DNA from: Pseudomonadota bacterium
Lineage (GTDB): Bacteria > Pseudomonadota > Gammaproteobacteria > Burkholderiales > SG8-39
Direction: 5' to 3'
Assembly: GCA_038040245.1 (NCBI GenBank)
Contig: JBBPIU010000004.1
Location: 1-57,649 of the forward strand
Length of the DNA stretch: 57,649 nucleotides
In this document: piece after piece, positions 1-57,649 of the stretch
Numbering within the stretch: the stretch's first letter is position 1
Layout of the letters: the number at the start of each line of letters is the position of its first letter
The notes under the pieces: generated by a model
Databases searched by the model: none
What the model saw: only the letters and a program-made list of their open reading frames with translations
Told to the model about the DNA's origin: nothing
Program-made: the position numbers and the translations under genes

Positions 1-405
1 GCCCCGGTACTCCGGCGGATCGAGCAGGAAGGTGTATTCGCGCACCAGGCGCCCGGTCGCCCATTGCAATTCGATCAGAACATCCAGGAACGGCTCATTG
101 ACCGGCTGCACGGTGCTCAGGCGGATGATCGGCCGGCCGCCGCGCTTGTCGATCGCAAACTGCAGGCCGATCAGCGCCGAGCTAAGCTCGACGCCGGCCT
201 GGCGGAAAGCCTCCAGCGAGGCGAGGCGCGCCGTCAGCGCGTCTTCCTCGCCGGACTGCAGCGAGACGATCTCGATTTCGGCATTGAGCGGTTGGCCCAG
301 GGCGGAGTTGACAGTGAGCCTGCCAAGCCCAGCCGAATAGGCCAACAGCGGCGCGCAAAGCAATGCCGCCAAGGCAATACGGATAGCGGTGACTGTTTTA
401 CCCAC
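1..405 (-). CDS. fimV: FimV-type pilus/polar landmark protein, N-terminal part (runs off the window)
   Basis: Own translation from GTG at 405 (not in the ORF track): signal peptide, then AGLGRLTVNSALGQPLNAEIEI...VNEPFLDVLIELQWATGRLVREYTFLLDPPEY, typical of the FimV N-terminus. Lies downstream of asd as usual. Confidence 0.85.
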   Translation of the reverse strand, partial: MGKTVTAIRIALAALLCAPLLAYSAGLGRLTVNSALGQPLNAEIEIVSLQSGEEDALTARLASLEAFRQAGVELSSALIGLQFAIDKRGGRPIIRLSTVQPVNEPFLDVLIELQWATGRLVREYTFLLDPPEYRG

Positions 406-542
406 TGAGCGCACCCTGAGTCGTTCTTCCGGGACTGACTACCATAACATCATGGCGTTAGCCCTGCAACCTGAGAGACCTTCTCGATTTTGATGCGGTA
501 GCACCTTGGCAAGCAAGGAAATTTTCCTCGCCGCCCGGGCAT

Positions 543-1670
543 CTAGTGCACCCCCGAATCCAGCAAAATCCGAACCATCCGCCGCAGCGGCTCCGCCGCG
601 CCCCACAGCAACTGGTCGCCCACCGTAAAGGCGGCGAGATACTCCCCCCCCATCGGCATTTTCCGCAGCCGCCCGATCGGCACCGAAAGCTTGCCGGTGA
701 CGGCGGCCGGGGTCAGTTCCGCCAGCGATTCCTCGCGCCGGTTGGGAATCACTTTTACCCAATCGTGCGCCTCCGCGAGGATGCCCTCGATCTCGTCCAG
801 CGGAACATTTTTCTTCAGCTTGATCGTCAGCGCCTGACTGTGGCAGCGCAGCGCCCCGACGCGCACGCAGATGCCGTCGATCGGGATCGGCCGCTCGCTG
901 CGGCCGAGGATCTTGTTGCCCTCGGCCTGCGCCTTCCATTCCTCGCGGCTCTGGCCATCGCCGAGGTCCTGGTCGATCCAGGGCAGCAGGCTTGCCGCCA
1001 GCGGGTAGCCGATTTCGTCCTTCGGCAGCGCACCGTTGCGCAGCGCTGCGCTGACCCGCCGGTCAATGTCGAGCGCCGTCGCTGCGGGATCGTCCAGCGC
1101 GGGCTTCGCAACATCGCCGAGGTGCGCCATCTGCTGCGCAAGCTCGCGCATGGTCGCCGCGCCTGCGCCCGATGCCGCCTGGTAGGTCATGCAGGTCATC
1201 CATTCCACGAGGTCGCGCTGCAGCAGCCCGGCCATGCCCATCAGCATCAGGCTGACGGTGCAATTGCCGCCGATGTAGTCCTTCGCGCCGCGCGCGAGGC
1301 CATCCTTGATCTGCGGCATGTTGACCGGATCGAGGATGAGCACCGCGTCGTCCTTCATGCGCAGCGCATTCGCGGCATCGATCCAGTAGCCTTTCCATCC
1401 CGCGGCGCGCAGCTTCGGATGGACTTCGTTCGTGTAGTCGCTGCCCTGGCAGACAATAATCACCGGAAGCTCGCGCAGCGCTTCAATGTCCATCGCGTTC
1501 GCGACCGGCGCCGCGTCCTTGCCGATGTCCGGGCCCTTGCCGCCCGCCTGCGACGTGGAGAAGAACACCGGCTCGAGATGGTCGAAGTCCTTCTCCTCGC
1601 GCATTCTGTGCACGAGTACCGAGCCCACCATGCCGCGCCAGCCGACGATGCCGATTCTCAACATGACCAC
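543..1670 (-). CDS. asd: Aspartate-semialdehyde dehydrogenase
   Basis: [11 protein letters not shown] nucleotide-binding motif, GGNCTVS catalytic Cys, [20 protein letters not shown]. Confidence 0.97.
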
Positions 1671-1679
1671 TTCCTCAAC

Positions 1680-2747
1680 TCACAACCGTTCCGCAACCGC
1701 GCTGGCCATCTCGGCGGTGCCTACCTTCCTCGTTCCTGCAGTATATATGTCCGCGGTGCGGTAGCCGTCGCGCAACGTCTTCTTCACCGCGCGTTCGAGC
1801 CGCTGCGCCGCTGCGCCCTGGTTCAGCGAATGGCGCAGCATCAACGCCGCCGACAGAATGGTGGCGAGCGGATTCGCCACGCCCTTGCCGGCAATGTCGG
1901 GCGCCGAACCGTGGATCGGTTCGTACAACCCCTTGTTGTTCGCATCCAGCGAAGCCGAAGGCAGCATCCCGATCGAACCGGTGAGCATCGACGCCTCGTC
2001 GGAAAGAATGTCGCCGAACAGGTTGCCCGTCACGATGACGTCGAACTGCCTGGGATTGCGCACCAGTTGCATCGCGCAGTTGTCCACGTACATGTGCGAG
2101 AGCGCGATGTCAGGATAGTTCTTCGCTTCGGCTTCCACCACCTCGCGCCACAGCCGGGACGTTTCCAGCACGTTCGCCTTGTCCACCGAGCAGACACGCG
2201 GGCCGCCGCTTTTTCCCCGTGATCGCGCCGCGTCGAAAGCGACCTTCGCGATCCTGCGGATCTCGGCTTCGGTGTAGCGCATGGTGTCGAAGCCTTCGCG
2301 ACCGCCCGTCTGATGCTGCCGGATGCCTTTCGGCTCGCCGAAATAAATATCGCCGGTCAGCTCGCGCACGATCAGGATGTCCAGGCCGGCGACGACCTCG
2401 GGCCTGAGAGCAGACGCGTCCGCCAGTTCCTCGTAGACCTGCGCCGGCCGGAGATTGGCGAACAGTGCGAGCGCTTTCCTGAGGCCGAGAATCGCCTGCT
2501 CGGGGCGCTTGAAGGATTCCAGCGCGTCGTAGCGCGGATCGCCCACCGAACCGAACAGGATCGCGTCGGCCTGGCGCGCCAGCGCGAGGGTTTCCTCCGG
2601 CAGCGGATGGCCCGAAGCCTCGTAGCCAGCGCCGCCGACCGGGGCCTCCTCGAACTCGAAATTCAGCTCGAGCCGCCCGAGCACCCGGATGGTTTCGGCA
2701 ACGATTTCCTTGCCGATGCCGTCGCCCGGCAGCACCGCAATCTTCAT
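1680..2747 (-). CDS. leuB: 3-isopropylmalate dehydrogenase
   Basis: [39 protein letters not shown]; next to leuCD. Confidence 0.97.
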
Positions 2748-2752
2748 GGCGC

Positions 2753-3391
2753 TTACCGGAACAGCCAGGGGAACTGCTCGCGCCGGCGCGCCTCAAACAC
2801 GCGGATTTTGTCGGCGTGGCGCAGCGTGAGGCCGATCTCGTCCAAACCGTTGAGCAGCGAATGGCGGCGCGAGGGGTCTACTTCGAACCGGTACGATTTC
2901 GAGCCGTCGGTGCTCGAGACCGTCTGCCGCTCGAGATCGACAACGAGGCGCAAGCCGGGCAGCGCGCAGTCGTAGAACAGGCTGTCCACTTCGGCTTCGG
3001 AGAGCACCACCGGCAGGAAACCGTTCTTGAAGCTGTTGTTGAAAAAGATGTCGCCGTAGGACGGCGCGATGACGCATTTGAAGCCGTACTGCTGCAGCGC
3101 CCACGGCGCGTGCTCGCGCGAGCTGCCGCAGCCGAAGTTCTTGCGCGCAAGCAGGATCTCGGCGCCCTTGTAGCGCGGCTGGTTCAGCACGAAATCCGGA
3201 TTGAGCGGCCGCTTCGCGTTGTCCATACCCGGCTGGCCGATGTCGAGATAGCGCCAGGCGTCGAACAGGTTCGCTCCGTAGCCGCTGCGCTTGATGGATT
3301 TCAGGAACTGCTTCGGGATGACGGCGTCGGTATCCACGTTGGCGCGGTCCAGCGGCGCCACAAGGCCATCCAGCACGGAGAATTTTTCCAT
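2753..3391 (-). CDS. leuD: 3-isopropylmalate dehydratase small subunit
   Basis: C-terminal part of the 722-aa track ORF; real start MEKFSVLDG at 3391; [18 protein letters not shown]. Confidence 0.96.
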
Positions 3392-3393
3392 CG

Positions 3394-4809
3394 TCAGCGC
3401 CATCCGCGCACGTCGACGAAATGGCCGGCGATCGCCGCCGCGGCTGCCATCGCCGGGCTCACCAGGTGGGTGCGTCCGCCGGCACCCTGCCGGCCTTCGA
3501 AGTTGCGGTTCGAGGTGGACGCGCAGCGCTCGCCCGGCTCCAGCCGGTCGGCATTCATCGCCAGGCACATCGAACAGCCCGGTTCTCTCCACTCGAAGCC
3601 GGATTCGCGGAACACGCGGTCGAGGCCTTCCTTTTCGGCCTGAGCCTTCACCAGGCCCGAGCCCGGCACCACCATCGCGAGCTTGATGTTCGAGGCCACT
3701 TTCTTTCCCTTCGCCACCGCGGCCGCGGCGCGCAGGTCCTCGATGCGCGAGTTGGTGCAGGAACCAATGAATATCTTGTCCAGCTTGATTTCCTGGATCG
3801 GTGTGCGCGGCGTGAGCCCCATGTACACCAGCGCGCGTTCCATGCCCTCGCGTTTGATGGGATCCTTCTCCTTGTCGGGATCGGGCACGCTGCCTTCGAC
3901 CGCCGTCACCATCTCGGGGGACGTGCCCCAGGTAACCTGTGGCGCTATCTCGCGCGCCTCGAACCGCACTTCGCGGTCGAACTTCGCATCCGGATCGCTC
4001 GACAACATTCTCCACGTCGCCACCGCCTGGTCCCATTCCGGGCCGGTCGGCGAGAACGTTCGGCCCTTCAGGTACTGGATGGTGGTGTCGTCCACTGCCA
4101 CCATGCCGGCGCGCGCGCCCGCCTCGATCGCCATGTTGCAGACCGTCATGCGGCCTTCGATCGAGAGCGCGCGGATCGCGCTGCCGGCGAATTCCACCGC
4201 GCTGCCGCTGCCGCCGGCGGTGCCGATGCGGCCGATGATCGCGAGCGCAATGTCTTTCGCGGTGACGCCACGCTCGAGCTCGCCCTCCACCGTCACGCGC
4301 ATGTTCTTCATTTTCTTCGTCACCAGGCATTGCGTGGCGAGCACATGCTCGACTTCCGAAGTGCCGATGCCGTGCGCGAGACAGCCAAAGGCGCCGTGCG
4401 TGCTGGTATGCGAATCGCCGCACACCACCGTCATGCCGGGAAGCGTCGCGCCCTGCTCGGGCCCGATGACATGCACGATGCCCTGGCGCTGGTCGAGAAA
4501 CGGAAAATAGGCTTTGGCGCCGTACTCCTTGATGTTCGCGGTCAGCGTCTCCACTTGCAGCCGCGAAATCGGATCTTCGATACCGTCGATGCCGCGCTCC
4601 CAGCCGGTGGTCGGCGTGTTGTGATCGGCGGTCGCGACCACCGAGCCGATGCGCCAGGGCTTGCGGCCGGCGAGCTTCAGGCCTTCGAAGGCCTGCGGGC
4701 TGGTGACCTCGTGAACCAGGTGGCGGTCGATGTAAAGCAGTGCGGTGCCGTCGGCCTCCGCATGCACCACGTGGCTGTCCCAGAGTTTGTCGTAAAGCGT
4801 GCGTCCCAT
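3394..4809 (-). CDS. leuC: 3-isopropylmalate dehydratase large subunit
   Basis: [55 protein letters not shown]. Confidence 0.98.
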
Positions 4810-4865
4810 TTTCTTTTGCGTCGCGTAAAAATGGCATTATCCCACAACAAATCAGCGTTTTAAGC

Positions 4866-6008
4866 CTACACCCGGACCTTCCACGCAATGAGCAGCGCGC
4901 CCAGTGCGCCGAATAACGCACTGACCGCGAAACTGGGTGACGGTCCGAGCGCTTCCCAGGTCCACCCAGCGATCAGGGTACCCACGGCACCACCGAACCC
5001 GTAAGTAAGGCTGGAGTAAAGCGCCTGCCCGCGCGCGGCGATGCGGCCCGGGAACAGGCGATGCACCGCGGCGATCGAGGCGGCGTGGAAGGCGCCGAAG
5101 GTGGCGGCATGCAGCAGCTGCGCCACGACGAGCACCGCGAGCAGGTCCACCGCCCAGCCAATGGCGGCAAATCGCAGCGCCGCGCAGGCAAAGCTTGCGA
5201 TCAGCAAAGTGCGCAGCGAAAAGCGCCGCATCAGCTGCGGCAGGCGCAGGAACACCACCACTTCGGCGACCACCCCCAGGGTCCACAGCACGCCGATCAT
5301 CGCCTTCGAATAGCCGGCAGATTCCAGGTAGATCGAATAGAAGGCGTACATCGCCCCGTGCGCCACGGACATGCACATGCACGCGCCGAAAAAGGCCAGC
5401 ACGTCGCTGCGGCCCAACACCGCGCCCATGCGCTCGCTGATGGCGGCCGCGGGCGGCCGCGCGCGCGCCGGAATGCCGAATGCGGCAACGCAGACCACGG
5501 CCGCGAGACCGACGACGATGTCGAGCACGGTCTCAACGCCGTGGTGATCGAGCCAGGCGCCGGTGCCGAGTACCGCCAGGATGAAGCCGATCGACCCCCA
5601 CAGGCGGATCGGCCCGTAGCGCCCAGCCTGCCCTTCCGTCGCCGAGAGCGTGGCGGCCTCGACCAACGGCATCGCACCTGCCGCGAGCACGCTCAGAGCG
5701 AGCATCACCAGCGCTACCCCGGCGACGTCGCGGACCGTGTACAGGGCGGCGAATCCCACGAACACCGCGAACGCGCCGAAAATGACGATCTCGCGCTGCC
5801 GACCGCCGTGATCGGCCAGCCAACCCCACAACGCAGGCGCGAATACGCGCGCGATCTGCGGCATCGCCAGCACCAGCGCGATCTGCGCCGCGCCGAAACC
5901 CTGCGCCGCAAGCCAGAGCGAGAAATAGGGCACCAGCGCGCCCGCGTAGGCGAAGTACGCGAAGTAGTAGGCGGCCAAGCGAGCCGGCAGATTCGGGATA
6001 ACAACCAT
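4866..6008 (-). CDS. MFS permease (HcaT/MFS_1-like)
   Basis: About 12 hydrophobic segments; [28 protein letters not shown] motifs. Confidence 0.85.
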
Positions 6009-6034
6009 GCGAACCGCATGATATAAGCGCCGCC

Positions 6035-9000
6035 ATGGCGCCGCGCTATGCGTTTTATCTTTTGTTCATCGCCTCGGGATTTGCCGGGCTGATCTACGAA
6101 TCGGTGTGGACGCATTACCTCAAGCTGTATCTCGGGCACGCGGCCTACGCGCAGGCGCTGGTGCTGATCGTGTTCATGGGCGGCATGGCGCTGGGCGCGG
6201 TGTTCTGCGCGCGCATTTCCACGCGCATCCGTAATCCGCTCGCCGCCTACGCCGCGATCGAGGCGGCCATCGGCATTTGCGCGCTGGTGTTCCATGAGGT
6301 ATTCGTCGCCGCGACCGACTGGTCGTATGCGGCCCTGCTGCCCGCGCTGGGCGCGTATTGGCCCGCACACGGTGCGGGGTGGCAGGCGCTGGCCGCGAAG
6401 CTGGCGCTCGCCTGCGCGCTGATCCTGCCGCAATCCATTTTGCTGGGCGCAACCTTCCCGCTGATGAGCGCGGGACTGGTGCGCGCAACCATGAGCGAAT
6501 CCCGCCGCGCCCCCGGCGAAGCAATCGCCATGCTCTATTTCGCCAACAGCCTCGGCGCGGCTGCCGGCATGCTCGCGAGCGGATTCATCCTCATCGCCTG
6601 GGTCGGTTTGCCGGGAACGCTGCGCAGCGCCGGCGTGATCAACCTGGTGCTGGCCGCCGCCGTCGCGCTGCTCGCACGCCCGGCACGTGGGGTGCGTTGG
6701 GCGAGTGCCGCCCCGCTCGAACCACAGCCGGACGTCGGCGAAGCGCGTCCGGCGAATCTGCTGCTCACGGTTGCGCTGCTCACCGGACTCGCGTCGTTCA
6801 TCTACGAGATCTGCTGGATCCGCATGCTGTCGCTGGTGCTGGGCGCCTCGACCCACTCTTTCGAACTGATGCTCTCCACCTTCATCCTTGGCCTCGCGCT
6901 CGGCGGCCTGGCGGTGCGCCGCCTGGTGGACAGCGCGGCCAGCCCCGAGCGGCTGCTCGGCTGGGTGCAGGTGGCGATGGGCCTGCTCGCCCTCGCCACG
7001 CTGCCGGTCTACGACCGCAGCTTCGAACTGATGGAGTACTTCATGAAGGGCCTGGCGCGCACCGACGCCGGGTATCTCTTCTTCAACCTGGCCGGACAAG
7101 GCGTCTCGGCCATCGTCATGCTGCCGGCCACGTTCTGCGCCGGGATGACGCTGCCGCTGATCACCGGCGCGCTGCTGCGGCGCGGCGCGGGCGAACGCGT
7201 CATCGGCCAGGTGTATGCCGCCAACACGCTGGGCGCGATCGGCGGCGTGCTGTTCGCGGTGCACCTCGGCCTGCCGCTGCTGGGGCTCAAGGGGACGCTG
7301 ATGCTGGGCGCGCTGATCGACGCCGCCCTCGGCCTCGCGCTGCTCTACCGCTTCGCGCCAGGCAGGACGGCGCACGCGCCGTGGCGCCCGGCGTTCGCCG
7401 CCGCGGCCGCCGCATGCGTCCTCGCGTTCGCGCCGGTCGTGCTCCTGTTCGAGCTGAACGCCAACAAGATGACCGCCGGTGTTTTCCGGCACGGCGACCT
7501 CTCCAGCTCGCTCGACGCCGAGATCCTTTTCAAGAAGGACGGCAAAACCGCGACCGTGCACCTGGCGCGGTATGCGGAGGCCACCAGCATCCGCACCAAC
7601 GGCAAATCCGACGGCTCCATCAACCTGAATCCGGAGGGCACGCGCGGCGCCGACGAAATCACGATGGTGCTCACCGGAGCGCTGCCGCTCGCCATCAAAC
7701 CCGAGGCGAAGACTGCGGCGGTGATCGGCATCGGCACCGGGCTGACGATGCACACGCTGCTGCAAGACCTGTCGCTCGAGGTCGTGGAAACCGTCGAAAT
7801 CGAGGCCGCCATGGCCGAGGCGGCGCGCGGCTTCGCGCCGCGCAACAACGCGGCCTTCCTCGATCCGAGGGGCAAAATCTGGATCGACGACGCCAAGACC
7901 TTCTTTGCCACGCGCAACCGGCGCTACGACATCCTGATATCCGAGCCCTCGAACCCGTGGGTAAGCGGCGTCTCGAGCCTGTTCACGCGCGAGTTCTACC
8001 AGCGCATCCGCGGCCACCTGAACCCGGGCGGCATCCTGGTGCAGTGGTTCCAGCTCTATGAAATCGATGCCTCGCTGCTGGCTTCCGTGATGCGCGCGCT
8101 GGTCGAAGCGTTTCCGCACTACGTGGTGTTCGCGGCCAGCGACCACGACGTGCTGATCGTCGCCTCGACGAGCCCGATCCCGCTGCCGGCCAGGGCGGCG
8201 GTGTTCGATCATCCATTGCTCGCCAAGGAACTCTGGAACGTGCACGTTCTCGGCCCGGGCGACCTGGACGCGCGCTACCTCGGCGACCGCGCCACCCTCG
8301 ATCCGCTGTTCGCCAGCTACGGCATGCCGGCGAATTCCGACTACTACCCGGTGCTGGACTTGAATGCGGCGAAGCACCGCTTCACGGAAAAAAGCGCCGC
8401 CGACGTGGTGGCTCTGCTGAACGCCGGCGTGCCGGTGCTGGACATGCTCCAGCCCGCCCTGCAGCGCCGCGCGGTGAATCCGCTGCACAAAGGGGCCGCC
8501 ACCTTCGAGCGCGTGGAGAACACGCGGCTGGCGCGCTACGCGCGCGATTTCCTGCTCAAGCCGAAGCCGCCCGAACCCGAAGGCACCGCCGCGCTGCTGC
8601 AGAAAGACCTCGAACTCTCAAAGCTGCGCCTGATCGAGTGCCGCGAACCGAAGGAACAGGACGTCTGGCTACACAGCCTGATCAACGTCGCGCGCACCGT
8701 GAATCCCTACCTCCCGCCCGTCGAGGCGCAAGCGGTGTGGGCGCATATCGCCGCGGCGCCCTGCTTCGCCACGCTGCGAGATTTCCAGCGCCGCTGGATC
8801 ATGCTGTTTGCCGCGGTCGGCTTGCGCGACGCCGCGCGCAGCGCCGAGCTCGCCTCCGAGCTGCTCGCCAGCCAGACGGAACTGAGCCGCGACGCGCGCG
8901 AATACCTGCTGATGGCGGGCATGACAGGCCACATCGCCGCGGGCAATCCGCGCCGCGCCAAAGATCTCTGGAAGAAATACGAGGATCAGATCCGCAGCGC

Positions 9001-9091
9001 GGCCAAGCCGGTGTTTCGCCTGTTGCGCTGCCACGCCGAGCGCGGCGACGATGCGGCCTGCGCCGCCGCGTTCGCGGCCTACGCCGGCTAA
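6035..9091 (+). CDS. Fused multi-TM membrane domain / spermidine synthase-like SAM-binding domain protein
   Basis: Two repeated membrane halves (SGFAGLIYE / TGLASFIYE; YFANSLGA / YAANTLGA), then VIGIGTG...VEIE...DDAK...YDILISEPSNPW. Confidence 0.85.
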   Translation: MAPRYAFYLLFIASGFAGLIYESVWTHYLKLYLGHAAYAQALVLIVFMGGMALGAVFCARISTRIRNPLAAYAAIEAAIGICALVFHEVFVAATDWSYAALLPALGAYWPAHGAGWQALAAKLALACALILPQSILLGATFPLMSAGLVRATMSESRRAPGEAIAMLYFANSLGAAAGMLASGFILIAWVGLPGTLRSAGVINLVLAAAVALLARPARGVRWASAAPLEPQPDVGEARPANLLLTVALLTGLASFIYEICWIRMLSLVLGASTHSFELMLSTFILGLALGGLAVRRLVDSAASPERLLGWVQVAMGLLALATLPVYDRSFELMEYFMKGLARTDAGYLFFNLAGQGVSAIVMLPATFCAGMTLPLITGALLRRGAGERVIGQVYAANTLGAIGGVLFAVHLGLPLLGLKGTLMLGALIDAALGLALLYRFAPGRTAHAPWRPAFAAAAAACVLAFAPVVLLFELNANKMTAGVFRHGDLSSSLDAEILFKKDGKTATVHLARYAEATSIRTNGKSDGSINLNPEGTRGADEITMVLTGALPLAIKPEAKTAAVIGIGTGLTMHTLLQDLSLEVVETVEIEAAMAEAARGFAPRNNAAFLDPRGKIWIDDAKTFFATRNRRYDILISEPSNPWVSGVSSLFTREFYQRIRGHLNPGGILVQWFQLYEIDASLLASVMRALVEAFPHYVVFAASDHDVLIVASTSPIPLPARAAVFDHPLLAKELWNVHVLGPGDLDARYLGDRATLDPLFASYGMPANSDYYPVLDLNAAKHRFTEKSAADVVALLNAGVPVLDMLQPALQRRAVNPLHKGAATFERVENTRLARYARDFLLKPKPPEPEGTAALLQKDLELSKLRLIECREPKEQDVWLHSLINVARTVNPYLPPVEAQAVWAHIAAAPCFATLRDFQRRWIMLFAAVGLRDAARSAELASELLASQTELSRDAREYLLMAGMTGHIAAGNPRRAKDLWKKYEDQIRSAAKPVFRLLRCHAERGDDAACAAAFAAYAG

Positions 9092-9116
9092 AGGGCCGTG
9101 AAAAATTCGAAGGGTG

Positions 9117-9497
9117 CTATTTCCGCCTAAGCACTCTGGCGCCGAATTCCGCCAGCGTTCGATCGATGGTGAGCAAGCGGCAATCGTTTTCCCGCGCCTG
9201 GGCGTAGAGCAGGCGATCGAAAGGGTCGCCATGCCTATGGCGCAGCTCACTCGACAGTAAGATGGCCTCGAGCGTGATCGGCAGCGGACGAAACCGGTCG
9301 CGCAGCGCTTGTTCGACGATGCGTCGCGGTTGCAGAGCGATTTTGCCTTTGCGCCACTTGAGCCCAAGTTCCCAGATCGACGCTTCGGAAAACCATACGC
9401 TGCTGGCGGCCGCGATCGCGCGCCGCGCCTTCTGGCCGAGTTCGGGTGCATCGGTAAGCGCCCAGATCAGGCAATGCGTATCAAGCAGCAGATTCAC
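9117..9497 (-). CDS. vapC: VapC-family PIN-domain toxin
   Basis: LLLDTHCLIW, SIWE, HGDPFDRLLYAQA, LLTID acidic PIN residues; 4-bp overlap with the antitoxin gene. Confidence 0.92.
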   Translation of the reverse strand: MNLLLDTHCLIWALTDAPELGQKARRAIAAASSVWFSEASIWELGLKWRKGKIALQPRRIVEQALRDRFRPLPITLEAILLSSELRHRHGDPFDRLLYAQARENDCRLLTIDRTLAEFGARVLRRK

Positions 9498-9733
9498 GAC
9501 GCGAGCAAATCATCGTCGCGCATGGGCGCGTGAAAGTCCCGTGCGATGCGCAGCCGCGTCTTGCCAAGGCCTCCCAACCTTACGCCGCTCTTGGTGGCGC
9601 TTGCACGCGTCGCCACCGGCGTCAAGCACGCCAAGGGCTTTCCGGCTCGCGCAATGACGATCGTCTCTCCGGCGAGCGCGCGGTCGAGAAGCGCGGAGAG
9701 TTTGGCCTTGGCTTGATAGATGTTTATTTGCAT
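9494..9733 (-). CDS. Phd/YefM-family antitoxin
   Basis: MQINIYQAKAKLSALLDRALAGETIVIARAGKPLA; ATG at 9733 (alternative TTG at 9742). Confidence 0.88.
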   Translation of the reverse strand: MQINIYQAKAKLSALLDRALAGETIVIARAGKPLACLTPVATRASATKSGVRLGGLGKTRLRIARDFHAPMRDDDLLAS

Positions 9734-9762
9734 GGTCTGCAAGCTCTCTTTTCTTGGTTGAC

Positions 9763-9780
9763 CAGATATTACGATATCTG
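9763..9780. promoter_or_regulatory. Palindromic operator candidate for the TA operon
   Basis: CAGATAT-tacg-ATATCTG perfect inverted repeat 30 bp upstream of the antitoxin ATG; autorepression is typical of type II TA. Confidence 0.55.
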
Positions 9781-9786
9781 ACTAAC

Positions 9787-10386
9787 TCAGGCAATTGGGG
9801 CCCGCGCGGCGAAGCGGATCGAGGCCAGCACTTCGCGCACGAACATCGCATCGTCCCGGCCGCGCTTCGCCGCGCTGGAGATCCGCCCGCCGAGCAACAA
9901 CTGCGCCAAGCCATGGACCAGCGCCCACGCTGCGATTGAAGAGTCCCTCGCGCCCTGCGCCTCGGGCACTCTCGCGGACAACGCCCCCGAAAGACCTTCG
10001 AAGGTCTTCGTCGCCACTTCCCGCAACTGCGGATGCTTCGCGATCGAGATCTGGCCGCCGAACATCAGGCGAAAACGCTGCGGGTGGGCGAGTGCGAAGT
10101 GCACATAGGCCTCACCCATGGCGCGCAGGCCGCCCGCCTCGGCCGCCTTGCGCTGCGCCGCGCCCAGCCATTCGAAGCCCTCCGCGGCGAGCGCCGCGAG
10201 CAACGCCTCGCGCTCCGAAAAATGGCGGTACGGCGCGTTGTGGGAGACCCCGGCCCGGCGCGCCGCTTCGCGCAAGCTCAGCGCCTCAACCCCTTCTTTT
10301 TCCAGCATATTTCCTGCCGCCCGGACCAGCGCCGCCTCCAAGTCCCCATGGTGGTAGCTGCGCTTCCTGCGGCTTGATGTTGACAT
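9787..10386 (-). CDS. TetR/AcrR-family regulator
   Basis: YHHGDL, LSLREAARRAGVSHNAPYRHF HTH, C-terminal WALVHG. Confidence 0.93.
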   Translation of the reverse strand: MSTSSRRKRSYHHGDLEAALVRAAGNMLEKEGVEALSLREAARRAGVSHNAPYRHFSEREALLAALAAEGFEWLGAAQRKAAEAGGLRAMGEAYVHFALAHPQRFRLMFGGQISIAKHPQLREVATKTFEGLSGALSARVPEAQGARDSSIAAWALVHGLAQLLLGGRISSAAKRGRDDAMFVREVLASIRFAARAPIA

Positions 10387-10428
10387 CGTCCACTTATACT
10401 ACTAGAGTTATGTTTACGTTGTCAACAT
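10377..10428. promoter_or_regulatory. Two TetR-type operator palindromes with overlapping opposed sigma70-like promoters
   Basis: ATGTTGAC-atc-GTCCACTT (10377-10395) and ATGTTTAC-gtt-GTCAACAT (10410-10428); + strand TTGACA-17-TAGAGT; - strand TTGACA-18-TAGTAT. Confidence 0.6.
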
Positions 10429-10452
10429 TGGATCAAATGATGTTCCGACCCC

Positions 10453-10872
10453 ATGGATAAGACAAGCATTCTGTTTCCGATGGTCGCGCTCGCGGCGCTG
10501 ACCTTCGCCGTGCTGCTGCTGATCCCGTTGCGGCGCTTCCGCGCCGGCTTCGCCGGCCAGGTAGTCGTCGACGACTTCAAGTACGGCGAGTCAGAGCGCG
10601 TACCGCCGGAGGTCAGCATCCCCAACCGCAACATGATGAACCTGCTCGAGCTGCCGGTGCTGTTCTACGTCGCGTGCCTGACCTACTTCGTCACCGAGCG
10701 CATCGACGACGCAGCGCTCACGCTGGCCTGGGCCTACGTCGGTCTGCGCGTCGCGCACAGCGCGATCCACCTCACCTACAACCGCGTGCGCCACCGGCTG
10801 GTCGCGTTCGCGGTGAGCAACGTCGTGCTGATCATGTTCTGGACGCACCTGTTCCGCGCGCTCGCGGCATGA
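10453..10872 (+). CDS. MAPEG-family membrane protein
   Basis: Four TM segments; NMMNLLELPVLFY, LAWAYVGLRVAHS, R-x-R-x3-F. Confidence 0.82.
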   Translation: MDKTSILFPMVALAALTFAVLLLIPLRRFRAGFAGQVVVDDFKYGESERVPPEVSIPNRNMMNLLELPVLFYVACLTYFVTERIDDAALTLAWAYVGLRVAHSAIHLTYNRVRHRLVAFAVSNVVLIMFWTHLFRALAA

Positions 10873-10918
10873 GCCGCGCCGGCGGATTACCGATCCGGTT
10901 GGCGGCGCTGCCCGCGCG

Positions 10919-12061
10919 TCAGCGATACTGGGTAAACGTGTTGCTGTCCCGGGTCAGCAGACTCATCAATTTCGGGTGAACGAAAAGCTTTTCCTTGCCG
11001 AATGTCTGTTCGCGCAGGACGCCAATCCCGACGAACGCTTTCAGATACCGGGAGGCAGCCTGGCGCTCCGCGATCCTGGCCTCGACGAGGTTTGCGATCC
11101 GGCAGTACGGCTGCTCGAAGGTCAGATCGACCAGTTCGCGGCTGTAAATCTTGGGAAGTTTGATGCGCACGAAATCCGCCGTCTCGTTCGACAGCTTGCG
11201 AATGGCGGCGATTTTGGCGGTGGTCCACGTCGCCGTTTCTTCGACACCGCGGAGCATGTAGAGCAGCCACGCTTCCCAGGCGCCCTCGCGCGTGACCGCG
11301 AGGAGCAAGCGGTAGTAGTCCGCCTTGTTGTTGATGATGTAGCGGCTGAGATAGAGGATCGGCAGTGTGAGCAGCCCTGTTTCGACGAGGAACAGGCTGT
11401 TCAGGACACGGCCGGTACGGCCGTTGCCGTCGGTGAAGGGGTGAATGGCCTCGAACTGGTAATGCGCCGCTGCCATGCGGATCAAAGGATCGAGCGTTTC
11501 TTCCTCATGCAGGAAGCGCTCCCAATTGGCGAGCAGATCGCGGATGCGCGCCTCGCCCTCGGGCGGGGTGTAGATGACCTCACCCGTGGTGCCTTTGGCG
11601 AGCGCGGTGCCGGGCACCTTGCGCACGCCCATGTCGATGCCCTTGATGTGCGTGCAGATCGATTCCGCGGTGCGCGTGGTGAGCGGCCGGGTTTTCAGGG
11701 CCTTGACGCCTTCCAGCAGCGCGCGCCGGTAGCGCAGGGCTTCCCGGGTCGCAGGATCGGCGCCGCCGTCGGCCTGCGAGTGCTGGAACAGCCGGTCGGC
11801 CGTCGTGACGATGTTTTCGATCTCGGAACTCGCCCGCGCCTCAAGGAGCGGCAGGGTGTTGATGAGCATCGAGGGGTTGGGGATCAACTCGGCCGCTTGC
11901 TTCAGTTCGGCGAGCGCTGCCCTGGATTTAACGCATTGCTTTAAAACGTCTTTTGTCTCTATCTCGACGGCCGGCGGGAGCTTGGGAAGGTCGTTGTAGG
12001 GCCGCTCGGGGTCCCAGGGGCTCCCCTTGCTCGTGTTTACGAAAGCGGATTTTTGCGACAC
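10919..12061 (-). CDS. Fic-family adenylyltransferase with C-terminal HTH
   Basis: Canonical [12 protein letters not shown] Fic motif; N-terminal inhibitory ASSEIEN; HTH-like C-terminus. Start (GTG) is uncertain. Confidence 0.92.
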
Positions 12062-12134
12062 GTCCGCAGCTTATGTCGCTGGCGGCGACACGTCAAGAGA
12101 ACGTGTCGCTAGAACTGCTATTTTGCGACACGTC
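12055..12134. repeat. Three GCGACACGTC copies forming GCGACA-N13-TGTCGC palindromes upstream of fic
   Basis: Copies at 12055, 12085 and 12125; inverted halves end at 12079 and 12109. Confidence 0.8.
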
Positions 12135-12191
12135 ACACTACCGCTCAGCGGACGGTGAAGAGGGGCTCGGAAGCGCTCTATACCCTTCGAA

Positions 12192-12497
12192 TTACGCCGC
12201 AGCCTTCAGCACTTCGACCTCGCGGTCGAGCTTGCCGGCGATGGCGTCCTTCGCGACCTCCAGGTTGTAGTGCGATTGCAGGTTCATCCAGAACTGCGCT
12301 TCCATACCGAAGAATTTCCCGAGACGCAGTGCCGTATCCGCGGTGATCGAGCGCTTGCCATGGACGATCTCGTTGATACGCCGAGGCGACACGCTGATGC
12401 CCTTGGCGAGACGGTACTGGCTGATTTCCAGCCCCTTGAGGAAGTCCTCCGCCAGCACCACGCCGGGATGCACCGGATCGAATTTGCGCTTGGCCAT
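12192..12497 (-). CDS. higA: HigA-family antitoxin (Xre HTH)
   Basis: PVHPGVVLAEDFL, RRINEIVHGKRSITADTALRL, FWMNLQ; ATG at 12497 with AAGGAG upstream. Confidence 0.93.
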   Translation of the reverse strand: MAKRKFDPVHPGVVLAEDFLKGLEISQYRLAKGISVSPRRINEIVHGKRSITADTALRLGKFFGMEAQFWMNLQSHYNLEVAKDAIAGKLDREVEVLKAAA

Positions 12498-12508
12498 GTC
12501 GTTCTCCT

Positions 12509-12649
12509 TCAGTGATAGTTCACGATCTCGACTCTGTAGGCATCGCCGTCCTTCCATACGAAGCAGATGCGCCACTGGTCGTTGATGCGAATGCTGTGCT
12601 GCCCCACCCGGCCGTGCTTCAGCGCTTCAAGCCGATTGCCCGGCGGGAG
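12509..12649 (-). pseudogene. higB: 5'-truncated HigB (RelE-fold) toxin remnant
   Basis: Own translation: LPPGNRLEALKHGRVGQHSIRINDQWRICFVWKDGDAYRVEIVNYH*. This is the C-terminal half only; the N-terminus is replaced by the der-tail copy, and no start codon lies between it and the in-frame TAG at 12716-12718. Confidence 0.88.
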
Positions 12650-12716
12650 GCTAGGCGCGCTTGTGCCCGGCCGCTTTGCTGCGCAGCTGTTTTTTGATTT
12701 GCCGCCGGACTTGACC
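12648..12716 (-). repeat. Degenerate copy of the der 3' end (left boundary repeat)
   Basis: Aligns with 24448-24526: 18-bp identity TTGCCGCCGGACTTGACC at 12699-12716, and 37/42 identity over 12648-12689 including the der stop codon. Confidence 0.92.
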
Positions 12717-12750
12717 TAGCGTCGACGGACACAACAAAAATGTAGTCGGA

Positions 12751-14481
12751 TTACACGGGCCACGCGGCAATCGCAATTTTGGAAAGTTCGACCTGTCGCG
12801 CATCAATAGAGGTGCGGTCCCAATCCGGGTAGGTAGCAATCTGCCGCGTGAGAAGAATATTAGAAGCAGCGAGCACCGGCTTCTTCTCTGCAAACGCCTT
12901 AGAGGACACCTTCTTGTTTCCGGTCTTGTAGAGCAGACAAAGATTGCCGAAGCGCGAAGCACAATCGTCCACCAGCTTCGGATCGACCTTGATCGCGACG
13001 GCCCACCCGGCGCCCGGCTTGCGGGGGAGCACATGTTCGAGATTGACCAATTCAGGGTCGTGAATTGGAGCAAGCTCAGGCGCCTTCCCAGGATTTTTCT
13101 GAACCCAATATTTAAGCTCAAGCGCTCGAAACAACCAACGTGCAACAGCAGGCTTCACATTTTCGTACTTGGCGAAATCTTGAGCGAATTCGTCGTCCGG
13201 CGGAATTATGGCTTTCAAGTTATCCCAGGCCGATTTCGCATGTTTGTGCTTCTTTGTATAAATACCTTCGGCGACCGCAGCAGCACGAATTTCAAGCCGA
13301 CCAGTACGGCCTCGGCCAATCAACTGATACCGAAGAATGAGCGTGACCAGACTCCGTAGGAGCTTGCCAAGTTCATTCGCATCAAAGCGATCAAGGGCCG
13401 CAAGAACGATGGGATGAGTCTGCTTGCCGCCCAAAAGGTCAAGGGCACGGACGGTGTCCTGCGTGGCCGCACCGTGACTTTTCCATAGTTCGCTGTCGGC
13501 CACCTCGAGACCAGCATACTGCTCCGCGACACGAGCTAGCTCCTTGGAAAGTTGAATGACCTTCGCGCGCGAGTCGTAGCGTCGCTTCAGTTCGTGGAAG
13601 AGGCGGCCTCGCTGAATACGACCGTAGCGTGAGGTCCAAAATGCCTTCAGGAAGTCGTCGGCCCGGCGGTCACCGAGTCGAGCCATCATCAACGCCCAGT
13701 TAGTCTGAATCTGCTGCTCACCAGGTCCTTTGGCAACGCGAAAAAGGTGATTCTTTAGCAGGTCGAGTACAGACAGATCGATACCGCGGTCGTTCAGCGA
13801 TTCGAAGATCATGTACGCATTCTCTGGAGCCGTGACATCGAGGCAATTCACCTGGACGTTATCCCGCAGGTACTTCGCGAGGTCGAACAGCTTGCCCGCG
13901 CGAGCCTTCTTATCAGTACCCTGAGCTTCGGCCAATGAGGCGACAAGTTGCCTACACCTAAGCGCCGCGTCACACAGTTTGCGGGTGGACGTGTATCGCC
14001 CGGCCGTTGCCGTCTTGGCTTCAAGCTCGTGCAACGAACAGGTACTTACCACGATCTCCTGAAAAATTTGTTGATTATTCAGATTCATGACAATGCGAGG
14101 CTCGTCCTCCTCAACACCAATTTCCGAAATTCCAATGAACTCGTTCTGAATCTTCGTGGCTTCGGATTCAAAACCGTTCTCCACGAGCCATTGGCGAATT
14201 GCAGCATAGATCATTGTCGTGGTTGCGAGCCGTTGCTGCCCATCGAGGATCTCGAAGCGCTTTGTCCCAGAGGTGTCATCTGCCACAAGGACGAGGAGAC
14301 CAAGGAAATAGTCCGCATCATCCCGATCGAGCGCGCCCACAACGTCTTCAACATATTGCTCAACGGAGCCAATGGGCCACGCATAGTCCCGCTGATGCTG
14401 CGGAACCGAAAAATACCGGCGCTCACTGATTAGCTGACCAATGCCACGAGTGACCGAAACCATGTGCTGTTGCTGTGCCAT
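12751..14481 (-). CDS. DUF262 + DUF1524(HNH) protein, GmrSD/SspE-like nuclease
   Basis: VPQHQRDYAW, ILDGQQRL, IFESLNDRG, NLEHVLP...FGNLCLL...N; visibly more AT-rich than the host genes. Confidence 0.87.
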   Translation of the reverse strand: MAQQQHMVSVTRGIGQLISERRYFSVPQHQRDYAWPIGSVEQYVEDVVGALDRDDADYFLGLLVLVADDTSGTKRFEILDGQQRLATTTMIYAAIRQWLVENGFESEATKIQNEFIGISEIGVEEDEPRIVMNLNNQQIFQEIVVSTCSLHELEAKTATAGRYTSTRKLCDAALRCRQLVASLAEAQGTDKKARAGKLFDLAKYLRDNVQVNCLDVTAPENAYMIFESLNDRGIDLSVLDLLKNHLFRVAKGPGEQQIQTNWALMMARLGDRRADDFLKAFWTSRYGRIQRGRLFHELKRRYDSRAKVIQLSKELARVAEQYAGLEVADSELWKSHGAATQDTVRALDLLGGKQTHPIVLAALDRFDANELGKLLRSLVTLILRYQLIGRGRTGRLEIRAAAVAEGIYTKKHKHAKSAWDNLKAIIPPDDEFAQDFAKYENVKPAVARWLFRALELKYWVQKNPGKAPELAPIHDPELVNLEHVLPRKPGAGWAVAIKVDPKLVDDCASRFGNLCLLYKTGNKKVSSKAFAEKKPVLAASNILLTRQIATYPDWDRTSIDARQVELSKIAIAAWPV

Positions 14482-14552
14482 ATTCGCTCCCTAGCCCGGA
14501 CCGCAAATCGGTCCAGACGCTCCATTGGCTGTTAGCCCAGGTCGCCGGCGCT

Positions 14553-17500
14553 TCATCGCTGACTCGTGAGTGAATACACCATGTCGCCGACGAACCGCCG
14601 AAACGAGTCGTTCTCGACGAACTGCTTGTAGACCTGCGTGTCGTCCTTGAGCAGCAGCTGCATCACCTTGCCGAGCGCCTGGTCGTGTGCCATGCGCGCG
14701 GTGTGCGGCGTGTTTTCCTTCGCGTTCTGATAGGCCTTGTCGGCAGCGACTTTGGGGGCAATGTCATCGCGAATGCGCTTCGCGACATGGTCGGCGTCCG
14801 TGAAGAGCGTGCCGAATTGATCGTTGAAGGTCTTGAGGATGTTGCTGAGGCGGTCGAGTTCGGGTTCGGCCTTGCCACCTCCGCCATCAGTCGGGACGGG
14901 TTCAATCTCCGCATCCTTATCCGCTAACGCAATCTTCATTGCCGCCTTCTTCTCGACGCGGTAGCTATCCATGTCGATGGCTTCAAGGATGCCCTTGGCG
15001 AGGTCCTCTTCCTTCGGAGCTGGCAGCTTGGGCGTGAGCAGGTTCAGGAGAATCGAAAGCTTCTCCCACTCAGGGTTCTTGTATGGCATCACCGAGGCGA
15101 GGAAGTCGTAGGTGCGGCAGAAGGTCTTCGCCTTGCCCTTGAAGTCCACCTGCTGGCCCTCGTCGAGCGTGCCCGTGTAAACCACCACACAGGCATCGAG
15201 GATCGGGTCGAGCCGGTCGCGGTCGGCACCGCCGAGGAACAACTCGACGACCTGCTGAACCTGCTCTGGTGAATACACCTGTGCGCGGTCCAGCGCCGCC
15301 TTCAGGTCATGCAGTTTGTTGGGGTCGGTCTCCTCCGCGAGCAGGGTGGTGCGGTAGTAGTCCTGGAAGGCGAAGGTGATCGCCTCGCTGTTGTTCTGGA
15401 AATCGAGGACGAAACAGTCGTGCTTTTGCGGATGCGCGCGGTTGAGGCGCGAGAGCGTCTGCACCGCCTTGATCCCCGAGAGCGGCTTGTCCACGTACAT
15501 CGTGTGCAGGAGCGGTTCGTCGTAGCCCGTCTGGAATTTGTCGGCGCAGATCAGGAAGCGGTACGGGTCGCCCTGGATCTTCTCGGCAATGTCGCCGCTC
15601 GAAAAACCGTTGAGCGACGGTTCGCTCACCTTGACCCCGCCGTACTCGTGCTGCCCCGAGAAGGCGACGATGGCCTGGTACGGGCTCTTGCGCTCCAGGA
15701 GATACGCCTTCACCGCGTTGTAGTACTGCACGGCGCGCTCGATGCCGCTGGTCACCACCATTGCCCGTGCCTGCCCGCCAATCTTCCCGGCCGCGAGCAC
15801 CTGCTCGTGGAAGTGGTCCACCATGATCTCGGCTTTGAGCCGGATCGCATGGTCGTGGCTCTCCACGTAGCGGCGCAGCTTCTTCTTCGCCTTCCTGGTG
15901 TCGAACTCCGGGTCGCTCTCGATTTTCTTGACCAGCTTGTAGTAGCTGTCCACCGGCGTGTAGGTCTTGAGCACATCGAGGATGAAGCGCTCCTCGATCG
16001 CCTGCTTCATGGTGTAGCTGTGGAAGGGTTTGTGTTTGACCTTGCCCTGGGCATCGGGCGGCAGCGCCTCGCCGAACATCTCAAGCGTCTTGTTCTTGGG
16101 TGTAGCGGTGAAGGCGAAGTAGCTGGCGTTGGTCAGCATCTTGCGCGCCGCCATGCGCTGCTCAAGGGCCTCGTTCACCGTATCTTCCGGGTCCTTCTCT
16201 TCGTCGTCGCCCTCCGCCGCATCGCCCAGCGCCTTGCTCATCGCCGCGGAGGTCTTACCGCCCTGTCTCGAATGCGCCTCGTCGATGACGATGGCGAAGG
16301 TCTTGCCGCCTTCGGTGGCGATCTCGTCGAGGATGAAGGGGAACTTCTGCACCGTCGAGACGATGATCTTCTTTCCTTCCTCGATGAACTTGCGCAGGTC
16401 GCCCGAGCCCTCGGCGTGGCCCACCGTCGCACCCACCTGCATGAACTGCTTGATGGTCTTCTGGATCTGGTCGTCGAGGATGCGCCGGTCTGTGACCACG
16501 ATCACCGAGTCGAACACCTCTTTGCCGCCGCGCTTGACGCCAATGAGTTGGTGCGCGAGCCAGGCGATGGAGTTCGACTTGCCGCTCCCCGCCGAGTGCT
16601 GGATCAGATAGCGCTTGCCCGCGCCGTGGGCTTGCACTTCGGCGAGAGCCTTGCGCACCACGCCGAGCTGGTGGTAGCGCGGGAACACCTGACTGGGCTT
16701 CTTCTTGCCCGTCTTCGCATGTTTCGTCTCGACGATCTGGGCGTAGTTCTCGAGGATGTCGGTCAACCCCGCCGGGGTGAGCAGCACTTTCCAGAGGTAG
16801 TCGGTCTTGACGCCCTGCGGGTTGGGCGGATTGCCCGCACCATCGTTGAAACCCTTATTGAGGGGCAGGAACCACGAGCCCTTGGCCTTGAGTTCGGTGC
16901 ACATGCGCACCTCGCTATCGTCCACCGCGAAGTGCACCACGCAGCGGCCGAACCCGAACAGCCGCTCGCGCGGATCGCGGTCGCGGCGGTACTGCTCCAC
17001 CGCGTCTTCGACCGTCTGCTTTGTGAGGCTGTTTTTTAACTCAAAAGTGGCAATTGGCAGGCCGTTGATGAACAAACCAAGGTCGAGCGCGCGACGCGTC
17101 TCGTCCATGCTGTAGGCCAACTGGCGCGTGATCGAGAAGCGGTTCTGTGCGTGCAGCGCTTGCGCCTTGGCGTTGCCCTCCGAGGGCGTGCCGTAAAAGA
17201 GATCGAAGCGCATCGGCCCATGGTCTACGCCCTTGCGCAGCACGTCGATCACGCCGCGCTTGCCGATCTCCGACGAGAGGCGCGCGAGGAACTTGAGGCG
17301 GTCGATGTCCTTGAGATCGCCAGCGTCGACCATCGCCAGTTTCTTGAAAGCCTCGGGCTGCGTAGCGCGCAGGAAGGCAAATAGCTGCGGCACATCGAGC
17401 GCATGGGCGCGGTCGTAGTCCTTCGCGCTGCCCGCGAAGTACCCCGTGCCGCCGTAGGGCGCGGGCGGCTCGGCCAAGACGCCCGGCGTGACGGCGAGGC

Positions 17501-17570
17501 CGTCCGTGCCGGTCATGTGGCGCATGATCAGCGTTTCGAGGCCCTTTTCGCTGGTGTCGGTGGTAGTCAC
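14553..17570 (-). CDS. hsdR: Type I restriction enzyme R subunit
   Basis: DLGLFINGLPIATFELKN nuclease motif, HSAGSGKS, IDEAH, FTATP, KFQTGYDEP, QTLSRLNR; GTG at 17570 overlaps the upstream TAG. Confidence 0.95.
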   Translation of the reverse strand: MTTTDTSEKGLETLIMRHMTGTDGLAVTPGVLAEPPAPYGGTGYFAGSAKDYDRAHALDVPQLFAFLRATQPEAFKKLAMVDAGDLKDIDRLKFLARLSSEIGKRGVIDVLRKGVDHGPMRFDLFYGTPSEGNAKAQALHAQNRFSITRQLAYSMDETRRALDLGLFINGLPIATFELKNSLTKQTVEDAVEQYRRDRDPRERLFGFGRCVVHFAVDDSEVRMCTELKAKGSWFLPLNKGFNDGAGNPPNPQGVKTDYLWKVLLTPAGLTDILENYAQIVETKHAKTGKKKPSQVFPRYHQLGVVRKALAEVQAHGAGKRYLIQHSAGSGKSNSIAWLAHQLIGVKRGGKEVFDSVIVVTDRRILDDQIQKTIKQFMQVGATVGHAEGSGDLRKFIEEGKKIIVSTVQKFPFILDEIATEGGKTFAIVIDEAHSRQGGKTSAAMSKALGDAAEGDDEEKDPEDTVNEALEQRMAARKMLTNASYFAFTATPKNKTLEMFGEALPPDAQGKVKHKPFHSYTMKQAIEERFILDVLKTYTPVDSYYKLVKKIESDPEFDTRKAKKKLRRYVESHDHAIRLKAEIMVDHFHEQVLAAGKIGGQARAMVVTSGIERAVQYYNAVKAYLLERKSPYQAIVAFSGQHEYGGVKVSEPSLNGFSSGDIAEKIQGDPYRFLICADKFQTGYDEPLLHTMYVDKPLSGIKAVQTLSRLNRAHPQKHDCFVLDFQNNSEAITFAFQDYYRTTLLAEETDPNKLHDLKAALDRAQVYSPEQVQQVVELFLGGADRDRLDPILDACVVVYTGTLDEGQQVDFKGKAKTFCRTYDFLASVMPYKNPEWEKLSILLNLLTPKLPAPKEEDLAKGILEAIDMDSYRVEKKAAMKIALADKDAEIEPVPTDGGGGKAEPELDRLSNILKTFNDQFGTLFTDADHVAKRIRDDIAPKVAADKAYQNAKENTPHTARMAHDQALGKVMQLLLKDDTQVYKQFVENDSFRRFVGDMVYSLTSQR

Positions 17571-18511
17571 TAGGCAACCGCCCAAATGTTCAACAAAGTC
17601 CGCGCAAAGGACTGGTCTCGAATCACACCGTTCCGACGCAACCGCTTCTGCGCACACCCAAGTTCTCGCGCCAACGACTTGACCTTCCGGCGCCGCCGCG
17701 CCGGTCGCTCCAAGTAAACAAAGGATATCCGGCGCTTGCGGTCCCGGCGCGGGCGCACGTGCAGCACATTGCCGGGCGGCGAAATCAAAACACTGCCGTC
17801 ACCCTCATCAGTAACCTGCACCACCACATCATCACGCTCGTAAGGGCAGATACCAGAGTATCGGAAGCTATCCAATTCAAAACTGCGCGGATGCTGGCGG
17901 CGCTTTCTAGCCACGGCCAAACCGCTGTCGTGGAGGTTTTGATCGTGGTCCGACCACGGAACCAATTTCAGTTGCGCTAGAAGCACTCGGGGGAGCGTCG
18001 CGCGGCGGAACGTTTCCTTCACTTGCTTCTTCCCTCGTTTGCCGCCCGGAATTCGTGGTGGGCGATATAGCTTGGCCAACCGCTTCAGCACGTGGGGAGT
18101 CAGTTCATGGAGGCAATGCTCGCGCACGAACTGCAGCGCTGCGCGGACGACGCCGGACTCGTTCGTACGGATCACCGCCTCGACCAGTAGGCCCGCAGAA
18201 CGGCTGGAAGCGTTCGTCGAGCCGATGTAGGCGGCACGGCCCAGCACAAACACCTTCGCATGCAGGTTCGGCACGCTGTAAACGGCTACACCGCGTTTCT
18301 GCAGCTTCAACAGGTCGGCCGGACAAGTCTGGCCGGAGGCGACGGCGCGTTCACTGGCATCTACCACGAGCCGGCTACCCTTTGAAAGCGGCAACAGGCG
18401 GCTCGCGCCCGCGCCGAAATACGCGACGGCCACGGCACATCTCTGCCGAGAACTACGCACAGCCTTGGTGAGTTGGGGCCAGATATCCCGACTCAGAAAG
18501 GCGGTAGTCAT
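17570..18511 (-). CDS. Phospholipase D-superfamily (single HxK) putative nuclease with basic C-terminal domain
   Basis: AVAYFG, NLHAKVFVLGRAAYIGSTNAS, downstream conserved Glu (LVEAVI); coupled to hsdS and hsdR. Confidence 0.75.
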   Translation of the reverse strand: MTTAFLSRDIWPQLTKAVRSSRQRCAVAVAYFGAGASRLLPLSKGSRLVVDASERAVASGQTCPADLLKLQKRGVAVYSVPNLHAKVFVLGRAAYIGSTNASSRSAGLLVEAVIRTNESGVVRAALQFVREHCLHELTPHVLKRLAKLYRPPRIPGGKRGKKQVKETFRRATLPRVLLAQLKLVPWSDHDQNLHDSGLAVARKRRQHPRSFELDSFRYSGICPYERDDVVVQVTDEGDGSVLISPPGNVLHVRPRRDRKRRISFVYLERPARRRRKVKSLARELGCAQKRLRRNGVIRDQSFARTLLNIWAVA

Positions 18512-19893
18512 GCGGCCGCCTCCTCATCCGCGGACTCAGTCTCGTCGCTCACGTCAGCGGTTTCCTCGTCGGTGTAGGGTGCGGATTCCTCGGGTAGTCG
18601 GGCCGCCACCTCGCGCACATCGAGCTTGCCGGTCACCACGTCGGCGACGAGACGGGTACGGTATTCGCGGAGCAGTTCGATCTCGCGTTCAAAGCGGGTG
18701 ATGGACGTGTTCAGGTCAGCGGTTTCCAATTGAATCGCTTTGACGATCCGCTCTTGCTCCTCAGGTGGTGGTTGAATGAGCGGAAGCCGAAAGAACTCTT
18801 CGGGGTACAACCGGAGGCGCGACGCCCGCAGTCCTGTTGAACGGCAAATAATATTCGAAACATACGGCCTGCAACGGAGCAGACCATCCATGTATGTACC
18901 AACGATGCGCTCGGGTCGATGTGGCCGGTAGACAGCGTAAGCGGGGCTGATGATTCCTGCGTAGGTTGAGACGCCTAGCGCGCCCATCCATGCCCACATC
19001 GTGTTCACTACGAGATCACCCGGCTGACAAAGTTTGTGGCCTGCATATGACGCGGCCTTGAACATCGTTATGTTCTTTTGGCTGCGCGGGGTAACGCCAG
19101 TAAGGTGCGAAACAGAAAGTAGTTCTTCGTTGCCATGAGTAGAGCGGTCATCAACTTCGCGATACAGGTACTTCGCACGCAGCACCTCCCAATGCCGTGG
19201 AATGTCGCCGAGCCAAGGGATACCGGACGGTTTTAGGGGAACGAAGGGATCGAGGCCGCGGGTGACGGCGCGGTGGATGATGGCCTGCTTTTGCTCGTTG
19301 AGCAGCGCGATCACCTTCCGCTTCGCCCGGATCGTCCGCTCCAGCCGCCCATTCGCCCAGTCCAGAAACCGCACAATCGCCGCCTGCTCGCCGAGCGGGG
19401 GGAGAAGAATTGGAATCTCTCGCATTCCAGCAATGGACAAATCCCACTGACCGACTCGCACTCCGTCGGATGCCTGCGCGAAGTGCGCGACGTACGGTTT
19501 GCTGCGAAGCAACCTCTGACCGAAAGCGTGGTTGGCGATGCGGAAGTCGAAAACAAAGTAGGCTGGGCTGACGATCCCATCGCATGGCGCGATGCCCATT
19601 GAGCCCTGCCACGCCTTCATCTTGTTGATCACGAGATTGCCAGCACGAGCCACCTTGTAGTTGCTCAGATCTTCAGGAATGACGTTGTGATTCTCATCTG
19701 CATCGGTGAGAGAGCGAACGAACACGCCCTTCTCCCGCGCGACCGACAACAGCGGCAGATCTGCCCGATCTCGTTCGGTTCGCTTCGAGATGAGCGTGCG
19801 GAGATTCCGCACTTCCCATTTAGCCGGGACAGCGCCAAGCCACTTTGAGCCCGACTCCTTGTATTGCACATACGACTTGAGGTCGGCGATCAT
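18508..19893 (-). CDS. hsdS: Type I R-M specificity subunit
   Basis: YKESGSKWLGAVPAKW and LKPSGIPWLGDIPRHW repeats, two TRDs, PPLGEQAAI and PPPEEQERI helices, VVTGKLDVR. Confidence 0.95.
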   Translation of the reverse strand: MIADLKSYVQYKESGSKWLGAVPAKWEVRNLRTLISKRTERDRADLPLLSVAREKGVFVRSLTDADENHNVIPEDLSNYKVARAGNLVINKMKAWQGSMGIAPCDGIVSPAYFVFDFRIANHAFGQRLLRSKPYVAHFAQASDGVRVGQWDLSIAGMREIPILLPPLGEQAAIVRFLDWANGRLERTIRAKRKVIALLNEQKQAIIHRAVTRGLDPFVPLKPSGIPWLGDIPRHWEVLRAKYLYREVDDRSTHGNEELLSVSHLTGVTPRSQKNITMFKAASYAGHKLCQPGDLVVNTMWAWMGALGVSTYAGIISPAYAVYRPHRPERIVGTYMDGLLRCRPYVSNIICRSTGLRASRLRLYPEEFFRLPLIQPPPEEQERIVKAIQLETADLNTSITRFEREIELLREYRTRLVADVVTGKLDVREVAARLPEESAPYTDEETADVSDETESADEEAAA

Positions 19894-22010
19894 GCTTGCC
19901 CGCCGTCACTCATTTGATCCTCATATGCCTGGCGGACGATGCCCATCACGTAAGGCAGTTCCTCCATTGATCTCAGACTTATTTCCACGTCGCCGTTGCC
20001 CCAACGACCGGTCCCGGATACGTCTTTGCAAAGCCCTTTAGGATCCTTCAAGTCAGAATAATCCAGGTTTACGCTGAGTCGCAGTCGCTTGGCCTGCGGG
20101 ATCACATCTACAAAGTTGGTCTCGGCCTTGTATGCCACATACAGCTTCGTGAACTCCTCGGTTACGCAGGGATCCAGTGAGAGAACCTCCTTGCGGAAGG
20201 CCTCGAAGAGGTCTCTCACGACAGCTCCATACATCTCGCTGCCCTTTGCCAGGTACGGATGGTCGTCGATGGTGTAGCCGCCGGTCGCCGGGACCTTCGC
20301 GGGCTGGTAGCTGGCTAGCGTTGCGGCATCGAGTTTCGGCGCGGCCCACACGCTGAGAGCCTGTGCGGCCAGCCGGTCCGCGCGTTTGTGGATGGCATCT
20401 ACGTTCCACACGTCAAGCTGACCGAGACCTGCGTTAAGCGAGAGCGGACTTTGCTTGAATCCGCCTTTCATGTCGCGCTTCTCGGTGAAGGAGCGATCGC
20501 TGTACTCGGCGTTGTAGCCGGTGAGTGTGAGGTTGCCGAGCGTGTGCAACCACTGCTGCTGCACGCGTTGCCAATCGGCGCCGAGCGCCTCCTGCCACGC
20601 TGCCGGAAGGTCAGGGTTCTGCGGCATGATGTGCTCGATGGTGTACTCATCCACTGGCACGCGCTCCTTGCGACCGTGATTCTCCAGCCGGCGCAGCCAG
20701 TAGCTGCGGCTTCGGAAGTTATAGAGGTCGCGGGTGTGCAAGTCGAGACGGCATTCGTCATCGGTGGGAAAGCGGCGATACGAGGGCAGCGTGAGAAAGT
20801 GGGCCTGAATGCTCTCGAGGTATCGATCCTTCTTTAGTGTCTTACCGAACGTGGCAAAGGTCTTGTTCATCGAGTTGGTAGGGATCGCGCAGATGGCGCG
20901 CCGGAACACATAGGCCTCCACCAGCCGCACCGCGGCTGCGAAGTCGGCAGCGGTGAGCGTGCCGTTCGCGTAGTCGTGATACAGCTCAAGTAGGAACGGG
21001 TAGGCGACATCCACCTTCAACTCGCGCAGGTCGTGAAAGGCATACTTGAGTACGGGGTCCTGTTCGGTGCCCAGGGCCAAGGCGCAGAAGTAGCGGGCAA
21101 AGGCGCGGATCTCCTTCACCAGCGTCTCGATGCCCGCTTCCCTCACGGGCGTGGTACGGGAGTAGTCCTTAAACGCCTCGTAGACCTCGCGCTCGCGCGG
21201 GATGTCGCCCGTGCGCACGGTGAGGTAATGGCGCATAAAGCTGTCGAACTGGGTGCCGTAGGCCTCCTGCCCGAAGTCCTGCTCCATCGGCCGCCAGTAC
21301 TCTTCGTAGAGGCGAGTCTGGAGCGTGGGATCGAGGCCCATGAGGATGAAGTTGCGGATCAGGTCGGCCTGGCTCAGCTCCTTGCCGGTCGAGTTCATGC
21401 TCTCGAAGATGAGCTGGGGGTTGTCCTGGTCCCGACTGAGCGCGATGTCCACGACCACCAGCTTGGCGAGGCCACGGCAGACCGGGGCGAGATCGCCTTT
21501 CCGCTCCTTGAGCAACTCGGTGTACAAGTCGAAGTTCTGCGTGACTCGCAGTGACGGCTCCTTGGGCTGCTCGGTGTTCTTGATGACGGCCTTGAGCGAA
21601 GCGTTGTCGGTCTGCGAGAGCAGCAGCTTGAAGTATCGGTCGCCGCTTTCGAGCGGATTGCTAAGGTAGTAGTGACGCAGCTTGGCGGCGGAGAAGCCGT
21701 CCACAGGTTCGCCGTCGCCCAGCGCGCGGGCCAGCGATTCGAGCAGGAGCGCCACGGTAGTCAGGCGTTGCTGGCCGTCGATTACCAGCAAGGGCGCTTG
21801 GTGCGTGACTTGCGACAGCCCCTGCTCGACATAGACGATGGAGCCAATGAAGTGGACCGCGATGGTGTCGCTCGACCCAGCGCGCAGGATGTCGTCCCAG
21901 AGCTGGCGGCACTGCTTGTCGGTCCACGAGTAGGTGCGCTGGTAGATCGGGATGATGAACTGCGGCGACTTCTGCAGGAAGCTCAGCAGCTTGGCTTCGG
22001 TGGCTTTCAC
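19890..22010 (-). CDS. DUF262 + DUF1524(HNH) + C-terminal DUF5655-like protein, GmrSD-like nuclease
   Basis: IPIYQRTYSW, IDGQQRL, IFESMNSTG, TIEHIMPQ...LGNLTLTGYN; C-terminal KLYVAYK...GRWGNGDVE. Confidence 0.88.
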   Translation of the reverse strand: MKATEAKLLSFLQKSPQFIIPIYQRTYSWTDKQCRQLWDDILRAGSSDTIAVHFIGSIVYVEQGLSQVTHQAPLLVIDGQQRLTTVALLLESLARALGDGEPVDGFSAAKLRHYYLSNPLESGDRYFKLLLSQTDNASLKAVIKNTEQPKEPSLRVTQNFDLYTELLKERKGDLAPVCRGLAKLVVVDIALSRDQDNPQLIFESMNSTGKELSQADLIRNFILMGLDPTLQTRLYEEYWRPMEQDFGQEAYGTQFDSFMRHYLTVRTGDIPREREVYEAFKDYSRTTPVREAGIETLVKEIRAFARYFCALALGTEQDPVLKYAFHDLRELKVDVAYPFLLELYHDYANGTLTAADFAAAVRLVEAYVFRRAICAIPTNSMNKTFATFGKTLKKDRYLESIQAHFLTLPSYRRFPTDDECRLDLHTRDLYNFRSRSYWLRRLENHGRKERVPVDEYTIEHIMPQNPDLPAAWQEALGADWQRVQQQWLHTLGNLTLTGYNAEYSDRSFTEKRDMKGGFKQSPLSLNAGLGQLDVWNVDAIHKRADRLAAQALSVWAAPKLDAATLASYQPAKVPATGGYTIDDHPYLAKGSEMYGAVVRDLFEAFRKEVLSLDPCVTEEFTKLYVAYKAETNFVDVIPQAKRLRLSVNLDYSDLKDPKGLCKDVSGTGRWGNGDVEISLRSMEELPYVMGIVRQAYEDQMSDGGQA

Positions 22011-24310
22011 TTGGCACCTACCTTCAGCAAGCCATCGAGCAGGCCCTCGGCCTCTTTCTCAATGGCGAGGATGTCGGCGCTGATCTCCTCCAGCCTGCGA
22101 AGCGGCTGCGGCTTGTAGAAGTGCCGCGTGAAGCTGACCTCGTAGCCGATCTTGGTGGCGTCCTCTTTGATCCATGCGTCGCGCGTGTAAGGCAGCACCT
22201 CGCGGCGGATGAAGGCTTCGATACCGCCGTCTTCCAACAGCGGCACCTGCTCGGTGTCGCGCAGGTCGGAGTCGGGTTCGTACTCCACGGTGGCTGGCTT
22301 GCCGTCTACTGTTGCCTCAAACAGCCCGCACAGCGGATCGGCCTTGGTCTTGTTGGCCTTGTGTACTTTGGCGATCACCGGGACGGCAGTCTCAACGCGC
22401 CAGCTCACGGCCTTGAGGATCTGCTTCAGGTCGGCGGCGGAGAGCTTGAGGGCTGCCTTCTTGAGCGCGGTTTCCACGTGATCGCGAAAGAGGTTGTGGT
22501 CCTCAAAGAGTGCGTCGCCCAGCGCCTTGCGCAGCGCTGTGGCTACTTCGACAAGCCGCGCGTCGCGCTCCCAGGTCTTGGGATCGAGCAGCTTCTTTTT
22601 CTTCTTCTCGGGCAGACCCTTCTTGGCGCTGCCACCCTCTTCGTCGTCGCCCTCGTCCTCATCGCCGCCCCAATCAGCGAGGCGCTTCTCCAGCGCAGAT
22701 GAAATCGCGGTGAACTTGGTGAACAGCTCGTCGCCGAACTCTTCGTAGAGCGCGGTGCGCAGGTCTTCGTCGCCCGACGCGAAGCGCAGCGTCTCGATGG
22801 CCTTGAGCGAGAGCTGGCTGTGCAGGCGAAGTGGCCGCTCAACCGTGACCTTCCAGTAGCCGAAGGCGGCGTTGGGGAAAATCTTCGACTCGGGGGTTTC
22901 CTTGAAGTCGAGGAAGGTGCGGCTGATGCGTTCGATGTCTTCGGGCGAGAGCTCGCAGTTCTTCTTGCCGAGGTTCTTGCGGAGCGGCTTGAACCACTGG
23001 CTCGCGTCGATGAGCTGCACCATGCCCTTGCGGTGCGCGGGCTTCCTGTTCGACAGCACCCAGATGTAGGTGGCGATGCCGGTGTTGTAGAAGAGGTTGA
23101 GCGGTAGCGCAACGATGGCTTCGAGCCAGTCGTTCTCGATGAGCCAGCGGCGAATATTGCTCTCGCCCTGGCCCGCGTCGCCCGTGAAAAGCGAGCTACC
23201 GTTGTGGACCTCGGCGATACGGCTGCCGAGCGCCGAGCTGTCGTTCATTTTCGACGCCATGTTGGCGAGGAAGAGCATCTGGCCATCGCTGGAGCGGGTG
23301 ACGAGCGACAATTCCTCGCCCGCGTGCATCACCTTGAAGCGCGGGTCGCGCATGCCATCCTTACCTCCCATCGCCTCGAGGTCCTTCTTCCAGCTCTTGC
23401 CATAGGGCGGGTTCGACATCATGAAGTCGAACTGCATGGCAGGGAAGGCATCGTGCGAGAGGGTGGACCATTCGGCGCCACCGACGATGTGGTCGGCGTT
23501 TTCGCCCTCGCCTTTGAGGAGCATATCCGCCTTACAGACGGCGTAGGTCTCGGGGTTGATCTCCTGACCGTAGAGGTGGCAATTGATCTGAAGGCCGCGT
23601 TGTATCGCGATCTCCGTGAGTGTCTCCTCCCCCACGGTGAGCATGCCTCCGGTGCCGCCGGTGCCGTCGTAGAGCAGATAGGAACCGGACTTGAGCTGGT
23701 TCTCGATCGGCAGGAATACAAGGTTCGCCATCAGGCGCACGGCGTCGCGCGGCGTCCAGTGCTCGCCCGCCTCCTCGTTGTTCTCCTCGTTGAACCTGCG
23801 GACCAGCTCCTCAAAGACTGTCCCCATCGCGTGGTTGTCGACGCCGGCCGGAGACAGGTCGATCTCGGGGTCGAGGAACTTGTTGATGAGCGTGCCAATC
23901 GCGTCGGCCTTCGAGAGTGTGGTGAGCTGGTTGCGGAACTTGAAGTTGTCGAGGATGTCTTGGACGTTGGGCGAGAAGCCGTTCAGGTAGTCCTCGAAGT
24001 CGGCCAGGAGCTGTTGCTGGCTGCCGCGGGACTTCAGGTCGCGCAGGGTGAACTTCGAGGTGTTGTAGAAGGCCTGGCCCGCGGCTTCGGCGAGCGCGGC
24101 ACGCTGCTCGGTGATACCGCTCTTGTCGAGCATCTTCTTGGTGTCGAGCACGGCCTGCTTGGTGGGCTCTAGCACCGCATCCATGCGGCGGATGACGCAC
24201 ATGGGCAGGATGACGTCGGGGTACTTGCCGCGCTTGAAGAGGTCGCGGAGGACGTCGTCCGCGATGCCCCAGATGAAGGAGACGATCTTGTTATGGATTG
24301 CTTGATCCAC
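22007..24310 (-). CDS. hsdM: Type I R-M methyltransferase subunit
   Basis: FIWGIADDVLR, AGEHWTPRD, YDGTGGTGGML (SAM-binding), YGQEIN, SNPPYG, FYNTGIATYIW. Confidence 0.95.
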   Translation of the reverse strand: MDQAIHNKIVSFIWGIADDVLRDLFKRGKYPDVILPMCVIRRMDAVLEPTKQAVLDTKKMLDKSGITEQRAALAEAAGQAFYNTSKFTLRDLKSRGSQQQLLADFEDYLNGFSPNVQDILDNFKFRNQLTTLSKADAIGTLINKFLDPEIDLSPAGVDNHAMGTVFEELVRRFNEENNEEAGEHWTPRDAVRLMANLVFLPIENQLKSGSYLLYDGTGGTGGMLTVGEETLTEIAIQRGLQINCHLYGQEINPETYAVCKADMLLKGEGENADHIVGGAEWSTLSHDAFPAMQFDFMMSNPPYGKSWKKDLEAMGGKDGMRDPRFKVMHAGEELSLVTRSSDGQMLFLANMASKMNDSSALGSRIAEVHNGSSLFTGDAGQGESNIRRWLIENDWLEAIVALPLNLFYNTGIATYIWVLSNRKPAHRKGMVQLIDASQWFKPLRKNLGKKNCELSPEDIERISRTFLDFKETPESKIFPNAAFGYWKVTVERPLRLHSQLSLKAIETLRFASGDEDLRTALYEEFGDELFTKFTAISSALEKRLADWGGDEDEGDDEEGGSAKKGLPEKKKKKLLDPKTWERDARLVEVATALRKALGDALFEDHNLFRDHVETALKKAALKLSAADLKQILKAVSWRVETAVPVIAKVHKANKTKADPLCGLFEATVDGKPATVEYEPDSDLRDTEQVPLLEDGGIEAFIRREVLPYTRDAWIKEDATKIGYEVSFTRHFYKPQPLRRLEEISADILAIEKEAEGLLDGLLKVGAK

Positions 24311-24447
24311 TATCGGTCGCGCTCCAATTCAGTCGTCGTTTCAAGGCAGATGATTGTCGCCGGAAAGTTCGAGCGGCAGCTATCAGTTATAGCTCCCTTC
24401 TTGTAACACAGGGCTTCGCATGCAACGCTACTCGGGCAATGAGCGAA

Positions 24448-24526
24448 AGGCTAGACGCGCTTGCGCCCGACCGCTTTGTTGCGCAACTGCTTTTTTGACT
24501 TGTTCGGCTTGCCGCCGGACTTGACC
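24448..24526 (-). repeat. der 3' end, right copy of the direct repeat
   Basis: Contains the 18-bp core at 24509-24526, identical to 12699-12716. Confidence 0.92.
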
Positions 24527-25908
24527 CGCGGCGCGGACTTGCTGTGCCCGAGGGCCCGCTTGCGCACCGGGGCTTTTCGGTTCTCGTCGTAGGGGTTCCT
24601 GCCGGTGCGCAGTTCGATGCGCAGCGGCGTTCCCTGCAGCTTGAACGCATCGCGGAACCAGCCCTCCAGAAATCGCTTGTAGGCGTCGGGGACATGTTGC
24701 AGCGAGTTGCCGTGAATGATGACGCGCGGCGGGTTGGAGCCGCCCTGGTGCGCGTAACGCATTTTGGGGCGCGCATAGCCCCTGCGGTGGGGCGGCATCT
24801 GGCGCTCGACCGCGGCGATCAGCGCGCGCGTCAGCTTCGGCGTCGAGAGCTTCGCCATCGCCGCCGCATAGGCTGCATCCGCCGAGCGCAGGACTTCGTT
24901 CACACCCTTGCCCGATTTCGCGGAGATGAACAGCGTATCGGCGAAGCCCAGAAATCCCAGACTCCAGCGCAGTTCGTCCTTGACGCGATCGCGCATCGAT
25001 TTGTCCGCCGCCTCCCACTTGTTCACGGCAACGGTCACCGCGCGGCCGCGCTCCAGTATGTAGCTCGCGACGTGCGCGTCTTGCTCCGTGATGCCTTCCA
25101 CCGCATCGAGCACCAGCACCGCGACGTTCGATGCCTCTATCGCCTGCAGCGTCTTGACGATCGAGAAGCGCTCCACCGCGGCGCCCGCAGACCGGCCGCG
25201 CTTGCGCAGTCCGGCAGTATCCACCAGTGTGTAGCGGCGGGCGTTGCGCTCGAACGGCACCTCGATGGCGTCGCGCGTGGTGCCGGGCTCGCCGTAGACG
25301 AGCACGCGCTCCTCGCCGACCAGCGCGTTGACCAGGGTGGACTTGCCGACGTTGGGCCGGCCGACGATGGCGATACGGGGGTGCTTGTTTTCGCTTTCAT
25401 CGGCAAGAACATCCTCGGGAAAAGGCTTCAAGACCTCTTCCATCAGCTCGGTCACGCCGCCGCCGTGCGCGGCGGAGATCGCGGCCGGGTTGCCCAGGCC
25501 GAGTTCGTGAAATTCGGCCGCGGCGGTCGCCGGATCGATGCCTTCCGATTTGTTGGCGGCGATCCAGACGCGCTCCTTCAGACGCCGCAGTTTCTCCGCG
25601 ATCACGCGGTCGCCGGGCGTCAGCCCGGCGCGCGCATCGGTGACCAGGATCACCGCATCGGCCTCGACGATCGCCTGCTCGGTCTGGCGCGCCATCTCGA
25701 CGTAGATGCCGTCGTCCGAATCGGGCTGCAGCCCGCCGGTATCGATGACGATGCAGGAACGGCCGCCGAGCAGGCCTTCGCCGTAATGGCGGTCGCGGGT
25801 GACGCCGGGAATATCCACCACGATCGCGTCGCGCCGCCGGGTCAGGCGGTTGAACAGCGTGCTCTTGCCGACGTTCGGCCGCCCGACCAGGGCGATAACG
25901 GGCTTCAC
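24451..25908 (-). CDS. der: Ribosome biogenesis GTPase Der (EngA) with basic C-terminal tail
   Basis: Two GRPNVGKS P-loops, DTGG/DTAG, KH-like C-terminal domain; downstream of bamB. Confidence 0.97.
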   Translation of the reverse strand: MKPVIALVGRPNVGKSTLFNRLTRRRDAIVVDIPGVTRDRHYGEGLLGGRSCIVIDTGGLQPDSDDGIYVEMARQTEQAIVEADAVILVTDARAGLTPGDRVIAEKLRRLKERVWIAANKSEGIDPATAAAEFHELGLGNPAAISAAHGGGVTELMEEVLKPFPEDVLADESENKHPRIAIVGRPNVGKSTLVNALVGEERVLVYGEPGTTRDAIEVPFERNARRYTLVDTAGLRKRGRSAGAAVERFSIVKTLQAIEASNVAVLVLDAVEGITEQDAHVASYILERGRAVTVAVNKWEAADKSMRDRVKDELRWSLGFLGFADTLFISAKSGKGVNEVLRSADAAYAAAMAKLSTPKLTRALIAAVERQMPPHRRGYARPKMRYAHQGGSNPPRVIIHGNSLQHVPDAYKRFLEGWFRDAFKLQGTPLRIELRTGRNPYDENRKAPVRKRALGHSKSAPRVKSGGKPNKSKKQLRNKAVGRKRV

Positions 25909-25917
25909 GTCAAGGTT

Positions 25918-27084
25918 TCAGTTCAGCGTCAGCGCGTACAGTCCGCCGCTCTGGGTCTGCACCAGCAAGCCCTCGGGCAGCTTGATGGGCGCGGCGCGCA
26001 CCGGGCTGCCGTCGGTGGCAAAGCGCGCGAGGAAGGCGCCCGATTCGCGCGCCACGAAATGGATATAGCCCTGCAGGTCGCCGATGGCCACCTCGGTGCC
26101 CAGCGGCAGCGGCAGCGAGAGTTGCCGGTAGGCCAGCCGATCCTGCTTCCAGATGCTGCGGCCGTTGCTGCGGTCCAGCGCGTGCACCGCGCCCTTGTCG
26201 TCGCTCACGAACGCATAGCGCGCATCGAAGGACACGCCGGTCAGCGTGGACATCTCGCGCGACCAGAGCTGGTTGCCGTTCTGCACGTCATAGCAGGCGA
26301 CGCGCCCCTGGTAGGCCGCGGTGCAGACTTCCCTGCCCTGCGCCGAGGGGTCGCCCACGATGTCGGTGACGCGTTCCAGTTCGGTCGCGCCTTTGGGCAG
26401 CGCCACGGTCGCTTCCCAGCGCGCCGAGCCGTTGGCGAACGAGATCGCGACCAGCTTGCCGCCCGAGAAGCCGGCATAGGCCGAGCCCTGATGCATGGTC
26501 AGACCGACGGGCGAGCGCACGATGAGCGCGGCCGCGGGGCGCTGGTAGACCCAGCGGCGCTTGCCGTCCTCGATGCCGAAGGCAAATATCTTGCTGTCGG
26601 CGCTGCGCACCAGCACCAGCCCGTCGCTCACCTTGGGCTGCGCCAGCACTTCGCTCGATACCCGCGAGCGCCATTTCACCACGCCGCTGTGCGCATCCAG
26701 CGCGAACACCTCGCCGTCGTCGGCGGCGACCACCACCAGCGTGCCGTCGCCGCCGACGCCGCTGGAGATGCGTTTGCCGAGCGAGACGCGCCACTTGGCC
26801 TGGCCGGACGCAACGTCCAGCCGCGTCACCGTCCCGGCGCGCGACGCCGCATAAACGCCGTCGCCGATCATGACCGGGCTGAAAAAGAACCCCTCCGCGG
26901 CGCCGATACTCGAGGACCAGAGCACCTTCACTGCCTGCGCATTGGTCAACACCGGCAATTCGGCGGGCTTCGGGCCGGTCGACTTGCTGCCGAACCAGTC
27001 CAGCGGATTGATGCTCGGCAAGCTGGAGCAGGCGGACAGGCCTGCGGCCGCCAGCAGCGGTACAAGCACACGGCGCACCGTCAC
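25918..27084 (-). CDS. bamB: Outer membrane assembly lipoprotein BamB
   Basis: Lipobox LSAC, PQQ-like propeller repeats, GATELERVTD; GTGA overlap with yfgM. Confidence 0.93.
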   Translation of the reverse strand: MTVRRVLVPLLAAAGLSACSSLPSINPLDWFGSKSTGPKPAELPVLTNAQAVKVLWSSSIGAAEGFFFSPVMIGDGVYAASRAGTVTRLDVASGQAKWRVSLGKRISSGVGGDGTLVVVAADDGEVFALDAHSGVVKWRSRVSSEVLAQPKVSDGLVLVRSADSKIFAFGIEDGKRRWVYQRPAAALIVRSPVGLTMHQGSAYAGFSGGKLVAISFANGSARWEATVALPKGATELERVTDIVGDPSAQGREVCTAAYQGRVACYDVQNGNQLWSREMSTLTGVSFDARYAFVSDDKGAVHALDRSNGRSIWKQDRLAYRQLSLPLPLGTEVAIGDLQGYIHFVARESGAFLARFATDGSPVRAAPIKLPEGLLVQTQSGGLYALTLN

Positions 27085-27713
27085 CCTCCGAGCGCGTCCA
27101 GCCGCAGCTGCACGCTGTTGCGGAACGCGGCGCTTCTTTGGTCGGTCTTTTCGAGCGCCAGGCGGTAGGCGGCCTTGGCGTCGGCGGGCTTGTTCTTCGC
27201 CACCAGGATGTCGCCCTTGAGGGCGGCGTACTGCGCTTCGAGCGGCGCTGCGCGCTTCGCTTCGAGCAGCGCGAGCGCTTCGTCGTGGGCTTTTTCGTCG
27301 AGCAGCACCGCGGCCAGCCGCAGCCGCGCGAGATCGCGCAACTCGTCCGACGGCGAGCGATCGACCACCCACTGCAGTTGCGCCTTGGCGTTTTTCAGGT
27401 CCGCGCGCTCGACATGGAAGCGCGCCGCCACCAGCGCGCCCATCGAGGCGTAGAGTGTGCGGGGAAAGCTCTCGACCAGCGTGCCGCCCGCATCGCGCAG
27501 CGCTTTGGCATCGCCACCCTGCGCCGCCTTGAGCAGCGCATCGTACTGCGCGCCCGCCTCCTGCGCCTGGTTCGCCTGCCAGACGCGCCAGCCCTGCCAG
27601 CCCGAGACCACGATCGCCACCGCGGCGATCGCCGCCAGCACGCGCGTGCCGTTGTCGTGCCACCAGCCCTTGACCGATGCGAGCTGTTCCTGTTCTTCGA
27701 GATCGTATGCCAT
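27081..27713 (-). CDS. yfgM: YfgM-family TPR membrane chaperone
   Basis: MAYDLEEQEQL...WW, one TM segment, ARLRLAAV, LKGDIL; hisS-bamB synteny. Confidence 0.92.
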   Translation of the reverse strand: MAYDLEEQEQLASVKGWWHDNGTRVLAAIAAVAIVVSGWQGWRVWQANQAQEAGAQYDALLKAAQGGDAKALRDAGGTLVESFPRTLYASMGALVAARFHVERADLKNAKAQLQWVVDRSPSDELRDLARLRLAAVLLDEKAHDEALALLEAKRAAPLEAQYAALKGDILVAKNKPADAKAAYRLALEKTDQRSAAFRNSVQLRLDALGG

Positions 27714-27715
27714 GC

Positions 27716-29017
27716 CTATGCCTTGACCCTTTGCAAAGTTGCCGCGAATTCCTCGACTACACGTCCGCGGCCGATACGGCGCTGGTCCCCGCTGCTGCGC
27801 AGGGCCTTCACCGATATCTCGCCCGCGCGCACCTCATCCTCGCCGACGATCAGCGCCAAGCACGCGCCGCTGGCGTCGGCCCTCTTCATTTGCGACTTGA
27901 AACTGCCGCCTCCCGCGTGCATCACCACCGCATGCCCCGCCGAGCGCAGCGCATCGGCGACCGTGAACGCGACCTCGAGCGTGCCCTCGCCCTGGTGCAC
28001 CACGTAGGCATCCGGCTGGCGCGCCGCCGGCGCGTTGCCGGAATCCTTCATCAGAGCCACCAGCCGCTCGCAGCCCATCGCGAAGCCCACGCCCGGCGCG
28101 GGCTTGCCGCCGAGCTGCGCGAACAGGCCGTCGTAGCGCCCGCCGCCGCAGACTGTGCCCTGCGCGCCCAGCGCGTCGGTGATCCATTCGAACACGGTCA
28201 GGTTGTAGTAATCCAGACCGCGCACCAGCCGCGGATTGAGCGCGAATTCGACCCCTGCCGCCGAAAGAAGTTTCTTCAGGCCCTCGAAATGCGCGAGCGA
28301 GGCCTCGCCCAGGTAGCCCATCAGCGGCGGCGCCTTCGCCGCCACCTCCTGCACCATCGGGTTCTTCGAATCGAGCACGCGCAGCGGGTTGGACTGCAGG
28401 CGCCGCTTCGCCTCAGCGTCGAGTTTTCCTTCATGCGCCTGCAGGTGCTTCACCAAATCGGCGCGGTGGCGGACGCGCTCCTCCGCCGAGCCGATGCAAT
28501 TCAACTCGAGCCGGATGCCGCCAGGCCGCGCATCTAGTCCCAACTCCGGCCAGAGCCGCGCGCACATCACGATCAATTCGGCGTCCACGTCGGGCCCCGG
28601 ACAACCGAAAACTTCGGCGCCGTACTGGTAGAACTCGCGGTAGCGTCCCTTCTGCGGCCGCTCGTGGCGGTACATCGGCCCGCCGTACCAGAGCCGCTTC
28701 GGTCCGTCGTAGATCAGGCTGTGCTCGATCGCGGCGCGCACGCACGAGGCGGTGCCCTCCGGGCGCAGCGTCAGCGCCTCGGCATTCAGCTCGTCGCGCC
28801 AGGAATACATTTCCTTCTCGACGATATCGGTCGCCTCGCCGATGGCGCGGCGGAACAGCGCCGTGTCCTCGACCAGCGGCATGCGGATCGCCCGGTAGCC
28901 CCAGCGTTCCAGCCAGGCCTCGACGAGGGCGCCGAATGACCGCCACAACGACATCTCGTCGGGCAGCACGTCGTTCATGCCGCGCACCGCCTGCAGCGTT
29001 GCGCTCACCGGTTTCAC
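27716..29017 (-). CDS. hisS: Histidine--tRNA ligase
   Basis: [38 protein letters not shown]. Confidence 0.97.
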
Positions 29018-30303
29018 GTTGCCGCCTTGATCGGAATAGTCTGGCCCGTCTGGCCCGCTTTTTTGCCCCGTTCGCGCCGACGCCTCGCGCCGGGTGAGTA
29101 GTTGTCCTTGACGTAGGTCTCGACGATCGCCTGAAATTCCTCGGCGATGCGCCCGCCTTTGAGCGTCACGGTCTTTTCGCCGTCGACGTAGACCGGCGCC
29201 ACCGGCGTTTCATTCGTCCCCGGCAGGCTGATGCCGAGGTCCGCGTGCCTGGACTCGCCCGGGCCGTTCACCACGCAGCCCATCACTGCGACGCGCATCT
29301 CCTCGACTCCTGGGTAGCGCCCTTTCCAACCCGGCATGCTGTCCCGCAACCAGGTCTGTATCCGGTCCGCCAGCGTCTGAAAAACAGTGCTGGTGGTGCG
29401 GCCGCATCCCGGGCAGGCGGCGACCATCGGCGTGAAACTGCGCAGCCCCATGGTCTGCAGCAATTCCTGCGCCACGATCACCTCCCGTGTGCGCTCACCC
29501 CCCGGCTCCGGCGTGAGCGAGACGCGGATCGTGTCGCCGATGCCTTCCTGCAGCAGCACCGCCATCGCGGCCGTAGAGGCGACGATGCCCTTGGAGCCCA
29601 TGCCGGCCTCGGTGAGCCCGAGGTGCAGCGCGTAATCGCAGCGGTGGGCGAGCGCGCGGTAGACGAGGATCAGGTCCTGCACGCCGCTCACTTTGCAGGA
29701 GATCACGATGCGTTCGGCGGGCAGCCCGAGATTCACCGCCTGCGCCGCCGATTCGAGCCCGGAAACGATCAGCGCTTCGCGCATCACTTCATCCGCATCC
29801 TGCGGCGCGGCGCGGCGGCCGTTGTCGTCCATCATGCGCGCCAGCAGCTCCGGGTCCAGGCTGCCCCAGTTGACGCCGATGCGCACCGGCTTGCCGTACT
29901 TCAGCGCCGCCTCGATCATGGTGGCGAACTGGTCGTTCCGCTTCGCCCCTTTGCCGACGTTGCCGGGGTTGATGCGGTATTTGGCCAGCGCCCGGGCGCA
30001 TTCCGGATATTGGGTCAGCAACTTGTGGCCGTTGAAGTGGAAATCGCCCACCAGGGGCACATCGCAGCCCATGGCATCCAACTGGCCGCGGATGCGGGCG
30101 ACCTGCGCGGCGGCGTCCGGCGAATTGACGGTGATGCGCACCAGCTCGGAGCCGGTGCGCCACAGTTCGAACACCTGGCGGGTGGTGGATTCCGCGTCCG
30201 CGGTATCGGTGTTGGTCATGGACTGGACCACGACCGGGGCGCCGCCGCCGATCGCGACCTTGTCGACCATCACCTGCCGGGAAACCCTGCGAGTCATGCC
30301 CAT
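29014..30303 (-). CDS. ispG: HMBPP synthase IspG
   Basis: [48 protein letters not shown]. Confidence 0.97.
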
Positions 30304-30312
30304 ACGTTGCGG

Positions 30313-31122
30313 TTACTCGAGCGTCAAGCGCGCCACCTCGACCTTGACATGCGGCGCGAGGTCGATCTGCCGGTCTTCGTAGGACAGCCGCACGTGCTGC
30401 GCGTTGCCGATGATGAGCGAGAACGGCGGCTTGCCTTCAACCGTCTGTTCGCTGCCCGCCGGGTTGAGCTGGGAAAGGAGCGTCTTGCCGTCGCGGCCGC
30501 GGACCTCCACCCACGACGCGCGCTCGAACTTCAGGACGATCCGGCGATTCCCTTCGGCTGCCGGCGTTGGCGCCGATGGCGCCGCCGCTTCGACACTCGG
30601 CAGCGGAGCGACATTCTGCGGCTTCATTGCGATAGGCAACGCGGCCGCCTGGCGCTGCGGCACGAGCGGCACGCGCGCGGCGGGCACGAAGCTCAGGCGC
30701 GCGGCATTGGAGCGCTCGCGCTGCCATTCGAACACCACCGCGGCGATCACGCCCAGGATCGTCACCGAAAGCGCGGCATAGATCAGGTTGGTGCGCCGGT
30801 TGTTGTCGGTGATCGGGATCGGCCGGCGGGTGCTGGCGACCGCCTCGGCATTGTCCGGCGCCGCAACGCGCGCCGCCATCCGGCCGACCAGCTGTTCGGC
30901 GTCGAGCTTCAGCAGGCGTGCATAAGAGCGCACCATGCCGCGCGCGAACGTGCCGGTGGGCAGGGCCTCGAAGCGCCCCTGCTCCATCGCCTCGATCTGC
31001 CGCGCCGCGAACTTGAGCTGCTGCGCGATGTCGGCAATCGAGAGTCCCAGCGCCGCGCGCGCCCGTGCCAGCTCTTCGCCGACGCCGGCGGCCGCATCGG
31101 TAACATGCGCGCTGTCAGTCAT
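30313..31122 (-). CDS. rodZ: RodZ-like HTH/TM/DUF4115 protein
   Basis: Start MTDSAH at 31122; HTH, FARGMVRSYARLL, TM segment, C-terminal SWVEV...IGNA; synteny. Confidence 0.87.
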   Translation of the reverse strand: MTDSAHVTDAAAGVGEELARARAALGLSIADIAQQLKFAARQIEAMEQGRFEALPTGTFARGMVRSYARLLKLDAEQLVGRMAARVAAPDNAEAVASTRRPIPITDNNRRTNLIYAALSVTILGVIAAVVFEWQRERSNAARLSFVPAARVPLVPQRQAAALPIAMKPQNVAPLPSVEAAAPSAPTPAAEGNRRIVLKFERASWVEVRGRDGKTLLSQLNPAGSEQTVEGKPPFSLIIGNAQHVRLSYEDRQIDLAPHVKVEVARLTLE

Positions 31123-31909
31123 ACTCCGCGCGCTGCAGCTGCTGGTACTCGCGCGAGGCGGCAAAGCGCCGCCGCAATTGATTCCCAAAGCTTGATTCGG
31201 CGACGCGTTCCCCGAGCTTGCGCTCGACGCGCAGCGCCAGCCACAGCGACTCCGCCGTCGGCTCGACGAGCTTGTGGTAGCGGCTGACCTGCTTGCGCGC
31301 CTCCTCCAGGCTGCCCTGGCGGTAGCGGATCTGGCCGAGCTGCAGCAGCGAGGCCGGATCGTTCGGCTCCTGACTAAGCGCGCGCTGGAAGAAATCCTCC
31401 GCTTCCTTCAGGTTGTTCTTGCGCAGCGAGCACACGCCCGCAGCGGAATACGAGCGCCACGGCGCCGGATACAGCGGATTGCGCACCGCCTGCATGAAGT
31501 AATTGATGGACTCGTTCTCGCGCCCGGTCTGGCACAGGAACCAGCCGTAGTTGTGGTTGATGTCCGGATCGGTCGGCGACAAGCGCAGCGCGCGCTCGAA
31601 ATTCGCCTGTGCCAGCTGATGCTCGCGCAATTCCAGGTAGACCAGCCCGTACAGGCTGTAGGTCAGCGGGTAGTTCGGGTCGGCCGCGGCGGCAATGCGC
31701 AGTTCGTCCAGCGCGACCGCCATGTTGCCGCGGCCGTAATAGAGCGCGGCAAGCTCGGCGTGCACCTTGGCGCGGTTGCGCGCATCACCGGGCTCGCCGG
31801 TAATGGTGACGGATTCGAACACCGGTTCGGTGCCGGCGGTCTGCGTGGTTCCGCAGCCGACCAGCGTGGCGGCGACCGCGGCAAGCGCGGTGCAAAGCAA
31901 GCGGTTCAT
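31115..31909 (-). CDS. pilW: Type IV pilus biogenesis/stability lipoprotein PilW (PilF)
   Basis: Start MNRLL at 31909, lipobox LVGC, TPR repeats, NHNYGWFLC. Confidence 0.9.
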
Positions 31910-32991
31910 GCGCGAAGCTCCGTGATAGGTACGGTCTTGCTGCGGCGTGTACGGTCCGTGACATCGCCCGCGAGCTGGCCGCAGGCGGCGTCGATGCCCT
32001 CGCCGCGCGTCTTGCGCGTGGTGACGGTGAGGCCGGCGCGCTGCAGTACTTCCGCAAAGCGCCGGATGCGTTCCGGGCCCGAGCGCTTGAAGCCCGAGTG
32101 CGGAAACGGATTGAAGGGAATCAGGTTGAATTTGCATCGCACCCCGGCCGCGATGCCCAGCAGCGCCTTGGCCTGCGCGTTCGAGTCGTTGACGCCGTCG
32201 AGCATCACGTACTCGAAGGTGATGAAATCGCGCGGCGCCCGTTCGAGATAGCGGTTGCAGGCCGCGATCAGCTGGCGGATCGGATATTTACGGTTGATCG
32301 GCACCAGCCGGTCGCGCAATGCGTCGTCGGGCGCGTGCAGCGACACGGCAAGCGCCACCGGGCATTCCTCGGCGAGGCGATCCATGCCGGGCACCACGCC
32401 GGAGGTGGAAACCGTGACGCGCCGGCGCGACAGGCCGTAGCCGTTGTCGTCGATCATCAGGCGCGCGGCGGGAATCACCGCATCCAGGTTGAGCATCGGC
32501 TCGCCCATGCCCATAAACACCACGTTGCTGACCGCCCTCGGGCCGCCCGCATGGCAGCCCAGCGCCCGGTTGGCGAGCCACAGCTGGCCGATGATCTCGG
32601 CGGCGCTCAGGTTGCGGTTGAAGCCCTGTTTGCCGGTGGCGCAGAACGCGCAGTCGAGCGTGCAGCCCGCCTGGCTGGAAACGCACAGCGTGCCGCGGCC
32701 GTCCTGCGGAATGAACACCGCCTCGACCGCGTTGGCGCCATCCACCTTCAGCAGCCACTTGCGCGTGCCGTCGGGAGCGGTAGCGTCGCCGACGACCACC
32801 GGCGGCTCGATCGCCGCGGCCTCATTCAGCTTCGCGCGCAGTTCCTTCGCGATGTCGCTCATCGCGGTGAAATCGGCGGCGCCGCGGCGATGGATCCACT
32901 TCAGGACCTGGCGGGCGCGAAACGGCTTCTCGCCGAGCCCGGCGAAGAGCTTTTCCATGCCCTCCGAGTCGAGGCCCAACAAGTTGATCAC
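31906..32991 (-). CDS. rlmN: 23S rRNA/tRNA C2-methyltransferase RlmN
   Basis: Radical SAM CxxxCxxC (CTLDCAFC), [14 protein letters not shown]. Confidence 0.97.
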
Positions 32992-33008
32992 GGGTTGGTC
33001 GCCATGGC

Positions 33009-33434
33009 CTAGCGCGGGAAGATCTCGTATCCCGGGAAGAAAAAGGCGATTTCAGCGCCCGCGGTCTCCGACGCATCCGAACCGTGCACCGCGTTGGCGT
33101 CGATCGAATCGGCGAAGTCGGCGCGGATGGTTCCCTTCGCGGCCTTCTTCGGATCGGTGGCGCCCATCAACTCGCGGTTCTTCAGGATCGCGCTGTCTCC
33201 CTGGAGCACCTGCACCAGCACCGGGCCGGAGATCATGAAATCCACCAGGTCCTTGAAAAACGGCCGCTCGCGGTGCACCACGTAAAATCCTTCCGCCTGC
33301 GCGCGCGACAGGTGCATCATGCGCGCGGCGATGACCTTCAGGCCGGCCGCCTCGAAGCGCGCGAGAATCCGGCCGATCGCGTTCTTTGCCACCGCGTCCG
33401 GCTTGATGATCGAAAAGGTGCGTTCCACCGCCAT
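33009..33434 (-). CDS. ndk: Nucleoside diphosphate kinase
   Basis: [27 protein letters not shown]; ATG at 33434. Confidence 0.97.
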
Positions 33435-33520
33435 GCCATGATCCCCATAGCTGTTGCTGGATAGCTTTAAAGTATAGCACGATTGCACGCACTTCCACAT
33501 AAAAACAAGGGCTTAAGTAC

Positions 33521-34336
33521 ATGTACCGCACCCTGAAACTTGACCTCAAGGACGCCATCGCCACGGTGACGCTGAACCGGCCCGATGCGCGCAATGCGAT
33601 GTCGGCCGAACTGATGGGCGAAATGATCGCCTGCGCCGGCGAGATCGCCGCGCGCCGCGACGTCGATGTCGCCATCGTGCAGGGCAGCGGCGCGTGCTTT
33701 TCGGCGGGTGCCGACCTGAAAGATGTCACGCGCTGGTCGAATGCCGGACAGCCGCTCGATGCACAGCGCGAGATCGCGGCGCTCGGCTATCGCATGGCGC
33801 GCGCCTGGGAGGAACTGCCGCAGATCACGCTCGCCGCCATCGAGGGCTACGCCATCGGCGGCGGCTTCGCGCTGGCCGCCGCGCTCGACTGGCGCGTGAT
33901 GGCGAACAACGCCTTCGTCTCGCTGCCCGAAATCGCGCTCGGCATTCCGCTCACCTGGGGAACGCTGCCGCGCCTCGTCAACCTGGTCGGGCCAGCCCGG
34001 GCGAAGCGGCTCACCATCCTGTGCGAACGTGTTCCTGCCGGTCAGGCGCTGGCCACGGGCCTGGCGGATTGGTTGGCGCCGCCCGGCAAGGCACTCAAAA
34101 CCGCGCGCGAGATCGCGGCAAAGGTGCTCGCGCTGCCGCGCAACTCGGTGCGCATGAGCAAGGAGTCGATTAACGCCTACGCCAGCATCGGCGCGCATGC
34201 CGCGAGCCACATGGCGCACGACCAGGTGCAGTTGGCCGCGGCGAGCCCGGAAGCGAAAGCAGCGCGCGAAGCCTTCGCGCTCAGGCGACGAACCGGCACC
34301 ACTCCGGCAAAAAACCGGTCGCGCGGCCGGCGCTGA
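33521..34336 (+). CDS. Enoyl-CoA hydratase/isomerase family protein
   Basis: LNRPDARNA, FSAGADL, GYAIGGG, LPEIALG. Confidence 0.9.
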   Translation: MYRTLKLDLKDAIATVTLNRPDARNAMSAELMGEMIACAGEIAARRDVDVAIVQGSGACFSAGADLKDVTRWSNAGQPLDAQREIAALGYRMARAWEELPQITLAAIEGYAIGGGFALAAALDWRVMANNAFVSLPEIALGIPLTWGTLPRLVNLVGPARAKRLTILCERVPAGQALATGLADWLAPPGKALKTAREIAAKVLALPRNSVRMSKESINAYASIGAHAASHMAHDQVQLAAASPEAKAAREAFALRRRTGTTPAKNRSRGRR

Positions 34337-35555
34337 CGTAGTCCGCATTCACGCCCAGTCCCGGAACCCAGACCAAATCGTCGCCGCAATACAGCAGCGG
34401 CAGGCGCTCCCGCTCCCAGGGCGGCACGCCCGCCTCCTGGAACAGGTTCTTCAGCGTGCGCCGCGGCCGCCGGGCGTCGGTCCGAAGTCGCTCTCCGCCG
34501 GAGCGGAGCCGGACCTGGAATGATTTCTTTTTCAGCAAGGCGCTGTCGATTCCCTGCCCCCGCACGCGCCGGAATCGCAACTCGCCGCCGAGCGCGGGTA
34601 CCGCGAGGCGCGCCTCCCCGTGCCACGACATGGGTTTGAACGCCGTTTTTTCCGCCGGTCGCAGTAATTTCACCTTCCCCCGGTAAACGCGCACGTCTAC
34701 CCCGTCATGATTGATTTTTACGTTTTCGCCCCGGCCGCCCAGCTGCTTGAGCATTTCGATCAGCTTGGCTTCGCTGGGTGCGCGCAGACCCTGCTCCTTC
34801 AGGTAGGCGCGCAGCATCGCGCGCGCGTCGAGTCCGGCGCCCGCGAAGTGGCGCGCGGCGCGCGCTAAGTTCTCCCGCCAGCGCCGAAACCTGGATTCCA
34901 GCAGCGGCCCGATGCGCCTGCGGATGAAATTCCGCGTCAGCGCTTCGTCGGCATTGGATTCGTCCTCGATCCACGGCAGGCGGTGCTCGTCGGCATACGC
35001 GCGGATCGCGCTGCGCGGCACCTCGAGCAGCGGCCGCAGCAGAAGCTTGCGGCCAAGCCTGCCCAGCGCCGGCATGCCGCTCGCGCCCTCCAGCCCCGCA
35101 CCGCGCAGCAGATTGAGAAGCACGGTTTCCGCCTGGTCGTCGAGATGATGGGCCAGCACGATTGCGTCGGCGCGAACGCCTTCGAAGGCTGCGCGGCGCG
35201 CATCGCGCGCCGCCGCCTCCAGGCCACGACCTTGTTTTTGAACGTTCACCCGAACTGCCGCGAACGGAATCTTCCATTCGAGGCAAAGCGCGCAACAGAA
35301 TTGCTGCCAATCACCCGCATTCGGACTCAATCCATGATTGACGTGGATTGCCGAAAGCTTGTAGCCGCACACCGGCGCGAGCGCATGCAGGACGTTCAGC
35401 AGGACCACCGAATCGACGCCGCCGGAGAAGCCGACGGCGACGCGCTTGCCGCGCAGTCCGGCCGCTGCGAGCAGCGCTTTCGCCGACGCGACGACCGGGA
35501 CGTCAGCGATCGCCGGTCTCGCGCTAGCGCTCGGCCGTTTCCTTGAAGCGGCCAT
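34281..35555 (-). CDS. tilS: tRNA(Ile)-lysidine synthase
   Basis: SGGVDS PP-loop, [26 protein letters not shown]; overlaps the end of accA. Confidence 0.94.
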
Positions 35556-36492
35556 AGGCCATCAGCCGATCGAGACGCTCCTCGACCAGCTCCTTCGGTT
35601 TCTTGTCCTTCAACTGCTTGTACGCTTCTGTGAGCGCCTTCTTGAGCGATGCGCCGGTCGCCTGCGGATCGCGGTGCGCGCCGCCGAGCGGCTCGGCAAC
35701 GATCTTGTCGATCAGGCCCAGCGTTTTCAGGCGGCCGGCGGTGATGCCGAGCGTCTCGGCGGCCTCGGGCGCCTTGTCCGCGCTCTTCCAGAGGATCGAC
35801 GCGCAGCCCTCGGGCGAGATCACCGAGTAGGTCGCGTACTGCAGCATCAGCACGCTGTCGCCGACCGCGATCGCGAGCGCGCCGCCCGAGCCGCCCTCGC
35901 CGATGACGGTGACGATGAAGGGCGTCTTCAGGCTCGCCATCGCGTAGAGGTTGCGGCCGATCGCCTCGGACTGGTTGCGCTCCTCGGCGTCGATGCCGGG
36001 ATAGGCGCCGGGCGTATCCACGAAGGTAAACACCGGCAGCTCGAACTTCTCCGCGAGCTGCATCAGCCGCAGCGCCTTGCGGTAGCCCTCCGGGCGCGGC
36101 ATGCCGAAGTTGCGCAGGATCTTTTCCTTGGTATCGCGGCCCTTCTGGTGGCCGATCACCACGCAGGGCGCGCCGTCGAAGCGCGCCATCCCGCCCACGA
36201 TCGACAGGTCGTCGCCGAACACGCGGTCGCCGTGCAGTTCCTCGAAGCCGGTGAACATCATGCCGATGAAATCGAGCGAATAGGGGCGCTGCGGATGGCG
36301 CGCCACCTGCGCGACCTGCCAGGGCGTGAGCTTGGCGTAGATGTCCTTGGAGAGCGCCTGGCTTTTCTTGCTCAGGCGCTGGATCTCCTCGGAGATGTCC
36401 ACCGCCGAATCGTCCTGGGCGTAGCGCAGCTCGTCGATCCTGCCCTCCAGCTCGGCGACCGGCTGCTCGAAATCCAGGAAAACCGTTTTCAT
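35524..36492 (-). CDS. accA: Acetyl-CoA carboxylase carboxyltransferase alpha subunit
   Basis: [45 protein letters not shown]. Confidence 0.97.
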
Positions 36493-36503
36493 GGGGGTGG
36501 ATT

Positions 36504-37625
36504 CTAGCCCACCGCGACGACGCGATTCCTGCCCGCCGCCTTGCCTGCGTAGAGCGCGCCGTCGGCGCGCCCGAGCAGATCTTCCACGCTTTCGCCGGGC
36601 CCGTTGGCCGCGACGCCGACCGTCACGGTCACCCGCCGGTCCGCGGGCAGCTGCGGGAATCCGGCGGCCTCGACCACGGCGCGCACGCGCTCGGCGGCCG
36701 TACAGGCGTCGGCACGGCCGGCGTCCGGCAGGATCAGCAGGAACTCCTCCCCGCCGTAGCGTCCCAGCACGTCCACGCCGCGCAAGCCCGAAATCGAAAT
36801 GTGCGCGAAGTGCTTGAGCACCGCGTCGCCCGCCGCGTGGCCGAGCGTGTCGTTGATGCTCTTGAAATGATCGATGTCGAACAGGCAGACGGCGAAGGCG
36901 GTGTGCAGGCGCTTCGCGCGCGAGTGCTCGCGCCGCAGCACTTCCAGCAGGAAACGGCGGTTGTACAGTCCGGTCAGCTCATCGTGGACCGCGATCTGTT
37001 CGATCCGCTCGAACGCTCCCTTGAGCTTGCGGTTGGCGGTGCCCAGCTCTGCGCGCAGGCTGTTCACGTAGCCACCGAAGACCGCGAACCACGGCACCAC
37101 CACCGCCACGACCGCGAATTCGACCATGTCGCCGACATGATTGCCGCTGGCGAAACCGAGCTGCGACGAAAGAAGCTGCATCGACCCGAAAATCAGGAGG
37201 ACGACCAGCCCGAGCATGAAGAAATCCTTGATTCTCAGGCGGAAGACGCCGAACAGAAACGGGATAACGTAGACCGGGAGCAGCGCCGCCCGCGCCTGCT
37301 CGGCGAAAAACATGACCATCGCGATATTCAGGGTGGCGAGAACGATCTGTTCTGTCGTGAGGCTCGGATCCCTGAAGCGCTGGTTGATGCCGGTGCGGAA
37401 CAGAACGTAAAAAAGTACGACCCTGAAGGCAGCGAAGGCGATGCCCCCGATCAGCACCGTGCGCGGCATCAGGCCCGCCCAGTAGCAGACGCAGAACAGC
37501 AGCACGACCAGCAGGGTCGTCCCGGACGCAATCAGGTAGCGCCGGACCCTGAGCGCCTGGTTGGGGTCCTCAGGAAAGAATCGGATTGGCGGCATCGACG
37601 AGCGGCTCGATTCAAGCGGCCGCAC
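36504..37625 (-). CDS. Membrane-bound diguanylate cyclase
   Basis: About 6 TM segments, [16 protein letters not shown], RxxD I-site (RGVD), RYGGEEF. Start is uncertain. Confidence 0.92.
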
Positions 37626-37643
37626 GGGTCGTAGCCGCCTGCT

Positions 37644-38258
37644 TCAGTATTCTACCGGCGCCGGGTCGAGCGAGCGCCAGAGATACCAGGTCGCCACCGA
37701 ACGCCAGGGCCGCCAGGTTTCGCCCAGCCTGCGCATGGTCTTCAGCAACACCGGGCGCTTGAAGTAGGTAAGCTGGATGCCCCTGCGCAACCCCAGGTCG
37801 TCCAGCGGAAACACGTCGGGCCGCAGCAGGTTGAACATCAGGAACATTTCCGCGGTCCAGCGGCCGATGCCGCGCACCTGGACCAGGTCCGCAACCACTT
37901 CCTCGTCGCTCATGTCCGGCCAGCGGTGCACGTGCACCGCGCCGTCGGCGAAGCGCTGCGCGAGGTCCCGGATGTATTCACCCTTGCGCTCCGACAAGCC
38001 GCAAGCTCTAAGGTCTTTTGCGGTTGCTTTCAGCACTTGTTCCGGTGAAGCAACAGAAACCAGAGTGAAAAACCGGTTCCATACGCTTTGCGCAGCCTTG
38101 ACCGAAATCTGCTGGCCGACGATGGCGCGCGCCAGGGTATGGAACGCGTCGCCACGCGGCTCGAGGTGGACGCGCGGGTGACGGCGGATGATCTTCGCCA
38201 TCACCGGATCGCCGCGCATGAGCGCGCGCCTGGCGCGGTCCCAGTATTCAGGTTTCAT
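37644..38258 (-). CDS. DNA-3-methyladenine glycosylase (AlkA/HhH-GPD family)
   Basis: IVGQQISVKAA, VRGIGRWTAEM, PDVFPLDDLG, WRPWRSVATWYLW. Confidence 0.92.
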   Translation of the reverse strand: MKPEYWDRARRALMRGDPVMAKIIRRHPRVHLEPRGDAFHTLARAIVGQQISVKAAQSVWNRFFTLVSVASPEQVLKATAKDLRACGLSERKGEYIRDLAQRFADGAVHVHRWPDMSDEEVVADLVQVRGIGRWTAEMFLMFNLLRPDVFPLDDLGLRRGIQLTYFKRPVLLKTMRRLGETWRPWRSVATWYLWRSLDPAPVEY

Positions 38259-39266
38259 TCAGCTCCGGTGCAGGGGCAGGTTGAGGATCAGGTTCTGCGG
38301 CTTCATTTTCACCGCGTCGTTCTCGTCCGAGGCGAGCGCGACGTAGACCGAGCGGCCGGCGATGTCGCGGCGCATTTCATCGGGCTCGGCAAACTCCATG
38401 CGCAACAGCGCGAGAATCCGGCGCATGCGCCCGGCCTCGACTTCGTCGCCCGCCCAGAGCGCATTCAGGATCGCCGTGGACTCGGCATCCAGCCCGATGT
38501 GCCAGGCCCAGCGCGGCTCCTCGATCCTGCGCACCGGCGCCACCGCCAGCTTCACGCCGCAGAAATGCAGCACCCATGCTTCGATCACCCGGCACAGGCC
38601 CTCCAGCGCCGGGCGGCCGTAGGTCAGGCTGATCACGGTGTCGTGGCGCGACTCACGTTCCCAGTACGACTCGGCATTGGCGCGGTCCAGGACATCGAGA
38701 TCCGCCTTGCCGGTCGCGCCCTGCGCTTCGACGATCAGCCGGCCCAGGTCGCCGTATTGCGAGCCGGAGGCGTGCATTTCGACCGTTTCCAGGTCGGCGA
38801 GCAGCACGTGGCCGTCCTGGATGGTGGCCTTCTGGTCGCGGAACAGCAGTTCGGCGGCACGCAGCGCCAGGGTGTCGGTGCAACCGTCCAGGATGTTGCG
38901 CAGCACGACGTGGACCATCTGCTGTATGAAGAGCGGCGGGACATCCACATCCCCTTTGAACAGGTTCATGTAGCAGCTCTCGACGGTGCCCGCCTCCAGC
39001 AGCCGATCGCGGAAGCGCAACACGATCTCGTAGTTGTCCTTTGCGTCCCGATCTTTCAAAAGATTCAATTCTTCTTTCGAAACAGGACGCCGCGGCTCCT
39101 GCATAAGCGAGCCATGCAAGCTCAATTCGGCTTCACAGGACTCCTCGACCGGGTGAATCTCCGGCCTCAGGTAGTAGGCGCGAAGATAGTCGTCGGTGAC
39201 GCGCAGCCTCCCCGACGCGTCCTTCTCGAGAAGGTGGATGCCGCTGTTACGCCAGAAATCAGGCAG
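38259..39266 (-). CDS. Conserved hypothetical protein (DUF6352-like); probable CTG start
   Basis: Frame stays open and protein-like upstream of the track start: (L)PDFWRNSGIHLL...VTDDYLRAYYLRPEIHPVEESC; C-terminal WHIGLD, KPQNLILNLP. Confidence 0.7.
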   Translation of the reverse strand: MPDFWRNSGIHLLEKDASGRLRVTDDYLRAYYLRPEIHPVEESCEAELSLHGSLMQEPRRPVSKEELNLLKDRDAKDNYEIVLRFRDRLLEAGTVESCYMNLFKGDVDVPPLFIQQMVHVVLRNILDGCTDTLALRAAELLFRDQKATIQDGHVLLADLETVEMHASGSQYGDLGRLIVEAQGATGKADLDVLDRANAESYWERESRHDTVISLTYGRPALEGLCRVIEAWVLHFCGVKLAVAPVRRIEEPRWAWHIGLDAESTAILNALWAGDEVEAGRMRRILALLRMEFAEPDEMRRDIAGRSVYVALASDENDAVKMKPQNLILNLPLHRS

Positions 39267-39837
39267 GGGCGAGAACCAGGCGGGAATGCGCCGCCACGTG
39301 CTGCTTGAGGAACTCCACCTGGTCGGACAGGATGCGCCGGTTGGTCAGGATCAGGTATTCCGCCTTGTTCGGCACATACGGCAGGTACAGCAGTTCCATG
39401 CCGGCTTCCTCCGGAAGGCGGTTGCGCTTGTGGCCGTTGCAATGGCGGCAGGCGGTGACCACGTTCATCCAGGTGTCGCGCCCGCCGCGCGACATCGGCC
39501 GGATGTGGTCCCGCGTCAGGCGGAAGAAGTTGAACTCGCCGGCGCAGTAGGCGCACATGTGGCGGTCGCGGCGGAACAGTTCGCGGTTGTTCAGCGGCGG
39601 CACCTGGTTGAAGCCCCTGGCGGCCAGCGCCTTACCCTTGATCGCGATGATCGAGTGCGCCGTGATGCTGGAGCGCTCGCCGGTCATGCGCGAGATGCCG
39701 CCATAGAAAGTAAACGTCGACTCGCCCATGGTCCAGGCGACCAGGTTCTTGGCGTAGTAGAAACACGCCTGTTGCCAACTGATCCAGCGGTGCGGAACAC
39801 CGTGGTTGTCGAGGGAGAGGATGAGCGGGCCGTCCAT
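39259..39837 (-). CDS. HNH endonuclease family protein
   Basis: RRDRHMCAYC, TRDHIRP..RGG, WMNVVTACRHCN..K. Confidence 0.9.
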   Translation of the reverse strand: MDGPLILSLDNHGVPHRWISWQQACFYYAKNLVAWTMGESTFTFYGGISRMTGERSSITAHSIIAIKGKALAARGFNQVPPLNNRELFRRDRHMCAYCAGEFNFFRLTRDHIRPMSRGGRDTWMNVVTACRHCNGHKRNRLPEEAGMELLYLPYVPNKAEYLILTNRRILSDQVEFLKQHVAAHSRLVLAPA

Positions 39838-39896
39838 GGTCGCCTATGCGGTTCCCGGTGGATTCTGCCGAATCGGATTGGGCTTGGCAATGCCCG

Positions 39897-39934
39897 GAAA
39901 AACAAAGGGCTGTGAGGCAAACCTCACAGCCCTT
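39897..39934 (-). terminator. Intrinsic terminator after the HU gene
   Basis: Minus strand AAGGGCTGTGAGG-tttg-CCTCACAGCCCTT (13-bp stem) followed by TGTTTTT. Confidence 0.85.
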
Positions 39935-39961
39935 GAAACCCGGGTTGCGAACCGGCCGTTA

Positions 39962-40252
39962 CTAGCGATCTCCGACCGCGTCCTTGAAGCCCTGCCCGGC
40001 CGCGAAGGCGGGGACGGTCTTGGCGTTGATCTTGATTTCTTTGCCGTTGGTCGGATTGCGTCCGGCGCGCGCCTTGCGCTTGCGCGGCAGGAAGGTACCG
40101 AAACCGACCACGGTGACACGGTTACCTTTGGCGACGCTGGTCACGATCGCCTCGAAGATGGCGTTGACCGCCTCGCCTGCGGCGGTCTTGCTGAGATTGC
40201 CGGCGCGCGCCGCAGCATGAACCAGGTCCGACTTGGTTACTACGGATGGCAT
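39962..40252 (-). CDS. HU-family DNA-binding protein
   Basis: TKSDLV, VTVVGFGTF, RKARAGRNPTNG, PAFAAG; ATG at 40252 with GAGGGAG upstream. Confidence 0.94.
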   Translation of the reverse strand: MPSVVTKSDLVHAAARAGNLSKTAAGEAVNAIFEAIVTSVAKGNRVTVVGFGTFLPRKRKARAGRNPTNGKEIKINAKTVPAFAAGQGFKDAVGDR

Positions 40253-40379
40253 GCGCGCTCCCTCTTCTGACTTTACTGACTTTACCGACGGGGCATGATA
40301 GCGACAACGGATCGCGAATACAATCGCCGCAACGGATTTTTTTCGCCGTTGCGAATTTTTTCCTGAACGCGGAAAAATT

Positions 40380-41960
40380 TTGAACGTAATTCCAGATACC
40401 TTGCCCGCGCTCCTCGCGCAACGCGTGAACACCGTCGCGCCAGCGCTGATCGAACGCGGCCGGCCGGTCTCGTTCCGGGCACTCGCCGAAGAAAGCCGCT
40501 GCGTCGCACAAGGATTGCTGCGGCTCGGCGTCCAGCCGGGCGATTGCGTCGCGCTCTGGCTGCCGAACGTGCCCGCGTGGCTGGCGGCGTTCTTCGCCTG
40601 CGCGCAACTCGGCGCCATCGCCGTGTCGGTCAACACGCGCTTCCGCAGCCACGAGTTCGCCGACATCGTGCATCGCTCGCGCTCGCGCGTGCTGATGTTC
40701 TGGCCGGGATTCAAGGGGATAGACTTTGCCGGGATCCTCGGCGCCTGCGATCCGCAGGCGCTCGAGCACCTTCAAGCGGTAGTTGTATATGGCGAGGCCG
40801 GCGCGCAAACGCCGGCAACGGTGCTTGGAAAAACTGCGCTCTCCTATATGTTGCTCTCCGGCGGCGCGCCACTGCTCGAAAATCGTGCGTCACCGGAGGC
40901 GGGCTGCGCCATCTTCACCACCTCCGGCACCACCAAGGCGCCGAAGTTTGTGCTGCACGATCAACGCACTGTGCTTGCACATGCAAGCGACGTCACAAGA
41001 GGCTTCTCCATCGGTGACGATTCGGCACTGCTGCTCGCGCCGCCGCTTTGCGGCGTATTCGGGTTCTGTAGCGCTATGGCGGCGCTGGCGGCCGGTCGCC
41101 CGATGGTCATGGCGCCCACCTGGAACGCGGAACAGGCCGCGCGCGACATCATTGCGCACCGCGTCACACACATCAATGGGACGGATGAAGCTGCCGCGCA
41201 GCTGCTGGACATTGATGGCGCGTCCTTTTCAAACATACGTTTCTTTGGCTATGCCGCCTTCAATCCAGCGCAGGCCGGCATCGTCCTGCGCGCCGAAACG
41301 AGGGGCCTGCGGCTGGTCGGGCTGTATGGGACCAGTGAAATCCAGGCGCTGTTCGCGCGCCAGGACGAGAACGCGCCGGCCGGCGAGCGTGCGCTGGCCG
41401 GTGGCCGCCCCGTCAGCCCGGATGCCCGGGTGCGGGTGCGCGATCCGGAGTCGGGGGCGATCCTGACGCACGGCGCGTCCGGTGAACTGGAATTTTTCGC
41501 GCCCGCGAGCCGGATGGCGGGCTATCACGGTAATCCGGAGGCCACCCGGGACGCGCTCACCGCGGACGGCTATTACCGCTCGGGCGATCTCGGCTATACG
41601 CTCGCCGACGGCCGCTTCGTGTTCCTGACGCGGATGGGAGACGCCCTGCGCCTGGGTGGATTCCTGGTGAGTCCCGCCGAGATCGAGTCCGTGGTGCAGG
41701 AAGCACCGGGCATCGCTGCGTGCCAGGTCGTCGGCGTGCCGCGCGATGCCGGCCTGGTGCCGGTGGGCTTCGTCGTGCTGCACCATGGTGCAGTGCTCGA
41801 CGAAGCCTCGGTTATCGCCCACGTCGCCGGGAAACTTGCGCGCTACAAGGTACCCTTCCGCGTTTTCCCTATCGACGCGTTCCCGGTCACCCCCGGCGCA
41901 AACGCGACCAAGATCCAGAAGGGCAAGCTGCGCGAGATGGCCGAGGCGCTGCTACACTAA
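40380..41960 (+). CDS. AMP-binding acyl-CoA synthetase
   Basis: FTTSGTTKAPK, YGTSE, YRSGDLG, SPAEIE, KIQK. Confidence 0.9.
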   Translation: MNVIPDTLPALLAQRVNTVAPALIERGRPVSFRALAEESRCVAQGLLRLGVQPGDCVALWLPNVPAWLAAFFACAQLGAIAVSVNTRFRSHEFADIVHRSRSRVLMFWPGFKGIDFAGILGACDPQALEHLQAVVVYGEAGAQTPATVLGKTALSYMLLSGGAPLLENRASPEAGCAIFTTSGTTKAPKFVLHDQRTVLAHASDVTRGFSIGDDSALLLAPPLCGVFGFCSAMAALAAGRPMVMAPTWNAEQAARDIIAHRVTHINGTDEAAAQLLDIDGASFSNIRFFGYAAFNPAQAGIVLRAETRGLRLVGLYGTSEIQALFARQDENAPAGERALAGGRPVSPDARVRVRDPESGAILTHGASGELEFFAPASRMAGYHGNPEATRDALTADGYYRSGDLGYTLADGRFVFLTRMGDALRLGGFLVSPAEIESVVQEAPGIAACQVVGVPRDAGLVPVGFVVLHHGAVLDEASVIAHVAGKLARYKVPFRVFPIDAFPVTPGANATKIQKGKLREMAEALLH

Positions 41961-41987
41961 GGACTTCTATTGGAGGAGGAGGAATTC

Positions 41988-43007
41988 ATGTTCACGAATC
42001 GCAAACTGGCGCTGGCAGGGCTCGTCGCCTCGGCGCTGGCGCTACCGGCACATGCCCAGGCCCCGCTGACGTTTTCCTCGTGGGTCCCCCCGACTCACCA
42101 CATCACCCTCTGGCAGGCGAACTGGGCCGCCGAGATCGAGAAGGCGACCGGCGGACGCGTCAGATTCCAGTCACTGCCGAAAGCCCCCGCAGCGCCTCCG
42201 GGCACTTTCGACGCGGTAAAGGATGGACTGGTGGACCTTTCCTTCGTCACGGCGAGCTATACGCCGGCGCGCCACGTCCTGCCGCTGATGCCCGAGCTTC
42301 CTGGCAACGGCGACACTGCGGTAGCCAACTCGGTCGCCTATTCGCGCATGCACTGGAAGCATTTCCACAAGATCGGCGAATACAACGGCGTGAAGCTGCT
42401 CGGTGTCTTCACGCACGGACCGGGGCAGATGTTCACGAAGAAACCGATCAAGACTCTGGCCGACTTCAAGGGCCTGAAGATCCGCTCAGGCGGCGGCGGT
42501 TCGGAACTGGTCGTGACTGCGATCGGCGGCTCACCGTTCTTCAAGCCGGCCGGGGAATCCTACGAGATGCTCAAGTCGGGCGTCGCCGACGGCATCTTCT
42601 TCCCGGTGGAATCGATCGTTTCCTTCAAGCTTGAGACCGTGCTCGGACAGGCGACCCTGTTTCCCGGCGGCATCTACAGCTCGGCATTCGGATTCTTCAT
42701 GAATCAGGACAAATGGAACAAGCTCTCGAAGCAGGACCAGGACATCATCGAGAAGCACAGCAACGAGTACGTGGCGCGCTCCGCCGGCCGGTCCTGGGAC
42801 GAGGCCGATCGCAAGGGCATGGAAGCGATGCGCAAGTCCGACATCAAGATCGTCAACGCGGACGCCAGCCTGATAAAGGATGTGCAGAGGTTGTCGGCGC
42901 CGATAGTCGATGATTGGATCAAGAATGCGAGCGCCAAGGGTGTGAACGCCAAGGCGGTACTCGACGAGTTTCGCGCCGAACTGAAAAAGGTCGCCAAAGA
43001 GAACTAG
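41988..43007 (+). CDS. dctP: TRAP transporter substrate-binding protein (DctP family)
   Basis: Signal peptide, DFKGLKIR, MNQDKWNKLS; ATG at 41988 after GGAGGAGG. Confidence 0.9.
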   Translation: MFTNRKLALAGLVASALALPAHAQAPLTFSSWVPPTHHITLWQANWAAEIEKATGGRVRFQSLPKAPAAPPGTFDAVKDGLVDLSFVTASYTPARHVLPLMPELPGNGDTAVANSVAYSRMHWKHFHKIGEYNGVKLLGVFTHGPGQMFTKKPIKTLADFKGLKIRSGGGGSELVVTAIGGSPFFKPAGESYEMLKSGVADGIFFPVESIVSFKLETVLGQATLFPGGIYSSAFGFFMNQDKWNKLSKQDQDIIEKHSNEYVARSAGRSWDEADRKGMEAMRKSDIKIVNADASLIKDVQRLSAPIVDDWIKNASAKGVNAKAVLDEFRAELKKVAKEN

Positions 43008-43028
43008 CGGGCGAGCGGGGATCACGGC

Positions 43029-43060
43029 AGGGCGCGGGCCCAAACCGCGCCCTTTATTTC
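43029..43060 (+). terminator. Hairpin (attenuating terminator or mRNA stabiliser) after dctP
   Basis: AGGGCGCGG-gcccaaa-CCGCGCCCT followed by TTATTTC. Confidence 0.6.
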
Positions 43061-43561
43061 ATGGATGCTCCTGAGCAGCGCTGGGAAAGGCCCGTGGACG
43101 CGGTGCTGGGTATCGCCGCCTCCGCGATCCTGTTCTCGATGATGATGCTCACCTTCGTGGACGTGGTGATGCGCTACCTGCTCAATCGCCCGATCCGGGG
43201 CGGCTTCGAGCTCACCGAGTTGATGCTGGTGGTGCTGATCTTCGCCGGCCTGCCCCTGGTGTCGCACGCCGACGAGCACGTCACCATGGACTTTATCGAC
43301 CAGATCCTGCCGGTGCGCGCCGCGGAGCTGCTGGCGCGCGCGGTGCACGGCGTGTGCGCGGCGGTGATGTTCTTCCTCACCTGGCAGGTGTGGCTGAAGG
43401 CAGGAAAGATCGGCGCTTACGGCGACACCACGGACGTGCTCCGGATCGCGGTAGCGCCGTTTGTCCACTTCATGGCCGGCATGATCTTCCTCACCGGGCT
43501 GGTCCACCTGTTCAAGATGTTCGTACCCGGCCGGTGGCGGGCCTCGCAGGCGACCATCTGA
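43061..43561 (+). CDS. dctQ: TRAP small permease (DctQ)
   Basis: Four TM segments, DVVMRY, ELTE, HVTMD; ATG at 43061. Confidence 0.9.
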   Translation: MDAPEQRWERPVDAVLGIAASAILFSMMMLTFVDVVMRYLLNRPIRGGFELTELMLVVLIFAGLPLVSHADEHVTMDFIDQILPVRAAELLARAVHGVCAAVMFFLTWQVWLKAGKIGAYGDTTDVLRIAVAPFVHFMAGMIFLTGLVHLFKMFVPGRWRASQATI

Positions 43562-43586
43562 GCCGTGTCTTGAGCGTTCCCGCCGC

Positions 43587-45011
43587 ATGACCGAAGCCCT
43601 GACCGGCCTCATGGCAATGATGCTGCTCGCGTTCCTGCGCGTGCCGATCGCGCTTGCCATGGCGATCGTCGGCGTTGTCGGCTACGCCTATATGCGCGAC
43701 TGGAACTGGTACGTGGCCTTCACCACGGCCCAGACCAAGGTCTACGAGACCGGGCGCAACTACACCTTGTCGGTGGTGCCGCTGTTCATTCTCATGGGCA
43801 ATTTCGTCACGCGGGCGGGAATGTCGCAGGAGTTGTTCCGCGCCGCGTACGCGTTCATCGGTCACTTCAAAGGCGGTCTTGCGATGGCGACCATCGTGGG
43901 TTGCGCCGGCTTCGGTGCTATCTGCGGTTCCTCGATCGCGACTGCGGCGACCTTCGCCAAGGTCGCCTACCCCTCGATGAAGAAGTTCGGCTACTCGGAT
44001 GCGCTCGCCACCGGCGCCATCGCCGGCGGCGGAACCCTGGGCATCATGATCCCGCCCTCCACGATCATGGTCATCTACGGCATCATGACCGAGACCAACA
44101 TCGGCAAGATGTTCGCCGCTGGAATCCTGCCCGGCATCCTCGCCACCGTACTCCTGTGCCTCGCGGTGCGGTACGTCACCTGGCGCGATCCGGCGGCCGG
44201 CCCGCCGGGCGAACGCCTGGGTTGGCGCGAGCGCTTCGCGACGCTCGAAGGCCTCGGCTGGTTTGCGGCACTGGGCGCGGCCCTGCTCGTCTCGGTGCAG
44301 CTTGATTGGCTCGAAGGCGACCAGGCAGGCGTCATCGGTGCCTTCGCGGTGTTCGCGCTTTCGCTGATCTACAAAGGCGTGACCAGCGTGATTGCGCTCT
44401 TCACCCTGGTGATGGGCGGAATCTACGGTGGCGTGTTCACCGCCACCGAGGGCGCGGGCGTAGGCGCGTTCGGTGCGCTGGTGTTCGCACTGGCGCGCGG
44501 CGCGATCAACTGGCGCTCGCTCTACGAAGCCCTGGTCGAGAGCGCGCGCACCACCTCGATGCTGTTCCTGATCCTGATTGGCGCCCTGATCTTCGCCGAT
44601 TTCGTCAACATCACCAGCATGCCGAAGGACCTGATCGCGTTCGTCACCCGTTTCGAGCTCAGCCCGGTGATGGTGGTGGCGGCGATCATGGTGATCTACG
44701 TGCTGCTCGGCACCGCCATGGAGGAGCTCTCCATGATCCTGCTCACGGTTCCGGTGTTCTTCCCGCTGATCGTGCACCTGGGCCTCGACCCCGTCTGGTT
44801 CGGGATCCTGATCGTGGTGGTGGTCGAGATCGGGCTCATCAGCCCGCCGGTGGGGATGAACCTGTTCGTGCTCAAGACCCTGCTGCCGCAAGTGTCCACC
44901 CAGACCGTGTTCCGCGGCGTGCTGCCCTTCGTCGCTGTCGACTGCGTCCGGCTCGCGATCCTGGTCGCAGTTCCCTCGATCTCGCTCTACCTGCCCAGCC
45001 TGATGAAGTAG
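43587..45011 (+). CDS. dctM: TRAP large permease (DctM)
   Basis: VPLFILMG, GSSIATAA, GIMIPPS, FTATEGA, ISPPVGMNLF. Confidence 0.93.
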   Translation: MTEALTGLMAMMLLAFLRVPIALAMAIVGVVGYAYMRDWNWYVAFTTAQTKVYETGRNYTLSVVPLFILMGNFVTRAGMSQELFRAAYAFIGHFKGGLAMATIVGCAGFGAICGSSIATAATFAKVAYPSMKKFGYSDALATGAIAGGGTLGIMIPPSTIMVIYGIMTETNIGKMFAAGILPGILATVLLCLAVRYVTWRDPAAGPPGERLGWRERFATLEGLGWFAALGAALLVSVQLDWLEGDQAGVIGAFAVFALSLIYKGVTSVIALFTLVMGGIYGGVFTATEGAGVGAFGALVFALARGAINWRSLYEALVESARTTSMLFLILIGALIFADFVNITSMPKDLIAFVTRFELSPVMVVAAIMVIYVLLGTAMEELSMILLTVPVFFPLIVHLGLDPVWFGILIVVVVEIGLISPPVGMNLFVLKTLLPQVSTQTVFRGVLPFVAVDCVRLAILVAVPSISLYLPSLMK

Positions 45012-45018
45012 ACCCGGC

Positions 45019-46926
45019 CTAGATCTCGACCTTGGTGCCGAGCTCGATCACGCGGTTGGTCGGCAGCTTGAAGTAGTCGGCGGCGTTGCCGGCATTGCGC
45101 GTCATCATCGCGAACAGCTTTTCGCGCCACAGCGCCATCTCGCTTACCGCGGCCACGGGAACCACCGTCTCCCGGCTGAGGAAGAACGAGGTGGTCATCA
45201 TGTCGAATTCGAGGCCCAGCGTGCCGGCGATCTCGAGCGTCTGGCCGATGTCGGGTTCGTTCATGAAGCCGTAGCGCACGGTCATGCGCCAGCAGCCGTG
45301 GTCGAGCGTGGTGAGCTTGACGCGGTCCTGCAACGGCACCCAGGGCTCCTCGGTGACTTCCGCGGTGAGGAACACCACCCGTTCGTGCAGCACCTTGTTG
45401 TGGTTCAGGTTGTGCAGCAGCGCGTGCGGCGTCACTTCCGGCGTCGCGGTCAGGAACACCGCGGTGCCGGGCACGCGCTGCGGCGGCTCGACGAACAGCG
45501 TATCGAGGAACGGCTTGAGCGGCACCGACGAAGCGCGCAGGCGGTGGAACATCATGCTGCGGCCCTTCCGCCAGGTCGTCATCACCGTGAACACGATGGC
45601 GCCGATCACCAGCGGGAACCAGCCGCCGTCAGCGACCTTGAGCAGCGTGGCGGAAAAAAATGCGACGTCCACGATGGCGAAAAATCCGGTCGCGAACAGA
45701 CACAACCAGAGCGGGTAGCCCCACAGGTAGCGGATGACGAAGAAGGCGAGCAGCGTGTCGACCAGCATGGTCGCCGTTACCGCGACGCCGTAGGCCGAAG
45801 CTAGACTGGACGAAGAGCCGAAGCCGATCACCGCCGCCAGCACGGCCGCGAGCAACAGCCAGTTGATCGCGGGAATGTAGATCTGCCCGCGCTCGCGCGC
45901 CGAGGTCTGTATCACCGTCATGCGCGGCAGGAAGCCGAGCTGGATCGCCTGTTTGGTGAGCGAATAGGCCCCGGAGATCGTCGCCTGCGACGCGATCGCG
46001 GCGGCGGCCGTGGCCAGCGCCACCATCGGATAGAGCGCCCACGCCGGCAGCAGCAGAAAGAACGGGTTCTGCACCGCCTCGGGCTTCAGGATGAGCAGCG
46101 CGCCCTGCCCGAAGTAATTCAATACCAGCGCCGGCGCCACCAGGCTGAACCACGCGGTGCGCACCGCACCTTTGCCGACGTGCCCCATGTCGGCGTAAAG
46201 GGCCTCGGCGCCCGTCACGGCGAGGACCACGGCCCCGAGCACGACGAACGAAGCGATGCCGTGGCTGCCGAGGAAGCGAAGCGCATGCAGCGGGTTGAGC
46301 GCGGCCAGGATGCCCGGGTATTGCGCGATGCCATAGACACCGGCCGCACCGATGGCGAGGAACCAGGCCAGCGTAATCGGTCCAAACAGCTTGCCTACGA
46401 CTGCGGTGCCGCTGCTCTGAAATGCGAACAAGCCGATGATTATCAACACCGCGATCGGCACCACGTACGGCTTGAACGCCATGGTCCCGACCTCGAGGCC
46501 TTCGACGGCGGAGAGCACCGTAGTCGCCGGCGTCAAAATCGCATCGCCGTAGAAAAGCGACGCTCCGAACACGCCGATCAGGATCAGCGGCGTTCGCCAG
46601 CCGGGGTGGTCCTTGATCGCCGTCGAAGCAAGCGCGATCAGCGCCATGATGCCGCCCTCGCCGCGGTTGTCGGCGCGCATGATCAGCACCACGTACTTCA
46701 GCGACACCACGATCATCAGCGCCCAGAAGATCGTGGACAGGCCGCCGAGCACGTTCTCCGGGGTCAAAGGGATGCCATGGTCCGGCGCAAAGGTCGCCTT
46801 GACCGCGTAAAGCGGACTGGTTCCGATGTCGCCGAAGACGACGCCGAGCGCGAGCAGCGTCAGGGCGGCCCTCGAGGACTGCGACGCGTGCGCGCCAGTG
46901 GCGCTCACTTCTCTCTTTTCATGCAT
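45019..46926 (-). CDS. kup: Potassium uptake protein Kup
   Basis: GVVFGDIGTSPLYA, ADNRGEGG, EALYADMGH, GQIYIP, HNKVLHE. Confidence 0.96.
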   Translation of the reverse strand: MHEKREVSATGAHASQSSRAALTLLALGVVFGDIGTSPLYAVKATFAPDHGIPLTPENVLGGLSTIFWALMIVVSLKYVVLIMRADNRGEGGIMALIALASTAIKDHPGWRTPLILIGVFGASLFYGDAILTPATTVLSAVEGLEVGTMAFKPYVVPIAVLIIIGLFAFQSSGTAVVGKLFGPITLAWFLAIGAAGVYGIAQYPGILAALNPLHALRFLGSHGIASFVVLGAVVLAVTGAEALYADMGHVGKGAVRTAWFSLVAPALVLNYFGQGALLILKPEAVQNPFFLLLPAWALYPMVALATAAAAIASQATISGAYSLTKQAIQLGFLPRMTVIQTSARERGQIYIPAINWLLLAAVLAAVIGFGSSSSLASAYGVAVTATMLVDTLLAFFVIRYLWGYPLWLCLFATGFFAIVDVAFFSATLLKVADGGWFPLVIGAIVFTVMTTWRKGRSMMFHRLRASSVPLKPFLDTLFVEPPQRVPGTAVFLTATPEVTPHALLHNLNHNKVLHERVVFLTAEVTEEPWVPLQDRVKLTTLDHGCWRMTVRYGFMNEPDIGQTLEIAGTLGLEFDMMTTSFFLSRETVVPVAAVSEMALWREKLFAMMTRNAGNAADYFKLPTNRVIELGTKVEI

Positions 46927-47058
46927 TATCAGCCGGATGGAAGCGCGCGAACCCTACTCCCGCACCGCACAAAGAGCAAACGGCTCCACGCAAAGAACTG
47001 CAAGGGCGAATAAAATCATCATTCTACGGAACATGCCGTGCACAGGGTGGAATGAAGC

Positions 47059-47811
47059 ATGAAAGCGGACGCGCACGATAAAGCCCATTTCCTGGACCGC
47101 GTCAGCCGCGAAATGGACGAGGACCTGGGCGTCCTCGACCTGTCGCCGCGCGAGGCGCTGGCGGCCTGTTGCCGGATCCTGGCCTACGAGGGTCATGAGT
47201 CAGGATTAGCCGGGCAAGTCACGGCCTTGGGCGAGAAACCGGGCACCTGGTGGACCCTGAAATTCGGCCTCGGCTTCGAGGAGGCCACCGGCGAGCGCAT
47301 GGTGCTGGTGGATGAAGACCTGAAGCCGCTCTCAGGCGGGCGCGCCAATCCCGGCGTGCGCTTCCATGTCTGGATTTACCGCAAGCGGCCCGACGTGAAA
47401 GCCATCGTCCACACGCATGCGCCCTACGCTTCTGCGCTCGCGGCCACCGGCACGCCGCTGAAGACCATCCATATGGACAGCGCGATGCTGCACGGCACCG
47501 CACACCTTGCCGAGTGGCCGGGCGTACCGGTCGCCGACGACGAGGGGCGCATCATTTCAGGCGCGCTGGGTTCTGCGAAAACCATTCTGCTGTCGAACCA
47601 CGGCCTGCTCGCCGCGGGCGCGAGCATCGAGGAAGCGACCTACCTCGCGGTGTTCTTCGAACGCGCCGCGCGCATGCAGATCCGCGCCATGGCGGCGGGC
47701 GGCTTCAAGGAAGTGAAACCCGAACTGGCGATCGAGGCGCGCAACTTCCTGCTGCAGCCTTCGATCGTGCGCGGGACCTTCGCTTACTGGGCGCGGCGAA
47801 GCTCGGCTTGA
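47059..47811 (+). CDS. Class II aldolase/adducin family protein
   Basis: FHVWIY..RPDVKAIVHTH, LLSNHG metal-binding histidines. Confidence 0.88.
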   Translation: MKADAHDKAHFLDRVSREMDEDLGVLDLSPREALAACCRILAYEGHESGLAGQVTALGEKPGTWWTLKFGLGFEEATGERMVLVDEDLKPLSGGRANPGVRFHVWIYRKRPDVKAIVHTHAPYASALAATGTPLKTIHMDSAMLHGTAHLAEWPGVPVADDEGRIISGALGSAKTILLSNHGLLAAGASIEEATYLAVFFERAARMQIRAMAAGGFKEVKPELAIEARNFLLQPSIVRGTFAYWARRSSA

Positions 47812-47817
47812 GAGGGA

Positions 47818-48465
47818 TCAATTCGTGCATGGTTGCGCAAATACGTAGCCGGAGCGCTGATCCGGCGCCAGATTGATCGTCCACGCCCCCTGAGCCGCGC
47901 GGGCGCAGAAGCCAACCACCCGACTTGTCTTCTGCTGAAAGACGCGAGGCCGCACGAAAAGCCCGGAAGCTCTCGTGAGCGGCGCGGAGAGCGGAATTTT
48001 CCGCGCCCTTCCGAGCAGCGGATCGATGCGCCACAGCGAGCCCTGAGAACAGCTCACCCCGAAGAACGCCCCCTGCTCCGCGGAATAGGCCAGCCCGGAG
48101 AATCCGACGTCCTTGTCCCTTTCGTCATCGAGAACCAGCTCGTGCATGCTGACCCTCATGGTGACGCCATCGACGCGCCACAGCGTCGGCAGGGTGTCGC
48201 TCGAAATGAGCGCATCGCCGGTGGGCCCGAGCGCAAGGTCGGGAGAGCAGCCGTACGGCTCTCCGGCCCAAATCCAGTCCGGCAACGCGATGTCACGTGT
48301 CTTTAACCCCGATTTGAGGTCATAGATCTGCACCCCGCTTCGGGTCAGGACCCAGACCCGATCCCGCGCTGTGTCCACTTGGCTGCGCAGGTTTTCCGCC
48401 GCTGCGGCCGACATCATCAGGGCAATCACAACGCCCGCGACCTTGCTGAAGATTCCGTTCAACAT
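47818..48465 (-). CDS. Secreted hypothetical protein (beta-propeller-like strands)
   Basis: Signal peptide ending AAAA-E, AAGGAG RBS, repeated LWRVD/LWRID, four Cys. Confidence 0.65.
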   Translation of the reverse strand: MLNGIFSKVAGVVIALMMSAAAAENLRSQVDTARDRVWVLTRSGVQIYDLKSGLKTRDIALPDWIWAGEPYGCSPDLALGPTGDALISSDTLPTLWRVDGVTMRVSMHELVLDDERDKDVGFSGLAYSAEQGAFFGVSCSQGSLWRIDPLLGRARKIPLSAPLTRASGLFVRPRVFQQKTSRVVGFCARAAQGAWTINLAPDQRSGYVFAQPCTN

Positions 48466-48599
48466 ACATGCTCCTTCCCCGAGGGGAGTTAGAGCAGCGC
48501 TTGAGACGGCATCGTCTTTGCGGACCGGGTGCCTGCAAAAGACCCGGCTAGGGAGCCCTAGCTGCCGTTTTCTGCGGCTGGGGACCTACATGAAGCGGC

Positions 48600-48628
48600 A
48601 AGCTACCCCGGCTCGCGCACCCTGTCAA
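48600..48628 (-). promoter_or_regulatory. Sigma70-like promoter for the hypothetical gene
   Basis: Minus strand TTGACA (48628-48623), 17 nt, TAGCTT (48605-48600). Confidence 0.6.
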
Positions 48629-48636
48629 CAAGTTTC

Positions 48637-48675
48637 TGTTGTTTATATCACTTATATGTGATAACTATAACAACA
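48637..48675. promoter_or_regulatory. AT-rich palindrome directly before chrB (operator candidate)
   Basis: TATCAC-ttatat-GTGATA core (48646-48663) within outer TGTTGTT...AACAACA arms. Confidence 0.55.
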
Positions 48676-49622
48676 TGATGGCAATGAGCACCCTGGTTCT
48701 CAGCTTGCCGACTCGCAATTCCACGATCCGGATGCGTGTCTGGCGGGCCTTGAAGGAAACCGGTTGCGGCGCGCTGCGCGACGGCGTGTACGTTTTGCCC
48801 GCAGCAGCGGCGGGGACTGCGGTTCTGGCGGCAATGGAGTCCGAGATCAGGGCGGCCGGTGGCTTCGCGATGACGGTCGACCTGAATCTCAAGTCGGCCG
48901 AACAACTCGCGCATGTCCGCAAATTGTTCGACCGCAGCGTCGACTACGGCGCGCTAGTGCGGAAAATCAGCGCGCTGAAGACCTCATTGCCGCGCATCGG
49001 ACTGCGCAAGGCGCAGACTGCAGTCCGCCGGCTGGAGCGCTCATTCGCCAGGCTGTCGGCGATCGATTACTTTCCGGCCCAGGCCAGACTCCAGGCTGTC
49101 GATGCGATTTCGGCGATCAAACGAGATTTTCAGGAAACGTATTCCCGCGGGGAACCGCGCCCTTCCAAGAAGCGACTGCGGCAAGTCAATGGCACCCGGT
49201 ATCGGAGGCAGGTATGGGCAACGCGCAAGGATCCGTGGGTGGACCGTCTCGCCAGCGCCTGGCTGATCAAGCGATTCATCGATCGGGATGCGAGCTTCGT
49301 ATGGATCGATCGTCCGCGCGACCGTCCGAAGAAGACCATAGGCTTCGATTTCGACGGCGCAGAATTCACGCACCTCAACAACCGCGTGACATTCGAGGTT
49401 CTTCTTGCGAGCTTCGGCCTCGAGAACGATCCAGCGCTCGCAGCGATCGGCGCCGCGGTGCACTTTCTCGACGTAGGCGGCATCCCGGTTGCCGACGCCA
49501 AGGGCTTGGAAACCGTCCTCAGGGGAGTCAAGGAAAAGACCCGGAACGACGACGCGTTGCTCGCCGAAGCCATGCGAATCCTCGACCTGTTTTATTCCGC
49601 GTACGCACAGCCTGCGACGTAA
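48675..49622 (+). CDS. chrB: ChrB-family chromate-response regulator
   Basis: RMRVWRALK..GC..LRDGVYVLP, IDYFP, WATR..PWVDRLASAWLIKRFID, GFDFDGAEFTH. Start is one of the ATGs at 48675, 48678 or 48684. Confidence 0.88.
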   Translation: MMAMSTLVLSLPTRNSTIRMRVWRALKETGCGALRDGVYVLPAAAAGTAVLAAMESEIRAAGGFAMTVDLNLKSAEQLAHVRKLFDRSVDYGALVRKISALKTSLPRIGLRKAQTAVRRLERSFARLSAIDYFPAQARLQAVDAISAIKRDFQETYSRGEPRPSKKRLRQVNGTRYRRQVWATRKDPWVDRLASAWLIKRFIDRDASFVWIDRPRDRPKKTIGFDFDGAEFTHLNNRVTFEVLLASFGLENDPALAAIGAAVHFLDVGGIPVADAKGLETVLRGVKEKTRNDDALLAEAMRILDLFYSAYAQPAT

Positions 49623-49629
49623 CCGAGTT

Positions 49630-51318
49630 TCATTTGCGGGGCCCGCTGTGGGTTACCGCGCCATGGAAGGCAGAGCCGACCTGGGCGGCGTATTTTTCAA
49701 GCACACCTGAAAGCTGCTGCCTGGGCATTTTCGCTTTTCTTTTTTTCAATTCGCTATCAGAAACAAGAAGATTCAAAACAGCTTTGGTTGTATCAATCAG
49801 TATCCTGTCCCCATCCTTCACCAGCGCGAGCGCCCCGCCGCTTGCCGCTTCGGGCGACACGTATCCCACCATCATCCCGCGCGTCGCACCCGAGAAGCGC
49901 CCGTCTGTCACCAGCGCTACTTTCTCACCCACACCCTGTCCGTAGAGGAGCGCCGTGACGCCGAGCATTTCGCGCATGCCGGGACCGCCTTTCGGGCCCT
50001 CGTAGCGGATGACCAGCACATCGCCGGCCTTGTAGGCCTGCCGCCTCACCACATCGACGCAGGCTTCTTCCGAATCGAAGACGCGTGCGCGGCCCTCGAA
50101 GCGCAGCGACTTGAGGCCTGCGACCTTGAGCAGCGCGCCGTCGGGCGCGAGGTTGCCTTTCAGCACCACGATGCCGCCGGTATCAGTTATGGGGGTTTTG
50201 CGAACAACTTTTCCATCAGCTCCAGGGTGTCCTTTTAATTCGTCTTCGAGTTTGGTTCCATAAATAGTTAGGCAATCGCCGTGCAGCGCGCCGCGCTTGA
50301 GCAATTCCGTCAGCACCGCGTAGACCCCGCCGATTGCGTGCAGGTCCTTGGAAAGATATTTTCCGCCCGGCTTCATGTCGGCCAGCAGCGGCGTGCGCTT
50401 CGAGACGCGCGCGAGATCATCAAGCGAAAATCGGATGCCTGCCTCATGGGCGATCGCCGGGATGTGCAGGCCGGCATTGGTCGAGCCGCCGGTCGCGGCC
50501 ACCGCGGCGCAGGCGTTCTCCAGGCTTTTCCTCGTCACCAGCTCGCGCGGCAGCGGGCCCCCGGCTTTCAGGAGTTTCATGACCGCTTGTCCTGCTTTTC
50601 TAGAAAGTTCTTTTCGGAGAGGCGAAACCGCGGGCAAGGTCGCTGACCCGGGAAGCGCGAGGCCCAGCGTTTCCGAGACCATCGCCATGGTGTTGGCGCT
50701 GAATTGGCCGGGGCAGGCGCCGAGCCCGGGCAGGCACACATGCTCCAGCAGGTCCAACTCCTTGCGCGTCACGGTGCCTGCGTAAACACCGCCGACCGCC
50801 TCATAGGTATCGAGCACCGTCACGTCCTTGCCGTGCAGGCGACCGGGCAGCGCGGCGCCGCCGTACATGAACAGGGACGGCAGGTTGAGGCGCACCATCG
50901 CCATCATCATCCCGGGCAGCGTCTTGTCGCAACCGGCGAAGGTGACCAGCGCGTCGTAGGCATGGCCGCGCACCACTGCTTCGACGCCGTCGGCGATCAG
51001 TTCGCGCGACAACAGCGAGTAGCGCATCCCGCCGTGGTTCATGGACATGGAATCGGCGACCGAGATGGAGGCGAAATCGAACGGCACGCCGCCCGCGTCG
51101 CGCACGCCGGCGCAGGCTTCGCGCGCGAGCGTGCCAAGCAGCGCGTTGCAGGGCGTGACACGCCCGTCGGTCGAAGCCACGCCCACGAAGGGCTTCTCGA
51201 TATCGGCGTCGGAAAGCCCCAGGCCGCGCAGGAACGCACGGTGGGGCGCCCGGTCCAGCCCTTCGACGGTGACCCGGGATGGCAGAATCGGGATGATTTT
51301 CGATTTACGGGTGTTCAT
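49630..51318 (-). CDS. IlvD/Edd-family dihydroxy-acid dehydratase
   Basis: [46 protein letters not shown]. Confidence 0.93.
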
Positions 51319-51358
51319 TTGCGCGAACCTATTCTAAGCTGCGCCCCAGGAGGAACCC

Positions 51359-52318
51359 ATGAGCCATATTGCAGCCGCGCTTTTGAGTCTTTTAGTTTTT
51401 CATGGAGCAGTAAATGCACAAGCGTACCCCACCCGGTCTGTGAAGATCATCGTGCCCTTCGCCGTCGGCGGCCCAGCCGATATCTACGCGCGCTTCGTCG
51501 GCGCGCGTCTCGGCGACGCCATGGGCCAGCCTTTCGTGGTCGAGAACCGGCCTGGCGGCGGCGCGGTCGTCGGCAGCGACGCGGTGGCGAAATCGGCGCC
51601 CGACGGCTACACGCTGCTGATGATGTCGAACACGCATACCGTCAACGAGACGCTGATCCCGAAGAAACCCTACGAGCTGATGCGCGACCTCGCGCCGATC
51701 AACGGCATCAACCACTCGGACCTGCTGATGGTGCTGCATCCGTCAGTGCCCGCGAACAATCTGAAGGAGTTCATCGCGCTCGCGAAAGCCAAGCCGCAGG
51801 ATCTGAATTACGCCTCCTCCGGCCCGGGCACGCCCTACCACATGGCGGGCGAACTGTTCAAAGCCATGGCGGGCGTGGACATCGTGCACGTGCCCTACAA
51901 GGGCAGCGACGGCGCGCGCACCGGCATCCTCGGCGGCCAGGTGCAGATGATGCTCGATGCCATCACCACCATGGCGCCGAACGTGCGCGCCGGCAAGCTG
52001 AAAGCCATGGGTACCACCGGCAAGGTGCGTTCCTCGGTTCTGCCTGACGTGCCCACGCTTGCGGAGGCAGGCGTGCCGGGCTACGAGACCGGCATCTGGC
52101 TCGGCCTGATGGCGCCCACGGGCACGCCCCGTCCGGTGCTCGAGCGCCTAAACGTCGAGATCGCCAAGGTACTCAATGCCTCTGACGTCAAGGAAACCTG
52201 GGGCAAGCAGGGCGCGGTGCCGATGGGCATGACGCTGGAGCAGTTCGACAGGTTCCTGCGCGAAGACATCGCCAAGTGGGCCGGCGTGGTCAAGGCCACG
52301 GGGATGAAAGTCGACTGA
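51359..52318 (+). CDS. Bug/TctC-family substrate-binding protein
   Basis: YP...VKIIVPFAVGG, VENRPGGG, PDGYTLL, HVPYKG, PDVPT. Confidence 0.93.
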   Translation: MSHIAAALLSLLVFHGAVNAQAYPTRSVKIIVPFAVGGPADIYARFVGARLGDAMGQPFVVENRPGGGAVVGSDAVAKSAPDGYTLLMMSNTHTVNETLIPKKPYELMRDLAPINGINHSDLLMVLHPSVPANNLKEFIALAKAKPQDLNYASSGPGTPYHMAGELFKAMAGVDIVHVPYKGSDGARTGILGGQVQMMLDAITTMAPNVRAGKLKAMGTTGKVRSSVLPDVPTLAEAGVPGYETGIWLGLMAPTGTPRPVLERLNVEIAKVLNASDVKETWGKQGAVPMGMTLEQFDRFLREDIAKWAGVVKATGMKVD

Positions 52319-52319
52319 G

Positions 52320-53126
52320 GTGCGCAGACTCGAGGGCAAGAGTGCGATCATCGTCGGCGCCGGGCAGAGCCCGGGCACCGGCATGGGCAACGGGCGCGCC
52401 ACGGCGCTGCGATTCGCGCAGGAAGGCGCCAGGGTCATGTCGGTGGACCGGGAACTCCAGCTGGCGGAGGAAACCGCCGAGATCGTGCGCAAGGCAGGCG
52501 GCGATTGCTTCGCCTTCGAAGCCGACGTCACCAGGGAAGCGGCGATGGCCGCGATGATCGCCGAGGCGAAGAAGTGCTGGGGCCGCATCGACATCCTGCA
52601 CTACAACGTCGGCGTCAGCATCGGCGGCGGCGACGCGCCGCTGCTCGAACTGACCGAGAAGGCTTTCGACAACATCGTCGCCATCAACCTGCGCGGCGCG
52701 GTGATGGCCTGCAAGCACGTGGTGCCGATCATGCGCGAGCAGCGCTCGGGCGCCATCCTCATGATCTCGTCGCTCGCCGCGATCGAGAAATATCCCTACG
52801 TCACCTACAAAGCGACCAAGGCGGCGATGATCGCGTTCACCAAGCAGGTCGCGATCCAGAACGCCGAATACGGCATCCGCGCCAACGTGATCCTGCCCGG
52901 GCTGATGGACACGCCGATGGCGGTGGACACCCGCGCCCGCAAGACCGGCAAGAGCCGCGCGGAAGTCGCCGCGATGCGCGACGCGCGTGTGCCGCTGCGC
53001 CGCAAGATGGGCACGGCGTGGGACGTGGCGAACGCCGCGCTGTTCCTCGCTTCCGACGAGGCGAACTTCATTACCGGGGTTTCCCTCCTCGTGGACGGCG
53101 GCGGTGCGCTTGACATAGGCCACTGA
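52320..53126 (+). CDS. Short-chain dehydrogenase/reductase
   Basis: Gly-rich N-terminus, YKATK catalytic motif, IRANVILPG, ITG..L.VDGG. Confidence 0.92.
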   Translation: MRRLEGKSAIIVGAGQSPGTGMGNGRATALRFAQEGARVMSVDRELQLAEETAEIVRKAGGDCFAFEADVTREAAMAAMIAEAKKCWGRIDILHYNVGVSIGGGDAPLLELTEKAFDNIVAINLRGAVMACKHVVPIMREQRSGAILMISSLAAIEKYPYVTYKATKAAMIAFTKQVAIQNAEYGIRANVILPGLMDTPMAVDTRARKTGKSRAEVAAMRDARVPLRRKMGTAWDVANAALFLASDEANFITGVSLLVDGGGALDIGH

Positions 53127-53153
53127 GCAGGCCGCCGGGTTTCCCCGGCAACG

Positions 53154-53732
53154 CTATTTCGCCAGCGCCCGGTCGAGGAAATCGAGGCGGTCCTGGCCCC
53201 AGAACAGTTCGTCGCGGTACGCATAGGTCGGCGCGCCGAACACCTGGCGCGCTAGTGCTTCCTGCGTGTTGCGTTCGAAGATCGGCTTGCCTTGCACGAT
53301 GGCGCCGGGAGCATCCGCAATGCCGTGGCGCGCGGCAATCTCGGTGAGCACCCCGATGTCGGCGATATTCCTTTCCTCCGCCCACACCGCGCGCAGGAAA
53401 TCCCCCGCGATCGCCAATTGCTTGCCCTGCGGCGCCGCGCAGATGAGGCAGGCCGCCGAAATCGGATCGGCCGGGAAGAACTTCGGCTGCAGATTCAGGC
53501 GAATGCCGAGGAAATCCCGCCAGCGCACGAGTTCTGTCAGCCGGTAGGCCTGCCGCTGCGGCGCGCGCTTGCCCAACGGCAAGCCGCCCGACTGCGGAAA
53601 TATGACGCCAAAGTCCACCGGCTTCACCGCCACCGCGGCGCCGTACCGCTGCGCGATCTGCGCGAAGCGCTCGTGGCCGAGATAGGCCCAGGGCGATGTC
53701 GGCGTGAGGTAGTAAGCAGTATTCTTCGCCAT
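53154..53732 (-). CDS. DsbA-like / 2-hydroxychromene-2-carboxylate isomerase family protein
   Basis: SPWAYL, VFGAPT, FWGQDRL; ATG at 53732. Confidence 0.88.
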   Translation of the reverse strand: MAKNTAYYLTPTSPWAYLGHERFAQIAQRYGAAVAVKPVDFGVIFPQSGGLPLGKRAPQRQAYRLTELVRWRDFLGIRLNLQPKFFPADPISAACLICAAPQGKQLAIAGDFLRAVWAEERNIADIGVLTEIAARHGIADAPGAIVQGKPIFERNTQEALARQVFGAPTYAYRDELFWGQDRLDFLDRALAK

Positions 53733-53740
53733 CTCGCGTC

Positions 53741-55264
53741 TCAGTCGCTGGCCGAAGTGGCTGCGGCGTGGCGACGGCGCGACACCGCCAGCAGGGCGCG
53801 CACCACAGGTACCGCCACCGCCACAAGGGCCGCGATGGTGAGCACGGCGGCGATCGGACGCAGGAAGAAGATTCCCAGCCCCGCGTCGGAGATGATCAGG
53901 GACTGGCGCAGCGCGCGTTCCGCCAGCGGCCCGAGCACCAGTGCGAGCACCAGCGCGGCAGGCGAATAGCCGAGCTTCTTCATCGCGTAGCCGAGCACGC
54001 CGAAGACCAGCATCTGTCCAACGTCCCACACGTTGTTCTTCAGCGAATAGGCGCCGGTAATGCAAAAGACGATGATGAGCGGCATGAGGATGGTGTAGGG
54101 CACCCGCAGCGCGCGCACGAATAGCGGGATGAAGGCGGTGCTGAGGATCAGCAGCATGACGTTGGCGATGTACTGCGAGGCGATCAGCCCCCAGACGAAT
54201 TCGGGATTTTTCTCGAACAGCATCGGTCCCGGCCTCAAGCCCCACATCATCAGGCCACCGAGCATGATGGCCGTCGTCGCCGAGCCCGGGATGCCCAGCG
54301 TCAGCATCGGCACCATGGCCCCAATCGCGGCGGCGTTGTTGGCCGACTCGGGCCCGGCCACGCCCTCGATCGCGCCCTTGCCGAACTCCTGCGAGTGCTT
54401 CGAGACTTTCTTCTCCACCGTGTAGGAAAGGAACGAAGCGACGGTCGGGCCCGCACCCGGCAGAAGACCGACCGAGAATCCGAGCACCGTGCCGCGGACG
54501 ATGGCCCAGCGGCTGCGCACCCAGTCCTTGGCGCTCGGCATCACGTCCCGGAGGCCGTAGCGCCCCTGGAGGATGGCGTTGCCCGTCGCCATCTCCGCGC
54601 CGGCCAGCACTTCCCCTAGCCCGAACAACCCGATGGCGACCGGCAGAAAGTCCATCCCGTCCATCATCTCGGGGATGCCGAAGGCGTAGCGCGCGTCGCC
54701 GGAGATGATGTCGAAGCCCACCATGGCGAGCATCAGCCCCAGCACCATGCTGATGTAGCCCTTGAGCGCGTTATCCCCGGTGAGCAGGGTGACCGTCGTG
54801 AGGCCGAGCAGCATGAGAGCGAAGGTCTCCGGCGGGCCGAAGGAAAGAGACCAGCGTGCCAACGCCGGCGACACGAGCATCAGCAGGACCACGCCGACAG
54901 TGCCGGCGATGAACGAGCCGATTGCGGCAATGCCCAACGCCGGTCCTGCGCGACCCTGCAGTGCCATCTGGTAACCGTCGAGGCAGGTGACGACCGAGGC
55001 CGATTCTCCAGGCGTGTTGATGAGCACCGAGGTGATGGTTCCGCCGTACATCGTGCCCGCGTAGAGCGCGGCCAGCATGATGATCCCGGAGGTGGGCTCC
55101 ATGCCGAAGGTGAGCGGCAGCAGCAGCGCGACGCCCGACGGCGGTCCGATACCCGGCAGCGCGCCGATCAGGATGCCCACGATCACGCCCGCTGTTGCCA
55201 TGAGGAGGTTGAACGGCGTCAGCGCGACCGAGAACCCCATCGACAAATTGGCGAGGAAGTCCAG
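53741..55264 (-). CDS. tctA: Tripartite tricarboxylate transporter TctA; probable CTG start
   Basis: GALPGIG, YGGTITSVLINTPG, PESANNA, LGIPG, G..PGP; N-terminus (L)DFLANLSMGF follows GAGGGA. Confidence 0.88.
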   Translation of the reverse strand: MDFLANLSMGFSVALTPFNLLMATAGVIVGILIGALPGIGPPSGVALLLPLTFGMEPTSGIIMLAALYAGTMYGGTITSVLINTPGESASVVTCLDGYQMALQGRAGPALGIAAIGSFIAGTVGVVLLMLVSPALARWSLSFGPPETFALMLLGLTTVTLLTGDNALKGYISMVLGLMLAMVGFDIISGDARYAFGIPEMMDGMDFLPVAIGLFGLGEVLAGAEMATGNAILQGRYGLRDVMPSAKDWVRSRWAIVRGTVLGFSVGLLPGAGPTVASFLSYTVEKKVSKHSQEFGKGAIEGVAGPESANNAAAIGAMVPMLTLGIPGSATTAIMLGGLMMWGLRPGPMLFEKNPEFVWGLIASQYIANVMLLILSTAFIPLFVRALRVPYTILMPLIIVFCITGAYSLKNNVWDVGQMLVFGVLGYAMKKLGYSPAALVLALVLGPLAERALRQSLIISDAGLGIFFLRPIAAVLTIAALVAVAVPVVRALLAVSRRRHAAATSASD

Positions 55265-55275
55265 CGGCCCGTCCC

Positions 55276-55731
55276 TCAGAACCCGAACACGCTGACGGGG
55301 AATGGCACCCGCAGCCAGTACGTGAAGATCAGGAAGTTGAGACCGGCCGTCGCCGCGGCCACCGACAGGGTGAGCGGCCAAGGGTTGCGATCGAGCACTC
55401 GCAACAGGACGACCAGGAACAGCGCCGTTCCGAGGATCATGCCCACGATCTTGAGCAGCGCCACAAAGGCAATCGTGACTCCCAGCACCAGGGCGATCCG
55501 CCTGAGCCCCTCGCCGCGGGGCAGCCAGTCGGGTCCGGGTTCGCGCGAGCGCAGTGCTCCCACGAGCAACGCTCCGGCGAGCATCGCCATGATGACGCCA
55601 AGCCAGAACGGCAGGAACGCCGAACCCGGGCCGCCCGGTCCAGAGTAGGTGTAGTACTTGAGCGCGCCTGCGGAGAACGCCACGGCAAACGCGAGCAACG
55701 CCGCGCCGGCGATCCGGTCCGCATTGCGCAC
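55276..55731 (-). CDS. tctB: TctB-family small membrane subunit
   Basis: Several TM segments, GPGSAFLP, IFTYWLRVPFP; between tctC and tctA. Confidence 0.85.
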   Translation of the reverse strand: MRNADRIAGAALLAFAVAFSAGALKYYTYSGPGGPGSAFLPFWLGVIMAMLAGALLVGALRSREPGPDWLPRGEGLRRIALVLGVTIAFVALLKIVGMILGTALFLVVLLRVLDRNPWPLTLSVAAATAGLNFLIFTYWLRVPFPVSVFGF

Positions 55732-55749
55732 GCCAGGCGCGCCTTGCGC

Positions 55750-56715
55750 TTACTTCTTCAAGGCGCCGAGGGCGCTCTCGTATTTACCGATGAGCCCGTC
55801 CAGATACTTGTTCGCTTCCTCGCCCACCCAGGCGGTCGGCGTCAGGAGATTGCGCTTGATGTACAGCTCCTGCCATTTCTTGGTCGCCGTCACCTTCCTC
55901 AGCGCGTCCTGCCACCAGGCCACCGACTCGGGCGTCATGTTGGCCGGCCCCACCACCCCGCGCATCTGCTCCCAGTAGAACTCATAGCCCTTCTCGACGA
56001 ACGTCGGAACGTCCTGGGCGTCGGGCATGCGCTTGCGCGCGGCAACCGCGAGGTTTGTCGCCTTTTTCGCCTCGATCTGAGCCACGATCTCGTTCGGGTT
56101 CATGACGCCGGCATCGATGTGGCCGCCCATCAGCGCCGCCGTAACCTCGCCACCCGAATTGAAGGGCACGTACTTCACCTTGATCTTTGCCGCCTGCTCG
56201 AACAGGTAGGTGAAGATGTGATCCTCGCTGTAGGTGGCGGTGCCGCCCACCGTAAGCTGGCCGGGCCTGGCGCGCGCGGCGTTGACGAAATCATCGACCG
56301 TCTTGAACGGCGACTCGTTGCGCACCGAGAGCATGAGTTCGTCGATGGCGACGATCATCAGGATGGTCATGGCGTCGCGATGATTCCCCGACAGCCGCCC
56401 TTCGATCTTGCCCGAGACGATCATCGGGGTAGCGCCGGCCACCACGTGGGAATCGCCCTTCTTGTTGATCAGGTAGCTGAAGCCGACGGCGCCGCTGCCG
56501 CCGGCGCGATTGTTGACGTTGATCGGCACCGGCGACCATTTGTTCTCGTCCATGATCCCCGTGATCATGCGCATCAGATTGTCGGTGCCGCCGCCCGGGG
56601 CGTAGGGCACCACCACCTCGACCATCCTCGACGGGTATTTTGCCTGGGCAAGTGCATCGCCGGCGGATGTGAGCAGCAGCGCGATGGACGCGCCAAGCAG
56701 ACGCAGTGTATTCAT
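55750..56715 (-). CDS. tctC: TctC-family substrate-binding protein
   Basis: ATG at 56715, signal peptide, VPYAPGGGTD, NRAGGSG, YVPF, DVPT. Confidence 0.9.
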   Translation of the reverse strand: MNTLRLLGASIALLLTSAGDALAQAKYPSRMVEVVVPYAPGGGTDNLMRMITGIMDENKWSPVPINVNNRAGGSGAVGFSYLINKKGDSHVVAGATPMIVSGKIEGRLSGNHRDAMTILMIVAIDELMLSVRNESPFKTVDDFVNAARARPGQLTVGGTATYSEDHIFTYLFEQAAKIKVKYVPFNSGGEVTAALMGGHIDAGVMNPNEIVAQIEAKKATNLAVAARKRMPDAQDVPTFVEKGYEFYWEQMRGVVGPANMTPESVAWWQDALRKVTATKKWQELYIKRNLLTPTAWVGEEANKYLDGLIGKYESALGALKK

Positions 56716-56729
56716 CTGGAAGTCCCTCC

Positions 56730-57649
56730 TCATTGAACGATTCCCGCAGATATTAACGCTTGCCGCTCCTGCTCGCTGTAACTTAGCTCCGCGAGGATCT
56801 CGACGGTGTGCTGGCCGAGCAGCGGCGCCGGTCGGTCCACGGCGCCGGGCGTTTCGGAAAGCTTGACCGGGACGCCCAGCGCCTTGATCGCGCCGGCGCC
56901 CGGATGGCTCAGGTCCACCACCATGTCGCGCGCCAGGGTGTGCGGGTCCGCGAGGGCCTCGGCGTAGTTGTTGATGGGCCCTGAGGGCACGCTCGCCTGA
57001 TCCAGGCGCCGGAGCCACACGGCGCTCGGCTCGGTCACGGTAACCTTTTCGATCTCCGCGATGAGCGCGGCCCGGTTTGCGAGGCGCTCGACGCGACTGC
57101 GGAAGCGGGCGTCTCCAGGCAGGTCGGGCCGCCCGATGGCGCCGCACAAAGCTGCGAACAGCTTGTCGTTGCCGGCCCCCACGGTGAAATAGCCGTCCCG
57201 CGCGCGCAGGGCCTGGTAGGGCGCCGAGAGGCGGTGCGCCGAGCCCATCGCCTTTGGCACCCGCCCGGTCGCCCAGTACTCGGCCGACTCCCACACGGTG
57301 AGCGCCATCGCGGACTCCAGCAACGAGGTGTCCACGAACTGGCCCTCCCCCGTGCGATCCCTGTGTTCGAGCGCGCACAGGATTCCATAGGCTGCGAACA
57401 ATCCCGCCGCCAGGTCGGAGAGCGGAATCCCCGATTTGGCCGGCGGACCGTCCTCGTCGCCCGTGACGCTGATGATCCCGCTCATTCCCTGGGCGATCAG
57501 GTCGTAGCCGCCGCGCGGCGCATACGGCCCGGTGGCGCCGAAGCCGCTGAGCGCGCAATAGATCAACCGCGGGTTGACGGCGGCGAGCGCGTCGTAGCCG
57601 AGCCCGAGCCGCTGCGCGACGCCCGGGCGGTAGTTCTGCACGAACACAT
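56730..57649 (-). CDS. CaiB/BaiF family III CoA-transferase (5' end outside the window)
   Basis: NYRPG, NPRLIYC..SGFG..GPY, GYDLIAQGMSG, APLLGQHT. Confidence 0.92.
   Translation of the reverse strand, partial: VFVQNYRPGVAQRLGLGYDALAAVNPRLIYCALSGFGATGPYAPRGGYDLIAQGMSGIISVTGDEDGPPAKSGIPLSDLAAGLFAAYGILCALEHRDRTGEGQFVDTSLLESAMALTVWESAEYWATGRVPKAMGSAHRLSAPYQALRARDGYFTVGAGNDKLFAALCGAIGRPDLPGDARFRSRVERLANRAALIAEIEKVTVTEPSAVWLRRLDQASVPSGPINNYAEALADPHTLARDMVVDLSHPGAGAIKALGVPVKLSETPGAVDRPAPLLGQHTVEILAELSYSEQERQALISAGIVQ

Follow-up and report, generated by a model that had tools for sequence, protein, structure and literature searches.

The route by which defence islands lacking mobility genes arrive at fixed addresses in the chromosome is still to be explained, and most hotspots of this kind are without a scar. 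The window analysed here, a stretch of 57,649 nt from a bacterium of the Burkholderiales (SG8-39; assembly GCA_038040245.1, contig JBBPIU010000004.1), raises this question at the end of der, where an 11.8-kb block of restriction-type genes is bracketed by two copies of the 3' end of that gene. We label the window's own genome G000; G003, G008, G049 and similar numbers are genomes of the same genus, and G470 belongs to another genus of the family. An initial annotation had read the block as an integrase-less island inserted in an attB-like site, and we ask here what the repeats, the cargo and the corresponding loci of relatives say about its entry.

The repeat has a perfect core and a degenerate remainder, both as first described. 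The perfect 18-mer TTGCCGCCGGACTTGACC lies at 12699-12716 and 24509-24526 and at no other site in the window or the whole 3.4-Mb assembly; shuffled sequence gives an expectation of 0.00 matches, up to 2 mismatches included. BLAST of both copies against the 277 contigs found no third copy of the repeat, the remaining matches being at most 15 nt long or 21/23 identical; with two copies per assembly, it is not a dispersed genomic element. The 18-mer is not significant alone, since a clean 18-nt run at 12% divergence has an estimated probability of about 0.1. It belongs to a longer imperfect direct repeat, copy A (69 nt) and copy B (79 nt; Table 1), that spans the last der codons, the stop and 3 nt beyond. 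Between 3 nt past the stop and an A-run the copies are identical at 42 of 48 positions (88%); beyond the A-run comes an indel of 9-10 nt, with an extra GCCGAACAA ('PNK') in copy B, and then the 18-mer, upstream of which homology ends abruptly. The peptide readings first given for the two tails hold, with the addition that the 18-mer of copy A is out of frame (-1) relative to its tail, because the A7 run lost one base. Copy A is therefore a pseudogene fragment; since it is also fused to a 5'-truncated higB, we regard it as an old, displaced piece.

The host gene is conserved, being present in 41/41 relatives searched, and in the window it follows ndk-rlmN-TPR-rodZ-ispG-hisS-yfgM-bamB. The repeat is located in a 45-aa tail extension of Der, and neither tail departs from the allele types usual in this genus: copy A comes nearest to the G003 der tail (88% over 74 nt), and the extra 'KP..K' codons of copy B resemble G014, G022 and G015. 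Their 12% divergence is similar to that between the der genes of G000 and G049, and the two copies could have begun identical; we infer that copy A is the native one. The last 48 nt of copy B also appear to have served, on the opposite strand, as the final 15 codons of smp, a convergent membrane-protein gene now lost, by comparison with G008, in which der (18-554, + strand) and smp (507-884, - strand) overlap.

Table 1. Features of the der locus and the adjoining island, in window coordinates.
Feature	Position	Strand	Evidence and remarks
der (engA), 485 aa, two GTPase domains and KH-like domain	24451..25908	-	Pfam MMR_HSR1 2.4e-54, KH_dom-like 3.4e-24
Repeat copy B, working der 3' end (VKSGGKPNKSKKQLRNKAVGRKRV*) and 3 nt past stop	24448..24526	-	
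Perfect 18-mer, der-proximal copy; candidate crossover segment	24509..24526		
Leader between der stop and hsdM start, 140 nt	24311..24450	-	Left junction TAGCC/TTTCGCTC
hsdM, Type I methyltransferase, 767 aa	22007..24310	-	Pfam N6_Mtase 6e-50, HsdM_N; PADLOC MTase_I 2e-257
GmrSD-type (DUF262/DUF1524) nuclease, DUF5655 C-terminus, inside R-M operon	19890..22010	-	Pfam GmrSD_N 3e-35, GmrSD_C 5e-23, DUF5655; PADLOC Orf5 2e-190
hsdS specificity subunit, 461 aa	18508..19893	-	PADLOC Specificity_I 1.7e-117; weak Pfam Methylase_S
PLD-like ORF, 313 aa	17570..18511	-	Pfam PLDc_2 1.8e-5, under cut-off; PADLOC: no match
hsdR restriction subunit	14553..17657	-	Pfam SWI2_SNF2, HSDR_N, ResIII, T1R_D3-like
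Second GmrSD-type gene (PADLOC HEC-06), 576 aa, GC 53-55%	12751..14481	-	Pfam, PADLOC
Spacer, GmrSD2 stop to distal 18-mer (right junction), 34 nt	12717..12750		
Repeat copy A, displaced der pseudo-tail (18-mer and KKQLRSKAAGHKRA* in -1 frame) and 3 nt past stop	12648..12716	-	
higB, 5'-truncated, last 45 codons (profile positions 48-91 of 91), directly abuts pseudo-tail	12512..12646	-	Pfam HigB-like_toxin 1.1e-7
higA-type HTH antitoxin	12192..12497	-	Pfam HTH_3 2.4e-7; ATG read at 12497-12495, listed ORF extends to 12575
SoFic-type Fic protein, 380 aa	10919..12061	-	Pfam SoFic-like_C, Fic_N, Fic; PADLOC SoFic 2e-120

The cargo between the copies runs from hsdM through a GmrSD-type gene, hsdS, a PLD-like gene and hsdR to a second GmrSD gene (GmrSD2). 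By Pfam and PADLOC, hsdM, hsdS and hsdR form a complete Type I restriction-modification (R-M) set, in the same order as in foreign loci; the true hsdR start is probably near 17564, because the alignment with G049 opens at residue 32. The GC content of the island is 0.53-0.65 and that of the flank on the der side 0.67-0.69. Relatives of HsdM at 66-91% identity were found in 80 loci from many phyla, none of which adjoins der (0/80), and DNA homology to these loci is limited to the segment from the hsdM start to the hsdR stop, beginning at 24296-24333 for the closer loci or at 24275-24287, within hsdM, for the more distant ones. That R-M islands elsewhere bring a der-like tail with them was accordingly rejected, homology to the 80 loci starting at the hsdM start codon. 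The 140-nt leader is common only to G049 in the genus and was not found where other taxa have Type I R-M operons. On the right side of the island, homology to foreign sequences stops at 12742; contigs of runs X2, X3 and X5 match the GmrSD2 module (12742-14630) at about 97-98% identity, those of X2 and X3 coming from a closer relative whose der is about 92-94% identical. A DNA search with the module across the order matched 18 of 401 genomes including G000, none of the others covering GmrSD2 and their matches being 24-90-nt pieces, strongest in the hsdR 3' end. Judged by these similarities, the cargo is foreign and the Type I R-M operon is promiscuous cargo.

Within the operon the layout, hsdM-insert-hsdS-insert-hsdR, is that of other Type I R-M operons enclosing accessory genes, in which the inserts are swapped: GmrSD and PLD-like genes in the window, YhcG/DUF1016 and Schlafen-AlbA_2/HATPase_c_4 in G049, with HsdS of the two just 45% identical. 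Homologues of the PLD-like ORF occupy the equivalent position in 3 of the 80 foreign operons. This likeness concerns the cargo alone and is silent on the island's route into der. A 1648-nt contig of G008 (C17) holds an internally deleted hsdM and a YhcG-like gene; it has no placement in that genome.

Beyond the displaced tail, the SoFic gene is part of an earlier stratum of this variable locus; it adjoins der in G003 as well. The higB truncation point falls at the der stop with, in our own reading, CGCCGG-type microhomology. Farther out, the frame at 2753-4921 that could be taken for 'leuCD' is instead leuD with a shadow-frame extension over leuC (3394-4809); Pfam sees Aconitase_C alone in it, at 511-642.

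The statement that the island holds only restriction-type genes withstood examination, Pfam and PADLOC finding no recombinase, transposase or rep gene among its six ORFs. Its intergenic DNA totals 245 nt (140 + 71 + 34), too little to accommodate even the remains of an integrase. A tyrosine-recombinase profile, the one class sought outside the window, had no match on the 25 kb from der onwards in the window and none within the 8-20 kb that follow der in about 120 loci (40 and 60 family loci and 21 genus sequences); the same profile did detect integrases in 12 of the 80 foreign HsdM loci. G000 has seven PF00589 matches, five of them strong, all on other contigs without der-like sequence. No third repeat copy that might serve as a helper attP was found by searching the G000 and G470 genomes, and no cognate ICE or IME sharing this att in G000, the genus or the family sample. 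With no third copy and no such recombinase downstream of der in these loci, the proposal that the cassette is mobilised in trans found no support, and 'attB-like site' is a fair name for the footprint. Among 15 joints displayed of a larger set, none was a circle or a precise excision (12716/24526), in contigs, which drop rare forms. A Tn7-like element is not indicated either, the island ORFs having no transposase domains and the duplication being 69-79 nt rather than short.

Relatives do provide the empty and alternative alleles that the initial annotation had asked for. At least 21 genomes of the genus are without the island: in 18 of 20 fetched loci the conserved MAPEG, TetR, SpmSyn and MFS genes stand 0-2 kb past der, the other two reaching contig ends, and in three more loci the site is empty or has other contents. 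In the der tree G008 is the sister of G000 and has an intact empty site. The probable source run itself contains a contig joining 10875 to 24449, that is, der towards MAPEG, at a depth of 12.9 versus about 22-30 for the island. G049 holds a related island with the identical left junction (TAGCC/TTTCGCTC) and leader and without the distal repeat, and is a sister island that lost that repeat. The address is fixed, lying between bamB-der and MAPEG/TetR/SpmSyn/MFS/leu/asd, and contents differ among G000, G049, G003, G042, G017/G006 and the rest. Defence or toxin-antitoxin (TA) genes occupy the site in G000, G049 and G003, and most other relatives, in our own reading, have small membrane proteins or a FAD-oxidoreductase-like ORF.

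A der-tail duplication around different cargo occurs independently in G470. There a 58-nt der-end repeat, with 52/58 positions identical (90%) and two copies only in the genome, brackets 2.08 kb of DUF433 and other small TA-like ORFs, and the distal copy resembles the native tail of a sister species. The G470 repeat covers IEFRTGRNPY, and the two repeats are non-homologous parts of der; because they share no common core, a single site-specific system is excluded. Outside the genus such duplications are rare (1/98 usable family loci). Remnants were sought in fetched loci, a family-wide search (last 69 Der residues, E<=1, 317 genomes) being swamped by secondary matches. Tail matches of 14-20 nt in L278, L324, L372 and L377 lie inside ordinary coding-like DNA and are attributed to chance. 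The metagenome scan for the 18-mer likewise returned chance matches, none of the 120 stretches listed (of about 420 estimated) encoding der.

We consider it somewhat more probable than otherwise that the stretch is the footprint of a Campbell-type insertion, a single crossover taking a circle into the chromosome, in the last ~70 nt of der, within a variable hotspot downstream of that gene. Direct repeats stand at both ends, one of them in the der 3' end as an in-frame replacement tail and the distal one decayed, which is the layout first proposed; a repeat that sets in within der and runs 3 nt beyond its stop is exactly what elements that rebuild a gene 3' end leave, and is counted for insertion. 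The incoming DNA would have brought a der-like replacement tail, now copy B and in use, together with the leader, the Type I R-M operon with its embedded GmrSD and PLD-like genes, and the second GmrSD gene. The resident tail, copy A, would have been displaced by 11.8 kb and then have decayed by the 1-nt deletion in its A-run. The element now keeps both att-like repeats without recombination or transfer genes, which is the state of decayed integrative elements (the CIMEs treated below), and probably spreads or turns over in relatives mainly via homologous recombination through flanking core genes. We infer the circle, and a site-specific recombinase may have acted on it. The empty sites, the foreign cargo of lower GC, the shared left junction of G049 and the case in G470 also count for this reading. 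Counted against it are the recombinase-free island and downstream loci, the missing third att copy, the lack of a core in common with G470, the ordinary alleles of both tails, which give an element-specific attP little backing, the absence of the distal repeat from G049 and the rarity of such events.

The repeat might instead have arisen with no site-specific recombinase: a relative's post-der island, excised imprecisely with ~70 nt of der or taken up and circularised, would enter by a RecA-type single crossover in short der homology, duplicating that segment, and the copies would later diverge to 88%. This route is possible, if on the unlikely side. The normal genus alleles of both tails speak for it, as do the interspecies scale of their divergence, the integrase-free loci downstream of der and the fact that all genus junctions fall directly after TAGCC; the repeats of the window and G470 share a place relative to the gene end and not a sequence, which fits a generic mechanism. 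However, short segments 88-90% identical are a poor substrate for homologous recombination, and here 58-79 nt with perfect runs of just 18-22 nt would have had to suffice if the copies already differed. The route also requires a circular intermediate, of which none was observed, and with an intact empty site in the sister G008 the insertion is not clearly old enough for 12% of later divergence.

That two strains were misjoined at shared der sequence during assembly is most improbable, even though the genome is a 277-contig metagenome bin and the 10875-24449 joint reveals a second allele in the same run. When the probable source run was assembled independently from k-mers, both island junctions appeared, in contig pieces (12567-14625 and 23537-24485) with 0 differences and a depth of ~22-30 that matches the island, so a chimeric join at the 18-nt repeat, and with it the misassembly named at the outset, is unlikely. 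The usual assembly k exceeds the 18 nt of shared perfect sequence, and the distal copy has its own substitutions and frameshift. A by-product of hotspot turnover without an insertion event of its own, in which repeated allelic replacement by homologous recombination between diverged relatives and illegitimate joins or deletions after the der stop left a stray tail behind the island, is less far-fetched and still quite unlikely. It draws on a very plastic locus, in which relatives differ in whether MAPEG, TetR, SpmSyn and the small membrane gene stand directly after der, and in whether these are complete, in which hsdR of G049 runs into a truncated higA with a prlF-like end attached, then yhaV, and in which higB ends in microhomology at the der stop. 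Flanking homology has moreover been proposed to move core defence hotspots (PMC10250203). Yet a linear double crossover alone cannot leave two directly oriented copies of its anchor segment, illegitimate joins usually show far less microhomology than a perfect 18 nt, and the same layout exists independently in G470.

Several known systems resemble the island in part. Integrative elements in gene 3' ends that supply a replacement end include e14 and phage 21 in icd, SGI1 in trmE and islands in guaA, and islands at ssrA in Dehalococcoides are reportedly integrative elements at the tmRNA gene end. The island shares with such elements a replacement tail through the stop, a displaced original, empty sites in relatives and a GC content under that of its flanks, but they carry an integrase beside one att site and it has none. 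It is closer to the cis-mobilizable elements (CIMEs) of streptococci, which PMC5704250 describes as decayed ICE/IME remnants that have lost integration and transfer genes and kept attL and attR. As portrayed there, CIMEs share with it flanking direct repeats including a housekeeping-gene 3' end, the absence of integrase and transfer genes, adaptive cargo and a site where further elements accrete, here the higBA-SoFic layer behind the displaced tail. Unlike those streptococcal CIMEs, the island sits in der in a high-GC Gram-negative-type MAG host, its repeats are imperfect (88%) outside 18 nt, it has no cognate mobilising ICE/IME with the same att, and descent from an ICE/IME is not demonstrable. 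The core defence hotspots cDHS1/2 of Pseudomonas aeruginosa (PMC10250203) offer the likeness of a fixed address bounded by core genes, with variable defence cargo, often no recognisable mobility genes and a proposed exchange via flanking homology. At der, in contrast, the gene-end duplication survives as an insertion scar, and many relatives hold membrane or metabolic genes at the site, not defence genes.

We found no paper naming der or engA as an attachment site, in keeping with the initial annotation; the 'GTPase Der' mentioned in PMC9902376 stands in a list of allele markers, and other matches came from words of the 'engage' type. A bolder suggestion, which we advance tentatively and think unlikely, is that the der 3' end is a recurrent landing site in at least two genera of the family for small to mid-sized, recombinase-less defence or TA cassettes that carry the local gene end and move by an undescribed route, either gene-end capture with short-homology insertion or helper recombinases elsewhere that recognise the gene-end position and not a fixed core.

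The der locus retains what most such hotspots have not: a scar, in which the gene end is present twice and the replacement tail is functional, together with a matching empty site, a scar-less sister island and an independent second case. It also illustrates how one family of Type I R-M operons has spread to many phyla while exchanging the accessory genes inside it. If the gap in the literature is real, der joins the housekeeping genes whose 3' ends are used, and the locus offers a concrete, testable model for distinguishing insertion from flank-mediated exchange.

The 18-mer TTGCCGCCGGACTTGACC occurs at 12699-12716 and 24509-24526, with no third copy in the whole window, and shuffled sequence gave 0.00 matches to it even with two mismatches allowed. 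Across all 277 contigs of the assembly (3.42 Mb), copies A (distal to der) and B (der-proximal) each match only the other, the rest being at most 15 nt, or 21/23. The perfect direct repeat reported in the initial annotation is thus unique in both window and assembly, rather than a dispersed genomic element. Its degenerate extension through the der stop codon also holds: on the + strand, the repeat begins 3 nt before the complement of that codon and comprises a 48-nt stretch with 42/48 identity, an indel of 9-10 nt, and the perfect 18 nt. Copy A translates, as first read, as KKQLRSKAAGHKRA followed by a stop, with the addition that its A7 run is short by one base, placing the 18-mer in a different frame; copy A is therefore a dead fragment. 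Both junctions also appear, with 0 differences, in k-mer contigs assembled independently from the probable source run (pieces 12567-14625, 23537-24485), so we do not take the layout for a mis-join, and the assembly artefact that the initial annotation allowed for is very improbable.

Features of the locus, listed from the der side outward, and the repeats of G470
Feature	Position	Strand	Basis or remark
ndk-rlmN-TPR-rodZ-ispG-hisS-yfgM-bamB			upstream of der
der	24451-25908	minus	Pfam
copy B	24448-24526		end of der
140-nt leader			between der and hsdM
hsdM	22007-24310	minus	Pfam/PADLOC
GmrSD/DUF262 gene with DUF5655 end	19890-22010	minus	Pfam/PADLOC
hsdS	18508-19893	minus	Pfam/PADLOC
PLD-like ORF	17570-18511	minus	match below Pfam cut-off
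hsdR	14553-17657	minus	Pfam/PADLOC
second GmrSD gene (GmrSD2)	12751-14481	minus	PADLOC type HEC-06
34-nt spacer			between GmrSD2 and copy A
copy A	12648-12716		probable displaced der tail
truncated higB toxin gene			adjoins copy A; last 45 codons, profile positions 48-91 of 91
higA, then SoFic-type Fic gene			beyond higB remnant; Fic, PADLOC 2e-120
MAPEG, TetR, large spermidine-synthase-like membrane protein (SpmSyn), MFS gene, leuC/D, leuB, asd			beyond Fic
G470 repeats (L300, G470:C26:2400-10720)	about 5881-5938 and 8012-8069		other genus of the family

All island genes lie on the minus strand in the order tabulated (Pfam, PADLOC). They are restriction-type genes only, as originally proposed, and neither Pfam nor PADLOC finds recombinase, transposase or replication domains among them. 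Non-coding DNA in the island amounts to only 245 nt, and GC is 0.53-0.65 versus 0.67-0.69 on the bamB-der side. Elsewhere in the window, a 722-aa ORF (2753-4921) was rejected as a fusion gene; it is leuD (Aconitase_C, residues 511-642) plus a shadow frame over leuC (3394-4809).

Der was detected in 41/41 relatives, and up to 20 kb downstream of it was taken from 20 same-genus genomes. The conserved MAPEG/TetR/SpmSyn/MFS genes start 0-2 kb past the der stop in 18 of these 20 loci; the remaining two reach a contig end at 0.8 and 2.0 kb. Five stretches were added, one of which (G018) lacked der, and the four usable ones comprise empty sites in G044 and G041, a partial site in G047, and MFS directly after der in G042. 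The R-M island is absent from all of these fetched loci (20 plus four), and the search for empty sites suggested initially thus succeeded. In G003, a Fic gene (93% aa) comes after der, whose tail is 88% identical to copy A over 74 nt. On one contig of the probable source run, 10875 (just beyond MAPEG) is linked to 24449 at the der stop (depth 12.9; shorter side only 30 nt), which we take to represent a co-occurring relative whose allele lacks the island. In the MAPEG gene region, contigs of runs X2 and X3 carry 17 other letters in place of 143 nt within 10694-10838.

Searching 34 genomes of the genus with the DNA of the entire island revealed a single further holder, G049. Its junction after der (TAGCC followed by TTTCGCTC) is identical and leads into the same 140-nt leader. 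Beyond the leader, hsdM (91% aa), hsdS (45% aa) and hsdR (97% aa) stand in that order, with a YhcG/DUF1016 gene after hsdM and a Schlafen-AlbA_2/HATPase_c_4 gene after hsdS. At 12 nt past the hsdR stop (L061 13747-14416), a higA missing its initial codons runs into a prlF-like end, and yhaV (Pfam 1.8e-51) and Fic follow; toxin-antitoxin modules are mosaics at the der-downstream locus. GmrSD2, the truncated higB and a second der tail are all missing from G049. The same left junction carries different accessory genes there, without the distal repeat.

In empty-site genomes, der overlaps tail-to-tail a convergent 125-aa membrane-protein gene. In G008 (L031, G008:C44), der occupies 18-554(+) and this gene 507-884(-), a 48-nt overlap (507-554), so the der tail is dual-coding in these relatives. 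By our reading, copies A (12651-12697) and B (24451-24498) retain the antisense of the gene's last codons, and copy B even its stop, the gene itself being gone. Every genus junction seen (empty, Fic, R-M island, truncated higB) falls directly after der TAGCC; insertions and deletions thus stop exactly at the der end. Across the genus, the tail is Lys/Gly-rich and hypervariable, with two sequence types, of one of which copies A and B are ordinary members. Tails of G003 (L032) and G042 (L064) repeat 12-nt GGCGGCAAGCCN units 2-3 times, an additional A in the A7/A8 run of G003 shifts the frame so that der reads on, and a premature TAG in G014 (L035), G022 (L036), G015 (L037) and G005 (L034) leaves the old tail non-coding.

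A der nucleotide tree, built from this one gene with tails removed, places the window's genome (G000) with G008 (support 0.97), whose site is empty, and G049 with G003 (support 0.62). Identity between G000 and G049 is 81-91% across bamB-der, 82-96% in hsdM and 90-97% in hsdR. Should the der tree reflect species relationships, either the island predates these species without visible loss, or it moved between lineages via flank homology. G008, whose der site is empty, has an unplaced 1.6-kb contig (L053, G008:C17:1-1648) on which an hsdM with an internal deletion (85% to the window) is joined to a YhcG-like gene.

HsdM relatives at 66-91% identity occupy 80 loci from many phyla, archaea included (Methanosarcina/Methanolobus bins), and in none of the 80 does der appear in the upstream flank, of which up to 10 kb was covered. 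At the DNA level, similarity with the window starts at the hsdM start in closer loci (24296-24333), inside hsdM in more distant ones (24275-24287), and does not continue past the hsdR stop (about 14552-14602). Because similarity is confined to this interval, the der-like tail, leader and spacer are not part of the widely travelling operon. The cargo is promiscuous; its vehicle is not visible. Across this Type I R-M operon family (window 14553-24310; L061 4032-13735; L067-L146), HsdS is highly divergent and the accessory genes between hsdM, hsdS and hsdR vary, including GmrSD, PLD-like, YhcG/DUF1016 and Schlafen-AlbA_2. The GmrSD2/HEC-06 module (12742-14630, including the hsdR 3' end) recurs at ~97-98% identity in contigs of X2, X3 and X5, two hot-spring runs and one sediment run, where similarity ends 9 nt beyond the stop codon. 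These runs also contain a relative with der at ~92-94% and contigs crossing the leader.

In other genera of the family, der 3' ends plus 8-15 kb of downstream DNA were taken in two batches, of 40 and 60 genomes. In the first batch, G470 alone has a direct repeat of the der end, 58 nt long (52/58 identical, copies 2.08 kb apart). It comprises the last 16 der codons, the stop and 4 nt, and has only two copies in that genome. The second batch yielded none in 58 usable loci, and four short tail matches across both batches were rejected as chance. The G470 proximal copy ends ..NPYVKRD and the distal ..NPYAKRD, each before a stop; the distal copy looks native because der of the sister species G443, which has no repeat, ends ..NPYAKRG. 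Different cargo lies between der-end repeats in this other genus. It is toxin-antitoxin-like and holds no recombinase; its genes are a DUF433 gene (9e-19) that overlaps a 119-aa ORF, an ORF region weakly matching DUF2281, and further small ORFs without a name. The repeated der part differs, being IEFRTGRNPY.. in G470 and lying within the 45-aa tail extension in the window; the two are not homologous.

Direct duplication of a target end around an insert is what results when a circle enters the chromosome by one crossover. Two forms of circle insertion would fit: a site-specific element, whose attP would have mimicked the der end and whose recombination module would since have been lost, or a homologous single crossover. 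On balance, we favour reading the layout as the insertion footprint of a now recombinase-less integrative element, taken broadly. The short, imperfect homology, the resemblance to the classical layout and the native-like distal copy in G470 point to the site-specific form. A homologous crossover through a der end picked up in an earlier host is distinctly less probable, even though tails A and B are genus-typical, their divergence does not exceed that between species, the window and G470 cases share no common core, and our searches found no integrase downstream of der. Turnover at a hotspot without discrete insertion seems unlikelier still.

Seven proteins of G000 match PF00589, all encoded on other contigs; a tyrosine-recombinase profile built from six of these proteins picks up the seventh, and detects integrases in 12 of the 80 foreign HsdM loci (within 10 kb). 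Downstream of der, where the initial annotation had suggested looking, this profile gives no hit in the 40 + 60 family loci or 21 genus-level sequences. Mobilisation in trans today, also proposed, is without support since neither G000 nor G470 has a third att copy. Of the idea that der is an attB-like site for a cassette with a lost integrase or swapped through short homology, the insertion footprint is supported (tail duplication, empty sites), and no recombinase was found in the island or by the profile in the loci downstream of der. The island works like gene-3'-end integrative islands, but without its own integrase. It also looks like a CIME, the state of an integrative element after loss of its recombination module (PMC5704250), although no cognate helper is known. 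The der-downstream locus also behaves like a core defence hotspot (PMC10250203). A full-text search of literature other than subscription papers and supplements found no paper in which der/engA is named as an attachment site, in agreement with the initial annotation. The value of the locus lies in the combination of its surviving scar with an empty site, a sister island that lacks the scar and a second case of independent origin.
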